DNA from: Nemertoderma westbladi
Lineage: Eukaryota; Animalia; Xenacoelomorpha
NCBI GenBank assembly: GCA_032718475.1
Contig: JAUCBJ010004787.1
Location: 1-64,000, forward strand
Direction of reading: 5' to 3'
Length of the DNA stretch: 64,000 nt
In this document: positions 1-64,000 of the stretch, in pieces
Position numbering within the stretch: the stretch's first letter is position 1
How the letters are laid out: the number at the start of each line of letters is the position of its first letter
Program-made: the position numbers and the translations under genes
Notes under the pieces: generated by a model
What the model was told of the DNA's origin: nothing
Databases searched by the model: none
What the model saw: the letters and a program-made list of their open reading frames with translations, nothing else

Positions 1-192
1 GACGTCGCTTAGTTGTTTGGTTTTGGAGTCATTGGAGTTTAAAATATTGATGTTAAGGTCACCCTGAATAACAATATTTAGGTTGGGTTCTAGTGCTATT
101 GCATTTTCAAGCTCTTCCGCAAAGTCATAAATGAAATGCTTATTTGCCCGCGGTGGATTGTATACAGTGCAGATAAGCAGCCCATCGATTTC

Positions 193-1241
193 AATTTTCA
201 ATTTAGTTTAATTTCCATTATAAAATATTAATTATTGCATAAGTGCACAATACAATTAATATTTAACACATTTTTGTTGAAAATGGTAGGTTGCGGCAGA
301 TAGCTAAAGAAGCTAGTGTTTGCCGCGGACCTATGTCGAATGTCGGGGGGGGGGGGGGGGGGGGGGGATAGAAGGTAGCAATGTAACGACATGCCAATTA
401 CTTTTATACTGTAGTTATAGAAATAACTGATCCATTGTGTTGGACAAAGGGAGGATGCAAACACCGGCGTTGGTTCTAAAAACAGTGATGATCGTGAGTG
501 GCCCAGAACCCGAGTTTATTGTAAGCTTATCAGCTATCAGACCACAGTGCTACTAAGCGTTTTCAGTCTCTTTGAGTAAAGATTTTTTAATTTTTGATGC
601 AAATTGTTTTTTACTTTTACAACTTTGAAATTTTACACCCAAATTGTTCCAATTAAGTGGGCCCTGGTATCGGATAGATTGCTTAGCGACCATTAGTCTA
701 ACACTTGGGATAAATAAATAATTGTTTGTGGCAGAACGGGTTGAGTACGGATGGACATCTGATGTTTTCTTGAAAAGGTGGTAGATTTCAGGGGAATAAA
801 TATAATAATTATGAATGTCATACATAAATTTATTAATTTCAAGTTTATATAATGAATCTACCGGAAGTATATTAAGGTTTCTATATAATGGGAGTGAGGA
901 TGTGAGGCAGTGACTATGAGTAATAATTCTTAGAAGTTTATTTATTTTAATACGCAAATGATTTAAAACGGAATTAGATGTACTTCCCCAAATAATTATA
1001 CCATACTGAATATATGGTTGTATTAAAGAGTAATACAACATTCTTAAAATATTCAGGGTAAAAATGAAACGTAATTTGAAAAAAATACCGCAGGTCCTAC
1101 TAATTTTTTTAATAATGTAAGCAACATGGGATTTCCAATTTAACTTGTTGTCGATTAGCAGCCCCAGATATTTCGTAGTATTAATTATTTTTAGCGCTGA
1201 ATTTTTCAATTTGACTTTTGGAAGAGTATCAAAATTAAAAA
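193..1241 (-). mobile_element. 5'-truncated CR1/L2(Crack-like) LINE 3' end inserted in the APE gene of another LINE
   Basis: Carries the RT C-terminal ORF, a 3' UTR stem-loop (GCGGCA...TGCCGC) and an ATTGAAA-like tail. Flanked by ATCGATTTC (184-192) and ATCGACTTC (1242-1250), a near-perfect TSD. Confidence 0.75.
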
Positions 1242-1257
1242 ATCGACTTCTACCCAA
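553..1257 (-). CDS. LINE reverse transcriptase C-terminal/thumb fragment
   Basis: Motifs KYLGLLIDNKLNWKSHV, LYYSLIQPYIQYGIIIWG, HPYSTRS and IRYQGPLNWN are typical of CR1/L2-group ORF2 ends. Confidence 0.8.
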   Translation of the reverse strand: MGRSRFFNFDTLPKVKLKNSALKIINTTKYLGLLIDNKLNWKSHVAYIIKKISRTCGIFFKLRFIFTLNILRMLYYSLIQPYIQYGIIIWGSTSNSVLNHLRIKINKLLRIITHSHCLTSSLPLYRNLNILPVDSLYKLEINKFMYDIHNYYIYSPEIYHLFKKTSDVHPYSTRSATNNYLFIPSVRLMVAKQSIRYQGPLNWNNLGVKFQSCKSKKQFASKIKKSLLKETENA

Positions 1258-3055
1258 AGGCTTTCTAGTTTGGTGTTACATTTATTGTCGTCTCGTAATT
1301 TTGAAGAATAGTTATCTGGAATAAATATAAGTACTCCGCCCCCACGTTTTTTCTTTCTGTCACGCCGATAGATGTTAAAGCCTGGGATAGTGATTGCCTT
1401 TGTGTCAATATTTCTATGTAGCCATGTCTCTGTCACTGGCGCAATGGTATTCTTTGGCCCCAGCAAAGTTTCTGATAATTCGTCAATATTTTTAAATAGG
1501 CTTCTAGAATTTATATGAATTAATTTTAGATCAGCCTGGTTATTTTTCATATATTCCTTAATATCACCCTGTGAGTCCTTCAGTTTGCAGTTTAGATTAT
1601 TAAATGAATAACTTGGTGGTTGTATTTTGTTTTTATTGCTGTTATTTTTTATGTGCCTGCCTTTGTTAGTATTCCGCCTAGGGCCAGGATTTGGGTGTAT
1701 ATTTCCAGATATAAGTAGTAGCATGTTTATAGTAAGTGCGATAATAAGTACGACGTCTAAGACACAGCTACGGTATATGTTGAATGAATGGGCGAGTGAA
1801 TATAAAATGATTTTAATGGATCCCTTAACATGTTGCAGTTTCGTCATCATTGTTATAGGCCTACTCGATGTGTCAGTAGTGGTTGATATTGTGTGATTCA
1901 ATAGCGCATTGAGAACGATACCGAGTAAGATATTATTACGAGGTATTTTAGATTTTGTAAATGGGATTGAAATAAATATTACACCAAAGCAAAAAAATGA
2001 GAAAAATTGATATGTGAAATGTGAAACAGGTGCATGTACTCGCACTAACAAGTACTCATGCTGGGTGCTTGCTATTATTATACCAAAAATTACAATAGCA
2101 ATTGAGACAACAACAAGCACTTGTTTTATATTTGTAAATATGGCACTAAACTTATTTTTTTAAATCCTGTATTTGCTCTGTTTCATAGTCAACGATCACA
2201 GAAAAGTAAACTGGAACATTATGTAAATAGGAATAAATAATAAAAAAATGTGGTATAGTGCCATATAAACAATATTTGATACAATAACATAGATTGGGAT
2301 AAGACAAGTTTTAACAATTTTTAATATAAAAGCCTGGAAGAATGAATGATAAGTAATTTCTATAAAAATAAAGCTTATCCATATTCCAGGGTCACACCGG
2401 ATTATGTGGTCCAGTAATATAGAATTTTCCATAAAATGCTGTAGCGAAAATTTTCTTAGATTCAGGCAATGAAATTCTAGACTATAATTATAATACAATT
2501 GAACAGGGTAGCAATAAAACAACAACATTGGTTTACTGTATGTCAGTATATAGTATTGTTACTACCGTACTACAGTCTAACAGTAAGTAGGTCGGCCTCT
2601 GCTAATTTTGCATAGGCCTCCCATGTCATGGCCTGTATTAGGTATCGCCTTGGCTGACTGGCGTAAGCTGTTAAAACTTTTCGAAGTAATTGCAAGGCCA
2701 CTCATTGCATATTGCAGCCCATTATGCTTGAAATGTATTACATTCACACACACTGGACCATAATCAAGTTTGTTAAGCTGCTTACAGTGACTAGTTAGGT
2801 ATGCTTCTTGCTCTTCCTTTCATGTCACCTTTACCTTCTCCCTTTGGAGCAATATCAAATTTCGCCTTGTGCACTTATCGTCTTGATAAGTCCCTAGGTG
2901 GGGCGAACCTGCTGATCAACTAACTGACTTCTATTGGATGATACTGATTTCAACTTCTGTTCTCAAGTTTTTCTTCAGGTTTTATATACCTACGTGAAAG
3001 GTTGTTGTATTTTTTCCTTTACCAAATAAATCAACTTTATATATTTATTATTCAG

Positions 3056-3204
3056 GTAGCCTGTTTCCGGTTCGAGCTAATTCAGAAGATTTAGCAATAA
3101 CTGCTTGTGGACAAATAAAATCGACTGGAATCCAGGGATTGGAAGCTTTTATGTTCGCTGTAGACAAAATCAACAATGACAGTTTGATTCTTCCCGGGAT
3201 TTTG
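3056..3204 (+). CDS. Internal coding exon of a class C GPCR (metabotropic glutamate receptor-like, Venus flytrap N-terminus)
   Basis: ttcag acceptor and gtgagt donor; 149 nt. Translates (G)SLFPVRANSEDLAITACGQIKSTGIQGLEAFMFAVDKINNDSLILPGIL, matching the mGluR consensus GGLFPVH...CG....GIQRLEAMLFAIDQINND..LLP.I. Confidence 0.85.
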
Positions 3205-4088
3205 GTGAGTCAGTTTTTAGTCTGCATAACTCACCCCATGCTCCCACTGGTTAACCCCTGCTACCCCAAGCACTTTGTTAGTTCCATTAGTCTCTGATAG
3301 ACACCATCATTTTGTTAAGCTTATTAACCGCACTACCCCTACTACCATTAGTATTTATTGTGTTGGTTCTGTTTTTAGTCGCTATGTCTCAGGAGATCCT
3401 CTGATGTATATAATTTACATGTTCATATAAATATACTTATACATTCTTATAAGTAGCCATATCAAATTGAAAAGTACATATGAAAACTTAAATTTAAGAA
3501 GTCTACAACTTCAGCGTTTTAAAAATTACCGAAATAATTCAAGATTGATTCAATTTGATTGATTTGAAAGATTCAAGATTCACGAATTCCCTAAGTTAGT
3601 TAGGGCAGTGGGTAACTTCTGATTGGTAGTGTTATTCGTATATAAATGGAACTTCATTAAGAGACAAAGACTGCAAATCGATTTGTAACTAAAAGCTTAT
3701 TTAGCTATTAATATATGTTACATGAAAGTACTTCAGTGGGAAAAGCGTCACAGACCAGAGAATTCAATCAGTACATTTTGCCATCCATGGCATGTGCTAC
3801 ATCATATCATTATCAACGTCACATTGTAACTGTAGTGATGATGATTCCCATTAGTGATTTAAAAAGTTCAGCACCATTAGTCACATAAGACAGATACGGA
3901 TTGTCACATCCAAATGAATTTTCGGTTAGCAATTACAATATTGGTTAATGAATCCGCATTGTATCACTTTCCCAAGTTGATTGCTTATTTGCAAAATGGG
4001 AAGTAATTTTGTAGCTATCTCATTTGTAACTTTCGTTGTGGCCAAACAAAATGTTAACTATCATTGGTATAAATACCTGGAAATAAAT

Positions 4089-4207
4089 GGATGTAGGACA
4101 ATTCAGTCCCGGACAATTCGGTCCCGGACAATTCGGTCCCAGACAATTCGGTCCCAAAACAATAAATAAATGGGACTGAATTGTCCGGGACCGAATTGTC
4201 CGGTTAC
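4089..4207. repeat. Small MITE-like element with 15-bp GGACAATTCGGTCCC tandem units and inverted copies
   Basis: Four direct units at ~4096-4155 and two inverted units (GGGACCGAATTGTCC) at ~4172-4201; no clear TSD. Confidence 0.6.
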
Positions 4208-4399
4208 TGATAGCAGCTTTATAGTGTTTTTGATATTGGTGAATGTTCTAGAACATTAGTAGAGATATTTTTTTTATGGTAGCTAGTGTTATTTACTAGC
4301 TAGCCCGTCCCTACGATCCATAATCCCGATTACTAACACTCGGCGGAGAGATTTATACAAGAAGCCTGGGTTAGGGCCTCGGCGCATAAACCGATGTGA

Positions 4400-6591
4400 G
4401 TGCCAAGAACCGACACTGACTCGAGCGATGAAGAGGAAGATTTGAGGCGTCAGAAGTCCCAAAACCGCAAGGAAAGAAGGACTGACGTGGAACAGGTAAG
4501 TATGAACCCCCGGGAAAGGACCAGACTTAATAATCCTGCAGAACTAACCAACTTATTAACCCGGAACGACGCCACCTTTAGAGACATAGGTAAGTTTGTG
4601 GCTAGGCAGGGATTGCCGGCACAACAACCCCAGAAGTTTATGGGCAACCACAAAAATTGGAGGACATTTAAAACCTATGTCGACGAACAATTAACCAACA
4701 GCACCTTTACTCCCAATGAGAAATTCAACTATCTACTACAGATACTCCATCGAGAACCTAGAGCCATTGCTGATAATTTCGTCGGCAATGAAAGGGTTTG
4801 AATTATCTATGAAAACACTTAGCAACATCTACATTAATAAAACCAAGATGGCGCAGTCGATAGTGGAAGACTTGGGAAAGGGCGGAAAAATTACGACTCC
4901 GTTGGAGCTGTTGAACTTAGCGAACGCCATCTCGAACGCATTAGATATCTTAAGGACGGTAAATCTACCTCATCATGGTGATCACGCAGAAGTTTTAAAG
5001 AGTATAATAAGACGTTTAAACATGCGTTACGACAGAAATGGCGAAAACTGGAATATAAACTGGAGGGCCAAGATAAAGTGTTGACACTCCGACATATCCA
5101 TGATATGATAGCCACAGATGCGGTAGCAGAGATTAAATCAAATTTGTCAGAAGAGAATATGAGGGAGTCCAAACCTGTTACCGGGAAGTCAATGGTAAGT
5201 TTTGACGAGGACAGAGCCACTGTGACTTATAACTCAGTAGACAAATACAATCCGAGTACCCCTGCCTTTAGACCAGACTCGCGAGTATGGTCAGGTGAGA
5301 GGTCAGATAGACCTAAAGTGAAGCAACAGGAGTTGCCGGATGGATTTGTAGGTTGCCAATTCTGCCTTCTAAAAGAGGTAAGATCAGACGACCATAAGTT
5401 AGACAGTTGCAGACGCTTCAAAGAGTTAACTTCGGAACAGAGAAGGGTTCAAGTGCGGACGTTGGACACCTGTTGGGCATGTCTTGCTCCAGGTCACGTA
5501 CGGCACCAGTGCCCGAACAGTAAGGACGGATGCATGGAGTGCGGCAGACTACACCAATGGACCATTATTTACAGAGGAATCCTCAAAGGAAGGGAAGTAG
5601 AGATCCCATAACGATAAGGAAAAATACGTACACCGGCATCCAAGGCGATGGAGATCAACCAGGTTCGTCGGATGAGGATGGTGAAGCGAGCGCGAGAGAG
5701 GTGACCTGTCAGGGATTCACCACTGATAGTTTATCGACCAGCGCGAGGACGTATTTATCATCAGCCACGTCAGAAATATTCAGCATGATACCGGTGAAAC
5801 TTACTGGAGACAAGGGGTCGAAGAGAATATATGTGATGTTGGACACCGCGTCCACATTATCGTATATAGATGAGGAAGTAGCGAGAGCCGTTTCCAGCTT
5901 CCAGGACGCTGATGAGATAAATATTGAGTTAAAATCTATGCACGGGGTAGGAGATGTCAAGGGACATAAAATGTATGTAGAACTACTCCCGAGAGAAGAA
6001 CACACTCGCCAAGAAAGGAGAGCATTGCCATTGGATGGATTCAAGTGTCTGGCTATGAAAGGGTTCGTTAGGCAGTTAGGTAAGGTGCCACCGATGAGTC
6101 CCATAGCACAGGAGTATTTTGATGACCTCAAAATACCAAGACACCAGGTAGGTTATAGGAATGTGTCTATGTTGATTGGAGCGGAACAGCTGATCGCGCA
6201 CCAAATATGGGAAACGAGACCAGCTGAGCTGTATGTAAATGGGCCGCATGCCCATAGGACTATATTTGTTGGTATACACGCGTACCCATTTCCTATGAGT
6301 TTTCAGGTGGCGATAAGCCAAAGGATGGACACGATGAATTACAACCTATAATGCAACCACTGTTAGTAGAACCACCAGACGTAGATGAGTTTAGGAGAAC
6401 CTGTATTGACAACTATAGCGACTTTAGCGAGTCAGACGAGGAGTTGAGTCCCGATAATGTTAGATTGTCGGAACCGCTCTATAACGACTGGACAGATAGT
6501 GAACCTGAGGAATACTGTTATCAGACCCGTGGGTCTGGTTCAGTGGCCCATGCCACTTATTTGAGAAACGTTTTGACATATACCAATATAG
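4400..6591 (+). pseudogene. BEL gag (capsid and CCHC knuckles) and aspartic protease, frameshifted
   Basis: KFMGNHKNWRTF...EKFNYL capsid motif, CWACLAPGHVRHQC knuckle and protease VMLDTAST, spread over several frames. Confidence 0.85.
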
Positions 6592-8537
6592 AATTTTACT
6601 CCAACATTGTTGATTGCATTAACTGTGCATCTGGTAATGTGTTCCCACATAGTAAACCTGGTAGTAAAACTGAAGGAGAGAGGAATGAAATTCCTGGTTG
6701 GAATGATGCAGTTAGTGACTTACATGGTCAGGCGCGGTTAGCTTTTTTAATATGGCGAGGCGCAGGCAGCCCACGCAATGGTGATATCCACCGTCAAATG
6801 TACATGGCTAAAATGCGTTTTAAAAGAATGTTCCGTGAAGTAAAACGAAATGTAGAAAAATCTAAATGTGACAAATATGCTGAATCTTTTATTCGTTCTT
6901 CTAACGGTTTTGACGATTTTTGGAAAAATATCAAAAAGGACAACAACAGTAAGGTGCCAGGTGCGACAACAATAGACGGTGTCATTGGCAAAGAAAATAT
7001 TTCTAATTTTTGGGCAAACCACTATAGAAACATTTTTAACGCCGGTGATAACTCGAAAGATAATTTAACTATGAAACATGTCATGAGCAAAATTACCGGT
7101 ATAGAGTTTAGTGGTGATATGATAGTCACGGTAGATGATGTTATTGATGCTGTTGGGGAGCTTAAACTTAATAAATCATGCGGTAAAGATGGTATATATT
7201 CTGAACACTTTATTTTTGCCTGTGATTATTTGTATGTACTGTTAGCTTTATTATATAGTAGTATCAATATTCATGGGTTCATGCCCAGCAAAATGATGGA
7301 CACAGTTGTATCGCCTATTGTAAAGTGCAAAACCTCAAGTGTTACTGACTCAAATAACTATAGACCTATTTCACTAACTTCAATACTCAGTAAATTATTT
7401 GAAGTTATAATTTTGCATAGGGTTAGAGACTGTCTTGATACTGGTGACCATCAATTTGGGTTCAAACGGGGAATGGGGACAGAATTGTGCATCTATACAA
7501 TCAAAGAAATTGTTAATTATTTTCTGGTTCGTGGTTCAAATATATATATTTGTTTTTTAGACGCGAGTAAAGCATTTGATAATGTGGATCATGCTAAACT
7601 TTTTCAGTGCCTATTGGACCGTAAAGTACCGTTATATATTATTAGGGTTATTTTATTTTGGTATCGTAACATTAATATGTACGTTCGATGGAGTGGGGTG
7701 TATTCAACTGTATTTAATTGTTCGAACGGGGTTATTCAAGGTGGAATTTGCTCACCAATATTTTTCAATGTTTTCATAGACCGGTTGAGTATTATATTGG
7801 AGCAAAGTAATATTGGATGTAATATTGATGGATTGAATATGAATCACTTAATTTATGCTGACGATTTGTGCATTATTACAACTACACCAGGTGCGTTGCA
7901 AGTGTTAATAGATCTATGTGTTTCTTTTGCTGATTCTAATAGTTTGAAATTTAATATTAAAAAGTCAAAATGTGTATTCTTTCGTAGCAAACATAGGCCA
8001 GATATTGAAGTCGGACATATTTATTTGTACGGGAAAATTATTGAAGTAGTTACTAAATTTAAATACTTAGGACACATAATCAGTTCTGATTTTTGTGACG
8101 ACCTTGACATAGCTGCTCAAACAAGAGCTTTCTATGGTCGAGCTAATATGTTAATCCGTCGATTTAGTAAGTGCTCTAAAAAGATAAAACGTGTTTTATT
8201 CAATGCTTACTGTTCATCTGTTTACTGTTGTGCTCTTTGGGGGGATAGATATAGTTCGGCGAACAAAATCAACAAAATTACTGTAGCTTTAAATCAGTGT
8301 GTTAGGAGACTATTTGGTTTTTCTAGATTAGATAATGGTCAATGGAATAGTGCTAGTGAAATGTTAGTGTCATTAAATCTGAAGTCATTTACACACATCC
8401 GTAGGTTTGCCTTGTGTAGTCTCTATAATCGTGTTTTTAAATCCAATAACATTATAATTTGTACTGTGAGGTCAGCTTGTCTCACGGATTCTGTTATTTT
8501 TGATACATACAAACGACTCTGTCTGTCTTTACCATAA
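6351..8537 (+). CDS. 728-aa chimeric ORF: about 80 aa of BEL pol linker fused in frame to a LINE reverse transcriptase
   Basis: RT motifs NYRPISL, QFGF, FLDASKAFD, GVIQGG..SP, YADD and KYLG; the N-terminus matches A2 ORF 61379-62980. Confidence 0.85.
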   Translation: MQPLLVEPPDVDEFRRTCIDNYSDFSESDEELSPDNVRLSEPLYNDWTDSEPEEYCYQTRGSGSVAHATYLRNVLTYTNIEFYSNIVDCINCASGNVFPHSKPGSKTEGERNEIPGWNDAVSDLHGQARLAFLIWRGAGSPRNGDIHRQMYMAKMRFKRMFREVKRNVEKSKCDKYAESFIRSSNGFDDFWKNIKKDNNSKVPGATTIDGVIGKENISNFWANHYRNIFNAGDNSKDNLTMKHVMSKITGIEFSGDMIVTVDDVIDAVGELKLNKSCGKDGIYSEHFIFACDYLYVLLALLYSSINIHGFMPSKMMDTVVSPIVKCKTSSVTDSNNYRPISLTSILSKLFEVIILHRVRDCLDTGDHQFGFKRGMGTELCIYTIKEIVNYFLVRGSNIYICFLDASKAFDNVDHAKLFQCLLDRKVPLYIIRVILFWYRNINMYVRWSGVYSTVFNCSNGVIQGGICSPIFFNVFIDRLSIILEQSNIGCNIDGLNMNHLIYADDLCIITTTPGALQVLIDLCVSFADSNSLKFNIKKSKCVFFRSKHRPDIEVGHIYLYGKIIEVVTKFKYLGHIISSDFCDDLDIAAQTRAFYGRANMLIRRFSKCSKKIKRVLFNAYCSSVYCCALWGDRYSSANKINKITVALNQCVRRLFGFSRLDNGQWNSASEMLVSLNLKSFTHIRRFALCSLYNRVFKSNNIIICTVRSACLTDSVIFDTYKRLCLSLP

Positions 8538-8697
8538 ATTTAATGTTACTTTTCGTGCAATATTGATTACAATAATGGGGGGGGGGGGGGGGGGTCGTGT
8601 CATTTATACTCATATTTACTTACTTATTATGTATGTTGTGCTATTTAAAACTGTATATGAACCTCCTGGTTTGAAATAAATAAATATATATATATAT
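6592..8697 (+). mobile_element. 5'-truncated RTE-X-like LINE inserted in BEL-A1 pol
   Basis: TSD AATATAG at 6585-6591 and 8698-8704; AATAAA and a (TA)n tail; the uninterrupted site is seen in A2 near 62785. Confidence 0.9.
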
Positions 8698-11600
8698 AAT
8701 ATAGTGGAGGGTCAGGTGGCGAAATATCGAGACCTCGACATTTTCCAATTCATTGAAGAGGAGTTACAAAAGGAATTGATACGCCACGACCTCGAGACAG
8801 GAGCTAGAACCGTCGAATGGCTGGATAAGGATGCGATGGAACCAGGTGGTTATGACCTAACCATGTCCACCGACGAGAAACGATCTCTGCAGATGATGGA
8901 AGAGACCATACGTCAGTTACTGACAGGACACTTTGAGGTTGGAATGTTGTGGCGTTGACAACCCCCTAAGTTGGAAAACAATTACAACCTGGCTCTGAAA
9001 AGATTAAACGGAGTAAGAGCTCGGTTGTTGAAGAATCAAGACGTTAGGGAGAAGTATTGCGCCCAAATTAACAACTATTTGACGAAGGGATTTGCCGGGA
9101 AGATAGAGAACCCCGACTTAGTAATGGATCAGACCTATTACCTCCTGCACCACTATGTGACTCACCCCGACAAACCAAACAGGTCTGAGTGGTCAATGAC
9201 TGCCCATCAGTCTATAGAGGTATGTCCCTGAATTCAGAATTGATGGATGGTCCCATTCTCAACAACTATTTGATAGGGATACTGCTACACTTTAGACAGC
9301 GCCGATTTGCCTTTACTTGCGACATAGAGGCGATGTTCCACCAGGTGAGAGCCTGCAAGGCGGACCAGTCAGTATAGTCTCAGATTTCTCTGGTATGAGA
9401 ATGAAGACCAGCCGGCCCAGTGGTTACGTACTAGATGTATGTCAGAATATTCGGCGCCCGCGACAGTCCCAACGGCACGCTGTTTGTTTTAAAGAAAACA
9501 GCGACAGCTCAGATTGGTAATTATCCAGTAGATGTAATTGAGTCCATCCTGAGGAACTTTTATATGGACGACGGATTGGTGTCCAAGGACACAGCAGAAC
9601 AAGCCATAGAAGTGGCTCACGGTCTACAGGAGTGCTTGGCAATGGCAGGGTTCCCACTGACCAAGTTCACCACGAACTCGGAGGCCTTATTGGAGTCGTT
9701 CCCAGTGAAGGATCGCGGGAGCGGAGACATTGAATTGGGTGTAGAACCCTCCCCATGGCGCGAGTACTGGGACTTAGTTGGAATCCGAATATGGACAAAT
9801 TCCAGGTAAGAATTAGATTTGAGCCCAGTAGCCTGGACAAGACTTTGGCTAAGAGAATCTGTTTATCGACCATGAGTAGACTATTTGACCCGATGAACTA
9901 TATCAGTCCGGTAATATTACAGGCACGGATATGTATGAGGAAAATCTGGCTGTCCGACTTAGAGTGGGACGAGCCGATATCCCCTATACATGCGAAGCAG
10001 TGGAGAGAGTGGGAAGCCGAGTCGCATCTATTGAAAAATATAGACAAACAAACGAAATATAGAAAAATATAGTACCCCGCTCCTACATTCCGAATCAGCT
10101 GGTATTCCCAGCTGATCTAGAACTGCATATGTTCAGTGACGCAAGTGACACCAGCTTTGGTATGGTAGCCTACCTTCGCCGAGAGGTAAGTCAGGATAAG
10201 TTTGAGACGGCCTTTGTGACTTCTAGATCAAAGACAATGCCGGTCAAATACATGACGGTCCCTCGTGCAGAGTTGCAGGTACAGTAGTATCGGTCGAGGT
10301 AAGTAAACAGCTAATAGAGGAATTAGACACAACTTTGACATTATTCTATTGGACGGATGCATCCTTAGCGTTAGTGTATATTGCAGCTCACAATATTGCA
10401 CTAAAGACATTTGTAGCCAACAGCCGCGCCCAGATCGTCGACTTTTCGACGAAGGAACAATGGAGACATTGTCCGGGAGTGTTAAACCCAGCCGACATAA
10501 CTTCAAGAGGTGATATGCCGGCGGAATACTGCCAAGAAGAATCTCAAGAGTTTTGGTTACATGGGCCGGATTTTCTAACGAGGACACAGGAGCATTGGCC
10601 AGAGCGACTGAAGATCGTTACCAATCCGATGCCAATAGATGCAGAGGTCAAATTGGACAAAGTTTCCAAGTCTAAATCAAAAGCCAAACTCGAGTCATTG
10701 GAGAGCGGCCTGAAGAGTCATTGGAGCGGCCTGAAGAGTCATTGGAGCGGCCCAGAGACCTGTCAGACCAAGAGACTTATGTGACTACAAGGTCCGGAAG
10801 GGTAAGTTATGACATAAAACCACCCTTACAGACTGAACAAGGGTCACGGTTAGTAAGTGACGGACAGAAAATGACCACCAAGACTGAGCCTTCGGTTTCC
10901 AAACCTGCGGGTTTGGATTCGAAGATTCCATTGGTCAGTGGGCAACCGTCGCTGGCATTAGAGCCACGTAGTATTTATGACAAATTGCTAAATTCGTCCG
11001 CCTCTTGGCTGACAATTTGTAAAAGAACTGCGTGGTTAAGCCGATATGTTTCTTTCCTTTGTATAAAACATACGAAGCATTTAGGAGATCAAATGAGCAC
11101 TAATAGTGAGCGAATTCAAAAATTGAAACAACCTCTGACAGAGGATGAGATTGATCAAGCAGAATTAAAGCATTTGAGACATTATCAAATGTGTGCCTTC
11201 CCAAAATAATTCTATCTGTTATCGGCTCAATGACCAGTTCTTTATAAACCCCTCAAAAAATGGAGTAAAGGTTTGATACATAAAGTACATAAAGGTTTGA
11301 TTTATCATAGATCAAGAATCCAGACTGTCGATATAAACTCACAGTTTAGTGTCCCAGTGATAATCCCTAGTCACCCAATAGAATTGCGAAGAGCGATTAT
11401 GTGGGATATACATAAGAGGTTGCATCACGTGGGAAGGTAACACTGCTTGTCGGCAGCGAGACAGCGATTTATTCTGTTGCAGCCAAGCAGGGCGGTAGGT
11501 ACTATGTACGATGCCTGTCTGGTTTGCAAGAGAGTGAACGACAGAGTATTGGAACAGGAAATGGCTGAACTCCCAGATGCGAGAGTGCAGGCATATGATC

Positions 11601-12573
11601 CACCCTTCACAAATACGGGGGTGGACTGTTTTGGCCCGCTTGAGGCAAAGAGTGGATGGCTGACCCACAAGAGATGGGGCCTGCTACTGATATGTATGGC
11701 AAGTAGGGCCGTACACATAGAACGTGTGGCAGACATGTCGACCAAATCTCTACTCCTGGCTTTGAAGAGATTCATGGCCAGGAGAGGACTAGTAAAGGCG
11801 TTCTTCTCCGACAAGGGTACTAACTTTGTCGGAGGGGATAGTGAGCTGAACACGGCTCATAGGATGGCACAGAACAAAGAAATCTCTGCAGCACTTTTGC
11901 CGAAAAGAATTGAGTGGAAGTTTAATACCCCAGAAAGTCCCTGGAGAGGAGGAAGTTGGGAGCGTCTGGTTCGCTCTATAAAACAGGCCATAGCAAAAAC
12001 ATTGCCTGTGAATAAACAACTAACGGACGATGAACTGGTAACAGCTTTCACTGAAATCGAGCATACTCTAAACTCGAGGCCGATAGCTATGTTACCTGAC
12101 GGTGTTGCATTGACACCAAATCACCTGCTTATGCAGAGTCCGGCATTTCTTGTACCGGCATCAGAACCCATTAGTGCCGACCTATATAGTCGAAAAAGCT
12201 GGAAAATAACCCAGTTTATAGTGTATACATTCGGGAATATTGGCGGGAATATTACCTTCCCACAATATCCACCAGATCAAAATGGTACAAAACAGTTCGG
12301 AGCCTCCAAATAGGAGACTATGCATTAATAACCGAACCGGTGATAAAGAGAAAATATTGGGAGACTGGCGTAATCTTGCACATACACCTGGACGTACAGA
12401 ATATAGTACGCACCGTCACTGTCAAAATAAGGTGCAAATATCCAAACAAGAAGAAGTGTAAAACTAAGGGTTTACATACCTTGGACAGGCCGGTCCAGGA
12501 TATTGTGTTACTAGAGGAAACATGCATCGAGACAGGAGACTATAATTTATCTTCTGCCTCAAAACAAGATTAG
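8698..12573 (+). pseudogene. BEL pol (RT, RNase H/Pao peptidase A17 region, integrase), multiple frameshifts and stops
   Basis: Motifs CDIEAMFHQV, NFYMDD, FSDAS, WTDA, NPADITSRG, TGVDCFGP, FSDKGTNFVG, GGSWERLV and LTPNHLL. Confidence 0.9.
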
Positions 12574-13149
12574 TGTCAGAGCGCAAATTCACTTTGTATG
12601 CATTCCTCGTATGCAAATACTCGGAAATGCATAGGAGCGGGTTTGCGGTGAATTGCGTTGAGAATTTGTCTGGTGGGTATCAAAACAAAATTAAAATTTT
12701 CATAAATGTTTGGAAAATTAAGAATTAAAAATTATAAGTGAACCCAAGACAATTCCAAATGCTATATAGGCCCGTTCTAGGACCTATAAGAACAGTAATT
12801 TGAAAGTCGTGAAGCCTGGAAAATAGTATCTAGACACCATGGTTACGGCTATTATATGTAGGAGTGTAAATTGAGTTCAGTAGCTTCCACAGATTGGTGC
12901 CAACAGTACAACAACCAAGGTGCTAAAGGTTAGTAGCACCAGGGGCGTACACAGACCCCACTCAGTAGTTCGCAGTGGAGTGAGGTGTTCGATAATCAAA
13001 CCTGCGGGTTTGGTATAGTCGAGTGCCCTAATTAATGTCTTTCTAACTACTGTAGTCTATTACAAGTATTGGGGAGTAGTTTGGGCATCAAAAAGTGAGT
13101 CAGTCACGGCCAGTTTATCTCCGAAGTTTTTGAGCTATGCATGGGAATA

Positions 13150-13696
13150 TGTGACGGGATCCGAGAGGATCCCGGTTTATCCGGTGTTGGTTACGTACGC
13201 GTCAGCCGCACCGTGTGATGGAAAAGGTGATAAGTTTGTTGTTCCAGTATTGCTAATAATATGCTGATATGAGAGATATAATAACAGATAGCACTAATGA
13301 CTGAATATGGTAATATACTATGGGTGACGGCGGTGATGGTCCTAACTGTCACCGTACTACCTGACTGTACTGACAGACTGAGATAACTGGATGAGTATTG
13401 CATCGACCGGTAATATATATTGCACGGTTTGGCCTTATTACTGTACCTAGTCGATGCTGTCCCCCCATTGGCTAATATCCCTCCCTGTTGGCACCCTTTG
13501 GAGTGTTTCCCTTCACTCCCTGTGTTCTCTCTCGGTTAGGGGTTTGGCCCCTGACCCCTATTGTGTGTTTCTCCTTCCCTTCCCACTTTATTGGGGTGGC
13601 ACGAGGTTGGGTAATCAACCTCGTGCTCCCAATATTGCTTTACGGTTTAATGGCTCACTTTATGGGGTTTGGTGAGGCGGAATTGATTCGCTAACA
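13150..13696 (-). repeat. 3' LTR of B1
   Basis: Direct repeat of 19098-19640 (a few substitutions and one 4-bp indel); abuts the PPT (CTCCCCCCC on +, 13697-13705). Confidence 0.93.
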
Positions 13697-14169
13697 CTCC
13701 CCCCCATGCTATCTTCCCGGTGAGAAGATAGCATCAACCACTAAGTGCGCTTCAATTCCGCTGGAACTCGATCTATTATCGGGTGTGGGGTGGAGTTATT
13801 TTCTTGGAGTCGGCTTTCCAGGCCGCTCCCTATGGGTATGATCTTACTACCCTCTGGCGTCTCGTGTGGGCCGATCGTGCGCTTCTCTCACACAATTTTT
13901 GTTTCCCCAACACTCTCACCACTCTAACTCCGCTCTCTGACTCAACTCGCTCTTACCCTCTCCCCACACCTGAATCGCACTCTTCTCTCTCGCCAACAGT
14001 TCCTTTCACTATCTCCTCTCTACTCCCTGCCACTCTTTAATGCCCTGACCTCTAATGCTACCCCTGTGCTGTCATACTATCTACCTACTACTCACTTGCT
14101 AACTATCTAACTCTCTTACTAACTCTAACTATCTCTCTAAGCCTACTAACTTTAACTCTAACTCTTCTA

Positions 14170-14920
14170 CTACGTGGCGCTTAGGGTGCCCACAACCCTC
14201 TGCTACTACCTCCATCTACGTGGCGCTTGCGGTGCCCACAACCACTCTACTACTAACTCTAACTAAAACCCTCTTACTAACTCTACCTCCATCTACGTGG
14301 CGCTAACAGTGCCCACAACCACAACCGGTACTACGTACCCTCTTACTAACTCTACCTCCATCTACGTGGCGCTAACGGTGCGCACAACCACTCTACTACT
14401 ACTTTAACTAAAACCCTCTAACTCTCTACTAACTCTAACTATACTTAGTCTACCCCTTTCTACTCTCTACGTGGCGCTTGCGGTGCCCACAACCACTCTT
14501 TCACCACCTCTATCTACGTGGCGCTTGCGGTGCCCACAACCACTCTCTGCTACTACTTTCTAAGTGGCGCTTCCGGTGCCCACAACCACTCTCTTCTACT
14601 ACTTTCTACGTGGCGCTTCCGGTGCCCACAACCACTCTCTGCTACTACTTTCTACGTGGCGCTTCCGGTGCCCACAACCACTCTCTCCTACTACTTTCTA
14701 CGTGGCGCTTCCGGTGCCCACAACCACTCTCTTGCTACTTTCTACGTGGCGCTTCCGGTGCCCACAACCTCTCTACCACCGCTACTTTCTACGTGGCGCT
14801 TCCGGTGCCCACGACCCCCCTACTACTACTACTCGTGGCATGACAATATGCCACACTTCCTTACCCCGCCGCCTTCTAACTTACTCTCCTTCTACGTGGC
14901 GCTTATGGTGCCCACAACCC
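14170..14920. repeat. Array of about 13 hairpin units CTACGTGGCGC-N5-GTGCCCACAACC in B1, downstream of the pol remnant
   Basis: Units read directly from the sequence; period about 46 bp in the regular part; C/T/A-rich spacers. Confidence 0.9.
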
Positions 14921-15145
14921 CCCTACTACTACTCGTGGCATGGCAATATGCCACACTCCCTTACCCCGCCGCCTTCTAACCTCTCTACTTACTATCCTTT
15001 ACTACTTCTAACTTTTACTAACTATTATTTTAATTATTTAATTATTTATTATTGTTTATTTAAATTAAATAATTATTTTTGTGGGAAGGGCGTCTCGCCA
15101 TCATTCCCACCCCCCTCAGTCCAAAATATTGGACGACTAAACCTC

Positions 15146-18100
15146 CTAACTAGGGCGATTCTTCCAACAGGCACTCTCCCACTGCTGCTCTTGTAGGTCC
15201 TGTAGGATTCGCCGCACTCTCTTCGCCAATTCCATCTCACCAGGAATTGGTTCTCCCTCCTCTGCCACCCTGAAATCGGGTCTCTCCGCCGCCTTCTTAA
15301 CTAGCTCATCTCCTGGCATCAAAATGCCACCTCTCTCCTTGTTGTCTCCCGCCGGCAGAATGAATAGAAAGTGAAAGAACAGGCAAAACAGGAGGTACAA
15401 CAGCAGTCCTACCCCTCTCCATCCTGCCCCCCCTCTCGACCTCCCCCCCGTCGGCACGCCTCTCAACCGGACCGGCGTCTCCTCCGGATACTCCCCCGGA
15501 CACCCCTCCGGGCTATTGTCCTCCTGACACTTCACCGGACACTCCTCCGGAGTGTTGTCCCCCGGACACCCCGCCGTCCGCTCCCTTCCATCCCCACACC
15601 GACGCCCGCTGGGAAGTCTATTATCCTCCGCCCACTCTCTTATTGTTACTTTCCTGTCTGGCTCTACTATCTCCTCCGGCTTCTTATCTTCGTCCTCTGT
15701 GTCTACGGTGCCTGGTAACATGCACCCATGGTAACATGTCGTTACTGAACGACCGCCCTCTCCTGATATCTTCTCTGGTACTACCCCGAGTAGTACTTTT
15801 CTCTTCTTCTCTTCTGTTGTGCTCGTAGCTGCTGTTTCTCTACACTCTCCGGATCTGTGTCCTTCTACCACACATCGATGACATAGTCCGTTTGCGTCTG
15901 TGTAGGCTACACGATCTTGTTTGGGCAACGCTTGCCAGTGCTTACAACACCTGGTCTTATGAGTTCCGTCCCGGTGTAGTTGACATTTGAATCCTGGATT
16001 ATAGCGTTCCCTGTATAGTCCCTCACGTATGGCGCGTAGGTTTATATGTACCGATTTAGTGTTTTGGTTGTCTGTGTTCGGCCTACTGGGTATATTGGGA
16101 TTATGTTTATTTATGGTGTTATTTTCTTTCTGTCCCTGCCACGGTGTGGCCCTACTACCAGCTAACTGTGGACTAGCAGTCCCCTGTATGGCCGCGTGTG
16201 GTAGCGACTGTCCGCACGACCTGTTCTTGTCCAAGGGGTTCCATGTTCTTGCTCCTATTGGGGTATATTGTCGATATTGTGATGGGGGAATGTCACCCTG
16301 TCCCCCCCGGCCGGTATGTTTGGTACTGGGGTTGATGTTAATGTATTGGGGCCCATACATCTATCTCCAATAACTCCCCCCTCCCCTGGATATATGTTAT
16401 GTCCCTGTGTATTATAGTCATGCTGCTGTACCGATATAGGCCTACCCACTTCCTGCCTACCTACCGGTATGTACTCCGCGACTTCCAGGTCTAATCCCGT
16501 CGTCCGCGCTACCCTATCGCTTACTCTATCTCTCCCAGCAAGGCCTATAATAGTATGTGCAGTAAGGCCTACAGTATGTCCTGCAGTCTGCATGTGCCCT
16601 TCCGAATCGAAGTTTATTTTTCTCGAATCTCGAATCTCCCCGCGACTACCGTACTCTCGATCGGCAGCTATATCACGTCGGGAAGTTTCCCTTCGATCCC
16701 CTATCCTGCTCTCGTCTTCGTATCGGTACATCCTGTACCCCTCTCCTGGCGTGCGGTGCGTTTCTCCGGGGCGACGGCAATCTCCCGAAGTTCGACCCCA
16801 CTGACTCCCTACCTCCATCTCTACTATCGACGGCTCGCTATCCGTCCTCGCTCTCCGGTTGCTCCTAGCAATGACTCTTCTATTATCTTCCTTTCTTCTC
16901 TCCACCACCTCTCGGTTAAACTCTGCTAATCTTCTTCTATCTTCGACCTCTCTATTATACTCTACTAATCTTCTCCTATCTTCGACCTCTCTATTAAACT
17001 CTACTAATCTTCTCTCTTCTGACTGGGCTCGACGTTCCGTCGCCCGCCCTCTCGCGACGTCAACCTGTCTCTCTCTGCTCGATCGCACGCCGCTGGGGAT
17101 ACTCGCAATCCCCCTATTACTCTCCGTCGCCGGGTGTTGCGGTTTACCTAATTCGGCCCGCGCATTATCCGCCGACGCCTGTGGGACACTCCCTGCCCCC
17201 CCTCTCTCGCTACTAATCCCTCGCGGTGGGGTGCCCGTAGCCCCCCCCCCCACCCGCTACTTCTAACTTCACTATCTCTTACTATACTTCTGCGTCCCTC
17301 TTGTCGGACACTCTCTACCCCCTTTCTCTCGCCACTAATCTTCTGTGGTGGGGCGCCCGTAGCCCCCCCCCCCCCACCCGCTACTTCTAACTTCACTACC
17401 TCTTACTACACTTCTACACCCCTCTTGTGGGGCATTCTCTGCCCCCCCCTCTCTCGCCGCTAATCTCATGTGGTGGGGCGCCCGTAGCCCCCCCCCCCAC
17501 CCGCCACATCTAACTCCAATATCTCTTACTTCGTCTCTACACCCCTCTCTAGTCGACACACTGTTTCTACTACGGCTGGGTCTATTCACCCCCGCCTCTC
17601 TCCCTACTACTGCGAGGCCTACCAGGCCCACCCCGGGTTGGCTCAACCCCGCTACCTCCTGCCTACCAACTACGTGGCCTACCAGGCCGCCGTCGGGTTG
17701 GCGCAACCCCGCCACTTCCTGTCTATTAACTACGTGGCCTACCAGGCCGCCGTCTGCCGGGCTATACACGTCTGACACGCTCATATTAATAGCACCATTC
17801 CCAATATTATTTGTTAAATCAATTAAATTATTAGAATTTGAAATGGGATTATTATTTAAATTATTTAAATTAGAATTATTATTATTTTCAAAATTTAAAT
17901 TGCTAATCGAATTATTTGAATTATTTTGATTATTCTGAATATTTGAATTAATATTATTATTTGAATTTAAACTTAAATTACTACTACCGGGTAAAATATT
18001 TCCTGTAATAAAGGGATTAGGGTTATTTACTACGGTACTATTAATACCAATATTTCCTAACGCACTACTACTGTTCTGTTCTCTTGCCTCACGCTCTTCG

Positions 18101-19023
18101 CGTTCACTCTCTTGCTCCTTCCTTCTCCCCATTATCCACTGTAATTTCTCTCTAGTTCTCTCTAATATCTCTCTAGTTTTTAATTCATACGCTGCCAGAT
18201 TTATCTCCTGTACCCTTCTTTCTTTTGCGGAGGATGTAGCAGACTTATCGGTTGCGACGGACTCCCGCCGCCCCTCCGTCCTACTAACTTTCCCCCACTT
18301 TCCGGGGTCCTCGCTGACCGACGAGACCGAATCCTCGGAGCTAACCTCGGATTCGCCCTCGTGCGGTCCCGCCCAACCCACTAACTTAACTTCCCTGGCA
18401 TCGACTAAGTATGGCCCTATGTACACTACACCAGGCCCCATACCCCTACATTCCCATAGCCCAAACAGTTCGAAGGCAACCCCTCTCGCTCTCTCCTCGG
18501 CCAGTTCTCCCTGCCCAGAACGCACTAGGTAATCAAAGTATCTGTTCGACTCACCTAGTCGTCTCCTCAACTTCACCTGGTCTATCTCAGCCCCTCCTCT
18601 AGCTTCCTTCAGTTGTTCCCGGGTCGCGGCGTAGGCTCGTCGAAGCCGGACGACCCCGACGTCCTCGTCATCGACATCTCCTCTCTCCCTCCGGGTTCGG
18701 CGTCGTACCGTCGGCCCCACCGTTGCCGTTCCGGTGGGCCATCCGTCGCCCTCGGCCTGTGGCTGGCCGGCGACATCGGTATATCGACCGCCGTCGTGTG
18801 TCGACTCGTATCTCTCCTCCCCCGTCTCGCTCTCTCCTCTACTCGACTCGCTCTCTCGCTGTAGACGATCCCCCACATCTTGGTTCGCCGGGTTACTCGT
18901 TATCGACGTGGTCGACGTAGCATCGACCGGCGTCGTGGGTCCGTATCGTCTCGCCGTGGCCTCGCGGATCGTTAGATCGCCGTCCGGGGTCCGCGGCGGT
19001 GTCGTTTCTCTCTCTCGACTCAT
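15146..19023 (-). pseudogene. B1 gag-like region (N-terminus, Asn-rich tract, CCHC knuckles), protease start and pol C-terminal remnant
   Basis: MSRERETTPPRTPD is homologous to B2 MSQSGETTPTRTPD; CHRCVVEGHRSGEC knuckle; VLLGVVP protease start; CLLEESP-stop matches the B2 pol end CLLEGAP-stop. Confidence 0.75.
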
Positions 19024-19097
19024 GTTCGTCCTCTGTCTGTGTCTAGCAGTTACAGTTCGGCAGGCCTAGAGTTAGGACTGGGACGGTTAGTTAGGAC

Positions 19098-19640
19098 TGT
19101 GACGGGATCCGAGAGGATCCCGGTTTATCCGGTGTTGGTTACGTACGCGTCAGCCGCACCGTGTGATGGAAAAGGTGATAAGTTTGTTGTTCCAGTATTG
19201 CTAATAATATGCTGATATGAGAGATATAATAACAGATAGCACTAATGACTGAATATGGTAATATACTATGGGTGACGGCGGTGACGGTCCTAACTGTCAC
19301 CGTACTACCTGACTGTACTGACAGACTGAGATAACTGGATGAGTATTGCATCGACCGGTAATATATATTGCACGGTTTGGCCTTATTACTGTACCTAGTC
19401 GATGCTGTCCCCCCATTGGCTAATATCCCTGTTGGCACCCTTTAGAGTGTTTCCCTTCACTCCCTGTGTTCTCTCTCGGTTAGGGGTTTGGCCCCTGACC
19501 CCTATTGTGTGTTTCTCCTTCCCTTCCCACTTTATTGGGGTGGCACGAGGTTGGGTAATCAACCTCATGCTCACAATATTGCTTTACGGTTTAATGGCTC
19601 ACTTTATGGGGTTTGGTGAGGCGGAATTGATTCGCTAACA
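19098..19640 (-). repeat. 5' LTR of B1
   Basis: Direct repeat of 13150-13696, upstream of the gag ATG at 19023. Confidence 0.93.
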
Positions 19641-21010
19641 GAATAGGTTAGAAGGTAGTTAAGAATGAGATGGGATCTGGAAAGCTGAACCTGAACTGCT
19701 GGAAGGCGGGCCAGGTAGTTCGGGATGTCTATCCCTCCGTACTATCTAACTGATCCACCCACAGTGTAATTAGCTTAAGTAACGGACTATTGGAATATAT
19801 AATATGTATACATATATAATACATGCAATTGAGTAATGATGAGTAAAGACATTCGAGTGGAACCGAGGAGAGGGTTTACTGCCAGGATGGAAGCGGAATT
19901 ACCATTCGCTCATCAAGGATGCAAGGACTCGAACGTTTATTATCACGGGAGGTCGGTATGGAGCTAAATGGGAAATATAAACCCACCTACGACAAGGAGC
20001 TGAGGAGAGAATGAATGCGGGCGTTGGGGATCGCATGGAGGTATTGCGATGAGAATACTGGACTCGATATCCCTACGACTTCACCCTTGATGTATGCGAT
20101 ATTAGCACCGATCCCGATAGGAGATAGCGAGCTTATATTATATGAATATGTATCTGTCGCACGATGAACCTCTACCCGCCATCAGAGATCAATTCGATGG
20201 AATGCATCTTTACTGGAGGACCCGAAGCGAGGACGAGGAGACGCCAAAGGTTTTCAGCGTGTATAAGTTGTTTTATAAATATTATTATTATTAAATGCAG
20301 TGAGTGCATGAATAAACAAGACGTCAATCTCCGACCGACTGAATAAGCTGAATCCCGAACCGATATTGACGTGGTGTAAAGCCCATCAGTTTCTTAGGAA
20401 TAACGAGGGAGGTTACCCGATGAGTAATCCGATGATCAGCATCGATTTTAGCGGAAAGAAACCTCCGACACCTGTTACGCCGACTGTTATGACTTTGGAC
20501 CCGTATACGGAGATTAAACCCCATACAACACCCGCTTTGATAGAAACGGCGGCGGCCATTTCGCTCTACTGAGCCTAACAGGACCTAGAGGCGCAGCGCG
20601 AAGCGGCACGGAACTCGAGTACCAAACCCGCGGGTTTGGAACTCTCGAGTCCCTGGACCACATTCACTTCGCCACAGCAGGAGAGGAAGCTTACACCTGA
20701 GCACCAGGACGAGATAGACGCATTGCTGCAGGAAGAGCGAGCGGCGAAGGTGAAGCAGTTATTCGAAGAGCGTATAGCTGGGTATAACAACACTGCGGAT
20801 AAACATCAGGAGGAGACGAGAAGAGTCACTGGATTTGTTCCACAGGCTGTATCTCAACCTAGACCGGTGTATTATTCCAGCGGAAATGAAGCTGCGATGT
20901 TGGTAGATCACCCAGAGTCGTGTGAAGCCATTTGATTCTTGCCGATAGTGACATTGACGGATCATTGGAATGTCGACTGCTTGAGGGAAGCTTTGCACCG
21001 CTTGGAGCGG

Positions 21011-22972
21011 TGTTACGATATATGGCGCTGTGTACTGAAGCAGCCCATTATACAGTATAAAGTATTTTAGATAAGTCATAATGATGTACAGTCGTGATTA
21101 GATAGGGATAATAAAATATCCAAGTTTATATATTTCATCCGTTTTTTGTACAGTATTTAGTTTGCATATGTAATTTTATAATAAAATCTTAGTAAATAAC
21201 ATTTATTCTGGCAAACTTTCATAAAACTTTAATACAAATTTGCCGTTTATCAATATTGACTGAACTAATTGTGTATTTGTGTTAATTTCCTTTTATATTT
21301 CTCCCTAAATTGGCTTTATATCGAATTTATGCGTAATGTTCTTTAATAGTCGCGAAATAAATGTTATGGCCAGCAACCTATAAGCCCACCCGGTCAGATT
21401 TCATTACCATATATGGTAATAATTTATGAAATGGGGCGAAAGGGATCACAACCCAGCTTCCCCATTGTCCCCCCAGCTGTCTTAGGTTAGTCTAATGGTG
21501 GCAGGGTTTGCTGGACCAATGAACGATTATTGCATCATACATATTTCATCAGCTATAAATTTGCAGTGCTTCAGTATCTTATTACCTATCCTATTCCTAT
21601 CTTGTTACAGTTTTTTCTGTACCCGTTTCCGTTTCTTGTATTACCCATTCTGTATGATTTGAATTCTTTGCTATTTTCTTTCTTCTAATTATGTAAATCG
21701 TTGATGCTGATTCCTCTGATTACTTCTTAATTACAATTTCGAATAATGATTTCTGCATTGACTCTTGATTTCTATGTAATTGAGATGTGATAATCCTTAC
21801 GGGGATTTCTTTCGACTGTCAGACTGTTTGTGAACACATGCGCCGATATGGTAGCTATTTGTTTTAGCATGGAGGGCTAAGGGTACCGGTAGGCGCGGCA
21901 GGCGCACCGTGGAAGCGACGGAGGGAAGTGTGGAGGATCCAATGTGGGGCAAAGCTTGCGGGGGGCCACCGTTGCGGTCGGGCTAATCAGTTAAGGACCG
22001 GGGACCAGTCGTCATTACAGTATTTGGAGGCTGACGATCCAGACTTCGTCTCAACCTTGTAGCATTAGGGGGTAGAATTGGGGGTTTAGTTAGGAGGCCT
22101 AGGTGTGGCTTTGGGTGGCCTTTGCTTCTTACACTGATATACTGATATACTAACGTGCTGGTGTATTAGTACACTAGCAGACTGGTATTCTAGCGCTCTA
22201 GTCGACGTTAGCTGACTGGCGCTGCTATCGCTATCTGCCATACTACTAGCTTTATTGCTACGCTATTTTGTGTATGTTGCTAAAGAGTGCCTGATTCTTG
22301 AATGTGAATGCTTAGATAGGCGCTGTTTTCTTGATTGTTTTCTATTTCTTGGTTTATGCTTATTAACTGTTGCTAGTATAACCCATACGTAATAAATTAG
22401 AAGTACGTATTCTGGAATACTTAGTAATTTGTATGCAAATTCGTATTTATGACACTGTAGTTAATTTAGCAATGTTAGAATAAAATAAAGAATTTGTACG
22501 CAGCATAGCTGAGAGTAGTTTAGGTAATAGTTTTAGAATACCGTAAACTATCTAACGCTAGGCGGTTATTTGAAAATAGCGGGGCAACTGGCTGACAGCG
22601 GTATCTAGTATACAGTAGTAAATCTGCTGGTCTAAAGCCAGCCAAAGACCAAGTTTCGACATTAAGAAAAAAAACAGATTTATTCCATTATAATATTAAA
22701 ATATTCTCACATTCGATATATTCCGCCCTGTAACTTTCAGTGTTTCTGTGATAAGTGAACGCCGAGTGCTAGACCACCCGCACTCATTTTAAGTAGCCTA
22801 GGGAGCCATTTCAGATTTATTGTTTTGGTTATCGCTGTGTGTGGCTCATAGATTCGAACAGTTAGCTCTCTGTTGAGAAATCAACAGAGAAAGGAGCGAG
22901 TGATTGTCGGCGCTGTATAGTCAATAATAGTAAAATATTTTAGCAGATGGCCCGGCTCGCGCTTGCTTAACA
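21011..22972 (+). repeat. About 1.96-kb 3' LTR of BEL-A1
   Basis: TGTTA...TAACA termini; colinear homology with 54863-57167. Confidence 0.85.
21516..21560 (+). promoter_or_regulatory. CCAAT and TATA box in the family A LTR
   Basis: CCAAT at 21516 and TATAAAT at 21554; both conserved in the diverged A2 LTR (55415, 55454). Confidence 0.6.
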
Positions 22973-23164
22973 GATGTAGTTCAAAATCTTTGGTGCATAA
23001 GATGACCACTACATTCCCATATTTCAAAGAAAATTATGAAAAATATGTACATAAGACCTTTTTTGTCTAAACAAAAGTATGACACATAGGTACCTGAAAG
23101 GTACTATGTATATATATATATATACTCACAATATAGAAAGATATATTACTATGAGATTCTACAT

Positions 23165-23650
23165 TCTCATCAGCTCAATCACATACAGTACATGTGTTAC
23201 TCCGAGGGTTGCCAAAGCCAAAATTGAAATCTTCACAGGAAAATTTCCAATAAAAATGTTCCTCAATGGTCGGATTAAAGTGCACCATTCCTGGTACAAA
23301 GTAGTACATTTTAGAAATTGAAAGAGATGCCAACAAGTACTGGCGATTTGGATTAACCTTACGAGACTAATGGGAAGCATCTGATGGAAAATTCAATATA
23401 TGCTCCTTCACACGGTTTATATCTTCTTGAGAGTATGCCCGTGGATGGTTCTCATGCCTGCCAGTAAGAATTTCTTTCAGCATACTTTGAGACCTGACAT
23501 TCTTTAGGGTTTTGCTGCTCACTTTCAACAAACCGCACAATGCATCCATGCATATGTTTACAGATGTATCACCATATTCACCAATCTTAATTGAATACTT
23601 GTATGAATTGTTTTTCATTTTGATAGCATTCTGGTGATGGTGACGAACAC
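23165..23650 (-). pseudogene. Degenerate Sola-like DNA transposase fragment
   Basis: GRHENHP...VKEHILNFPSDASH*SR..NPNRQYL...LSISKMY followed by FNFGFGNPRSNTCTVCD; recognised family pattern, not searched. Confidence 0.55.
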
Positions 23651-25931
23651 TTGTCTGTTCTATACAGGACTTAATATTTATATATAATATTAATATTAAT
23701 ATATATATATATGTTTACCCCTTCTGTCAAGGCTATAAAAGTGATTAAAAATATCATTTTTTTAATCAACCCAATTATCGGATGTGTAGCTGGTATTTGT
23801 TTTCTTTGTAATTTGTATGGGCGTGGCCGTAATTGTAAGCTTTCTTCCATTGTGCAACTTTGCATTTCGATGGAGTACTCCTTCTTTTTCTCGAAGTTGC
23901 ACCTTCTGTACCAACACCAGATACCAGTAGTTCCTCATCAAACCCTCTAAACTCACTACACTCACTTTCACTTTCCCATTCATCACAACCAGCTTCTTTG
24001 TTCAATTTGATACCGGTACTGGTGGAAGGCCTAGGCTTATAAAATTCATTATGCCTACCGATTTCCTAGCTACCAACAGCTTCATTATTCAATGCGATAC
24101 TGTTAACCCTATCCAATTCCTTATGATGCCTACCGATTTCCTCTAGCTTCGTTATTCAATTCGTTAGGCTTAGGCTTATCCAACTCGTTATGCCTACCTA
24201 TTTCCTCATTACCAACTTCGTTGTTCATTTCGTTCCCGCCTACTAAACCATCTGTAGATTTGTAGATGTAGAGTTTCATCCTTTTCAGAATTGTCCAAAA
24301 AGCTGTCTTCATTGTCATTGTCAGAGCAGATGATCGTCTGCTCACTGTGCTGCGCAGTACTTGTCGACTAGTTTTACATGAGTATCAGAGGGGCAATTTA
24401 ACCAGAAAGCTGAGCATCTACGACCATTCAACATTGGCATCTATTCATCCAGTAACAAGATCTGCTTCAACAAGCCAATGCGAATATGAGGTGTGCCGAT
24501 TGTCACGATTGCCTAAGGTTGGGATCCCTAAAGCTGCTATCACAACACAACCATCTGCTGGAAGGCCTAGTGGATCTGAATAGCCTCGCAATGTTCACCT
24601 GTCAACAATACCTCTCTGTGAAATCTGTCTCTCAGCACTGGCAAAGGGAATTGTATACCGTATATTGTATTATGACTTGTAAAAATACAACTAAATGCCT
24701 ACGTCTACAGATATAGCTGCAGTTGACATTTTCCAGTAATCTATCAGTAAGGATTAACTGGAACCTCTAGCAGGGTCCAAGATTTATCTAAATTCAAGCA
24801 ATGAAGCATGGAAAATAATTTGAGTTCAGTTTGGTTTACATCTAAGAAGGAACCTAATTTGAAAATGTATATTAATGGGGTAAGGAAGAAACATAGTGTG
24901 ATAAGATACAATAATATCAGAATAAAATGCAAAGGCATGCATTGTTGCAAATTTCTCAAAATGCTGCCGATAATGATAATCATAATTCACAATTGGAAGG
25001 TAACCCATTGGGGTCGAGCGTTCCTTATATAGCGTTCCTTACCCTCCTATATGGTTATATTCTGAGGCTCTGACTGATGAATTATTACAGGCTTGGCTCC
25101 TTGAAGTAGCCAGGGGGTGGTGGGGCACTTCTACTGGTGTGGGATTGCATACCGCTGTACTTGCTTCTTTCTCCTTTAGACTGGAGTGGGGGATGAGGCA
25201 TAAAACTGGCTTGCCATAGATATAGTATTTATTACTTTTATGGCTCGGCTTAGAGGTAGCTGGTGAAGTCCTTTTTGTGAAATTTAAACAAAATTCTTTA
25301 AATAAATTTGAGTCTACTATTAATAAAGCTTTTTTTCTATAACGTAGCCCAATACATCATTTGAAGAATTTTCAAAGTAGAATTTGCATTTCCTAGTAAC
25401 AACAATAATATCTCCCCCCCCCCCCTCTCTAATAGGGTTAATTTATTTGTATATATATTTATCATTGAATCATATCATTTCGATTATTGATCATATATAT
25501 AACATATTGGATCCTGAATCTCTAAGATAGGTTTATCAATAGATCTTTAGCAATAGTCCCGTTTATGTAACCCTTCATGAGCTTTACTAAGGTATTTAAT
25601 AGGAAATTCCCAAATATGTTTTATTGTGTACCCATATATTTATATTTTTTTAAACTTCATAGCAAGACGGCATGCAAAAAAAGAAAATAGTATGTTACTT
25701 TATTTATATTGGCTAAAACCTATGTACAATGCGCTTCTCTGTCGCATCATTGCATCCTTCCTGCTATTGATGATTGGTTAGGCAGAGTATCCAGAGATAT
25801 TTTAAATTCATCCGAGCTTCCGTTTGAGCTTCCTATTGCTTTATTTTATCTGTAGTATGTAGGTGTATGTATATATTACATAACCTGGCTGTTAAACAAT
25901 TTCTATCAATTTCTATCATCAATATCACATC

Positions 25932-26076
25932 ATGGAAAACATAATTTATATATCATATATTACTATGGTGTTCTTGCATATACTTTCAATCATAATAATT
26001 ATTCCCCATACAACATTTACTAAAAAGTTGGTTACACGTATGAAATACCCTGAAAATGGAGCAGATCTTCATATTG
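25932..26076 (+). CDS. Probable first coding exon (signal peptide) of a class C GPCR
   Basis: ATG...G|gtgagt, 145 nt, MENIIYISYITMVFLHILSIIIIIPHTTFTKKLVTRMKYPENGADLHI-G. The phase-1 end fits an exon like 3056-3204 and gives DLHIGSLFPV (mGluR GDIILGGLFPV). Confidence 0.6.
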
Positions 26077-26599
26077 GTGAGTAAAACATAATTTCACACA
26101 AAAGAATACTATTATTAGTTATTTTACAGGATCGAGTTTAAAAGACATAATAAATGTTTTAAATGTTAACCAGAAAGCCATGACACTTGATACATTTGAC
26201 TATAATATTTACTGGATTAACAAACTCACTCTAGCTGTACCAACAACCTATTGTCTTTTTTTCGAACCTCATGTTAATAAGTGACACAGTTTCAGGCTTA
26301 AATGTTATTAAATTTGCCTGCTACCAGTTAAAGTGTACACTACTTCCCTTCCCTCACAAATGCAAGATATTTCTTCACTGCTCTGTATTAAAGTATAATT
26401 TTGATTAAATTCTTAAATCAACAGGACAATTGTACGATTACAGTAGGATTATGGGCGAAGTATCAATATACATTTTCATAGTTTGTGCTTTGCATTACAT
26501 TACGTATTTTAGTTTTTCTAGCCAATATAGTTCAATACACAGGCTGTGAAGCCCAAGGCCAGTGTCAAGCTTGAAGGAACCAATGAGACACCTCCAATG

Positions 26600-28470
26600 T
26601 TATATAGTGTCTGGTTTGAGATGTCTGCATTGTACTTGACATAGTGAACCCAGTGTAGCATTCTTGTGAATGTGCCATCCAGAGATTTGGTGTCCTCAGC
26701 AGTTAGAGCCCAACATGGACTCCCATAGAGGAGTACTGGAACTACTGCTGCTCTAAATAATCAGACCTTAGGTTTCCAATTAATTCTATGACTTCCAAAT
26801 CCTGGAAAGCCTATTCAAGGCTGCCCATGCCTTTCCCTTACATATTCGAAGGTCCTCAACTGACTTGCGGATCTATGATCCCAGGTAACAGAAGTTGTCC
26901 ACATGCTCAAGCATACCATCCTTTGAGCTTATGCTCATCCGGTCAAAGACTTACTGAGGACTTTCAAAGTTAACTGTCAAAATTTTTGTATTTTTGGAGT
27001 TCATAAAAGACCAATACTAGAAGCAGCCTGTTCTATTGAGCTGAGGAGCCGTTGGCCTCCCCCTCTAGTGATTCTGAGAGTAATCCTAAGTCATCAGCAA
27101 AGTCACGATCAGTTAGGTACTTGGCAGGATTGTCTCGACTTCTGGAGCCAGTAGGTGGAGTTACCATCACCTGTTCATCATTATGATGATCAAAGGACAT
27201 GCGTAGAACATAGTCATCCACAATTATGAACAGGAATGGTGCAAGTGTGTCTCTCTGGAGGACTCCCCATAACACTTCAAATGGTTGTGTGTTACCATCA
27301 ACAGTAGACACACATATTGTCGAACCATCATATTATACTGATATGATTGCTGCACTAATTTCATCAGGAATCCCATATAATGAAAGTATGCTGAACATAC
27401 ATGAGCGAGAGACTGAATCAACGGCCTTGAAGAAGTGAACAAAGATAACTGCCAGATGCCTATCTTTCTTTTTTGATAACTCTTCAATTATCCTTCTAAG
27501 TGCCAAAAGGGTCTCCATGGTCCCACGACCTTTATGGATCCCATTCTGATTTCCATGGGATTCCTGATGTGATTGAATTCTATTATATAGCGTTGCAGCA
27601 ATTGAGATCAATGAGATTCCCCAAAACGAACCATAGAGGGTTAGGTTGCCCTTCTCGGGAACTGGCACCAACTTATTTGTTTTCATTTCTTGTGGTACTC
27701 TTGTTGTTCTGTACATATCTACTATGATGGGACAGATGAGCTTCAATCACTCAGATATTTTAAAGTGTCTCAGGAATTCTTAGCCTGTGAGTATTCTTAG
27801 CCCGCGAGTATTCTTAGCCCATATGGGTATTCTTAGCCCACAAAACAATAACATTTATTGTTTTGGTTCCCACAATACGCCTCTGAAACAGGCTCCTTTA
27901 CTAACCTGCTCCTTTACTAACTCGCGGGCTAAGAATACTCGCAGGCTAAGAATACCCATGGGATAAGAATTCACCCAACCTTTTAAATACATCAGGGGGA
28001 ACACCATCTGCAACACCACTGGCACGATTGGTCTTAATGCTCTTTGCAGCATCATTTACTTCTGCAAAGGGGATATCGCCAATGGGAATATCTGGGAGTA
28101 CTACAGACTCAGACACTTTAACTTCTATAAAGTTATCGGGCAATACCCTGTCATTATTGAGGAGCTTTTCAAAGTGTGTCTGTCTTATTATAGATAGTGT
28201 AATGTATTTTAAAGATATACCACTACATGCACCTCTGGCCTTGCTTTAAACCTGCCGATGACACAGAGTCCTCGGGGTTTACTTCCTCCGGATGCTTGTC
28301 ATTGACTTCCCCTTCCCCATTTTGCCTTGTTTCGACCACACACACTATAAAAGGTCCCCCTACTACCACATCATGTAAAATTAACTTCCTACTACTAAGA
28401 GTTCTTATACCTTCCGTCAGCCTGGTGGCTAATTGTTCAGTCCTTTCTGATGCGCCCATCTTACTCAAAT
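26600..28470 (-). mobile_element. Degenerate RTE-clade LINE (APE start and RT), approximate ends
   Basis: Motifs VVETRQNGEG, RASGVADGVPP, GVLQRDTLAPFLFIIV and DFADDLGLL, with many frameshifts. Confidence 0.75.
27765..27980. mobile_element. MITE with ATTCTTAGCC subterminal tandem units, inserted in the RTE
   Basis: Four direct and three inverted units; TTTTAAA duplicated at 27758-27764 and 27981-27987. Confidence 0.7.
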
Positions 28471-29838
28471 GTACAAAATAATGCCCATCTTACTCAAATG
28501 TTCAAAATATAAGTCGTAATAAAGAGTATCTAATAGATTGGAATTAACATTATCCGTTCTATTAGCTTCTTCCACATCTCTCAACTTACAGCGGTAGTTC
28601 CTTTAAAGTTTCTTTATCTCGATGAGGGTTCCCATCATGGTTGCGATTGTATTCCCCACTGAAGTCCTCATCCTCCTCGTCACTGAACTCATTATCGATC
28701 CTGCATCCTCCCTGCGTTGCTTTCACTGGCCCTGACTTCCTACATCTCCTGGACTGGACCGTTATGTTCAGGATTGTCTCCTGATGCTTCCATCCCTGCT
28801 GCTTCCTCGAGCAGCAAGTGTTTGATGCTATCAGTAACTGACAGAGTCAGTGTCACAGCCGGCATCAGTCTGTGTCTGCCCATCATGGAACCTGCTGGTG
28901 TGCTTCTTCTCATTTTGCCAATAGTTTAACTGTCACAGTAGCAAGCTAGATCTTAAGTAAACAGGCGGCTGGTTACCAAGCAGGTGATATAGTTTGTTAG
29001 GTAGAGGTCTATTTTAACTGGTTCTGTAGGGGACGACCTGGACATTGGGGAAAACTAGCTTCTTGTTTCTGCTTTCATGTATAATATGATATAGCATAGG
29101 TAATAAACAGTTAGTTACTAGTAATAGTACAAGTGTGAATCCGATGTCATTGCACAAAGAACTCTGGGTCAATAGCCAGTACTACAAAATCCGTAATACA
29201 GAAACCATTAAACTAAATCAGCCTCTCGTGGTTTGAGATGCCTGTATACTGGGCGCTGTTCTGCTATTGGCTGGTGCCATTTGATTAATCGTTTACTTTG
29301 TCTTAATTAATCTCACTCTCTACCTATTGGTGAAGGCATAATGTTAGGATGCCGTTACCTTGTAGGTTGGTTACAATGCACTGTACACTATACAGTACAT
29401 GCAATGACTTGCAATTTGGTCCCATTGGCAGTTCCATGCTTGTAAGTTGACCTTTGGGGTCCTTACAAGCCAGGGTAGGGTGTTAATTGTTTCCCATTTT
29501 GGTTAATAACTGTTTGAGGTGACATATTGGTTTTATGGGTGTCGAAGTGCCTCAGGGATCGCTCCTGTAATAGGCACTCATTGGCAGGTTGTGCCAGACG
29601 GTGTCACCCATCACGACCAACACGAATAAAATCACTCACTTGATCAGTTATGTAAACTAACTGATGAACAAAGGTTTAAGCAGTACAATGTGGTCTACAA
29701 ACCACCATTGGACATGGACACTGTATTAAATGATAACTAAATGAAGCGCCAACGCGAGCCCCAGTCCCACGCTGCAGACGTACCACCCTCCCACCCTCAC
29801 ACAGAGGAGGACGCGGCCTATTCTGGCACTGCCAAGGT

Positions 29839-32800
29839 GTGGTCATCTTTTCAGGCACTGAACTGGAGAGCCCCCCCATCATTTCTGCTTTAGAGCAACT
29901 GGAGGCTCTGGAAACGGTGACCGTGGGCCTCCACATCACCAGGAACCCAAAGTTTGGTTTCAAGGAGCTCCAGTTCCTCCCGGACTCCAGCGCCAACATA
30001 ACCGCCATCCCTTTCCGGATCTTCTTGGCGTTCGGTGGGACCACCGCTAACCTCTGCCTAACCAACTCGGCGATCCAACCACCCCGATTAGCCAATGGCA
30101 GTCGTACAGGGTGGTTATTCAAAGGAGTATTCCAGGCGACCATCCAGTGCCACTCGCTGCATACAGCTTGCACCATGGAAGTCTGGGTCCTGGACGGCCT
30201 ACACCAGCCACTACTATCCCGCAGAACTTGTTTCCTTTTAGGCATCCTCCAGAGCCCGATTCTCCGTGGCGGCCAGCCACCCACTCGTAGCGCAGCCCTG
30301 CCACAATGCGCACCAACCACCAGCCACACCATGCAGGCACAGCCGCCACCTCCAACTCCCACCACTCAGCCACAACCTCCCGTTACTGCGCCGCCACCAG
30401 CGCTGTGGGAGTCCCTTGTTGCCAGGTTCCCCCGCCCTCTTTCAGGGATTTGCAGGGTGATGCGGGGTGGCGACATAACAATTAAAGTCCCTCCAGTCCC
30501 TCCTTCCGCTACGCGAACCGCGTTATCCCCGCCAACCTCGAGGCCGCCTTTGAAAAGGAGCTGGATGAGCAGGTCGCCATGGGAATCCTGGAGCCGCGAC
30601 GATGAGAACAACCCGAGTGAGTAGCTCAGCCCCATGGTAGTAACCCGGAAAAAGGACGGAACCTCGGTCCGGATTACAGTTGACCTCCGGGAGCTGAACC
30701 GCCACACCGTCCGGCCCGCCTACATCACGCCGTCCCCCTTCCAGGTTGTATCCCGCATCCCCCCAACGGCGTGCTGCTTCATGGTCCTTGACAGACTTAA
30801 GGGGTTCCACCAGGTCGGCCTGGATAGCCATAGACATAGCCAGCCAGAAGCTGACAACCTTCGCAACCCCACACGGTTGCTACCGATACCGCCGAATGCT
30901 GATGGGGTGGCACGGCAGTTCTGACGCGTTCAACGCCCGAATGGCCAAGGCACTCCACGGCATCCCCAACATCGGCCGAATAGTTGAGGACATCCTCATC
31001 TATACGGACTCCATAGAAGAACATGCGGAGGCCGTTGCCCAGGTCCTCGCTGCCTGCGATGCTGCCGACATTTCTTTCAACCCCAGGAAAGTGCAATTCA
31101 GCCTTCCTGAAGTGAAGTTCGGCGGCAACATCGTCTCACACGGCAGGTACAGGATAGACCCAGAACTTATGGACGACCTTCGCCACTTCCCGACTCCCAC
31201 GTGCCGGAAGGAACTCCGCTCATTCCTCGGCCTTGCCCAACAGCTGGGTAACTCCACGGCCGAGATCACCCAGCTGGTGGAGCCACTACGAGGCCTCAAC
31301 TCCAGCCACTGAGCATGGCTGTGGCTACCTCAACACCAGATGGTGTTCGAGTTGACCCGGGCAGCCCTGTCCAGCCCCCACTTCCTCTCTGGATTCCACC
31401 CCGACCGCCGGACAGAACTCCTCACGGACGCATCCCGCATTAACGGCCTCGGGTTCCTTCTCCGCCAGTGGGACTCAAGTGCAAACCGCTGGCTCACGGT
31501 CCAGTGCGGCTCCCAGACCCTCGCCAAACACGAGGCCAACTGGTCTGGGATGACCGAATTGGAGGCCCTCGGTGCAGCCTGGGGGGCCCACAAGTGTCGT
31601 TACTTTCTCGATGGGTTCACTTCGAGATAGTCACGGATTGCAGCCCATTGATCCCCATCCTGAATGACCGCCATATGGACCAGGTGAGTAACGACCGACT
31701 CCTCAAACTAAAAACCCTACTGTCCCGCTACTACTTAACAGCGAGACACCAGAAGGGGTTGAAACACCTGATCGCGGACGCCTTATCCCGCGCACCACGC
31801 CACACCCACACGCCACACGACATCCTGCTCTCCGCTGAAGATGATGCTGACTGTGAGTTTATCGTTAACACCGCGTGCGGCGAGATCCCATCAGTTGAGT
31901 CCCGAGACGCCCGCCTCCAACAGGTCAGGGACGTCGGCCAATGTGACCCTGTATACCGGGCCCTGTTATCCATAATAAGGGAGGGCTGGCCGACCTCCAA
32001 ACACAATGTGGAGGACGACCTCATCCGGCCTTACTTCGCGCACCGCACTGAACTGATGGTTCACGACGGCATGATCCTCCGTGGACCACAGCTCTACATC
32101 CCAGTCGAGATGCGCCCGGAGACACTCCACCAGCTCCACGCCGCCCACCAGGGTCTCAACAAGACCCGGGACCGAGCCAGCCGGTCTGTTTGGTGGCCCT
32201 CTATCGCCCACGACGTCAAACAGGTGGTAGAGCGGTGCCAATCATGTCAGACAACCCTCCCGTCCCACGCGGCGGAACCACTCAAATGTAACCCGGATGC
32301 AACCCGCCTATTCCAACGAGTCCATGCCGACCTCCTCCAAGTCGACCAGACCAACTATTTCGTGGTCACCGATGAGTTCACCGGATGGCTGACGTTATTC
32401 CGATTGAATGTGAACACAACGTCCACCCCCATTGTGAATTGCCTACGCAAGCTGTTCCTCGGCACAGCGGTGCCTACCATCTTCCACCCAGATGGTGGAA
32501 CACAACTCGTTTCCGAGGAGGTGAAAAAGTTTCTCCGGCAGTGGGGTGTCACCCTGGAACCATCCAGCCCCTACCTCCCCCACACCAACGGTCGAGTGGA
32601 GGCCGCCGTGAAGAAGATAATCCGTGGTGCTAAACATGATTCGGACGGGATAGCACACGGGATACTGGTGTTCCGAAACACTCCAAGTTACGGCGGACGC
32701 TCACCCGCCGAATTACTTTACGGCCACAATATCCGCGAGTCCCTCCCCGTCCACTTCACCGCATTAGACGAGAAGTGGCGCAAGATGTTCCACCAACTCG

Positions 32801-33430
32801 ACGCAATTGCGGAAACCATACGTGAAAAACTGTTAGCAAACTACAACTGCCACACGAAGCCGCTGGAGGCGCTGCCAACCGGACACCCCATCCTTATACA
32901 GGACCCCCACGACAGGCGATGGACCGGACACGGAACCATAGTCGAGGCCATGCCCAACCATGACTACCTTGTGCGACAGGAAAGCGGCCGTGTCCTGAGG
33001 CGCAACCGCGTTTTCCTACGCACGCGGCAATTTATAGCGCCACCTAGCAGCCTCCCCACACCATCAACCGAGAGACAGCCACCAACAGCACCACAGCCCA
33101 ACCCACCATCAGACCCCAAACCTACCTGGAGCGAGGTCGCCAGCTGCCCAGCACTGGCTCAGTCACAGCCACCGGCACCTACCCCACATGTGGCGCCGCC
33201 TAACGGTATCCCTACCCACACCCGATCGGGGAGAACCATCAGACCTCCCCAATGCTATACAAATAGCAACTATTAAAAACTATCGCATACTACTTACTGT
33301 ATTAAATAAACACGTTACCAAACTTACTACAAAGCGTACTCGACTCGTAACCCCCACCCCACCCACCACCTGGGGGGTATGTGTAATCCCGATATACTGT
33401 ACGTGTTTGAAGGCCTTATATATATATCTC
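29839..33430 (+). mobile_element. Ty3/Gypsy LTR retrotransposon pol region with PPT and a truncated 3' LTR start
   Basis: PR FLPDSSANIT, RT VRITVDLRELN / GFHQV, RH LLTDAS then IN; GGGGGG tract at 33372-33377 followed by TGT; GC-rich against the flanks. Confidence 0.88.
31468..33276 (+). CDS. Gypsy RNase H C-terminus and integrase (HHCC, DDE)
   Basis: IVTDCSPL, ADALSR, LHAAHQG...CQSC, HADL, PDGGTQL and NGRVEAAVK; the N-terminus of this ORF is off-frame. Confidence 0.85.
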   Translation: MGLKCKPLAHGPVRLPDPRQTRGQLVWDDRIGGPRCSLGGPQVSLLSRWVHFEIVTDCSPLIPILNDRHMDQVSNDRLLKLKTLLSRYYLTARHQKGLKHLIADALSRAPRHTHTPHDILLSAEDDADCEFIVNTACGEIPSVESRDARLQQVRDVGQCDPVYRALLSIIREGWPTSKHNVEDDLIRPYFAHRTELMVHDGMILRGPQLYIPVEMRPETLHQLHAAHQGLNKTRDRASRSVWWPSIAHDVKQVVERCQSCQTTLPSHAAEPLKCNPDATRLFQRVHADLLQVDQTNYFVVTDEFTGWLTLFRLNVNTTSTPIVNCLRKLFLGTAVPTIFHPDGGTQLVSEEVKKFLRQWGVTLEPSSPYLPHTNGRVEAAVKKIIRGAKHDSDGIAHGILVFRNTPSYGGRSPAELLYGHNIRESLPVHFTALDEKWRKMFHQLDAIAETIREKLLANYNCHTKPLEALPTGHPILIQDPHDRRWTGHGTIVEAMPNHDYLVRQESGRVLRRNRVFLRTRQFIAPPSSLPTPSTERQPPTAPQPNPPSDPKPTWSEVASCPALAQSQPPAPTPHVAPPNGIPTHTRSGRTIRPPQCYTNSNY

Positions 33431-34655
33431 TTACCAGTTAGATTTATTACGCGATACTGACTTATGATTATTATACGGATTACACAGCAGGTGATTTGTA
33501 TCCTTTTTTGATATAGCTGTGTTAATTATTTTCCAGGTGCGCCTAACACTCCCATTGCATTCAGCAAAAGCATTGTCATAATAACGCTTTTCGGCTGTCC
33601 TTAAAATTTTAGAGACCTGGTTTCGATATTTTTGATACTGTATCCTGCACTGAATGGTTTTATTTGATAGTTGCTTTATGTAGAGTTTATTTTTTGTTTC
33701 AATACACTTGGAAATTCCTTTTGTAATCCAGGGTTTACGCACCGGTTTCGATTTAATATTAAATTCCTTAATTTTTACATGTGAATTGCAAATTGTCTTA
33801 AAATCATTATAAAATAGCTCGTATTTGTTACCTTTTGGTATGCCTTCATTAGTATAACTCCAATTTGCTGGGTTTGATATGTCGTGCAGAAAGTTGAACT
33901 CATTAAGGTTACTATAATCATAAGTATAGCGCTTTTCCTGACTTATTTAGTAGTAATATCGTTCTTAATAAATGGCTCTGTAAAAGCCAAAAAGTTGAAG
34001 GCTGTATCTAAACTAGATATCACCTTGTTAATAGCTGAAAAGTTTCTATGAAGGCTGCGGCAATTTAAATGAAAAATTGATACGTCATCAGTGTTAGCAG
34101 GGGACTCAAATGAAAACTTTTTATTAAATTTATTTATGTCAAAGTACCCACCACCGATCTACGACTCAAATAGGTTGATGTCGGGATCGATACCAGAAAA
34201 AATATCATTGTCTGATCCCAGCGGAGGTAATGAATCTAACTCATCTTTTTTAGAAAAAATATCATCATCATTTGATGGGATTAGCTGAAATGGAAATCAA
34301 TTTTTTGCGCAAAATAAACACCAAATTATTTTTTCCTTTTTTAATTGTACAAACTTACCCCGATCCAAAAATGTACCACATTGACTAAATGTATGTTCCG
34401 CACCATCCAGCGAAGCAAACCCAGCAGGGAGGAGGTAAGTCTGCAGTAGGCATAAAGACAGGCAAAGGAATGGGTGACCACTAATATGAATGAGAGAAAT
34501 GATATGAATGAACCCTTTAAACCAAAACATATGAACACGCGGTCTTTCAGTATGGCCCAGTTATAAATGAAATACCATAATTTTACTGACTATATAACTT
34601 CTGAGAAAAGATGAGTAAAGCAGAACAAAAGTTATAGTTAATACTATAAAGTCTA

Positions 34656-34695
<40 letters not shown>

Positions 34696-35420
34696 GCTAG
34701 AAATACTACACAATTAATACCATAAAGTAACTTTTAATGAGTATGATCAAGTATATTACATGGACTGAATTTAGATATAATTCTAATTCTAAATAGATTT
34801 ACTCATAGCATCTTTATTATCTAGTTCACGCTCTCGCCCTCTTCTTCAGTTTCTTTGCTGTTGTTTAATATAGCTGAGAAGCTATTGTTCAAAAGGAAAC
34901 TATTTTCAGAATTGGGTGTTCCTATATAGAACTCACCATTGGCCGGATTGTAAGCCACAGCATCTCGTGTGCGTGTGCATGGGCGTGAGGATCGAGAATC
35001 AGTATTCGTCGGCTTTTCCTTCTTCCTGGATTTGGTCGGACCGCCACTCGCATCACTAAGAAATTTTCCAAGTATTGCTTCTGATTGAACTGGGATCGAT
35101 ATGCTTCCTTCCACCTTTCTTATACGTATAACGCCATTCGCTGAGAATGCAGAATGAAGGATACCATTACGTTTCTCATTCTTGGCTCGACGGAGCAATT
35201 CAGTCCATGGGGCTGTGAAGTGCTCCGTAAAGTGGTATCCTTTAGGAAGTTTATCAGCATTTGAGAAACATATTACACGTTGGGAGTGGCCGATAAAACG
35301 ACCAATAATCGGACTCGATTTTGCTGTGTCCTTAGATCCTTTATGAGTTATATTACCAAGGCGATGGTAGACGTCGATTTCTAGCGTCGATTTGTAGATT
35401 ACAGTTATCATTTCTTGTTT
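33431..35420 (-). mobile_element. CR1-group LINE fragment (ORF1 C-terminal part and deleted ORF2 start)
   Basis: ORF1 IDVYHRLG...PIIGRF...TEHFT...NGVIRIR (34821-35411); APE start IFHLNCRSL; KPWITKGI in ORF 33431-33742. Confidence 0.75.
34658..34692. repeat. (TA)n microsatellite
   Basis: Direct reading. Confidence 0.9.
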
Positions 35421-37164
35421 TAATGATGAAACTTCGGAACGAAGACCACTTATCGAGGAAGCAAGAGTCTGTAATGTTTGGAGAATTTCATCCTGTTTTT
35501 TTCATATCTCGCAGTGCTATTGGCAGCGGAAGAACCTCGTGTCTTCAACATGGTTGTGGTCAGACACTATGCTCTATATGTCTGTGTTCTTGTGTAGGCC
35601 ATCTATGTGAGTTATGTGGCCAGTGTCAGAGTGTTGAGTGATAAGTTTCTTTAGGCCAACTGGGAGACTGCCTTGTAAGATATTACATACTTTGTACTCA
35701 AATATACTCGATATTCCAGCTCTATGCAATGAAATGACAACAAGGTTGCCAGCATTAATGTCAATGTTTTCTATACCAAACACTTACTACAGATGTAGAG
35801 TGTCCCATGTTCCAAAATAAATTTGTACATCAAACTCATCATGGCAAAGTCTTTTGAACCTACCCAACCCTAAAACACTGTGGAACCACATAAACTGGAA
35901 GGGTGAGGTAGCAGACAAAATAGCTAACATACAGAATGCTAAGACATACAGAATGCTAAGAGCCATATGGAATGTCTATAAATTTACTTATGGTAAATGA
36001 GGAGCTAGCACTTTCAGCATTCTAGTTGGAATAATACAGTGTGGACCATGTAGTCTTTCTCACTTTGGATCATACCTAAATCCACCCGTGTGTAGACTAA
36101 AGGATATTGGCCCCAACACCTTCCTAGCTCTATGTCAATGTCTGCTGCTTGTCAATGATTTAGTTATATTGGCAATGTCTCACACTATGTTTATCTTGAA
36201 AATAAAAATTCTTCTTGACTTTTTGTTCTGAATTTGGTTTAAGGGGGGGGGGTAGCGCATTTTCTGACCAAAAAGACGAATTTTTGAAACATATCCTATC
36301 TGATGCAGAATTTCATGCTGAATCCAAATATGGAAACCGTTTTCCCAGATCTTGATTAGTTTTCGAGATATCTGGGATAGAAGATACTGGCTCCGATATG
36401 TCGTGATATCGGTAAAGGCAATGAAGTTTGGGGTTTGCATTCAATTTCTGCAAATTTCTGTGCCCAGTGGTGCCAATTGGATGTCTCCATGAGAAAGAGC
36501 ACAAAATTTTAATTGAGAATGTATTTTTTTGTGATTATTGGACCTACTTGTCAGTTTATAAGACAACTTCAATTCTCCGGAATGAAGATGGGACTCGAAT
36601 AAGCGACTCTGCGGTCTTTGCGGGAATATACAGAATAGACTTATCGGTCATCGGAGATCTTCAAAATGTATAATCTCCAGTTCTAGTGGTCATACAAAGT
36701 TCGTTTTAGGCTCATTCGAAAGCTCTTTTCTTAGAGAACAAAGTCACCATTTGATTTAAGATAAAATGGTTGTAAAGCAACATAACATGAATATGGGTAA
36801 AAAATTTTGTTCACCTTGCAAATGTTGCCTTGCAAATTTTGTTCAAGTTTTGATTGCTCAGGCAGCTTTCAAGAGTTTGCCTTTGGTCTCTGAGAAAAGA
36901 GCTTTCGAATGAGCCCTAAACGAACTCCGTACGACCACTAGATCTGGAGATTATACATTTTGAAGATCTCCGATGACTGATAAGTCTATTCCGTGTAATC
37001 CCGCAAAGACCGCAGAGTCGCTTATTCGAGTCCCGTCTTCATTCCGGAGACTTGAAGTTGTCTTATAAACTGTTCAGTAGGTCCAATAATCATAAAAAAA
37101 TACCTTCTCAATTAAAATTTTGTGCTCTTTCTCGTGGAGACATCCAATTAGCACCACTGACCAC

Positions 37165-39595
37165 TAGGTACCTTCATAAAAATCGAATTTTTGAAATTCA
37201 TATGGGGACGTTTTCCATTTGATGGAAGAGGTTATAAAACAAACCCATGCCAATTTTTAGCCATAAATATTGATATCTAGGGGTTGCCCAACGAGCTTTT
37301 GTATTTTCGCAATTTGGCGATATTTTGCGATAGAGCGGGTTATCGCGATAAATCCAAATAAGCTTATGCTTGGGCTTAGAAATATTTATGCGCATTATTT
37401 ATGTGCAATTTGTAATTCTCTATCAAATGATATGCTGCATGACACACTTTCAAACAAATAATACATCTTTTATTATACTCTATTGCATTGGTGTTTGAGT
37501 TCAGCGGGTGGTGCCCTGCGCGCATACAGTAATGACTGGAATGAGTTTTGTTCATATGAATGAATCATACATAATTCTATAATGCAGATTCTAAATTTAT
37601 TTTCACATTGGACCTAGCACATCAATATTTTTCGCAATCACCAATTTGAGTTCAAATTACTACTTTCACTAATCAAACTATTTTCGTTTGTGTCTCCTTA
37701 TTCTGCTATTGTGTCATTATGTGTCAATGCACCAGACATCCCTTTTCTATCTTATTATTGTCAAATGAAATTTAGTTGTTTCATAAAAGCAGTCGATTTG
37801 ATATCAGATTAAGTATTCAAATTTATAATTCAAAAATACAAATTTTGATTGCCAAACTTATTTGTGTATATATTGTATATATATATATATATAATGTTCA
37901 GGAAATTGTGCCGTTATATTGTATATTGACTCCAGTCACATAAAGAACAATTACAAGGTACAAATTTAAGCAGTCATCACAGCCATATATGTTTATGAAT
38001 TAGATGATGTCAGTTTACTTGGGTATGTGTTTACGTACTCTCTTCCTATCTGCTCGCTCTTCATATTTAACAAAGATCTTTTCAAAGTTGGTTGTTTCAT
38101 GGAGTTCACTGACGAGTCTCTCTGCAGGTTGGTTGTGTCCTGTTATCATTTCCCCAATCTGAGTAATTCTTTGCCATATCTCAGAATGTTTATCTTTCTG
38201 ATTATATACAGATTCCATGACTGCAGTGTCTTGCAATTCCGGGATGTGGTGAAAGAGTGGAGATACTTGTAATCGCTTTATCCACCCAGGATGTTTAACC
38301 AAGTCTGATATAGTTAAAGATGACAGTTTGTTTTTAGAAAATTTAAGAACCACCCTCTCGGAAAAATTCGCTTGACCTCCCAAGGAACTAAACTTTTTGA
38401 TTTCTTGGACTACTGTGGATTTATAGGTGATGTCCAAAGGGAGAAGAGTCGCATCAAGGTTATATAGATGTCTTTCGATGGCATCAAAGTAAACACTTGG
38501 TAGATTTAAATCATTTCCAACATTAGCTAGCATATTGGTTATCTCAAGTGTGCTCCTTATTATATTTGACCCATTGGAATCAACAGCGAGCCTATGTGCT
38601 TTGAAATAAACAACACCAAACCTGACAAATGTCTCACTATGGGAAACTAACTTTGATGATGATAGCATCTCCTTCGTATTAATACAAATAGCTTCATCAG
38701 ACTTTGATTTAAAATACCTGTTGGCATGGAGATTAATTAAGGCAGTTGTCAGTTTGGGCAACAGTATAATGATATGAAGTAAACTCCCCAGTGTATTTAG
38801 CCAACGTGTTCCAACCTTAAGTATAGAGTGTTTAAGATTAGATCCAGTGAAGGTATGTTTCGATACCAAACTATAAACAAATCGTTGGTCATTGTTGAAG
38901 ACATTAAGATCCCTAAATACGTTATCATCCAATACTGGGTAATGATCTGGCCATGTAAATGTTTCATCATCAGCAATTTCACTGAACAAGTTATCTTTAC
39001 CCACGCAGTCGTATATATATCGCATATTATGACATAGTGTCATAAGTGACCTCACACTAGCACTCTTGTCATTAGTCATTTTTGGGTCCTTATCAAATAT
39101 CTGATTTGAAATTGAATTAATCATCTTTCCCGATATTGATTCATTACTGTGAATCCTGCACATAATGATGAAGAGGTGATGGTTGTAGCGGCTAAGTTGT
39201 TCCATTTTCTTGAATGCACCACCTACAGCTGCAATTCCTGAATTTACAGAGGTGGTATCTGTACAAATTCCCAATAGTTTTCCATCCTTTATGTCAGTCT
39301 TATATGTTTCAGAAAAATGTAAGCCTAATGTAGCACCAGTCTGGGGGGAATCAAAGAGTTCTATTGAAAGAGGGAAGTATAAATGTTTATAAGATTTATC
39401 AAGAGCATAGTATAAAGTTACTTCAAATAAGTCCTTCCCATCTGCATGTGCAAAAAAATAAATGCAGTTGTCTTTCAGCTCACATAACCTGTCTTTTACA
39501 GTTTTATAATGTCGTTTCCTAGCACGTTGCAAAGTTGTATCACTAGGGACTGCTGATTTGGGGAGGTCTTGTATCCCAGCAATTTATGTGGTCAG
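37165..39595 (-). mobile_element. hAT-type (hATm-like) DNA transposon, one end lost
   Basis: Begins TAGG at 37165; flanked by CTGACCAC (37157-37164) and GTGACCAC (39595-39602); contains the transposase ORF. Confidence 0.7.
38015..39532 (-). CDS. hAT-like DDE transposase, N-terminally truncated
   Basis: Motifs HADGK, CTDTTSVNSG, CRIH (CxxH), TRW and NQPAERLV. The frame is open to ~39583 without an ATG. Confidence 0.8.
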   Translation of the reverse strand: MQRARKRHYKTVKDRLCELKDNCIYFFAHADGKDLFEVTLYYALDKSYKHLYFPLSIELFDSPQTGATLGLHFSETYKTDIKDGKLLGICTDTTSVNSGIAAVGGAFKKMEQLSRYNHHLFIIMCRIHSNESISGKMINSISNQIFDKDPKMTNDKSASVRSLMTLCHNMRYIYDCVGKDNLFSEIADDETFTWPDHYPVLDDNVFRDLNVFNNDQRFVYSLVSKHTFTGSNLKHSILKVGTRWLNTLGSLLHIIILLPKLTTALINLHANRYFKSKSDEAICINTKEMLSSSKLVSHSETFVRFGVVYFKAHRLAVDSNGSNIIRSTLEITNMLANVGNDLNLPSVYFDAIERHLYNLDATLLPLDITYKSTVVQEIKKFSSLGGQANFSERVVLKFSKNKLSSLTISDLVKHPGWIKRLQVSPLFHHIPELQDTAVMESVYNQKDKHSEIWQRITQIGEMITGHNQPAERLVSELHETTNFEKIFVKYEERADRKRVRKHIPK

Positions 39596-41437
39596 TGACC
39601 ACATAAATTTGCAGAAATTGAATGCAAACCCCAAACTTCATCTCCTTTACTTACCAATATCGCGATATATCGGAGCCAGTATCTTCTATCCCAGATATCT
39701 CGAAAACTAAGCAAGATATGGGAAAACGGTTTCCATTTTGGATTCAACATGAAATTCTGCATCAGATAGGATATGTTTCAAAAATTCGACTTTTTGGTCA
39801 GAAAATGCGCTACCCCCCCCCCCCCCCCCCCCCTTAAAGGTCAATATTAAGAAGACTACATGGTGATAAAAGGCTGCTCTGCAAACTACCAACCAATCAT
39901 CATCGATTCACTAAAGATTGTTTCAACATCCCATTATATATACTTGGGTTCACCCATAACCCACTAACTTAGTGATGTCTTGGTCATTCACCTACCAGAG
40001 AAGGCAAAGCATATAAATAAATATTACTCTTTTCTTTCTAAACACCTTACCTCTCCTTTGTACAGGGCTGAGTCTTGGATAGGTGGATCGATCAAATCTA
40101 TATACTCTAAATACTTTGGCATGGCACTGCATTGGCACTCAATCTGCTGATATTTTTAGAAACAGGTGTGGTATCAGCATCAGTTCTAGCCAAATATAGA
40201 CAATGGATCTATTTGAACAGAGTTCAAAGTAACCCCTTCCAGCACGAACCTCTCGTTTTTTCTTATAACCTAGCTGTGTCTGCCTCCTAGACTTAGATGT
40301 AGAGCACCACAACACAGTAATAAAAACATTGGGACTATGTTGGTGAATGCAAGAAGATGATGAGATTTACTTAGCAGTTGCCTCTATTAACAATGTACCA
40401 GCAAAAACATGATGCTAATCATGTTTTTTAAAATGCATAAAGTCTTTGACCCATTTTGAAATTTTGCACCAGTAATAATGAGGGTTAAGTCCATGCTTAA
40501 GACATCTTGGCTTTTGGTCTATTCCCCAAATTATGTTTGAAGCCTGAAGCAAGTGTGAAAATGACCAGAAAAACATAGAACAGTTAACTATTCCCAGAAC
40601 ATACAGTACTTTCCTCACTTGCAAACAACCAAACAACTTCAACTTCATGTAAAAGTGTCAGCGAGTCGTCCTTACCATCTAAAGAGATTCAATTTCCAAA
40701 CTTAGATAAAGGATTCTATCTCTGGCTGAAAAGACTTATGTGCAGTCGGTAAATTGTTACATTCGCCGCATGGTGCATCAGAATTGTTGGAGACAAAATA
40801 AATCCCTCTACAACTGTGAAAGCTCTTTGAATTTTTGGTCCATAACACTAGAAGAACGTTTATAGATTAGAAAGTTTATAGATGAGAGTTTGCCTCTCGC
40901 AAAGAATAGCAGATCCAGAACTCTTTTTGAAACATCAACACATTAATCCCATTCTCCATGGGCTTATTCGAGTTCAAACACACCTGCATTGGCTCCAGTG
41001 TCTTATGATACTATACATCCATACATGTTGTGTGACCCACTCCTCTTGGAACAATTATTCCATGACACCCCACTCGAACTTATCACTTAGGATCTTGAGT
41101 CATTTGAGACAACTCTATTTTCTGGATTCACCCTGGGAGTATGTTTGGAATGCTGTCTTCACTGCCGGAGATATAACTCACCATTGATGAAACAAAAGAT
41201 GGGAACTTACTAGTTTAATTACTATTATGTTGCCTCTGTGTATATATACAATTTAATATAAATCTTAATGTAAATTTGATGTTCTTTATATTTCTTCATA
41301 TACTGGTACTTTATGTTCTTATGTACTTTAATGTAAATCTTCCATGGGATATTAAATGAATATTGAATTGTGCTAAATTGTGTCAGGCAAGTTGATGCCT
41401 AGTGCTATATATTATCTGTGTATGTTTTGTAAATGAA

Positions 41438-43932
41438 ATGGCCGACGATTTCAGTAAACTTCATAGCGACGTCACGACGTTATTTCGTTCAATAAAGCAA
41501 AAGAAAAGTGTCTCCAATGACGATGAGAAGCGGATCTCCGATTTGTTGATGGCCATGAACTCCATCTACACCACCACATTAACTGACGTAGCAGAGGCTA
41601 GGAAAATCGCTGTCGACGCGCAACAAGAAGCCATATTGAGTAAAAATAAACTCATCGATGTTCTACAAAGCAATGCTACCGGTACATCAATCGTAGGCGG
41701 GTACCCAACCCAGCCTTCCTTCAGTTCTGTGGGTTCCAACGGCGGCAACCGACAGCCGCTTGTGAACCCCCACGTCGCTAATTCCCAAGTTCCTCGTACA
41801 ACCGCAATTTCCTTTCTGCATTTCCGCATTTCCACTGGTTTTGGGTCGTAAAACAGGTGGCCCTCTTCGCGCTGCCAAGCCACCCCCAACCCTAACACCG
41901 GGCGTTCTCATGTCCACATTGGCCGGCTGGACTTATCGACAACCCGAGACGATATACCGGATTACCTAAGACGAGAAGGCGTTAGTTTTCAGGATGTTAT
42001 TCAGCTACCTCTGAAAGACGGAAATTCACCATTCCAGAGTTTCCATATCATATGCGAACACGAACAACGAGACAACATTATGGACCCCTCATTAAGGGAA
42101 GAAGGGATTAGCATCCGCAACTACCGGCTGTCCGATAAGGATCGGGCGGATCTCGGGCTCCGTCCACGAGCGACCCGCGCAGCCGACTCGGACAGTCAGG
42201 TCCCTGCAGACAATACTCAACGTACGATAAACATAAACAATACAGCCTAGGTCAGGAGCGTTGATGTACAAGTATCGGTTCGTTTGTGGAATGTAGAAGG
42301 ATACCGTTACCTCGCTACCAATCTTACTGATATCCAACTCTACGGCAACTGTGATGTCGTACTATTTACAGAAACAATGTTTACCGATGAGACCCTAAAC
42401 CCAAACTCGTACTACCCATATATTCAGCCCGCAACTAAACCGAGTAGGGGTCGGCCGGTAGGAGGTCTCATGATTCTCTGCAGGCCTTGGCTAACCCCAA
42501 GTTTAATAAAACAGTCTGATCATTATATCGTAATAAAATCATCCTGTGCGTATTTTGCAGTATTCTATTTCCACCCTGATGTCCCATTAGCAGAAATATT
42601 ACTGATAATATTCGAGGCGCTCTCCTACACGAACCCCAACATTCCTATTATAATAGGAGGGGACTTTAACTGTCGGCTCGACTTTGGATCACGCGGAACT
42701 GAACTCACCACTGACCTCGCCAACATTGGTTTTATTGGATTAAACTCTCCAACGATTCCCACATATATTTCGCCCCAAGGACAGAGCGTTATCGATTTGA
42801 TGTTTGTAAAATTCCAGTGTCCAACACAGGCGCCACTGCCGCACTTAATAGTCGAGCAGAACCCTGCAAGGAAACACCAACCAGTATCTGGTACTTTCTC
42901 TTTGGCTTCCAGTTTACCGATCCCTCAGAACATGCCAGCACGTCTATCCCGTAAAATAAATCTACAAAATTTCATATCCCACCCTAACCATACAGGTATC
43001 TACCAGCAGCTAGCAGTGAATAATATAGATAATGCCGCCGATCTTCTAACCGAGCTAATGGCGGACTCGACGATCCCGAAGAAATCGAAAATCTTTGGTA
43101 AACCTTGGTTCGATACAGAATGTCGCAGGTCAAAACAACAGTTAATCGCCGCCATGGATGTTCGAAATAACTCAACTGCCGAACAATCCAACTTCTGGTA
43201 CCTCAGGAAAGAATACAAAGCTTTAACAAATCGAAAACGAAACAAATTCGAGGAGGACACACTTATGGATCTTGTTAGCCGCTCAGAAATTAAACCATGG
43301 CTATTACATAAAGAGTATAAACGCACAATTGCCCCTATCGACCCAGCCACATTGAAGTCTCATTTCCAAGATCTGCTCGGAGTTTCTGGAGACGTTCCTA
43401 ATGTTCCTACAATACAGACAACCTCGCTCAATGAACGGCTAGATACCGAATGGTACAACGACCCAATTACGGAGAACGAGATAGCCCATAGTATAAACAT
43501 GTGCAATAACGGGAAAGCTAGCGGTATGGATGGTATCTTTTATGAACACCTCAAACTCACAATGCCATTTATACTTACATTGCTGTTGGTGTTGTATAAT
43601 GCCTGTCTAAATATTGGCAGACTACCGCAACGCTGGAAGGAATGCATAATCCTTCTCCTATACAAAGGCAAAGGACTAATTACAAAACCAGATAACTACA
43701 GGGGAATTGCATTGTTATCTGTATTTATTAAAACTCTCACATCTATAATAAACACTCGTGTTCGATGGTACATAGCACACAAAATTCCGTCGGAACAATA
43801 TGGTTTTATGCCTAATAAGTCTACGGCCGATGCCCTACGTATACTGATAAACGACATTTACTCTGCTTTACAATCGGCAAATAAATCAGATCGAAAAATG
43901 TATGCAGCATTTGTAGATTTTCAGAAAGCCTT
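41438..43932 (+). mobile_element. RTE-X-like LINE (ORF1 and APE-RT ORF2) interrupted by B2 and A2
   Basis: ORF1 from ATG 41438, with an RRM-like VHIGRLDLSTT segment after a frameshift; ORF2 breaks at FVDFQKAF exactly at the B2 TSD. Confidence 0.8.
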
Positions 43933-44008
43933 TGTTAGCTTATTCAATTCCGCTAACACCCCACAAAGTCAACCGTTAAGCAATATTGGGGGCCACGAGA
44001 TTGGGTAA
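42284..44008 (+). CDS. LINE ORF2: APE endonuclease and N-terminal RT (last ~25 aa are read-through into the B2 LTR)
   Basis: Motifs WNVEG, FTETM, GGDFN, SVIDL, KPWFD, NYRGIALLS, QYGF and FVDFQKAF. Confidence 0.88.
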   Translation: MWNVEGYRYLATNLTDIQLYGNCDVVLFTETMFTDETLNPNSYYPYIQPATKPSRGRPVGGLMILCRPWLTPSLIKQSDHYIVIKSSCAYFAVFYFHPDVPLAEILLIIFEALSYTNPNIPIIIGGDFNCRLDFGSRGTELTTDLANIGFIGLNSPTIPTYISPQGQSVIDLMFVKFQCPTQAPLPHLIVEQNPARKHQPVSGTFSLASSLPIPQNMPARLSRKINLQNFISHPNHTGIYQQLAVNNIDNAADLLTELMADSTIPKKSKIFGKPWFDTECRRSKQQLIAAMDVRNNSTAEQSNFWYLRKEYKALTNRKRNKFEEDTLMDLVSRSEIKPWLLHKEYKRTIAPIDPATLKSHFQDLLGVSGDVPNVPTIQTTSLNERLDTEWYNDPITENEIAHSINMCNNGKASGMDGIFYEHLKLTMPFILTLLLVLYNACLNIGRLPQRWKECIILLLYKGKGLITKPDNYRGIALLSVFIKTLTSIINTRVRWYIAHKIPSEQYGFMPNKSTADALRILINDIYSALQSANKSDRKMYAAFVDFQKAFVSLFNSANTPQSQPLSNIGGHEIG

Positions 44009-44477
44009 CCAATAACTCGTGTCACCCCAACAAAGTGGGAAGGAGAAACGCACAATAAGGGTCAGGGGCCAAACCCCTAACAGAGGGAGAATAGCTGGAG
44101 TGAACGGGAACACTCCAAAGGGCGCCAACAGGGATATTAGCCAATCAGGGGGGAAGCATCGGCTAGGTACTGTAGCAAGGCCAAACCGTGCAATATATTA
44201 TTAGGTACCAGCAATCATTCAGTTCAGTTATCTCAGTGTGTTATTGGTGTTAGTTAGGTTAGTTTAGCTAGGGAAGTACCGGGACTTCAATCACCGTATC
44301 CCGCCTTCCATATATCAACATTCAGTCTATACATTACAACATATCTATCTTATATCTATCTATTATACCCGGAAATTATATACGACGAACAACGCAAACT
44401 CTTTTACCTTTCACACACGGCGGGGACGCGTAGATTGACAAACGGATAAATCGGGATCCTTCGTGGATCCCGTCACA
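43933..44477 (+). repeat. 5' LTR of B2
   Basis: Near-identical to 54316-54857; CCAAT and TATA-like motifs; terminal hairpin CGGGATCC-N5-GGATCCCG. Confidence 0.95.
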
Positions 44478-44547
44478 GTGATTGAAACCAAGCTGCTACC
44501 CCTAGTTAGCTAAACAGTGACTACCAGCCACCAATCTAAAGTACGAG

Positions 44548-46460
44548 ATGAGTCAGTCAGGAGAGACGACACCGACGCGGACCCCGGACGAAGAACTAAC
44601 GATCCGCGAGGCCGCGACCAGACGGTATAGGCCCACGACGCCGGACCCATCGGTAACGGGTCACCCGGCAGATCAGGATGGAGGGGACCGTCTGGAGTCA
44701 GAGATCGAGCCGAGAGAACCGGGAGCCGAGTTGGGAGAAGGAGAGGGCGAGAGGGACGGAGAAGAAGACGAGTCGACACGGAACGAGGGTCGACGTGCCG
44801 ATGTCGCCGGCCAGCCACAGGCCGAGGGCGACGAACGGCCCACCGAAACGGCGACGGTGGGACCGACGGTACAACGCCGGACCCGGAGAGATGAGGGAGA
44901 TGTCGGTACCGATGTCGCCGGCCAGCTACAGGCCGAGGGCGACGGACGGCCCACCGGAACGGCGACGGTGGGGCCGCCGGTACGACGTCGGACCCGGAGA
45001 GACGGAGGAGAGGTCGGCGACGAGGACGTCGGGGTTTCTGATCGACTTCGACGGGCCTACAACGCGACCCGGAAGCTACTCAAGGAGGCCAAGGAGGGGG
45101 CGAAGATAGATGAGGTGAAGTTAACAAGAGGACTAGGTGAGTCGGATAGACATTTTAGCTATCTAATGCGTTTCGGGCAGAGAGAACTGGCCAAGGAGAG
45201 AGCGAGAGGGGTTGCAGAGGAACTGTGTGATTTATGGCGGTGTAGGGGTATGCAACCTAGTGCAGTGTACGTAGGGCCATACTTAGTCGATGCCCAGGGT
45301 GTAAAATTTGTGGGTTGGAGGAGACCTGAGGAGGGCGAATCTGCGGGAGGTTGAGCCCGAGGATTCGATCTCGTCGGTCGGGGGAAGTTCTGGGAAGAGG
45401 GGGAAAGTTAGTAGGTCGGGAAGGCGGAGGGAATCCGTCGTAACCGATAAGTCTGCTACATCCTCCGTAAAAGAAAGACGGGTGAGAAAGATAAATGCCA
45501 CGTACCATCTCGACCTGATAGAGCAAGGTCAGAGAGAGTTAAATAGACGGTTAGAGGAGGGGAGAATACAACTAGAGAGGGAAGCGGTACTGATTAGAGA
45601 AACCAGAGAGAGGGCCGAAAGGGCCGCGAAAAGCCTTAGAGAGTGTGAGGAAATAGGGAGGAAGGAACAAGAGGAGCGTGTGGCGAGAGAGAAAAGTGAA
45701 CGCAAAGAGCGTGAGGCGGAACGCAAGGAACGTGAGGCGAGAGAGGAAAATGAACGCAAGGAACATGAGGCGAGAGAGGAGAATGAATGCAAGGAACGTG
45801 AGGCGAGGGAAGAAAGTGAGTGTAGAGAGCGTGAGGTGAGGCGAAGGGAAGGAGCTAAGAGAGAGGCGGAATTGGCCGACCAGAACGCACGGGAGGATCG
45901 GGAGAGAATGGCAAGAGAGGGGCGTGAGCGAAAAGAGTGGGAAAGACAGCAAAACGAGCTTATAGAGTACAAAGCTAGACGCACGCGCGAACTAGAACTG
46001 GCGCGGATAGGGGCATCTGAGAGCGGGACTGGCTCGAATATTTTCGAGGAGCCAAGGGCCGTGGATACATTTATTAATACCCCACTTACAGGGACCGCAC
46101 GACAGACACGAAACTGGTGTGACCGTACGGGCGGGGGGGGGGGGGGGGGGGGGGGGGTAATAATAATATTACCGTAGGCGATGTTAATATTAATGGTACC
46201 GTATCGGATAATCCTAACCAAGCTTATATTGCAGGAAATACTTTGCCTGGTAGTAGTAATTTGAATTTAAATACAAATAGCCTAAATAATAATTTCAATT
46301 TAAACGTGCAAAATAATTCGAATAACAATTTAAATTTAGAAAATAATAATAATTCAAATAATTTAAATAATGATCCAAGCCCGAATTTACAAAACAATTC
46401 AAATAGTGTAGTCACGCAAAATAATCCAAATGATTCTATTTCGAACGAACAAAATAATTC
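44548..46460 (+). pseudogene. B2 gag N-terminal region (frameshifted; coiled coil, Asn-rich tract); capsid, NC and protease absent
   Basis: ORFs 44548-45354, 45308-46177 and 46243-46551 are colinear with B1 ORF 17335-19023. Confidence 0.75.
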
Positions 46461-46480
46461 AGTAGAGCGTAGAGGAGTCT

Positions 46481-49400
46481 ATGAAGTGCGACGAGGGGCG
46501 GTACACCATAGGAATGGTATGGAAACTACCGAAGTTACCACTGCCCGATAATAGAGGGATGGTACTCACGAGGCTCCGCAAGCTGAAACAAACACTAAAA
46601 CGGAGCCCCGAGAAGAATGAGTACATCCACAGAACGATTAAGAAGTACGTCGAGAAAGGATGGGCCGTGGAGTTACCGGTCGACGAACCAAACACGGACA
46701 GGACATATTACCTGCCACTCCACGTGGCTTTAGACCCAAAGAAAGGTAAACTGCGGATGGTAGTTGACGCATCGGCAAAGACCAACGGAAAATGCTTAAA
46801 CGACTATCTGCTAGAAGGTCCAAACATATACAACTCGGGGATAGAGGTCCTACTTAGATTTAGAAATGGGAAACACGCCTTCACGTGTGACATAGAAGGC
46901 ATGTTCAACCAAGTCCGTGTAACGGAGGAAGATAGCGACAGTCAACGCTTCTTATGGTATAACGGCGAGGAAGAACCGTCGATAATACCGACGTACAAGA
47001 TGGTAGTACAGAACATGGGAGCCAAGTCGTCTTCATTTACGACGACTATGGCAGTGAGAGATACAGTGAAGGGGAAGGAGGATAGATACAGCACTAGGGC
47101 CGTCGATATGATTCGACGCGGCTTCTACGTAGACGACGGAATGGAGTCTGGAAATACGGTTAAGGAGATACTGGACACAGGGCGCGAGGTTCGCGACATC
47201 CTAAAAGGATCCGGCTTTAACCTGACCAAATTCCAATCCAGTTCGGAGGAATTTATCAAGGCGATAGAGGACAAGAGACCAGAATCGACCATGGATAATC
47301 CCACAACAGCCAAAGGGCAGGACATGGCGAACAAGAGGACAGAATCTCAACAGAAGGCACTGGGAATCGTGTGGAACAGAGAGACAGACGAACTGAAGTA
47401 TCAGCTGAGCCAGGAGGGCGCAGACATCCACACGAAGAGGGGCTATGTGTCGTATATAGCAAGGATATACGATCCCCTAGGTCTAGCATCCCCACTATTA
47501 GTCACGGGGAAACAGATACTCAAGAGAGTATACAAATTGAAGGATGAGTGGGACGTAGAGGTACCAGAGGAGATCAAGAAACAGTGGTGTAAGTGGACAG
47601 AAGATTTGGAGAAGATGGGAACATACAACATGCCACGAGTGTATTTCCCGGATGGGAACATGACGAATCTGGACCTACACATGTTCTCCGATGCGTCGTT
47701 GGAGGCGTACGGAGCGGCACTTTATTTAGTACAACGAGAGGGGGCTCACAAGCCCAGACTGGCCTTTAGCAAAGCAAAGTCAACGCCGCCAGATTCAGCA
47801 TCAGTTCCCAAATTAGAATTGACAGCTGCGAGACTAGGAGTTAGAGCCACAGCCTACCTAGTGGATACTATTCCCAACATAGTGGAGACACACTACTGGA
47901 CGGACTCCATGGTAGTGCTTGGTTGGCTACATAACGAAAGGACGAGATACCCAATATTCGTCGCGAATAGGGTGGACGAGATAAGGGCGACCACAGAATT
48001 GGAAAGGTGGCACTACTGCCCGACGGACGAGAACCCAGCGGACTTGTTATCAAGGGGCGTGGCACGCCACACTTTCTTAAAAAAGGAAGGATTGTGGCAA
48101 CACGGGCCGCAGTTTCTGAGCGACAAGGAGGCCTGGCCGCCGATGAGAAAGGTGGACCCGGACTCAGGAGAGGTAGTGTCAGAAGGAGAAGAGGGAGATT
48201 CAGAGGGAGAAGAGATATACTCCCAGATGGTGAGGGAGATAAGGGACGTGCAACCTAAACCAGAAGAACTGTGCGATAACCCGACAGATAAACTCCTCAG
48301 CTACAGCTCTAGTTGGTATAAGACCAAGAAATTAGTGGCGTACTGGAGAGCCTTCGGGAATTTCCTCGCGGGAGTTGGCAAAGACAAGAAGATCAGGACA
48401 ACCATAGATCTGGAAGGAGCGGCCAAGGCAGTCATCCGCTATGAACAACGGAAGAACTATGGCGACGAGGTGGAACGCGTCGGTAAACAACAGCACCTTC
48501 GACGGGACAGCGAGCTGATCACGCTGTCGCCACAACTTAATGACGACGGGATTCTAGTAATGAATTCTAGGGTGGGATACAACAACAGCATAGTCGTACC
48601 ACCGAAACCCATCATCATTCCCACAGGATCGCCAATAGTCCACCAGATTATCTGGGACTCCCACAAGTCGATATTGCACGGGGGCACCAACCGAACTCTC
48701 ACGGAGATAAGGAGGACCTTTTGGGTCAAGCAGTTGAGGAAGAAGGTAAAAGCGGTAGTGGGGCAGTGCCAGACCTGCCGACGAGCGAAGAAGGAGCGAG
48801 CCATACAAGAGATGGCACCACTACCAGCGAGTAGAGTAAGACAGCACGACCCGCCATTTACACATTGCGGTGTGGACATGTTCGGGCCGATAAAGATCAA
48901 GGTGATGCGGCACACGGAGAAACGCTACGGTATTATCTTCGTATGTAACAACACGCGGGCGGTAGGGATAGAACTCGCCCAAGATGCAACCGCATCAGCA
49001 TTTATTAATGCATTAGAAAGATTCAGAGACCGCAAAGGTGGGACGATCGCAGTAATGTACTCCGACAGCGGAACCAACTTTGTGGGAGCAGAGAACGAGA
49101 TGGCAGAGGCCTTGGACATCTTGGAAGGGGAGGAAGTCAGGGCGGCCATGAGACGACGACAAGTAAAGTGGGAGAGAAGGACGCCGTATGCACCACATAC
49201 ACTAGGATGCGTCGAGAGACTGGTGGGCAGTTCAAAGCGTCTCATGACGAAGCTAATGAACACCCACATGGTCACCGAGGACGTCTTGAGGACAGTGCTT
49301 GCGAAGTGCGAGGGTATCATTAATAGCAGACCGCTATATCCGGAGAATGATGACCCTGAGTCATTAGATGTGCTGACACCCAGCCATTTTCTAATGGAAA

Positions 49401-49771
49401 GGCCAGCGACCATCGATATGCGGGGTGTAGACCCAGATGACATACACTCCCGCCAGAGTTGGAAGGTCGCTAAAGCAATAAGCGCAGAGTATTGGAGGAG
49501 GTGGGTTGAGGAATACCTACCCACGCTTCACAAAAGAAGCAAGTGGAGGAAGTCGAATAGGGAGTTAAGAGAGGGAGATCTCGTAATCGTTACGGATGAT
49601 ACTATCATCAACAACCAGTGGCGGTTGGCGAGAGTCGTAGGCACTTACTCCGATGAGGACGGAAGAGTCCGATCGGTAGAAGTGCGGATAGGTGGCAAGA
49701 TCGGTGCGAAAGACAGAAAAACCTACAGGAGAGCTGTAGGGAAATGCTGTCTATTAGAAGGGGCACCTTAG
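46481..49771 (+). CDS. pol: BEL/Pao pol: RT, RNase H, integrase (1096 aa, uninterrupted)
   Basis: RMVVDAS, CDIEGMFNQV, FYVDD, FSDAS, PKLEL, WTDS, NPADLLSRG, H..H...CQTC, GVDMFGP, YSDSGTNFVG, CVERLV and W.LARV...D.VR.V. Confidence 0.95.
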   Translation: MKCDEGRYTIGMVWKLPKLPLPDNRGMVLTRLRKLKQTLKRSPEKNEYIHRTIKKYVEKGWAVELPVDEPNTDRTYYLPLHVALDPKKGKLRMVVDASAKTNGKCLNDYLLEGPNIYNSGIEVLLRFRNGKHAFTCDIEGMFNQVRVTEEDSDSQRFLWYNGEEEPSIIPTYKMVVQNMGAKSSSFTTTMAVRDTVKGKEDRYSTRAVDMIRRGFYVDDGMESGNTVKEILDTGREVRDILKGSGFNLTKFQSSSEEFIKAIEDKRPESTMDNPTTAKGQDMANKRTESQQKALGIVWNRETDELKYQLSQEGADIHTKRGYVSYIARIYDPLGLASPLLVTGKQILKRVYKLKDEWDVEVPEEIKKQWCKWTEDLEKMGTYNMPRVYFPDGNMTNLDLHMFSDASLEAYGAALYLVQREGAHKPRLAFSKAKSTPPDSASVPKLELTAARLGVRATAYLVDTIPNIVETHYWTDSMVVLGWLHNERTRYPIFVANRVDEIRATTELERWHYCPTDENPADLLSRGVARHTFLKKEGLWQHGPQFLSDKEAWPPMRKVDPDSGEVVSEGEEGDSEGEEIYSQMVREIRDVQPKPEELCDNPTDKLLSYSSSWYKTKKLVAYWRAFGNFLAGVGKDKKIRTTIDLEGAAKAVIRYEQRKNYGDEVERVGKQQHLRRDSELITLSPQLNDDGILVMNSRVGYNNSIVVPPKPIIIPTGSPIVHQIIWDSHKSILHGGTNRTLTEIRRTFWVKQLRKKVKAVVGQCQTCRRAKKERAIQEMAPLPASRVRQHDPPFTHCGVDMFGPIKIKVMRHTEKRYGIIFVCNNTRAVGIELAQDATASAFINALERFRDRKGGTIAVMYSDSGTNFVGAENEMAEALDILEGEEVRAAMRRRQVKWERRTPYAPHTLGCVERLVGSSKRLMTKLMNTHMVTEDVLRTVLAKCEGIINSRPLYPENDDPESLDVLTPSHFLMERPATIDMRGVDPDDIHSRQSWKVAKAISAEYWRRWVEEYLPTLHKRSKWRKSNRELREGDLVIVTDDTIINNQWRLARVVGTYSDEDGRVRSVEVRIGGKIGAKDRKTYRRAVGKCCLLEGAP

Positions 49772-49908
49772 GGTGGAGTTAGAGTGTAGTTTAGTCGTCC
49801 AAGTTTGGACTGAGGGGGGTGGGATTGAGGGCGAGACGCCCTTCCCACACATAAAATAAAAATAAAATAAATAAAAATTAGAGTTAGTTAGTTAGGAGTT
49901 AGTTAGAA

Positions 49909-50358
49909 GGTACGTAGTACCTAGAGTTAGTTAGTTAGTTAGTTAGGAGTTAGTTAGAAGGTACGTAGTACCTAGAGTTAGTCAGTTAGAAGGTACGTAG
50001 TACCTAGAGTTAGTTAGTTAGTTAGTTAGGAGGTACGTAGTACCGTTAGTGAAGTTAGAGAGTTAGAGGGTACGTAGTACCGTTAGTTAGAGAGTAGTAA
50101 GAGGGTACGTAGTACCGTTAGTGGAGTTAGGATAAGAGTTAGAGGGTACGTAGTACCGTTAGTGGAGTTAGAGAGTAGTAAGAGGGTACATAGTACCGTT
50201 ATTGGAATTAGAGTAAGAGTTAGAGGGTACGTAGTACCGTTAGTTAGTTAGAGAGTAGTAAGAGGGTACGTAGTACCGATTAGTGGAGTTAGAGTAAGAG
50301 TTAGAGGGTACGTAGTACCGTTAGTTAGTTAGAGAGTAGTAAGAGGGTACGTAGTACC
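49909..50358. repeat. Array of 12 palindromic GGTACGTAGTACC units with TTAG/GAG-rich spacers between pol and ORF3
   Basis: Units start at 49909, 49960, 49992, 50032, 50069, 50104, 50145, 50185 (one mismatch), 50226, 50265, 50307 and 50346. Confidence 0.92.
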
Positions 50359-50797
50359 GATTAGTAAGAGATAGAGGTGGAAGGGTATACATAGTATTGA
50401 TATTAGTCAGTAGTTAGTAGCGAGAGGGGGGCATATATATGAGTACAGTTGGATAGATCGTGTAGGCCACGCGACATATACTGCTGTACTGCACAGGCCC
50501 ATAGAGTAGGTCAGAATGTGGATTATGAAATAGAATAAATTCCATAAGCAATAAATAGTAGAAATAGATTAGAAATAAAATAGAGTAAATAGGGCTAAAA
50601 ATTACAAATTATGGTAACAGGAGGGAAATTATTCTGGAACATAATTAAAGCAACGGACAGAAATTGCAAATAGGGTACATTTGTTAGCTACAAAATTAAG
50701 TAATAGAAATTAGGCTAAAAGGCGTAGTTAGATAGAAAATAGGCCAGTCTCGAACTGTGCAGACCATCAGAAACTTGTCACTCATCTGTATTGCGCC

Positions 50798-53407
50798 TTG
50801 GTAAGGCACCACCTTGCAGGTGAGCGAGTGAGAGTGTTCGGAATGGCGGGAAAACTGATCAGAAAGAGAAAGGCGGAGTCAGGAGGAAAGGAGATACTGG
50901 TGGATTTCACCAAGAGGCATCCGGAAGAGAAGACGAGAGGATACTACGAGAGGTTGGAAAAGGGTCACGCGGCACGAGCGCTGCAGGACCACTTCCGGGA
51001 GATGCACGAACAGCGGCTGGTCGGGACCTATGGGACGCCGTCGCTGGACAACGCAATCTTCCAACACTTCCACTACGTGGTGAAAGGGGACGAGGCGAAG
51101 TTCGGGATTCCGAAGTACCCGAGGGAGTCGCCGAAGAAGGATTGGAAGAGGTTCATGGAGTCCGTCAACAGGGGAGGATATATGATCCTAGACGACGAGG
51201 GAACCGTGGAAGACGAGGTGGGTTCGAGACGAGGATCAGCGGGGTCGGCCAGGACCATACTCCTACATTTGGCCGCGCCAAATGGGGACATTTTCTTATT
51301 CGATCTAGGAACGTATGGGAAAAAGGACGGGCCGAAGTTAAACCGGTTGCCGAAAGCGGTGCAAGTCTTGGTAAGAGAGAAGTCGACGACGAAGGTGGGA
51401 TCGGCGATTCGCGAGGACGCGGGGAGAATCATCGGTCCGGACGCCACCAACCTCCTGGATATGCAGAAGGTCTTCATGGCTATGACGGCACCAGATGGGT
51501 TGGGAGTAGTCGGGAACACAGGCCAATGCGGGGCGGTGGCAATGGGCCAGCTATTGGGGCTCGTATGCCACAAACCGATGGTCTGGGGGAAGTTCAGGGA
51601 GGAATACGGAGCAGAACTAGCGAACTCGCTAAAGTGGGGAGTGAGACCGGGAAGGCAAGAGGTGTATCAATTCCGCAGAGGAGCGATAAAGGTATATCAG
51701 AAGCGATATATCCTGCAGGAAGATTGGATAATGATAAGTTTACTTAACTTATTCATGACCATGGTTATCGAGAGGGAACCAGCAGCATTTCTGTTATCGG
51801 GATCACCCCTAAGCTACAGGAGAGCCTTTAAGACGGCCTTCGACGGTCTGGTAGACCACCCGGGGCTGAAGGGCGAGTCGGTGTACTACAACAGCCGACA
51901 TCTGATAGACGGGGAGACAGATACGCCGTATCAGAGATGGGAGCAGCTAGAGACGGATAGACGAGAGGCAAAGCGACTGGAAGAAGTCGCTAGACGGGAG
52001 AGGATAGAAGCAGAGGAGAGGGAGGAGGAGGCCAGGACGCAGAGTTATGGCTTCGAGGAACAGGCAGGCTTAGACGAACTTCGTTGGACTTCATCAGGGA
52101 GTTCGGGGGAGTCTCTAGGGCGAGAACTGGGATGGATGGTGGGATCGCCGAAACAGTCGACGTCGGGGTTGCAAGCGATGCCCATACCAGTGGGCGCCGA
52201 AGGCGACCAACCGCCACGGAAGTTAAGGGAGCTAGAGGGATGGAGAGCTACGGGCGAGAGCCAAGGCGGGAAGGGACATAGTGGATCCATCGGGATACCG
52301 GGGTTGGAACCACTGCCAGAGGAGCATGAAGACGACGACGAATTTGGAGAGATGCCGCCCATCGGGAGGATAGGCCACTCGGACACAGACTGGGTTGGCG
52401 GGAGGGTGGTGACGGCCAGTGGGCCGGGGGCCTTCTGGGATAGACCCGGCAAGCGGGCCTGGGTCCGCGAGGAACCGGCGATGGATATCGCGGGGAGCAC
52501 TATCAGGTTGGGCGAGCAACCGGGGACGGCACCACGGGTAGTATTCGGGGAGACGATGCCCGAGAGGGGCGAGGAGATCGACGTAGACAGGGACACTAAT
52601 GTGCAGAAGTTCGCCTACCAGCGACTCCACAGACCGCAGAGATCGCTTGGGACGAAAGACGATGTGGGGCGGGAGACATTGGTACTCGGTTGCGATTACT
52701 GTGGGAGACAGACCCACCAGGAAAGGAGCTGTTTGTACCGATTCCAAAAGGGGACCTTTTGTCTCTACTGCCGCGAGTCGAGCCACAGGATGGGGGCGTG
52801 TCCACGGTTGCATAACCGATGTCCGAAGTGTAACTTTCGGGGACACTACGGACGCCAGTGCGACTGGATGGACGACGAAGAGAAGTTCAGAACCTTCGAG
52901 GAGTGGGCCGACGTCGGGGCCATGACGCACCAGCGCATGAAGGCCCAGGAGTTCAAGTGGGGTTTCTTCCTTATCAACCAGGAGGCTCACATGGAAATCA
53001 TTAAGCGGAGGCTACCGTTTACCTATCACGAGGTAGCAACGGCGGCGTCGTATGCCGGGGTGATAAATACACAGAGGTATTTGGACAGGTGGACGCCACA
53101 GAATCGAGGGGAGTTTAGGGATTTCCTGGCGGAGCACGTACCACGGGCAATGAAGATGATCTTATGGGACGCCACCAGGGGGAGACAACAGGGCCACTCG
53201 GAGGGGCCACCCGCGAAGCGATATCGGGAGCTGATAACACCAGCACCCAAAGAGCCAACGACCGGGATCAGTAAGGAGGTGGCGGCGAGGGTCCGAAGAC
53301 AGAAAGCGGATCCCAGAGGAGCGGTAGTGACCAGGAAACGACCCAGGGAGGAGGACAGCAAAGAGAAAGACTTGAGGTGGTTCCCAAAGTCAGGGGGGAT
53401 GAACTGA
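50798..53407 (+). CDS. ORF3: DEDDy 3'-5' exonuclease (WRN/EXD2/Mut-7-like) plus three CCHC zinc knuckles; first ATG at 50843
   Basis: ExoI MILDDEG, LLHLAAPNGDIFLFDL, LPKAV..LV...TKVGSAIRED (ExoII), W..RP...YQKRYILQED (ExoIII); three CX2CX4HX4C at 52691-52861. Confidence 0.8.
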   Translation: MVRHHLAGERVRVFGMAGKLIRKRKAESGGKEILVDFTKRHPEEKTRGYYERLEKGHAARALQDHFREMHEQRLVGTYGTPSLDNAIFQHFHYVVKGDEAKFGIPKYPRESPKKDWKRFMESVNRGGYMILDDEGTVEDEVGSRRGSAGSARTILLHLAAPNGDIFLFDLGTYGKKDGPKLNRLPKAVQVLVREKSTTKVGSAIREDAGRIIGPDATNLLDMQKVFMAMTAPDGLGVVGNTGQCGAVAMGQLLGLVCHKPMVWGKFREEYGAELANSLKWGVRPGRQEVYQFRRGAIKVYQKRYILQEDWIMISLLNLFMTMVIEREPAAFLLSGSPLSYRRAFKTAFDGLVDHPGLKGESVYYNSRHLIDGETDTPYQRWEQLETDRREAKRLEEVARRERIEAEEREEEARTQSYGFEEQAGLDELRWTSSGSSGESLGRELGWMVGSPKQSTSGLQAMPIPVGAEGDQPPRKLRELEGWRATGESQGGKGHSGSIGIPGLEPLPEEHEDDDEFGEMPPIGRIGHSDTDWVGGRVVTASGPGAFWDRPGKRAWVREEPAMDIAGSTIRLGEQPGTAPRVVFGETMPERGEEIDVDRDTNVQKFAYQRLHRPQRSLGTKDDVGRETLVLGCDYCGRQTHQERSCLYRFQKGTFCLYCRESSHRMGACPRLHNRCPKCNFRGHYGRQCDWMDDEEKFRTFEEWADVGAMTHQRMKAQEFKWGFFLINQEAHMEIIKRRLPFTYHEVATAASYAGVINTQRYLDRWTPQNRGEFRDFLAEHVPRAMKMILWDATRGRQQGHSEGPPAKRYRELITPAPKEPTTGISKEVAARVRRQKADPRGAVVTRKRPREEDSKEKDLRWFPKSGGMN

Positions 53408-54277
53408 GACTTCAATGTGGTACGCCTGGAAGGCGCCACGTGGGACGTACGAACTATTAAGTACAAATTCAAAATGATGCAAATAATTAAATAAGTGCAA
53501 TTTATATGTACGTACGTAGTAATCAGTAGTTTAGCAATGAAATATACGTTCGAAGTAAGTACTATAGTCATTCAACCTTTCTCAATTAGCTACTGGGACT
53601 GGGGGGCTAACTGACTATGGCACTATGGACGAGACACTACACAATTTCACACTTCTTGAGTGCGACGGCACAGGAGGGGGGGGTGAGATTCGTCAGAAGG
53701 GATGGGGTAGTCAAAGAGGGGTTGAGTAAAGGTGATAGTGCGGAGTGCGAAGAGAGTGCGAATACAATTCAAGTGTGAGGGAGGAATAAGAGGCTGAGTG
53801 AGGGGCAGAGTGGTAGTGAGGAGAAGTAGAGGAGAGTCAGAGTGAGAACAGTATAGAGTTAAAGTGGCACAAGTGTTGGGGAAACAAAAATTGTATGAGA
53901 GGAGCACACGATCGGCCCGACATGGGACGCCAGGCAAACCGGGTAGCGATATCATACCCATGGGGAGCGGCCTGGAAAGCCGGCTCCGAGAGAAAATAGT
54001 TCCACCCCACACCCGAGTGTGGGGGAGGAGAAGTGAGAGGAAGAGTGTGGGACGAGGAGGTCCGGGAGTATGCGAGAGTTGGAGTAGAGTGGTGAGAGTG
54101 TTGGGGAAACAAAAATTGTATGAGAGAAGCGCACGATCGGCCCGACACGAGACGCCAGAGGGTAGTGACATCATACCCATAGGGAGCGGCCTGGAAAGCC
54201 GACTCCGAAAAAATATACCCACCCCACACCCGATGCTAGATCGGGATCCAGCGGAATTGTAGCGCACTTTAAGGTGG

Positions 54278-54315
54278 ATGCTATCTTCTCACCGGGAAGA
54301 TAGCATGGGGGGGAG
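54278..54315 (+). promoter_or_regulatory. Conserved hairpin and polypurine tract before the 3' LTR
   Basis: ATGCTATCTTC-N7-GAAGATAGCAT then GGGGGGGAG|TG; identical in B1 (13697-13734, minus). Confidence 0.85.
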
Positions 54316-54857
54316 TGTTAGCTTATTCAATTCCGCTAACACCCCACAAAGTCAACCGTTAAGCAATATTGGGGGCCACGAGATTGGGTAACCAATAACT
54401 CGTGTCACCCCAACAAAGTGGGAAGGAGAAACACACAATAAGGGTCAGGGGCCAAACCCCTAACAGAGGGAGAATAGCTGGAGTGAACGGGAACACTCCA
54501 AAGGGCGCCAACAGGGACATTAACCAATCAGGGGGGAAGCATCGGCTAGGTACTGTAGCAAGGCCAAACCGTGCAATATATTATTAGGTACCAGCAATCA
54601 ATTATTCAGTTATGTCAGTATGTTATTGGTGTTAGTTAGGTTAGTTTAGCTAGGGAAGTACCGGGACTTCAATCACTGTATCCCGCCTTCCATATATCAA
54701 CATCCAGTCTATACATTATAACATACTATTTATATCTATCTATTATACCCGGAAATTATATACGACGAACAACGCAAACTCTTTTACCTTTCATACACGG
54801 CGGGGATGCGTAGATTGACAAACGGATAAATCGGGATCCTTCGTGGATCCTGTCACA
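54316..54857 (+). repeat. 3' LTR of B2
   Basis: Direct repeat of 43933-44477. Confidence 0.95.
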
Positions 54858-54862
54858 GCCTT

Positions 54863-57167
54863 TGTTACGGTATATGGCGCTGTATCCACATTGTTAGCCG
54901 TTGTACTGTATACACAATATTAGTTATTATGCAGTACACATTATTAGCCATTATACAGTATAATATATTGGTTCATTATACAGTACACAATATTAGTCCG
55001 TTATGCAGTATAATATTTTAGATAAGATATAATAGCGCAGTGACATTTAGATAAGGAAATTAAAACGCCCATATATTTTGATCTCATCCATTTTGTATAG
55101 TATGTAGCCCTACCTACGTAATTTTGTAATATGATATAAGTAGATAGTTCCAGGGTAGCAAGTTCAGTTGGACCCTGGATTTCGGGCTTGCTGTTATTAG
55201 TCTTGATGGGCTAGCCATCACGGGTTTGATTTCTTTATAATCGCGCTAAAATATCTTTTGTGCATCATGTTATAAGTGCCGCTAAATTAAGCATCGGCAA
55301 AATTACCTTATATGGTGACGTTTAGAGGGTTTGGAGAGCAATAGGGCTACAATCCGGCTTTCTTATTGGACTAACTGCTTCCAGGTTGGTCTAATGCTAG
55401 CGCGGATTGGAGAGCCAATGAGAGAGCGATTGCATCACCCTTCTCGGATCACCTATAAATTGGCGGTTTGCCGGTAGAGCTTACTTCATTTTTACCTCAT
55501 TAACGACACTCACTCAGACATATTTAGTACCATTAAGTTAGAAGTATAATTTGTGCGTATTTTCTGCATTTCTACCTTTTCGATTAATTTCTTGGAATGA
55601 TTCGTTAGTGCTACTATTCTCAATTGTGTTTCTCAATCAATCCTATCGATTACTGCTAATTACAACCGGAACTATGATTTCTACCCCTTTTGTTAATGGT
55701 TCTATGTAATTCATTTCGACGCAATAATCCTACGGGATTTTCTGAGACTGGCAGACTTGTGATTTGCATGCGCCGCTACGGTAGCTATTCATCTTGATGG
55801 AGGGCTAAGGTACCGGTAGGCGGTGGGCGCATCGGGGGGTTGAGCGACTAAGGGAGAGCGGAGGATTCAAAGGCGAGCAACGCTGGCGGGGGGCCACCGT
55901 TGCGGTCGGGCAACTTGCGTTATAGAGGGCAACTTGCGTTGCGGCTGGGGCAATTTGCGTTGTAGTGGGCAGACCATTTGCTGGTACGGCAATTAGGGGG
56001 GGCTGATGATCCAGATTTTGTCTCTATTTTGTAGTATTAGGGGGGCAGGAATTGGGTTAGTTAGAAAGACTTAGATGTACTGGAGAGGCCTGCGTGCTTT
56101 ACAATAGCGAATTGCATGGCAAATTATATAATTGCGGATTGTATAATTGCAAGTTGTACTATTGTGATCTGTGATTGCTGACGCTGATTGGTGTGTTATT
56201 GAAGTGTGCCTATGATTACGAATGCTTAGGTAGGCGCCCCTTTTCTCTTTGATTGATTTCTATTTCTTAGTTTACAATAAATGATTACTGATTAGGTCAA
56301 AGTAATACAGTAATTTAGTCTGTTACTAGTGAAACCTGTTGTGTAATAAATTAGAATTACGCATTCTGGAACTCTTAGTAATTAGTACGCTGTTACATAT
56401 TTGTGACTGTAATTAATTAGTGAAATTAAGAATTAGTACGCAGCATAGCGGAGAGTAGCTAAGGTAATAATTTAGAGTACCGTAAACTATTCACGCTGAG
56501 CGGTTATTTGAATTAGCGGGCAATAAGCTAGATCGCAGTATTCAATACACAACTCGCATTAGTAGATTGCTGGCCTAAAGCCAGCCGCAGGCAAATTTAG
56601 ACCCGGAGTGGTATCGCCCACGAAAGACATTGTACCGTACCATTATTTGATTATTTTAAATATTCTCGCATTCACACATTCCGTTAGGGAACCCCCAGTA
56701 TTCGCGATTAGAAAAGACGTAGGCATTGGCATACTTCAATAGTAGTAAAATTAGGCGTAAGAATATACTCTGAGTGCAAAGCCTCTCGCACTCGTCTTAA
56801 GTAAGCTTAGGGAGCCGACTCGGGTTTATTGTTTTGGTTATTCCCGCGTGGCTCATAGATTCGAACAGTTAGCTCTCTGTCGAGCGATCGGTAGAGAAAG
56901 GAACAAGCGATTTTACAGGAGCCGTGTAAATTTAGTAAAATATATTAGCGGACGGCAGATTAGCGCCATCCAACAGTAAGTAGCGGTTTTGTATTTAGCA
57001 GCCCTACAATTTAGTAATAGCACGCTCCTGATTGCCTTTATTTAACAGTAGAGCAGTCTTGGTGCCTTATTGGTTAGGCGGGAACCTATTAGGTTGGCAG
57101 AGAAGTATACGGGTATTTGTCTGTTCAACAGTTCTGCTGTTAGTATAGGTGACGCGCTAGTTTAACA
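54863..57167 (+). repeat. About 2.3-kb 5' LTR of A2
   Basis: Starts TGTTACGGTATATGGCGCTG like 21011; ends CGCGCTAGTTTAACA matching the A1 end CGCGCTTGCTTAACA. Confidence 0.8.
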
Positions 57168-58259
57168 GTAAAGCACGCATTTATTGGCTGTTGCTTGCAG
57201 CAGTCAAGAGCAGAAGAGTGTATTCTTAGGCTGTTAGGTAGGATTACTGTATTCACTGGTCGCGTACAATAGTACAGTAGTACATTAGGCTGATTGCTGT
57301 TACTGCATACGGTAGAAGGGATATTTGTTTGCCATACCACACACAGTATCAATTAGGCTGTTAGGTTGGTGTACTGTTTTACTTACTGTACTGCATACAG
57401 TGGATGTACGGTAGTGCGTTTTTACTAATTGCGAATACAGCAGTTCCTTAGGCCTTAGGGCGAATTGTAATTAGTAAGTTTTTGAAAATTTTAGCTAGGT
57501 TTGCGAGAATTCAGTTTCGGTCAAAATTATTTGTAAAATTCTAGAGTTTTGTACCGGTATATTAGGTAACCGCTTAGTTATTTTATACCATCTGGAGATA
57601 CATGGCAAGACGGAACTTCTGAGTTTGGGGTTCGTGTGGGTCTGCGGGTTCGGTTTGCAATCAGTGAAGGGACTGAAACTTTGGACGCGGACGTGGAATC
57701 TCACAGCAAACAAGGTTGGTTGTTCTGTTGGCACCATTGTGTTTGTGGAAGCAGTAAAAAATTATCGGTTGTTTAACTGCGAAGCTGAACTCAATTTATT
57801 AGTTAGGTTATTTAGGTTTAGCCGGCCATGGTTTTTTGAATCGCTCAAGTTAGAGAGAGAGTTAGAGAGAGTCGCAACCAGAAGATGTAGCCACGCGCTA
57901 GTGGATACATATAATATTTGAAATTAAAATTATGTTGATTAGAGCTATATATGCAAAATTGGAATTATTTGGGTGGCAAATTCATTCTGAATATTTTGTA
58001 TTAGATTCAGAAATTATTTTGTGTCATACCGGTATTTAATTGCTATATAATAGCTATATAATAATATTTTGTTTAAATATTGTGCTAGTATTTGCTATAA
58101 CTATACCCTATTAAATTCACAATATTGCATTGCGAATTTATTTGACATTTTGGACCAACTGATTATTAGACAAATAATTTGACCGTATTTTCGGTTAAAT
58201 TATAATTATATCTCGAAATTTTGCGAGATTTTTGCCGGAAGGCAAACATTATTTAGACT

Positions 58260-61200
58260 ATGAGTGTCTCAGACAAGGAGGCACTAGAGGACAGCTATGA
58301 GACGGCGGCTGGACCGCCGACTGACGATAGCGTCAATATTACGGTTGACGACAATGCCGACTATGACGACGCAGCGAGCGATGCTGACGTAAGTGAACAG
58401 GAGGACGAGACAGTGACTAGTGAGGAAGAACAACAACCTCAAGTAATAGTATTAGGATCCCCTACCGCTACTGTAAGGCAGGACCGCACAGCAGCCCGGA
58501 CAGAGGTGAGTGATAGGGAGGGTAGTGTAGCAGAAGCGAGAGCCCGGAGCCCGGTTTCCAGACCTGTGGGTATGGTAAGTGCCGTGGTCCCAGCGGCTGT
58601 AAGGAGTACCCGTAGTTCCCGAAATAATCCTTCAAGTCCACCAAGTGTGAGTCAGGTAAGCGAGAGAGAACTTGACATCGCGATAAAGAAGAAACTTCGC
58701 GCGCACGCCGGACATATAACTCGGACGACGGACAAGGTAAGGAAGATGTTAGCCGACTCAGCGAACATCGGAAGGGAAGGGTTAGTAGAGATTAGAAGGG
58801 GATATAACTCAGCGTTATTTAAGCAGACGGAGGAGCTTGCAGTCCTAGCGAAGAGAGCAGTGGAGTCTCAGTCGAGCGACGTGGCGACGAGGGTTTATGA
58901 TAGGGTTTTAGCAGCCTTGTTAGAGCACCGCGAGTTATCGGAGCGATTCCGACGAGTTAGGACGGAGAACTGGCTGCTATGGGCATCACAAGCGCAGGCG
59001 ACTCAGGTGAGTGACGCAGAGTTGAGAGACTTAGTGGAGCGCGAAGAGATCCAAGATAAGGAAGAGCGCCGGTATCAGAGGGAAGTTACTAGCTGGCTGA
59101 TGCAGAGTGGAGTGGTGGTACCGGGCCAGGTGCTACCGACGACGGAGAACATCCAACAGAGAATGTTAACTCCACCCGACGATGCATCTAGAGACAGTGG
59201 CGATTCCCAGGTTAGTCACGCGCGAGGGAAAGTTATATGTGCTAGATCCCTTGTTTCTCACAACTCGGCAGAAGAGAGAAGACGCCGACTAGACGAACAG
59301 CAGGCGGAAGTTTTGCGTGCATCGGAAGCACGGAAGGAGGCTGAGCGGGAACGGGAGCGCACACGTAAGTTGGACGCGGAGTTACGAGAGTTGGAAGAGA
59401 TAAGTAAGCGCGAGCGGACGGAACGCGAACAGAGAGAACGCGAACTCCAAGCCGAGCGCGAGCGCAAGGAACTCGAACTCGAACAGAGAGAACGCGAACT
59501 TCAACTCGAACGCGAACAGAGAGAACGCGAACTCCAAGCCGAACGCGAATGCAAGGAACTCGAACGTGAACAGAAGGAACGCGAGCTTCAACTCGAACGC
59601 GAACGTAAGGAACGCGAACTCGAGATCGAGAAAAGAAGACGCGCATTGTATGAAGAAAAGGAGCGAGTGGAAGAAGAGAGCGCAGCGAGACGAGCGAGGG
59701 AAGAAGAACAACGTAAACTGGCGCAGTTGGAAAGTGCGAGATTAAATTAAAAGAGCGAAGAACGGACCAGGAAGGCGAATGAAATCGCCGAGAAGGGGAT
59801 GCGAATGATCGAAGAATGTGGGGCGAGTGTAGGTACCGAGTTGCGAGAACTGTTCGCACTGCAGAAGGCCGAACAGGAAGCGAGAACTCCGACTATACGC
59901 GAGTCTACGACGACCAGAATTCCTATACCCGGTCCAGCTATTACGAGTACACGGATCGCTAAACCGTTCTCTACATATCGCACACCAGTTGGTATTAGTG
60001 CTTCACCTATCGCGCAGAATCCACGGCATCAGAACACCGCACCACTACATACCGAACGCGAGAACGACGAAGAGTTTAGAGAAACTCCGACGGGCCGAGT
60101 ATTTGGCGAACCGAACCCGCGGGTTTGGAATACGCGGACGGAGCGCCGACCCAGTTCGACGGAGAACTTCCGGGTTAAACCGGAAGAGGGATCATATGAG
60201 AGACAGCGGATTACTCAGATAGAGCCGACTATACAACAGAACCCTAGCCAGGAATTTATTACGAGGGATGAGTTAAGTGCTAGTTTAGCGCAAGCTATAT
60301 CGCCACACATCCAACCTATAACGGACATGCTTAGCAACCTACGGTTAAAGGAAGCAGCCCAGGTAAGAAGTAATTCTAATCCTAGCAGGCCTGAGTTAGA
60401 TAAAGTCCAACCTAGTCAACGAGTACGTATATCGGAGGAAACTATACCACATAGACCTCAGGTAAGGACGCCTGTCCCGAATATCCATAATCCCAATTTC
60501 GAAAATTCGGCAGAGAAATTTATTCAGGAGGCTTGGGTCAGGGCCTCAGCACGCAAACCAACACGAGCGCTAAGGACTGACACCGAGTCAAGCGATGAAG
60601 AGGAAGACATGAGACGTCAGAAGTCCCGAAACTATAAGGAAAGAAGGACGGACGCGGAGCAGGTAAGTTCAAATCCCCGGGAAAGGAACAGACTTAACAA
60701 CCCTGCAGAACTAAACCATTTGTTAACCCGGAACGACGCAACCCTTAGGGACATAGGTAAGTTTGCTGCTAGGCAAGGACTGCCGACGCAACAACCCCAG
60801 AAGTTTATGGGTAACCACAAGCACTGGAGGACGTTCAAAACCTATGTCGACAAGCAGCTAACAGCACCTTTACTCCCAATGAGAAGTTCAACTATTTGCT
60901 TCAGATGCTCCATCGAGAACCTAGAGTCATTGCTGATAACTTCGTCGGCAATGAAAGAGCATTCGAGTTAGCAATGAAGACGCTTAGTGACATCTACGGG
61001 AATAAAACCAAGATGGCACAGTCGATAGTAGAAGACTTGGGTAAGGGCGGAAGGAATACAACTCCGTTAGAGCTGTTGAACTTAGAGAACGCTATTTCGA
61101 ACGCATTGGACATCTTGAGGACGGTGAATCTACCTCATCATGGTGATCACGCCAAAGATTTAAAGAGCGTAATAAGACGTTTAAACATGCGTTACCGCGA

Positions 61201-62823
61201 CAGAAATGGCGCAAATTAGAGAATAAGTTGGAAGGCCAAGGTAAAGTATTGACACTTCAGCATATTCATGACATGATAGCCACAGACGCAGTAGCAGAGA
61301 TGAAATCAAACTTCTCAGAAGAGAATATGAGAGAGTCTAAACCTGTTACCGGTAAGTTTTGACGATGACAGGACCTCTGTGACATTTAACTCAGTAGACA
61401 GATATAATTCGAGTACCCCAGCCTTTAGATCAGACTCGCGAGTATGTTCAGGTGAGCGGTTAGATAGACCTAGGTTAAAGCAACAGGAGTTGCCGGATGG
61501 ATTTGTAGGTTGCCAATACTGTTTACTAAAGGAGGTAAGATCTGACGACCATAAGTTAGATAGTTGCAGATGGTTCAAAGAATTAAATTCGGAACAGAGA
61601 AGAGTTCAAGTGCGGACGTTGGACACCTGTTGGGCATGTCTTGCGCCAGGTCATGTACGGCGGCAGTGCCCGAACAGCAAGGACGGATGCATGGAATGCG
61701 GCAGACTACATCACAAGTTGCTACATGCGGATTTCCATACCCCAACGGACTGTTACATACAGCGAAATCCTCACAGGAAGGGGAGCAAAGAACCCGTATC
61801 GATAAGGAGAAATACGTTCACCGGCATTCAGGACGATGGTTACCAACCAGGTTCGTCGGATGAGGATGGCGAGTCGAGCGCGAGAGAAGTGACCTGCCAA
61901 GGTTTCACCGCGGATAGTTCATCGACCAGCGCGCGGACGTATCTATCATCGGCCACGTCGGAAATATTCAGCGTGATTCCGGTGAAACTTACCGGTGATA
62001 AGGGATCGAAACGAATATATGTGATGTTGGACACTGCGTCCACATTATCTTATATCGACGAGGAAGTGGCGAGAGCCGTTTCTAGCTTCCAGGACGCCGA
62101 GGAGATCCAAATAGAGTTGAAGTCTATGCACTGGGTAGGAGACCTCAACGGACACAGAATTTCGGTGGAACTAGACTCCCTACTTTCGAGAGACCAACAT
62201 ACTCGACAAGAACGGAAAGCTTTGCCATTGGACGGATTTAAGTGTCTAGCTATGAAGGGATTCGGCAGGCAGTTAGGTAAGGTGCCGCCGATGAGTCCCA
62301 TAGCACAGGAGTATTTTGACAAGCTCAGAATACCCAGACATCAGGTAGGTTATAGGAATGTTTCTATGTTGATTGGTGCAGAACAGCTGATCGCACACCA
62401 AATATGGGAAACGAGACCAGCTGAGCCGCATGTCAATGGACCACATGCCCATAGGACCATATTAGGTTGGTATACAAGAGTACCCATGTCTTATGAGTTT
62501 ACAGGTGGCGACAAGCCAATAGACAGATGCGACGAATTACAGCCTATAACTCAACCAACGTTAGTAAAACCACCAGACATAGACGAGTTTAGGAGAACCT
62601 GTATTGACCACTATAGTGACTTTAGCGAGTCGGACGAGGAGTTGATTCCCGATAATGTTAGGTTGTCGGAACCACTCCACAATGACCGGACAGATAGTGA
62701 ACCCGAGGACTACTGTTATCAGACCTGTGGGTCTGGTTCAGCGGCTCACGCTACTTATCTGAGTAACGTTTTGATTTATACCGACATAGTGGAGGGTCAG
62801 GTGGCTAAATATCGAGACCTAGA
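58260..62823 (+). pseudogene. A2 gag (coiled coil, capsid, CCHC knuckles) and protease with stops and frameshifts
   Basis: ORFs 58260-59750 (premature TAA), 59799-60971, 60896-61219 and 61379-62980; CWACLAPGH, CMECGRLHHKLLH and VMLDTAST. Confidence 0.85.
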
Positions 62824-64000
62824 TGTAAAAGCTTTTGCGTATATAATCAGTTCCCCTCGCCCGCAAGGTACTGTTATAGGTGTTTTAACGGACATAAAAG
62901 TCATTCTTCTGTATGTGTGCTTTGGCGGACATGGTAAGGCAAAAAACCCGCAATGCGTCAAATACCCTGGCACAGCTTAGCCTTGATGATTCAGATTACG
63001 ACATCTAACAGCTGGTTGCTGACATGGAAACGGCCATTGGACACATGGTTCTTTGTTTAGCTTAACAGCCAATCAGAGCGATTTTTTCTGTCGATGTGGA
63101 GATATTTGGCAGATCATGCTAGGAGTGTTCAGTCTTACTGTTTTTTGTGATACTGTTGTGTTGTTTCTATCTAGGCCAGGAACACCGGCTCTAGAGTCAA
63201 TTCGTTTCAGACTTTAGAAGAAACATTAGTAGGCTTAGATTATAGAGCGTATAACTGTTATCATAACAACTCGGCCCACTTATCGGCACAGTCCAGTCTT
63301 AACGGCACATACATTGTCATATCATATCTTAACTTACCGTCTTAATGCTTTTTACTGTTGTTATTATTTTGTATCAGTTGGTTGAATATTATTTGGAGAA
63401 TATCTATAAAGAACCCAAATTTCCCAATTTTCTTGATACACTACAGGTTAGAGAGACAGGTTACATATAGCGATTGCGACTTATATTATTGTGGTTTGTA
63501 GTGAGTTCAATGCTATTTGATAAGCACTACATGAGTCAATTGCTGTTCTCTTTATATATGATAAAATTCATTGACGGTCGGCAGATTAGTGTGCAGTATT
63601 GTGTGGTACCGGTAGTGTGCATGATTGTGGCTGATAACTAAGCATTTCCTAAAGAATGCGCCTCATACGTGAATCATAAGCCTTACCGACTTACCGTTGT
63701 GATTAGTATAAGTCATATCTCTGTTTACCTAGATAGAGCGCCACGTCCTAAAGGAACTGTTAATATTTCCCGAAAGTGAATAATATTAGTCAGAAATTAT
63801 TTATTAACGATCAATCGAATAATACAGTAAGCTTACACTGCAATAACAATCTAAGCCCTCCGAATCCAGTCTCCCGGGTATATCCAGCGGGTGAATGGAC
63901 GCGCACTAGGCTGGCTTCGGCTAATGTTGTGTTTATTGGTATTAAATACTTGTCATTTTCTAAAGTCTATTTATAAACCAAAAGACATATAAATTTTGGC
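62824..64000. other. Unidentified non-coding sequence interrupting A2 (possibly another element starting TGTAA)
   Basis: Abrupt loss of homology to A1 at ~62824; no long ORF; the far end is outside the window. Confidence 0.4.

Follow-up and report, generated by a model that had tools for sequence, protein, structure and literature searches.

Probable self-priming by a BEL/Pao-lineage retrotransposon of Nemertoderma westbladi, and the place of its exonuclease-like ORF3

Priming of reverse transcription by an element's own RNA is described for Tf1, Tf2 and Tj1 of the Tf1/sushi group (Ty3/gypsy), with predictions extending to Tcn1 and to the TAR lineage of copia (PMC7175516, PMC4600332, PMC5341516, PMC6317226). 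RNase H of Tf1 cuts between bases 11 and 12 (PMC7175516). The Belpaoviridae profile comprises an 18-nt tRNA-complementary primer-binding site (PBS), priming by a host tRNA and an optional env (PMC8742986). Extra ORFs that follow pol, are exonuclease-like and in some cases carry Cys/His motifs are described for the bdelloid Juno and Vesta elements and for Terminons, and 3′-end processing has been proposed for these ORF3s; the main text of PMC5408684, the source of this description, makes no mention of a PBS or of self-priming. No paper on self-priming in BEL/Pao was found in a literature search, and PBS or primer-binding terms had no match in PMC3118150, PMC554778 or PMC12440569. Nor did the literature search find a precedent for an element-encoded primer-making enzyme other than reverse transcriptase (RT). 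Some Cer BEL elements of C. elegans reportedly carry extra ORFs and a self-encoded tRNA-like primer.

The element considered here, element B, lies on the forward strand at positions 43933-54857 of the window, that is, the whole 64,000-nt stretch of Nemertoderma westbladi DNA that was analysed. It is a BEL/Pao-lineage retrotransposon, young yet internally deleted. Its 5′ LTR (43933-44477, 545 nt, TGT..ACA) and 3′ LTR (54316-54857, 542 nt) have TG..CA ends, agree at 529 aligned positions and differ at 13, with 3 gap columns in addition, and are flanked by the 5-bp target-site duplication (TSD) GCCTT at 43928-43932 and 54858-54862; the insertion interrupts a LINE reverse-transcriptase frame at 42251-43932. 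The open pol frame (46466-49771), in the order RT-RH-IN, contains RT (YVDD at 47126), an RNase H region (PF05380, E value 5e-41), integrase and DUF5641 (E value 4e-24), and has 644 BEL-type homologues at E≤1e-30. ORF3 (50732-53407, 891 codons, first ATG at 50837) and a polypurine tract (PPT, 54307-54315) are situated downstream. Broken ORF1 pieces with acidic, coiled-coil and Asn-rich parts occupy 44521-46465. No capsid, nucleocapsid or protease domains were detected in these pieces, so this copy is not autonomous; the missing gag and protease are read as an internal deletion.

Element B agrees with BEL/Pao in its two TG..CA LTRs, PPT, 5-bp TSD and BEL-type pol, and with the Belpaoviridae (PMC8742986) in its LTRs, PPT, RT-RH-IN order, PF05380, DUF5641 and an identity of 31-36% to BEL pols. 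It differs from that profile in lacking the 18-nt tRNA-complementary PBS, and in having an ORF3 that is exonuclease-like and gave no env match. Because the PBS is not of the tRNA type, element B is assigned to the BEL/Pao lineage on its pol alone and counts as an exception to the profile. Its pol is BEL-type and not that of Ty3/gypsy (chromoviruses); any resemblance to Tf1 is at most one of mechanism, and element B falls outside the Tf1/sushi group.

The non-tRNA PBS, GTGATTGAA (44478-44486), is flush with the LTR end, and no TGG was found within 10 nt of the 5′ LTR. TTCAATCAC, the exact complement of GTGATTGAA, is present at 44286-44294 in the 5′ LTR and at 54668-54676 in the 3′ LTR, which confirms the PBS/anti-PBS anatomy on which the sequence-only reading had based its premise of self-priming. 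Complementarity of the PBS to an element's own LTR also characterises the Tf1/sushi group. The predicted transcription start site (TSS), 44226, is derived from a TATA-like box (44194) and an Inr, TCAGTT (44224), which together span 44194-44229 and have identical spacing in element B and in its sibling, element A; this interpretation of TATA and Inr motifs in the LTR follows established knowledge. Counted from that predicted TSS, which lies 60 nt upstream of it, the anti-PBS occupies +61 to +69; the earlier estimate was an internal site some 65-70 nt past the likely TSS. The anti-PBS would form the last 9 nt of a predicted self-primer of approximately 69-70 nt (44226-44294).

A 9-nt complement at offset 0 arose by chance in 114 of 20000 LTR shuffles for element B and in 54 of 20000 for element A; each of the two elements carries the exact match in its 5′ and its 3′ LTR. 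Taken alone, the 9-nt match is modest evidence, since 43 of 1096 non-cognate LTR/PBS pairs also attained 9 nt in a looser search; it is also shorter than the 10-nt rule used for self-primer calls in PMC6317226. Rfam and ARAGORN scans of the 64-kb window gave no matches, so at threshold the window contains neither an element-encoded tRNA nor a known ribozyme. An LTR intron in element B was considered and rejected, as the match was lengthened only by a non-canonical 37-nt GT..AC gap set by eye. AATAAA is absent downstream of the primer in both elements.

In predicted folds, the first 50-70 nt of the predicted transcript pair with the leader. Beyond the PBS, the leader at 44487-44556 would pair with the remainder of the 5′ 60 nt in an extended, interrupted duplex, which covers the ORF1 ATG (44549). 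With the 9-nt core removed, pairing of the 5′ end and leader gave −40.2 kcal/mol vs −29.1±4.4 (14/1000 shuffles) and −32.5 vs −24.0±3.7 (23/1000), and the leader outscored all others in sets of 977 and of 534 interior windows. Part of the extended duplex is due to homology or composition, because a non-cognate pair, the R of element B with the leader of element A, scored −37.4 kcal/mol (75/1000).

Directly 3′ of the primer end, a stem is predicted between 44295-44305 and 44419-44428 (44295-44428); its base, CGT/ACG, is retained in element A, and the remainder has changed there yet still pairs. A terminal U5 hairpin (CGGGATCC..GGATCCCG, 44452-44472) and a variant form of the poly(A) hexamer (GATAAA, 44445) are also conserved in element A. 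The predicted U5 structure ranges from −29 to −41 kcal/mol. The primer:PBS helix had a mean probability in the fold of 0.52 in element B vs 0.91 in element A, and a probability below 0.3 in 5 of 11 folded relatives. Three of four LTR copies have a C:A mismatch on the LTR border, where pairing stops. In 9 of the 13 cases folded, whether or not ORF3 is present, the primer terminates in AC and the next base is C. Element B is like the elements of the Tf1 group in lacking a tRNA PBS, in having a PBS that pairs with its own R region, and in a predicted structured U5 beside a site where a cut would be needed to give a 3′-OH. It is unlike them in its BEL/Pao rather than gypsy pol, in the predicted extended leader duplex, and in a predicted primer of 50-70 nt (up to approximately 200 nt in relatives, ten of which would build it by splicing), compared with the first 11 nt in Tf1.

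Element A (13150-19640, minus strand) is a non-autonomous sibling in the same window, a deletion derivative without pol or ORF3 that retains a knuckle region. Its LTRs (19640-19098 and 13696-13150) align with 539 matches and 4 mismatches, and its TSD is TATTC. The PBS, GTCCTAACT at 19097-19089, differs from that of element B, and the change is compensated in the LTR, where the anti-PBS, AGTTAGGAC at 19295-19287, holds a near-identical position (346-354, vs 354-362 in element B). It had been suggested that this family shows the same pairing without a recognisable exonuclease. The pairing is indeed present, but element A lacks pol as well as ORF3, must therefore be mobilised in trans, and is uninformative on any need for ORF3; it was rejected as evidence on that question.

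Other BEL elements are informative. A BEL search yielded 64 loci (L001-L064), and 32 were scored; the rest had an unreadable LTR end, were duplicates or were non-BEL. The PBS was of the tRNA type in 19 of the 32, all with a self-match of 7 nt or less. The remaining 13 (nine assemblies) had a non-tRNA PBS, mostly starting with GT, and 12 of them matched their own LTR over 10-14 nt, 10 nt being attained by 26 of 1096 cross pairs. Ten of those 12 self-matches appear only across a predicted LTR intron, and for 8 of the 13, on one-LTR or truncated contigs, the LTR end was set by eye, partly after the match was seen. For the five non-tRNA elements with paired LTRs, the self-matches are 11, 11, 14, 11 and 11 nt; L008 and L009, which have canonical donors, show 11 nt, and L014 shows 9 nt by the strict rule and 11 nt by eye, with a 2-nt share of the second exon. 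The self-matches end at most 5 nt from the LTR border. PBS sequences vary across element B, element A and the 13 relatives, each tracking its own LTR, and the siblings L008 and L038, both ORF3-less, show compensatory change between the PBS and the end of the exon, which lies at a homologous GTGAGT donor. In these two siblings, AATAAA starts at the base after the primer end; it is missing downstream of the primer in 5 of the 13. A further family in the window, family C, has a GT-starting PBS with no clear self-match, and was left out of both counts.

ORF3 was found in none of the 13 non-tRNA elements, in which the gap from pol to the 3′ LTR is 98-777 nt and the longest sense frame in it at most 142 aa; in six of them, gag and pol share one open frame of 1724-2184 codons. 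The sequence-only reading put forward, as a hypothesis, that ORF3 makes the self-primer, and proposed co-occurrence of ORF3 with GT-type PBSs across BEL families as a check. That comparison came out against any necessity of ORF3. The accompanying argument, that an internal primer calls for a trimmer, does not discriminate, because Tf1 must also create its 3′-OH by a cut (PMC7175516), and the predicted primers of ORF3-less elements with a readable TATA-like box, approximately 20-200 nt long, are internal as well.

In pol trees, element B grouped with self-type elements and one tRNA-type element (support 100/99). It was placed on a long branch beside the tRNA-type element, outside a clade (97/95) of nine ORF3-less self-type rows, and this position means that its self-priming may have a separate origin and a different working; holding all self-type rows together was not rejected (p-AU 0.19). 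The first of these trees was a quick tree only, from which L002 (153 aa) was omitted, and the second omitted twelve near-duplicate or short rows.

ORF3 itself is likely a divergent DEDDy-type exonuclease, judging from its sequence. Putative DEDDy residues are D154/E156 (51185-51202), D229 (51404-51424), W302 and Y326/E330/D331 (51704-51727); D154, E156, D229 and W302 align with RNase D-like proteins, and Y326 does so in a larger alignment, with the fourth acid ambiguous between E330 and D331. Language-model features (Atlas) gave a score of 0.94, with 25 of 30 matches in a cluster set in which 34% of members have PF01612. A single-sequence structure model (pLDDT 37) had no match; a model built on the RNase D-like alignment, and biased for that reason, reached pLDDT 53, with EXD2 at E 0.05 and RNase D at Z 6.1 (rmsd 3.8 over 148 residues). 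Three Cys/His knuckle-like motifs (52691-52846) and three basic NLS-like stretches were also observed. The earlier description of ORF3 as a 3′-5′ exonuclease with knuckles thus stands as to an open, exonuclease-like frame and the three motifs, and is likely only as to the enzyme, for which no profile matched: there was no Pfam match at E≤10, PF01612 included, and a home-made RNase D profile scored ORF3 no better than 500 shuffles.

Homologues of ORF3 numbered 0 at E≤0.001 in a phmmer search of 1.84 billion representatives; none was found in a protein search limited to 490-1560 aa, among PDB sequences, or among 1120 frames, each 100 aa or longer, taken from the BEL loci and the window. Another search gave solely bacterial RNase D-like proteins among the 120 matches listed, and the knuckle region had no usable Atlas match. 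A pattern for the family's LTR end found 0 metagenome stretches; a metagenome protein scan gave four loci only, viral scans 0, 0 and 1 irrelevant locus, and a first genome scan 0. Among host copies, 24 of the 40 listed ORF3 differences are synonymous vs 12.7 expected (p=2e-4), and none of the 40 alters a putative catalytic residue, a pattern indicating that ORF3 is under purifying selection; constraint on pol is tighter, with 23 synonymous changes among the 25 differences listed. ORF3 resembles the Juno, Vesta and Terminon ORFs by description (PMC5408684), but those elements belong to other LTR lineages, and the 891 codons and three-knuckle region set the ORF3 of element B apart.

Taken together, these data suggest that element B likely self-primes with its own RNA, and that the 3′ end is probably made by an endonucleolytic RNase H cut and not by ORF3. 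The first ~70 nt of the transcript would, in the predicted fold, turn back onto the PBS and leader beside the U5 stem and hairpin. By analogy with Tf1, the RNase H domain of the element's RT would cut after ...UCAC (44294), freeing a long 5′ fragment with its 3′-OH at the LTR border, from which RT would copy U5 and the rest of R. RNase H cleavage, which the sequence-only reading had named as its alternative, fits better than trimming does. ORF3 is unlikely to be the primer maker because related elements show the same pairing without such a gene. A model restricted to this lineage, in which ORF3 starts from a short LTR transcript, from the 3′ end of the genome or from an initial imprecise cut and trims to the end of the duplex at the LTR border, would accord with the C:A mismatch there, with the open, exonuclease-like frame, its three acids and Trp aligned with RNase D-like proteins, and with its excess of synonymous differences and unchanged putative catalytic residues. 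A 3′-5′ enzyme would, however, have to traverse the predicted U5 structure, with a stem starting right after the primer, and enzymes of the DEDD type frequently stop before they reach a duplex. The absence of ORF3 from 13 of 13 other non-tRNA elements, the lack of domain support from Pfam, phmmer and the RNase D profile, the ambiguous fourth catalytic position and the weaker constraint than on pol further argue against trimming, which is considered quite improbable even though 3′-end processing of element RNAs has been suggested for such ORFs (PMC5408684). The position of element B outside the ORF3-less clade would allow a fuller version, in which self-priming evolved apart from that clade and the lineage captured a DEDDy exonuclease, equipped with RNA-binding knuckles, that cuts the 50-70-nt primer back as far as the LTR border; this, too, seems a rather poor prospect.

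The ORF3-less relatives would be fitted equally well by a host nuclease (exosome-, Nibbler- or cleavage-factor-like) that makes the 3′ ends, ORF3 being irrelevant or a captured back-up. The AATAAA right after the primer end in L008 and L038 is in keeping with this, and ten relatives would already need host splicing to build a primer. The sole characterised self-priming system, however, uses the element's own RNase H, and reverse transcription normally takes place within particles (PMC7175516), from which most host nucleases would be excluded; a host enzyme is accordingly regarded as unlikely. Finally, a host RNA (a half-tRNA or other small RNA) might prime, with the LTR-leader pairing serving regulation, such as dimerisation or, because the duplex covers the ORF1 ATG, translation control. 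Half-tRNA priming without TGG is described for copia lineages (PMC6317226), and the core match is only 9 nt, but PBSs that each track their own LTR, and matches that stop no more than 5 nt from the LTR border, make host-RNA priming very improbable.

Of the two outcomes, a link between ORF3 and priming would have been the more surprising. On the comparison, ORF3 is most likely a conserved accessory gene, like the rotifer ORFs, probably of DEDDy type and with another job than primer making, such as 3′-end processing, RNA handling or countering silencing. If the preferred explanation, self-priming with an RNase H cut, is true, a broad BEL branch self-primes with internal primers that are long and, in many cases, put together by host splicing; Tf1-type priming would then reach a third LTR superfamily, with replication tied to RNA processing. 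Element B and its relatives provide a direct test of whether RNase H cuts such junctions far from the RNA 5′ end.

Element B (43933–54857) is bounded by LTRs of 545 and 542 nt, which differ at 13 positions and in 3 gap columns, have TG..CA ends and are flanked by GCCTT. Its pol gene is an open frame of BEL/Pao type (31–36 % identity to the best homologues). With a disrupted ORF1 and neither a capsid nor a protease domain detected, this copy of B is not autonomous. The primer-binding site (PBS), GTGATTGAA, begins at the first base after the 5′ LTR. The sequence-only reading had placed a complement of this site (the anti-PBS) inside the transcript, about 65–70 nt past its start, and again in the 3′ LTR. 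Exact complements are indeed found at 44286–44294 and 54668–54676, and with +1 predicted at 44226 from sequence motifs (a TATA-like box and Inr), the primer end would fall at about +69.

Element A, a sibling on the minus strand (19640–13150), has an LTR homologous to that of B and a different PBS (GTCCTAACT), which is matched by A’s own anti-PBS at nearly the same LTR position. Self-matches such as those found arose in 114/20000 (B) and 54/20000 (A) shuffles. The same reading had cited A as showing this pairing without a recognisable exonuclease. The pairing is real, but A lacks both pol and ORF3 (in B, the extra gene downstream of pol), so it needs a helper and provides no test of the ORF3 idea. 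A 10-nt complement of A’s leader also occurs in the R region of B (44249–44258), upstream of B’s own anti-PBS; judging from it, the primer duplex of B looks as if extended at the PBS end. The predicted cross pair between B’s R region and A’s leader is also fairly strong (75/1000 shuffles). Just after pol, a G run resembling a PPT, an inverted repeat and a cluster of AATAAA motifs form a block (49789–49878 in B, 15048–15142 in A) with 83 % identity between the elements, though A is pol-less; unrelated tandem-repeat arrays follow it in each. This block may serve as an internal site of polyadenylation or of plus-strand priming.

A decayed second BEL family, C, occupies 54863–62980, as well as 21011–22972, 4303–6591 and 9189–12516. 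It starts one base past the right TSD of B, which therefore lies exactly at the junction of a LINE and C; no continuation of the LINE cut by B was found within the window. The C LTR (approximately 2.1 kb) is followed by GTAAGTAGCGG, with a GT start; its best contiguous self-match is 7 nt, and no convincing spliced self-match was found in C. A GC-rich, gypsy-like integrase frame (29737–33276) is unrelated to the B finding. At approximately 3030–3190, an exon-like stretch looks, by eye, similar to the ligand-binding domain of class C GPCRs, and the window may represent a cluster of TEs inside a host intron.

For comparison, BEL elements were gathered from animal DNA inside prokaryote records, and, of the 64 loci obtained, 32 whose LTR end could be read were scored. 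The animal BEL retrotransposons L005–L032 sit in entries classified as bacterial or archaeal genomes, an indication that host DNA was binned or assembled into these. A TGG-type PBS was present in 19/32, with own-LTR matches of 7 nt or less. The remaining 13, from nine assemblies, have a non-tRNA PBS, the match starting with GT in nine, A-GT in three and otherwise in one. Twelve of these have an own-LTR match of 10–14 nt, the LTR ends having been placed by eye in eight of the 13 and the five with paired LTRs giving 11–14 nt. Two matches are direct, and ten span a GT-AG LTR intron, with splicing predicted (L007, L008, L009, L013, L015, L020, L021, L023, L038 and L051). Eight of those ten are exactly 11 nt, the length of the Tf1 primer; non-cognate LTR/PBS pairs reached at least 10 nt in 26/1096 cases and 11 nt in 7/1096. 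Siblings L008 and L038 carry letter changes at a homologous splice donor that compensate those in the PBS. At the level of sequence, PBS/anti-PBS pairing and covariation are demonstrated.

Co-occurrence of ORF3 with GT-type PBSs, which the sequence-only reading had named as a check, is not seen in this set. In all 13 non-tRNA elements, pol ends just 98–777 nt from the 3′ LTR; no sense frame longer than 142 aa was found between them, and the longest (142 aa) has no Pfam match. Where a TATA-like box was readable (4/13), primers of 20, 77, 195 and 201 nt are predicted. Since these ORF3-less elements also have internal predicted primers, an internal anti-PBS is no reason to require an element-encoded exonuclease. 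The tRNA-primed L047, L048 and L053 extend 5.6–6.5 kb past pol, with a baculovirus F-like env in L048 and L053 and extra ORFs lacking Pfam matches in the set.

In the predicted RNA fold, the first 40–60 nt pair with the leader above shuffles even when the 9-nt core is excluded (14/1000 and 23/1000 as good), and the leader is their best partner against any of 977 or 534 other interior windows. Directly 3′ of the primer end, a second stem is predicted that closes on U5; upstream of the PBS, the prediction gives a terminal hairpin. Element A retains both. In B, the PBS helix can be imposed at a cost of just 0.5 kcal/mol (predicted mean probability 0.52; 0.91 in A), and the primer:PBS helix dominates the predicted fold of just 6/11 relatives. 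The architecture predicted for B and A resembles the multi-helix substrate needed by Tf1 (PMC7175516, PMC4600332).

No Pfam match was obtained for ORF3, and homologue searches found no homologue. In the ESM Atlas, residues 127–373 adjoin both unnamed fungal clusters (0.95) and 3′-5′ exonuclease clusters (0.94); in the best named cluster, 34 % of members carry PF01612. D154, E156, D229 and W302 line up with equivalent residues of RNase D-like proteins, the fourth acid being E330 or D331; a profile built from these proteins gave no detection above shuffles. The structure model without an alignment was unusable, and that with one gave weak DEDD-fold matches, biased by the alignment. Many divergent copies of the ORF3 domain occur in host contigs, which derive from four DNA runs representing no more than three samples. 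Among the 40 differences listed (76 more lie outside the listing) there is no indel, 24 are synonymous (12.7 expected) and none alters a putative catalytic residue; for pol, 23/25 of those listed are synonymous. ORF3 thus belongs to the regular makeup of B’s family and is under moderate constraint; its product is probably of the DEDDy type.

The 3′ end of the primer most likely arises as in Tf1: the transcript would fold back on itself, the RNase H of the RT would cut past the anti-PBS, and the freed 5′ fragment would prime minus-strand synthesis from the LTR border. That a host nuclease makes this end is considerably less probable. Slightly less probable again is trimming by ORF3, confined to B’s lineage. 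In both pol trees, B groups with the self-type elements (PBS matching their own LTR) and with L012, a single element of tRNA type; the quick tree gives this group an SH-aLRT of 99 and the careful tree 100/99. B, with a long branch and unusual composition, falls outside a 97/95 clade of ORF3-less rows. A constraint uniting all self-type rows was not rejected (p-AU 0.19). Trimming by ORF3, the model of the sequence-only reading, survives because the trees leave a single origin of these rows unproven, but all 13 other non-tRNA elements lack a comparable post-pol frame, and the link between ORF3 and primer formation is not supported. Least probable is priming by a host RNA, with the LTR/leader pairing being regulatory.

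Exonuclease ORF3s in LTR elements, with the idea of 3′-end processing of element RNA, are already published (PMC5408684, PMC5718144). No report of self-priming in BEL/Pao was found in searches of the open-access literature. The self-priming signature of B is, as a sequence feature, solid. B is a BEL/Pao member by pol that departs from the tRNA priming of the ICTV profile (PMC8742986); it would work in the manner of Tf1 while standing outside the Tf1 group.

What the first reader, a model, noticed from the sequence alone, without database searches (positions are those of the whole stretch)
44220..44550. Candidate tRNA-independent self-priming in BEL/Pao elements (covarying PBS/anti-PBS)
Seen: the B2 5' LTR ends ...TCACA then GTGATTGAA (44478-44486), with no TGG. 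Its exact complement TTCAATCAC lies at 44286-44294, 183 nt from the LTR end, in the loop of a CGGGA.C/G..TCCCG stem. This is the same position and the same AC-[9-mer]-C-GT architecture as in B1, although the 9-mers differ. Pairing stops at the LTR boundary, so a primer ending ...AC-3' would start minus-strand DNA at the terminal CA. Extra pairing (GTTTAGCTAGGG with CCCTAG..TAGCTAAAC; ATTGGTG with CACCAAT) extends toward the likely TSS. A chance 9-mer match in 545 nt is about 0.002 per element. Known: Tf1/sushi-type Gypsy elements self-prime from the first ~11 nt of their RNA, while BEL/Pao are generally described as tRNA-primed. Inference: an independent self-priming system with a longer or internal primer.
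Basis: partly seen in the sequence, partly recalled or inferred. Interest (0 to 1): 0.92.

Follow-up and report, generated by a model that had tools for sequence, protein, structure and literature searches.

The report
Self-priming BEL/Pao retrotransposons
Two related jumping genes here lack the usual tRNA landing site and carry instead nine bases that pair exactly with their own terminal repeat, as do most distant relatives checked (often across a predicted intron junction), so this group likely starts copying itself with a piece of its own RNA, which the standard description of the family does not allow for.

Summary
B2 (43933-54857, +) and B1 (19640-13150, -) are young, internally deleted BEL/Pao elements. 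Neither leader contains TGG. Each has a 9-nt PBS, starting at the first base after the LTR, that is exactly complementary to its own LTR (0 of 300 and 1 of 300 shuffles) but not to the other's. Outside evidence is strong: of 15 distant BEL/Pao loci without a TGG-type PBS, 14 have a 10-14-nt self-complement, 3 contiguous and 11 across a consensus GT-AG intron; 0 of 5 TGG-type loci do; 5 of 458 cross pairs reach 9 nt. Sister families keep the match through compensatory changes. B2 groups with the self-complementary loci (SH-aLRT 96) on a long branch; placement with tRNA-primed loci is not formally rejected (AU p 0.051). No RNA data: start site, cleavage and priming are inferred. Best reading: Tf1-like self-priming, separate from the Tf1/sushi group, here with a likely longer (about 65-75 nt) primer. 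I found no paper describing it in BEL/Pao; seven unchecked AI notes of this scan report the same in other genomes.

The parts
43928..43932 (+). B2 target-site duplication GCCTT (partner 54858-54862); insertion lies inside a LINE reverse transcriptase frame
43933..44477 (+). B2 5' LTR, 545 nt, TG...CA, 97.1% identical to the 3' LTR
44141..44228 (+). Promoter-like motifs shared with B1: CCAAT 44141, TATA-like 44193-44200, initiator-like TCAGT 44219 and 44224; start site inferred near 44220-44228
   Evidence: inference
44228..44285 (+). LTR side of the long predicted duplex with the leader (P1)
   Evidence: partly compositional
44286..44294 (+). Anti-PBS: exact complement of the PBS; predicted 3' end of the self-primer at 44294
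44295..44305 (+).
44419..44428 (+). 3' strand of predicted helix P3 in U5
44452..44472 (+). 8-bp hairpin 5 nt before the LTR end, stem identical in B1
44478..44486 (+). PBS, directly after the LTR, no TGG
44487..44550 (+). Leader and gag ATG (44548); predicted to pair with 44228-44285, the ATG included
44548..46465 (+). gag N-terminal region in pieces; no capsid, nucleocapsid or protease domain found
46466..49771 (+). RT, RNase H and integrase frame, 1101 aa (PF05380, PF17921, PF18701); catalytic acidic motifs visible
50732..53407 (+). Extra 891-aa frame: 3'-5' exonuclease-like region (lead only) and three CCHC-like knuckles
   Evidence: no sequence homologue
54278..54315 (+). 11-bp hairpin and polypurine tract abutting the 3' LTR, shared with B1
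54316..54857 (+). B2 3' LTR, 542 nt; anti-PBS copy at 54668-54676
19098..19640 (-). B1 5' LTR, 543 nt, 98.5% identical to its 3' LTR; TSD TATTC
19287..19295 (-). B1 anti-PBS
19089..19097 (-). B1 PBS (second copy at 19070-19078); gag ATG at 19023
13150..13696 (-). B1 3' LTR, 547 nt; anti-PBS copy at 13339-13347

Best explanation
B1 and B2 are BEL/Pao LTR retrotransposons with no TGG-type tRNA site whose PBS is exactly complementary to nine bases of their own LTR, and they likely prime minus-strand DNA synthesis with their own 5' RNA: the transcript is predicted to fold that segment onto the PBS, a cut just after it (44294/44295), presumably by the element's RNase H, would free a 3'-OH ending in AC, and RT would then start at the last base of the LTR. 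Shown: element anatomy, absence of TGG, the match and its register, different 9-mers in B1 and B2, the same trait in distant relatives. Predicted by folding: PBS helix flanked by P3 on one side and a 3x1 internal loop and the long LTR/leader duplex on the other, plus the U5 hairpin. Inferred: start site near 44220-44228, hence a capped primer of about 65-75 nt of which only the last 9 nt pair at the PBS (about 0.6; an unseen start 2 nt before the 9-mer, giving an 11-nt primer, about 0.25); RNase H as the cutter, by analogy with Tf1; copying of the primer during plus-strand synthesis as the reason why PBS and LTR change together.
For: Match and chance. Relatives: own-LTR match of 9 nt or more in 16 of 17 elements without a TGG-type PBS (B1, B2, 14 of 15 loci), 0 of 5 TGG-type, 5 of 458 cross pairs; the miss, L142, has 10 of 11 across its junction (read by eye). 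Eleven of the 14 match only across a consensus GT-AG intron, 0-3 of 100 shuffles each. Compensatory change between sisters L009 and L143 (3 nt on each side) and between L096 and L122. In 13 of 13 loci whose PBS starts with GT at +1 and matches, the base after the match cannot pair with the LTR's last A. Contig L058 holds an LTR copy with the splice acceptor and a copy (88% alike) with the contiguous 11-mer. B2 falls in the 27-row clade holding all self-complementary loci (SH-aLRT 96). No variant at 8% or more in 44268-44314 or 44452-44500 in runs X1, X2, against 25 rows in the spacer 44315-44442 region. Tf1 mechanism: PMC7175516 passages.
Against: No RNA evidence for start, cut or primer. Nine base pairs is shorter than the 10-14 of relatives. 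In B2 the PBS helix has pair probability 0.52 and is not in the minimum-energy fold. The long duplex is weak without the 9-mer and cross-pairs; the B1 leader from +3 matches 10 nt of the B2 LTR, so low-complexity TTAG tracts can give such matches. In one search most contig depth laid at 44480 reads another letter (4667 of 6675 in X1); I take these for other subfamilies with their own PBS, but their anti-PBS is not visible, and if they keep B2's the pairing would be broken. B2 is a long branch; grouping it with the short-branch TGG clade is not rejected (AU p 0.051). The blind scan found 9 nt or more in only 7 of 50 loci; most misses look like incomplete LTRs but were not each checked, and L075, one of B2's nearest rows, stayed unresolved. 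Both copies are defective, so they need a helper.
Confidence: 0.8

Rival explanations
1. The pairing is a structural switch of the 5' RNA (hiding the gag ATG, packaging or dimerisation), and priming uses something else, such as a protein or an unknown cellular RNA.
For: The predicted duplex covers the whole leader and the ATG; a competing local hairpin exists in both elements; B2's PBS helix is marginal in the fold.
Against: The one exact helix starts at the first base after the LTR and ends at the boundary in B1, B2 and 13 of 13 GT-type matching relatives; it is absent from all 5 TGG-type loci. A switch needs no such register.
Confidence: 0.1
2. Priming by an internal tRNA fragment (half-tRNA, as in some copia elements), the LTR match being a protective mimic.
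For: Half-tRNA priming exists in Ty1/copia lineages (PMC6317226 passages) and needs no TGG. The host's tRNA set could not be checked.
Against: PBS sequences differ widely among families and each tracks its own LTR, across intron junctions and with compensatory changes; a fixed tRNA pool would not do that.
Confidence: 0.05
3. Chance or an old local inverted duplication in a low-complexity region, in dead copies that lost a tRNA site.
For: GT-rich LTR segment and CA-rich leader cross-pair; one 10-nt cross match; both copies are deleted.
Against: 0 of 300 and 1 of 300 shuffles, different 9-mers in the same register, young copies with intact TSDs, 14 of 15 relatives.
Confidence: 0.03
4. Self-priming, but B1 and B2 also splice their LTR RNA to shorten or build the primer, as most relatives appear to.
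For: B1 has a possible 101-nt GT-AG intron that adds one base pair (10 against 9).
Against: B1's acceptor has no pyrimidine tract and fails the consensus filter; B2 has no AG at that place; the region is predicted to pair with the leader.
Confidence: 0.02

Closest known systems
Tf1/Tf2/Tj1 and the Tf1/sushi group (Ty3/gypsy chromoviruses), self-primed
   Same: PBS complementary to the element's own LTR RNA instead of a tRNA; short central duplex with neighbouring helices; RNase H present. In Tf1 the first 11 bases pair and RNase H cuts between 11 and 12 (PMC7175516 passages).
   Different: Different superfamily (PF05380). The match is 9 nt and likely lies 65-75 nt inside the RNA. Tf1's 'pretzel' pairs both PBS neighbours with LTR sequence downstream of the primer (bioRxiv 10.1101/2022.12.06.519325 passages); here the leader is predicted to pair upstream of it. 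Many relatives have the match across an intron junction.
Belpaoviridae (BEL/Pao) as defined by ICTV
   Same: LTRs, gag-pol order, PPT, 5-bp TSD, Pao domains.
   Different: ICTV gives an 18-nt PBS for tRNA-Arg or tRNA-Gly and priming by host tRNA (PMC8742986, whole text); not met here.
TAR copia (Houba, Osr-1) and Tcn1 gypsy lineages of plants, predicted self-priming
   Same: Self-priming inferred from PBS/LTR complementarity (PMC6317226 passages), showing that the trait arose more than once.
   Different: Other superfamilies and hosts; the passages read mention no internal or spliced primer.

Membership tests
BEL/Pao (Belpaoviridae) | LTRs of 0.2-1.2 kb, TG...CA, with TSD and polypurine tract | tested here: met
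BEL/Pao (Belpaoviridae) | Pol of the Pao type, order RT, RNase H, integrase | tested here: met
   PF05380 5e-41, PF17921, PF18701; 947 relatives at E 1e-50 or better among 7991 scored, best 33-36% identity
BEL/Pao (Belpaoviridae) | Complete gag (capsid, nucleocapsid) and protease | tested here: not met
   Both copies are internally deleted; B1 has no pol. A defect of the copies, not of the family.
BEL/Pao (Belpaoviridae) | PBS complementary to the 3' end of a host tRNA (ICTV) | tested here: not met
   No TGG in either leader; a CCA end needs TGG. Filed as BEL/Pao by protein, with this trait deviating.
Sinbad/Suzu part of BEL/Pao | RT phylogeny with named reference elements | tested here: inconclusive
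   No named reference was available; B2 groups with a Schistosoma protein and a fish protein. The label is recalled, not from a call.
Tf1/sushi group | Ty3/gypsy chromovirus RT and integrase | tested here: not met
   Pao-type pol
Tf1/sushi group | PBS complementary to own LTR RNA | tested here: met
Tf1/sushi group | Primer is the first about 11 nt of the RNA | not testable with these tools
   No RNA run; TATA-like box 70-92 nt upstream suggests not
Tf1/sushi group | Three-duplex pretzel structure | tested here: not met
   Predicted fold has another topology (definition)
Tf1/sushi group | RNase H cut that frees the primer | not testable with these tools
   RNase H motifs present; activity untested

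The most novel reading that the evidence does not exclude
A large branch of BEL/Pao retrotransposons across marine animals has abandoned tRNA priming: most members let the host spliceosome build the primer across an intron in the LTR, and B1/B2 are an intron-less variant with a long internal primer. A bolder add-on (about 0.1) is that B2's extra exonuclease-like protein trims that primer.
Probability: 0.6. Interest if true: 0.88.

Novelty: new variant of a known kind. Interest (0 to 1): 0.76.

Why it matters
ICTV describes BEL/Pao elements as tRNA-primed and their replication as poorly understood. A self-primed branch would be a further, apparently separate origin of self-priming, in animals, with primers that are internal or built by splicing. 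It would free the elements from host tRNAs and from silencing by tRNA fragments (inference), explain why an intron can persist in an LTR (RNA upstream of the cut is never copied from the 5' end; inference), and mean that annotation tools that ask for a tRNA site miss these elements. The predicted cut site is a single testable position.

Tried and rejected
No genome is held for the window, so copies could not be collected. The U5-end pattern found 0 matches in viral contigs, 2 in bacterial genomes (taken as chance, not examined) and, lengthened, 0 in metagenomes; no BEL relative in viral contigs. No RNA holder listed. Read laying gave short contigs only; no listed piece spans both anti-PBS and PBS. 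tRNA check: 0 genes in the window and 4 in 145 loci, too few to test a tRNA-fragment primer. FastTree joined B2 to long TGG-type branches; the site-mixture model did not. Splicing in B1/B2 rejected. TATA-like boxes in relatives lie at mixed distances, none in 6 of 13, so they do not fix the start site. Extra ORF: no Pfam, PDB or protein-library homologue; single-sequence fold unusable (pLDDT 38), so no fold search. Earlier findings by place and by sequence: none. Rows dropped: of 99 loci of 4 kb or more, 42 with a direct repeat were viewed and 20 with a usable LTR end tested; L135 and L136 were left out as near copies of L137, the rest for lack of a fixed end. The ends of L134 and L137 are ragged; L071's rests on L085; L096 has a TGG at +15 and was counted as non-TGG; L071/L085 and L009/L143 are kin, so the 15 loci are about 13 families.

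Full report
Anatomy. The window holds two related LTR elements. B2 spans 43933-54857 (+), LTRs 545 and 542 nt, 97.1% identical, TSD GCCTT; B1 spans 19640-13150 (-), LTRs 543 and 547 nt, 98.5% identical, TSD TATTC. The first 310 nt of their LTRs are 79% alike. B2 encodes an 1101-aa RT-RNase H-integrase frame with PF05380, PF17921 and PF18701, so it is BEL/Pao; its nearest proteins are 33-36% identical. B2 lacks recognisable capsid, nucleocapsid and protease, and B1 lacks pol: both are young but defective. No genome is held.

The observation. The LTR ends at 44477; the next nine bases are the exact complement of 44286-44294. B1 has a different 9-mer with its own complement at a similar distance (189 against 183 nt from the end). 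From +1, each PBS matches only 4-5 nt in the other LTR. Shuffles: 0 of 300 and 1 of 300. Neither leader has TGG before the gag ATG, which rules out a mature tRNA 3' end (established: all end in CCA).

The fold. Folding from the inferred start to the ATG predicts a junction: the PBS helix; helix P3, formed by the bases right after the 9-mer and U5; an 8-bp hairpin before the LTR end; and a long interrupted duplex between the LTR upstream of the 9-mer and the leader, reaching the ATG. With the 9-mer the duplex beats shuffles (0 of 500 for B2, 2 of 500 for B1); without it only 14 and 38 of 500, and the B2 segment pairs as well with the B1 leader. So the 9-mer is the specific signal and the rest is partly composition. 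The PBS helix has probability 0.92 in B1 and 0.52 in B2.

The family in public runs. Five DNA runs of one organism hold the stretch or part of it; no RNA holder is listed. In X1 and X2 no other letter reaches 8% at 44268-44314 or 44452-44500, while the spacer between varies (all 28 rows shown). With a longer reference, most depth laid at 44480 reads another letter, and loose ends at 44479 and 44483 show other PBS variants after the constant GT. I read these as other subfamilies; their anti-PBS cannot be seen, so this point stays open.

Relatives. An alignment of 40 pol proteins fetched 30 loci from genome records and 78 from metagenomes, with 12 more regions from three of those genomes. Of 99 loci of 4 kb or more, 42 showed a direct repeat and 20 had a usable LTR end. 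A contiguous search found long matches in only some. Notes of this scan suggested a splice-junction primer (AI notes, used as a lead only), so I allowed one GT-AG intron. Then 14 of 15 loci without a TGG-type PBS matched their own LTR over 10-14 nt: L016, L058 and L078 contiguously, eleven across a consensus intron of 67-697 nt; 0 of 5 TGG-type loci exceeded 7 nt; 5 of 458 cross pairs reached 9 nt, one of them the B1 leader from +3 on the B2 LTR. L142, the miss, has 10 of 11 by eye. Sisters L009 and L143 differ by three matched bases on each side of the pairing, and L096 and L122 likewise differ on both sides. L008 and L122 matched on later inspection; L075 did not resolve. In 13 of 13 matching loci whose PBS starts with GT at +1, pairing cannot extend into the LTR, as a primer requires.

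Tree. With a site-mixture model (39 rows, 894 columns, quick search) B2 lies in a 27-row clade (SH-aLRT 96) with every self-complementary locus in the set, a Schistosoma and a fish protein, apart from the TGG-type loci. B2's branch is long (2.4); forcing it into the short-branch TGG clade gives AU p 0.051, and FastTree placed it with long TGG-type branches. Calling the clade Sinbad/Suzu is recall; no named reference was in the tree.

Mechanism. Most likely the RNA folds the 9-mer onto the PBS, is cut after 44294, and the freed end primes DNA synthesis at the LTR's last base. Cutting by RNase H is inferred from Tf1. A CCAAT box, a TATA-like box and initiator-like motifs shared by B1 and B2 put the start about 65-75 nt upstream, so the primer would be long, unlike Tf1's 11 nt; this is untested. 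B1 and B2 show no credible intron. The extra frame's exonuclease-like region is a lead only and was not found in other loci.

What is in print. ICTV describes BEL/Pao as tRNA-primed (PMC8742986, whole text). Term searches in the main text of PMC554778, PMC3118150 and PMC6238403 found no mention of PBS, tRNA or priming. Self-priming is described for Tf1/sushi and predicted for Tcn1 and TAR lineages (passages of PMC6317226, PMC4600332, PMC7175516, bioRxiv 10.1101/2022.12.06.519325). Passages of PMC8220671, PMC3601003 and PMC6934838 add nothing on BEL priming. Eight searches (listings seen) showed no report of self-priming in BEL/Pao. The library lacks most subscription journals, Repbase and GyDB entries, and I opened no supplements, so a prior mention cannot be excluded. 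Seven earlier notes of this scan describe the same trait in other genomes; they are not counted as evidence.

Verdict. Real feature; self-priming 0.8; a new variant of a known kind of mechanism in a family described as tRNA-primed; interest 0.76.

Noticed in passing
window 50732-53407 +: Extra 891-aa frame inside B2. Residues about 135-345 resemble WRN-like 3'-5' exonucleases by language-model features (score 0.94, 30 of 30 named hits with PF01612, on 11-38% of members of the top three clusters); three CCHC-like knuckles follow. No sequence homologue found; absent from B1 and from all fetched loci.
   Followed up: partly
L058 1-326 and about 6810-7103: One LTR copy has a splice acceptor before the last 5 nt of the anti-PBS, the other has the contiguous 11-mer: looks like an intron-bearing and an intron-less copy of one family (contig may be chimeric).
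   Followed up: partly
window 19070-19078 -: B1 repeats its PBS 9-mer at +20 of the leader, again after CA; possible trace of a misplaced strand transfer.
   Followed up: no
window 43933-43958 and 54278-54306: Inverted repeat at the very start of the B2 LTR, and an 11-bp hairpin just before the polypurine tract, the latter identical in B1.
   Followed up: no
window 49879-50428 and 14085-14990: Unrelated tandem-repeat arrays lie behind the coding region in B2 and B1, after a shared 90-nt stretch.
   Followed up: no
window 42251-43932: B2 is inserted in a LINE (endonuclease and RT domains).
   Followed up: partly
window 4303-8537 and 58257-62980: Two related elements, 81-90% alike, with an RT domain in the first and a weak zinc knuckle in the second.
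   Followed up: no
window 30698-33276; 36460-37164; 38015-39583: RT and integrase frames of another LTR-type element; a 287-nt inverted repeat; a 522-aa frame without Pfam match.
   Followed up: no
L003-L032: Thirty BEL/Pao loci lie in prokaryote genome records, most likely animal host DNA in the bins.
   Followed up: partly
L009, L016, L076, L078, L096, L122, L143: In these the matching PBS starts 1-4 nt after the LTR end, while B1, B2 and the other GT-type loci have no spacer: possible difference in integrase end processing.
   Followed up: no

Follow-up and report, generated by a model that had tools for sequence, protein, structure and literature searches.

Reading frames encoding DEDDy exonucleases have been described in the Juno and Vesta LTR retrotransposons and in the Athena/Terminon elements of bdelloid rotifers (Rodriguez, Kenefick and Arkhipova 2017, PMC5408684). 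In Juno, Vesta and Athena, these are separate ORFs located after pol that replace env, lack a membrane segment and have one altered acid (DEED), and a Cys-His-Cys motif has been reported in two of the DEDDy ORFs. The Dada DNA transposons of Laccaria and Ectocarpus also carry a DEDDy domain, in this case inside the DDE transposase, with the four acids kept and with a CCHC finger in the same polypeptide (PMC3706591). Among cellular proteins, the mitochondrial RNase D of Trypanosoma brucei (TbRND; PDB 7C42) combines an N-terminal DEDD exonuclease with four C-terminal CCHC knuckles, separated by a 28-residue linker (PMC7797062).

In the current study, we analyzed a 64,000-nucleotide stretch of a contig from Nemertoderma westbladi (hereafter, the window), in which a BEL/Pao retrotransposon carries an intact third reading frame (ORF3) as an accessory gene. 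A preliminary description of this locus named the bdelloid ORF3s as a precedent, and the rotifer study bears this out. ORF3 shares with Juno, Vesta and Athena a separate frame after pol in place of env, the lack of a membrane segment and one altered acid, but the rotifer hosts belong to gypsy-type or other clades, while ORF3 encodes 854 amino acids with three CCHC knuckles and has the fourth acid altered. No relative was found in the homologue searches.

The host element and its third reading frame

The element spans positions 43933 to 54857 on the forward strand and is a recent insertion, with LTRs that are 97.6% alike (529 matches, 13 mismatches and three one-base gaps) and a 5-bp target duplication, GCCTT, at 43928–43932 and 54858–54862. 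It splits the endonuclease/RT frame of a LINE starting at 42251. The 5' LTR (43933–44477) has 545 bp with TG..CA ends and the 3' LTR (54316–54857) has 542 bp. The pol frame (46466–49771) is open over 1101 codons, encodes an RT (YVDD), RNase H and an integrase with its core motifs, and matches the BEL/Pao families Peptidase_A17 (E 5e-41) and DUF5641 (E 4e-24), thus confirming the earlier assignment. The TG..CA LTRs, the target duplication, a polypurine tract (54307–54315) and the RT-RNase H-integrase order agree with the Belpaoviridae, a placement based on these features. A search with pol returned one short distant contig. The gag region (44549–46460) is broken, with a frame shift near 45345 relative to the sister element described below, followed by poly-G and stops, and no nucleocapsid knuckle or protease motif was detected in 44478–46480. 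We regard the missing motifs as a copy defect that leaves the BEL/Pao assignment unaffected. Within the window, a single related copy was found, a non-autonomous sister element on the reverse strand (13150–19640), which is 72–92% alike in the shared blocks and has neither pol nor ORF3.

ORF3 lies in the env position, between pol and the 3' LTR. The frame is free of stops from 50732 to the stop codon at 53405–53407, and its 891 codons from stop to stop have a probability of ~1e-17 of being all sense codons by chance at the local base composition. The preliminary description was right to report an uninterrupted frame inside the LTRs; its 869 codons count from a TTG at 50798, while the first ATG is at 50843, in a good Kozak context (GGAATGG), giving 854 amino acids (50843–53407, forward strand). 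The env hallmarks of a signal peptide, a membrane anchor and glycoprotein homology are absent: the N-terminus is basic, no family is matched, and there is no membrane segment, the top 19-residue hydropathy being 1.32, on the ExoIII helix. Basic clusters at 50861–50872, 53216–53227 and 53336–53347 agree with the NLS-like ends noted previously. The acceptor-like motif noted before the ATG is also present, as a putative splice acceptor, CCTTGCAG, at 50812–50819 (forward strand), 23 bases upstream of the ATG; its pattern has just four separate matches across 44478–50850, and the site, which reads CAG/GTGAG, fits the donor consensus as well. Splicing from the strongest donor (45137) would join gag to ORF3 out of frame.

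A tandem array of 11 copies of a 10-base unit (49880–50400, forward strand) lies between pol and ORF3. A lone copy of the unit is found right after ORF3 (53512–53521, forward strand), and the unit therefore flanks the ORF3 cassette, around which no terminal inverted repeats were found. The codon usage of ORF3 correlates with that of gag (0.79) and pol (0.75), with values of -0.45 to 0.33 for seven other frames of the window. Since its codon use matches that of gag and pol of the element, a long residence of ORF3 in this BEL/Pao lineage appears supported. This bears on whether ORF3 could be a one-off insertion: ORF3 is indeed missing from the sister, but so is pol, and the codon bias speaks against such an event. 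It also bears on whether ORF3 might be a passenger, captured without a current role, or a frame that merely mimics DEDDy motifs. The single copy, the sister without ORF3, a single-sequence AlphaFold model with a pLDDT of 37, and the lack of a Pfam, NCBIfam, PDB-sequence or phmmer match to the DEDDy domain, which falls below the curated Pfam cut-off, are compatible with this explanation. We nevertheless consider it improbable, given 854 open codons, the element-like codon bias and motifs that are in register; besides, at the LTR divergence ~1.1 nonsense changes and at least 1.5 indels would be expected in ORF3 and none was observed, a weak argument as it depends on three LTR indels.

A predicted DEDDy domain and three zinc knuckles

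The predicted DEDDy domain (WRN/EXD2/RNase D-like) covers 51137–51787 on the forward strand, with D132 (codon at 51191), E134 (51197), D207 (51416), Q301 and Y304 (51707), residues being numbered from 50798. D132, E134 and Y304 are invariant in all 71 alignment rows, D207 falls on the ExoII column, and Q301 and Y304 align with ExoIII. The motif residues of the preliminary description (ExoI D-x-E at 51191, ExoII D at 51416, ExoIII Y..(E)D at 51707–51724) are where it placed them, except that the canonical ExoIII acid column holds E308 (51719) and D309 (51722) sits one position further on. All 70 homologues have Asp in this column, and the replacement by Glu makes exonuclease activity uncertain. 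As in WRN, EXD2 and Mut-7 (Nibbler) of PF01612, ExoI D-x-E, ExoII KVG-x5-D and ExoIII Q-x2-Y are in register, with an ExoII motif of the WRN/EXD2 type and an ExoII region similar to that of Dada. ORF3 differs from these proteins in the Glu, in long inserts (ExoII-ExoIII spacing of 97 against a median of 65) and in an identity of only ~13–21% to all rows, below Pfam detection. The retention of three acids and the Tyr despite such low identity suggests catalytic constraint.

Support for the family comes from several comparisons. ESM features place the domain in a PF01612 cluster (0.94, with 178 shared features; half of the cluster members carry the family), and all ten best named matches belong to PF01612 or its clan. 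Against a profile built from 36 PF01612 proteins, ORF3 scores 13.5 bits, significant pairwise only and reached by none of 2000 shuffles and none of 2000 motif-kept shuffles. Comparison of ORF3 with the PF01612 profile using hhalign gave 80% (E 1.4e-5, 97 columns), which fell to 7% and 2% with the motifs masked. The support is significant from ExoI to ExoII only, the ExoIII half having z of -0.5 to 1.1 versus shuffles. A narrow bacterial profile was discarded, its significance being lost after masking the selection motif. Fold searches with the single-sequence model were uninformative, while an alignment-guided model (pLDDT 71.6) resembles DEDD structures but is biased by the input alignment; the ESM features back a DnaQ-like fold independently of that model. 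Together with the profile score and the catalytic columns in register, they support the fold proposed in the preliminary description. We consider a DEDDy fold highly probable and an active exonuclease fairly likely.

Searches with the whole of ORF3 recovered no homologue among 7985 scored candidates. None was found either when residues 1–370, counted from the ATG, were compared with 1.84 billion representatives, nor with the knuckle region, among PDB sequences, by exact look-up, or in viral and prokaryote contigs. One stretch of a viral collection was reported as related to the knuckle region, its locus not being given. Weak tblastn matches (E 6e-3 to 5) to plasmids and to one phage proved spurious; two of them were inspected and fall in an unrelated 704-residue protein and in a transporter-like protein.

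In the alignment-guided model, the best fold match is shared by Nibbler/Mut-7, EXD1, WRN and polymerase proofreading domains, whose ranks lie within ~1 Z unit, and Egalitarian-BicD-RNA entries come first in Foldseek. The Foldseek result, which depends on this model, would agree with a catalytically weak or dead RNA-binding adaptor that, like EXD1, Maelstrom or Egalitarian, escorts or localizes the element RNA. In EXD1 and Maelstrom, both DEDD derivatives, catalysis is absent while RNA binding persists (PMC5408684), and the Glu found in none of the 70 homologues, the long inserts, the basic nuclear signals, the coiled helix and the knuckles of ORF3 point in the same direction. On the other hand, a very divergent sequence has retained three acids together with the Gln and the Tyr, D309 could stand in for the ExoIII acid, and the fold ranks are tied; we consider an adaptor unlikely.

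The cDNA end processing raised in the preliminary description would consist of trimming single-stranded DNA 3' ends prior to integration. We consider this very unlikely, as integrases process their own DNA ends, the integrase frame of this element is open with its core motifs, and knuckles usually indicate RNA. In its favor, WRN and the proofreading domains are among the tied matches of the model, the ExoII motif falls into the WRN/EXD2 class, the ends of ORF3 resemble nuclear signals, and the same role has been proposed for the DEDDy insert of the Dada transposase (PMC3706591).

The domain is followed by a charged helix (~51893–52033, pLDDT 81–92 at the helix end) and a G/P/S/E-rich linker (the two together 51893–52672, forward strand); the disorder attributed to the linker previously is judged from this composition. 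Three zinc knuckles with the exact CX2CX4HX4C motif, as previously noted, start at 52691, 52760 and 52820 (52691–52861, forward strand; spacers of 9 and 6 residues), and a hydrophobic-rich segment without family match follows (52862–53167, forward strand). None of 36 longer PF01612 proteins, a small sample, has such a knuckle, and a derivation of the knuckles from BEL gag is unsupported (best E 0.21). Neither a DEDDy ORF3 nor the DEDDy-knuckle combination was found in BEL/Pao in the searches made, in line with the earlier remark that it is unfamiliar there, although the architecture itself is known from TbRND. TbRND matches the fold of the alignment-guided model (Z 11.0, rmsd 4.0, 199 aligned); however, it is a cellular enzyme, and ORF3 has its three knuckles after ~300 residues and an ExoII of the WRN/EXD2 type. 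The shared architecture is probably convergent.

TbRND, the sole solved DEDDy-CCHC protein retrieved, favors U-rich 3' ends via its knuckles (PMC7797062). ORF3 could accordingly be thought of as an active counter-defense nuclease, which would strip oligo-U decay tails from the element RNA or trim or destabilize piRNA/siRNA. LINE-1 is reported to be restricted by uridylation (PMC6191937), and Nibbler/Mut-7 and EXD1, of small-RNA pathways, tie for the best match in the model. Yet the knuckle region matches TbRND only weakly (E 0.096), with retroviral nucleocapsids scoring just as high, the linker is some ten times that of TbRND, the uridylation evidence is from a non-LTR element, and no clear link between ORF3 and copy number was seen in the rotifers (PMC5408684). 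We regard this role as doubtful.

The primer site and a possible role for ORF3

The ICTV profile gives the Belpaoviridae an 18-nt primer-binding site for tRNA-Arg/Gly. Both elements depart from it: no TGG, as in a tRNA-type site, occurs in the 80 bases after either 5' LTR, and a self-complement is found instead. The primer-binding position (44478–44486, forward strand) pairs with nine bases of the LTR (44286–44294, LTR position 354; second copy at 54668–54676), and in the sister 19097–19089 pairs with 19295–19287, at LTR position 346, both complements being perfect. Six of the nine positions differ between the elements on each side and all six are compensated, crossed combinations giving only three pairs of nine; a complement of this kind arises in 18 and 8 of 3000 shuffled LTRs. 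The complement between LTR and primer site is thereby shown to co-vary between two related families. A hairpin with 8-bp arms at the LTR 3' end (44452–44472, forward strand) recurs in the sister LTR, where its loop differs. The predicted pairing probability in the 5' LTR plus leader is 0.00–0.09 for the ORF3-bearing element and 0.77–0.98 for the sister (three of three starts each).

A primer site that matches the LTR instead of a tRNA, with an adjoining hairpin, is also described for Tf1/Tj1, of the Ty3/gypsy group, where the primer is the mRNA 5' end released by RNase H and there is no exonuclease ORF (PMC4600332). In this BEL/Pao element, the nine bases at LTR position ~350 are a candidate self-primer only. 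TATA- and initiator-like motifs at LTR positions 260–292 lie upstream, so the 9-mer seems to be ~60 bases past the likely start site, whereas in Tf1 the primer forms the 5' end of the RNA. Primers arising by splicing inside the LTR are unsupported for the ORF3-bearing element (none among 626 and none among 545 junctions), and the sister LTRs gave one 10-base gain each of 668 and 647 tried.

Since there is no tRNA site but one pairing with the own LTR, the enzyme may help to finish the primer of the element. Primer maturation, one of the three functions listed in the preliminary description, is indirectly supported by a primer site that pairs with the LTR. We tentatively propose that ORF3 acts as a 3'-5' exoribonuclease, guided by its knuckles, and that it finishes a self-primer for reverse transcription by shortening the element RNA from the 3' end. 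A subgenomic RNA, perhaps a spliced one, would encode the protein, and its knuckles would grip single-stranded element RNA, for which the trypanosome enzyme provides a cellular model (PMC7797062). A piece of the element RNA, cleaved or terminated beyond LTR position 362, would pair with the primer site, and the exonuclease would digest the unpaired 3' overhang as far as the paired region, so that the reverse transcriptase finds a 3'-OH at the edge of the LTR. Several observations speak against this proposal: the ExoIII acid column holds Glu, TbRND without the ExoIII Asp has trace activity only (PMC7797062), the Tf1 self-primer is reportedly made by RNase H (PMC4600332), the predicted pairing probability is low in this copy, its 9-mer seems to lie past the RNA 5' end, the sister keeps its self-pairing site without ORF3, though also without pol, and the only tie between ORF3 and the primer site is their presence in one element. 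That this BEL/Pao lineage has abandoned tRNA priming and encodes its own primer-finishing enzyme, trimming RNA to a 9-base self-duplex, is a speculative extension that we hold to be rather unlikely.

Overall, the ORF3-bearing element carries the DEDDy theme of retroelements into BEL/Pao and adds putative RNA-binding knuckles. The short self-primer duplex is a concrete candidate substrate for a retroelement-borne DEDDy exonuclease, a kind of enzyme reported in rotifers in 2017. If primer finishing is true, reverse transcription would be started by trimming and this would be the first function assigned to a DEDDy ORF3; if stripping of U-tails or small RNAs is true, ORF3 would be a transposon-encoded counter-defense nuclease. 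Either function, if established, would explain the repeated acquisition of DEDDy domains by unrelated retroelements.

The host element and its additional reading frame

The window is mostly nested transposon DNA, and the BEL/Pao LTR retrotransposon at 43933-54857 is itself inserted into a LINE frame. Its LTRs (43933-44477 and 54316-54857) have TG..CA ends and show 529 matches, 13 mismatches (11 of these substitutions being transitions) and three one-base gaps; the target duplication is GCCTT, and a polypurine tract is also present. Pol (46466-49771) is an open frame with matches to two BEL/Pao families, Peptidase_A17 and DUF5641. In the gag region, the reading frame shifts near 45345 when compared with a related element on the minus strand (13150-19640, the sister element), and neither a knuckle nor a protease motif turned up there, thus this copy is defective. 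Both pol and ORF3, the frame at the env position, are open despite 13 LTR substitutions, three indels and a broken gag, which is beyond the expectation for neutral decay, although the rate estimate is weak.

Besides, a long repeat starting with TGTTACG (54861-57000), possibly another LTR or element end, abuts the 3' LTR; a copy that is 70-77% alike lies at approximately 21010-22950. Two related gag/protease-like regions (58257-62980 and 4303-6591; 84% alike) carry a BEL-type knuckle triad, and a BEL-like integrase frame is present at 11441-12313. Terminal inverted repeats (ca. 225 bp, 93%) at 36243-39822, likely a DNA transposon, enclose a 522-codon minus-strand frame without a Pfam match, and an inverted repeat with 287-bp arms lies at 36460-37164. 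Gypsy-type pol fragments and several LINE fragments were detected at 29737-33276, 6258-8537, 553-2159 and 42251-44008.

ORF3 is placed after a tandem array and before the 3' LTR. Its frame is stop-free over 50732-53407 (891 codons), a length with a random expectation of approximately 1e-17 at the local base composition. The 869 codons of the preliminary description begin at TTG; the first ATG (50843, with a purine at -3 and G at +4) yields 854 aa. The three CCHC knuckles it described are exact CX2CX4HX4C motifs, starting at 52691, 52760 and 52820. Considering the maximum 19-residue hydropathy of 1.32 and the basic N-terminus, we conclude that ORF3 is not an envelope protein. The acceptor-like candidate CCTTGCAG (50812-50819), 23 bases upstream of the ATG, is one of four separate sites of this type in 6.4 kb, and also reads as a donor because GTGAG comes next. 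The leader contains donor-like sites, and the best donor candidate within gag would give an out-of-frame junction with ORF3.

The predicted DEDDy exonuclease domain

ORF3 had no match in Pfam, NCBIfam or PDB sequences, and no homologues in two word-index searches or phmmer over 1.84 billion proteins. The ESM features of residues 95-360 (numbered from 50798) retrieved two unnamed clusters (0.95 and 0.94) and one of 3'-5' exonucleases at 0.94, with 178 features in common and PF01612 carried by 50% of its members. A scan of prokaryote genomes with the ExoII motif of ORF3, a targeted look as the motif was picked for a resemblance, yielded 120 loci, with the motif in frame in 104 and the ExoI and ExoIII patterns also in 76 of those. 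PF01612 was present in seven of the nine loci checked, and one checked protein had WRN, Nibbler and EXD2 as nearest PDB relatives.

The profile of these 76 proteins gave a weak score against ORF3 (10.0 bits, a value that 34 of 1000 shuffles keeping the motif also reached) and no match with the motif masked. When comparisons were anchored on the motif, the upstream half exceeded shuffles (z 1.5-3.6), of which 0-21 of 300 did as well across the six settings, and the downstream half failed to do so, with 39-204 of 300 shuffles doing as well. A second, wider profile drew on 36 proteins, obtained along with an alignment that had ORF3 as one of its 49 rows; it scored 13.5 bits, reached by 0/2000 shuffles and 0/2000 motif-kept shuffles, and with the motif masked the count was 15/2000. 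The corresponding hhalign value was 80% over 97 columns (7% masked), and a 15-protein subset gave 11.7 bits and 60% (2% masked).

All the residues named in the preliminary description lie at the coordinates it gave, and the feature is real, its description being right apart from the ExoIII acid and the putative splice. Across the 71 rows of an alignment, D132, E134 and Y304 never vary and D207 falls in the ExoII column, but the ExoIII acid column holds E308 in ORF3 and D in 70/70 homologues. The spacing equals that of the aligned WRN, Mut-7, RNase D and Dada domains (PMC3706591 Fig. S1). Of the AlphaFold models, the single-sequence one gave no usable fold, and the alignment-guided one (pLDDT 71.6, pTM 0.72) matched DEDD structures, i.e., apicoplast polymerase exonuclease, diDNase, WRN, RNase D, Nibbler, Egalitarian, EXD1 and the Trypanosoma brucei RNase D TbRND (Z 12.1 to 11.0; rmsd 3.3-4.5 over 170-202 residues), which indicates compatibility only, because the alignment input already carried the fold. 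Overall, ORF3 very probably has a DEDDy fold, and the predicted domain is probably catalytically active. With E308 in place of D and three intact knuckles, a function as an inactive RNA adaptor is conceivable, but we consider it unlikely.

A self-complementary primer site

In both elements, the 80 bases that follow the 5' LTR contain no TGG, and there is no tRNA-type site; the primer site listed in the ICTV profile is 18 nt long and of the tRNA-Arg/Gly type. The first 9 bases after each 5' LTR form a perfect complement of a 9-mer within the same element's LTR (44478-44486 with 44286-44294, LTR position 354; in the sister, 19097-19089 with 19295-19287, LTR position 346). The two LTR 9-mers stand in matching flanking context, and the elements, which belong to two related BEL/Pao families, differ at 6/9 positions on each side, with 6/6 compensated, while crossed pairs match at 3/9. 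Such a complement occurred in 18/3000 and 8/3000 shuffled LTRs. An 8-bp LTR-end hairpin is also conserved, with an altered loop. In its orientation, the 9-mer would be able to prime from its 3' end at the edge of the LTR. Leaving out three folds of non-genomic sequence, the predicted folds favour the pairing in the sister (probability 0.77-0.98) but not in the 5' LTR of the 43933-54857 copy (0.00-0.09; 3/3 starts each).

In the LTR, initiator-like motifs (TCAGTT) come after a TATA-like AATATATT (44192-44230; motifs at LTR positions 260-292), so the 9-mer is probably internal to the transcript. The initiator consensus is of the arthropod type. A primer made by splicing was unsupported in this element. 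In Tf1, the primer is the mRNA 5' end and RNase H cleavage gives the primer end (PMC4600332).

Residence and possible role of ORF3

The synonymous codon usage of ORF3 correlates with that of gag (0.79) and pol (0.75), compared to -0.45 to 0.33 for seven other frames of the window, and T at four-fold sites is 6% in ORF3, 5% in gag, 10% in pol and 14-44% in the others. This points to a long residence in the element lineage. Counting against it, ORF3 is absent from the only related element in the window, an absence named beforehand as refuting, but this sister also lacks pol. The sister is young and non-autonomous; its LTRs differ at 4 positions and its duplication is GAATA. It retains gag remnants, has a 46-bp tandem array and shares the blocks that flank ORF3 on either side. 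One 10-base unit is present in 13 copies across the window, against 0.12 expected: 11 lie in the array that precedes ORF3 (49910-50356), one just after it (53512) and one in the sister's array (14329). The cassette may have been gained or lost through recombination at this unit. It is very unlikely that ORF3 is a passenger or a misread domain.

The bdelloid precedent was borne out, as DEDDy ORF3s are reported in Juno and Vesta elements and Terminons, with no role assigned (PMC5408684; reviews PMC6431247, PMC5718144). Dada transposases carry DEDDy inserts (PMC3706591), and TbRND combines DEDDy and CCHC in one protein (PMC7797062). For BEL/Pao, env is the sole extra gene in the ICTV profile and in a survey whose available text contains 'exonuclease' 0 times (PMC3118150), and the literature searched yielded no exonuclease ORF in any BEL/Pao element, most subscription journals and Repbase lying outside its scope.

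Self-priming would require a defined 3'-OH at LTR position 362, and a 3'-5' exoribonuclease cutting the overhang back to the duplex would provide it. Because of this, and because the TbRND knuckles bind RNA and strongly raise trimming (PMC7797062), we tentatively rank primer finishing first among the roles of ORF3. Counter-defence against U-tailing or small RNAs, itself doubtful, ranks second, ahead of the inactive RNA adaptor and of a passenger or misread domain, and trimming of cDNA ends, placed last, is highly improbable. We infer a connection of ORF3 with the primer site from their co-occurrence in one element, and an exonuclease-finished self-primer is, as a whole, a rather doubtful reading. 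The self-complementary primer site stands as a finding independent of the role of ORF3.
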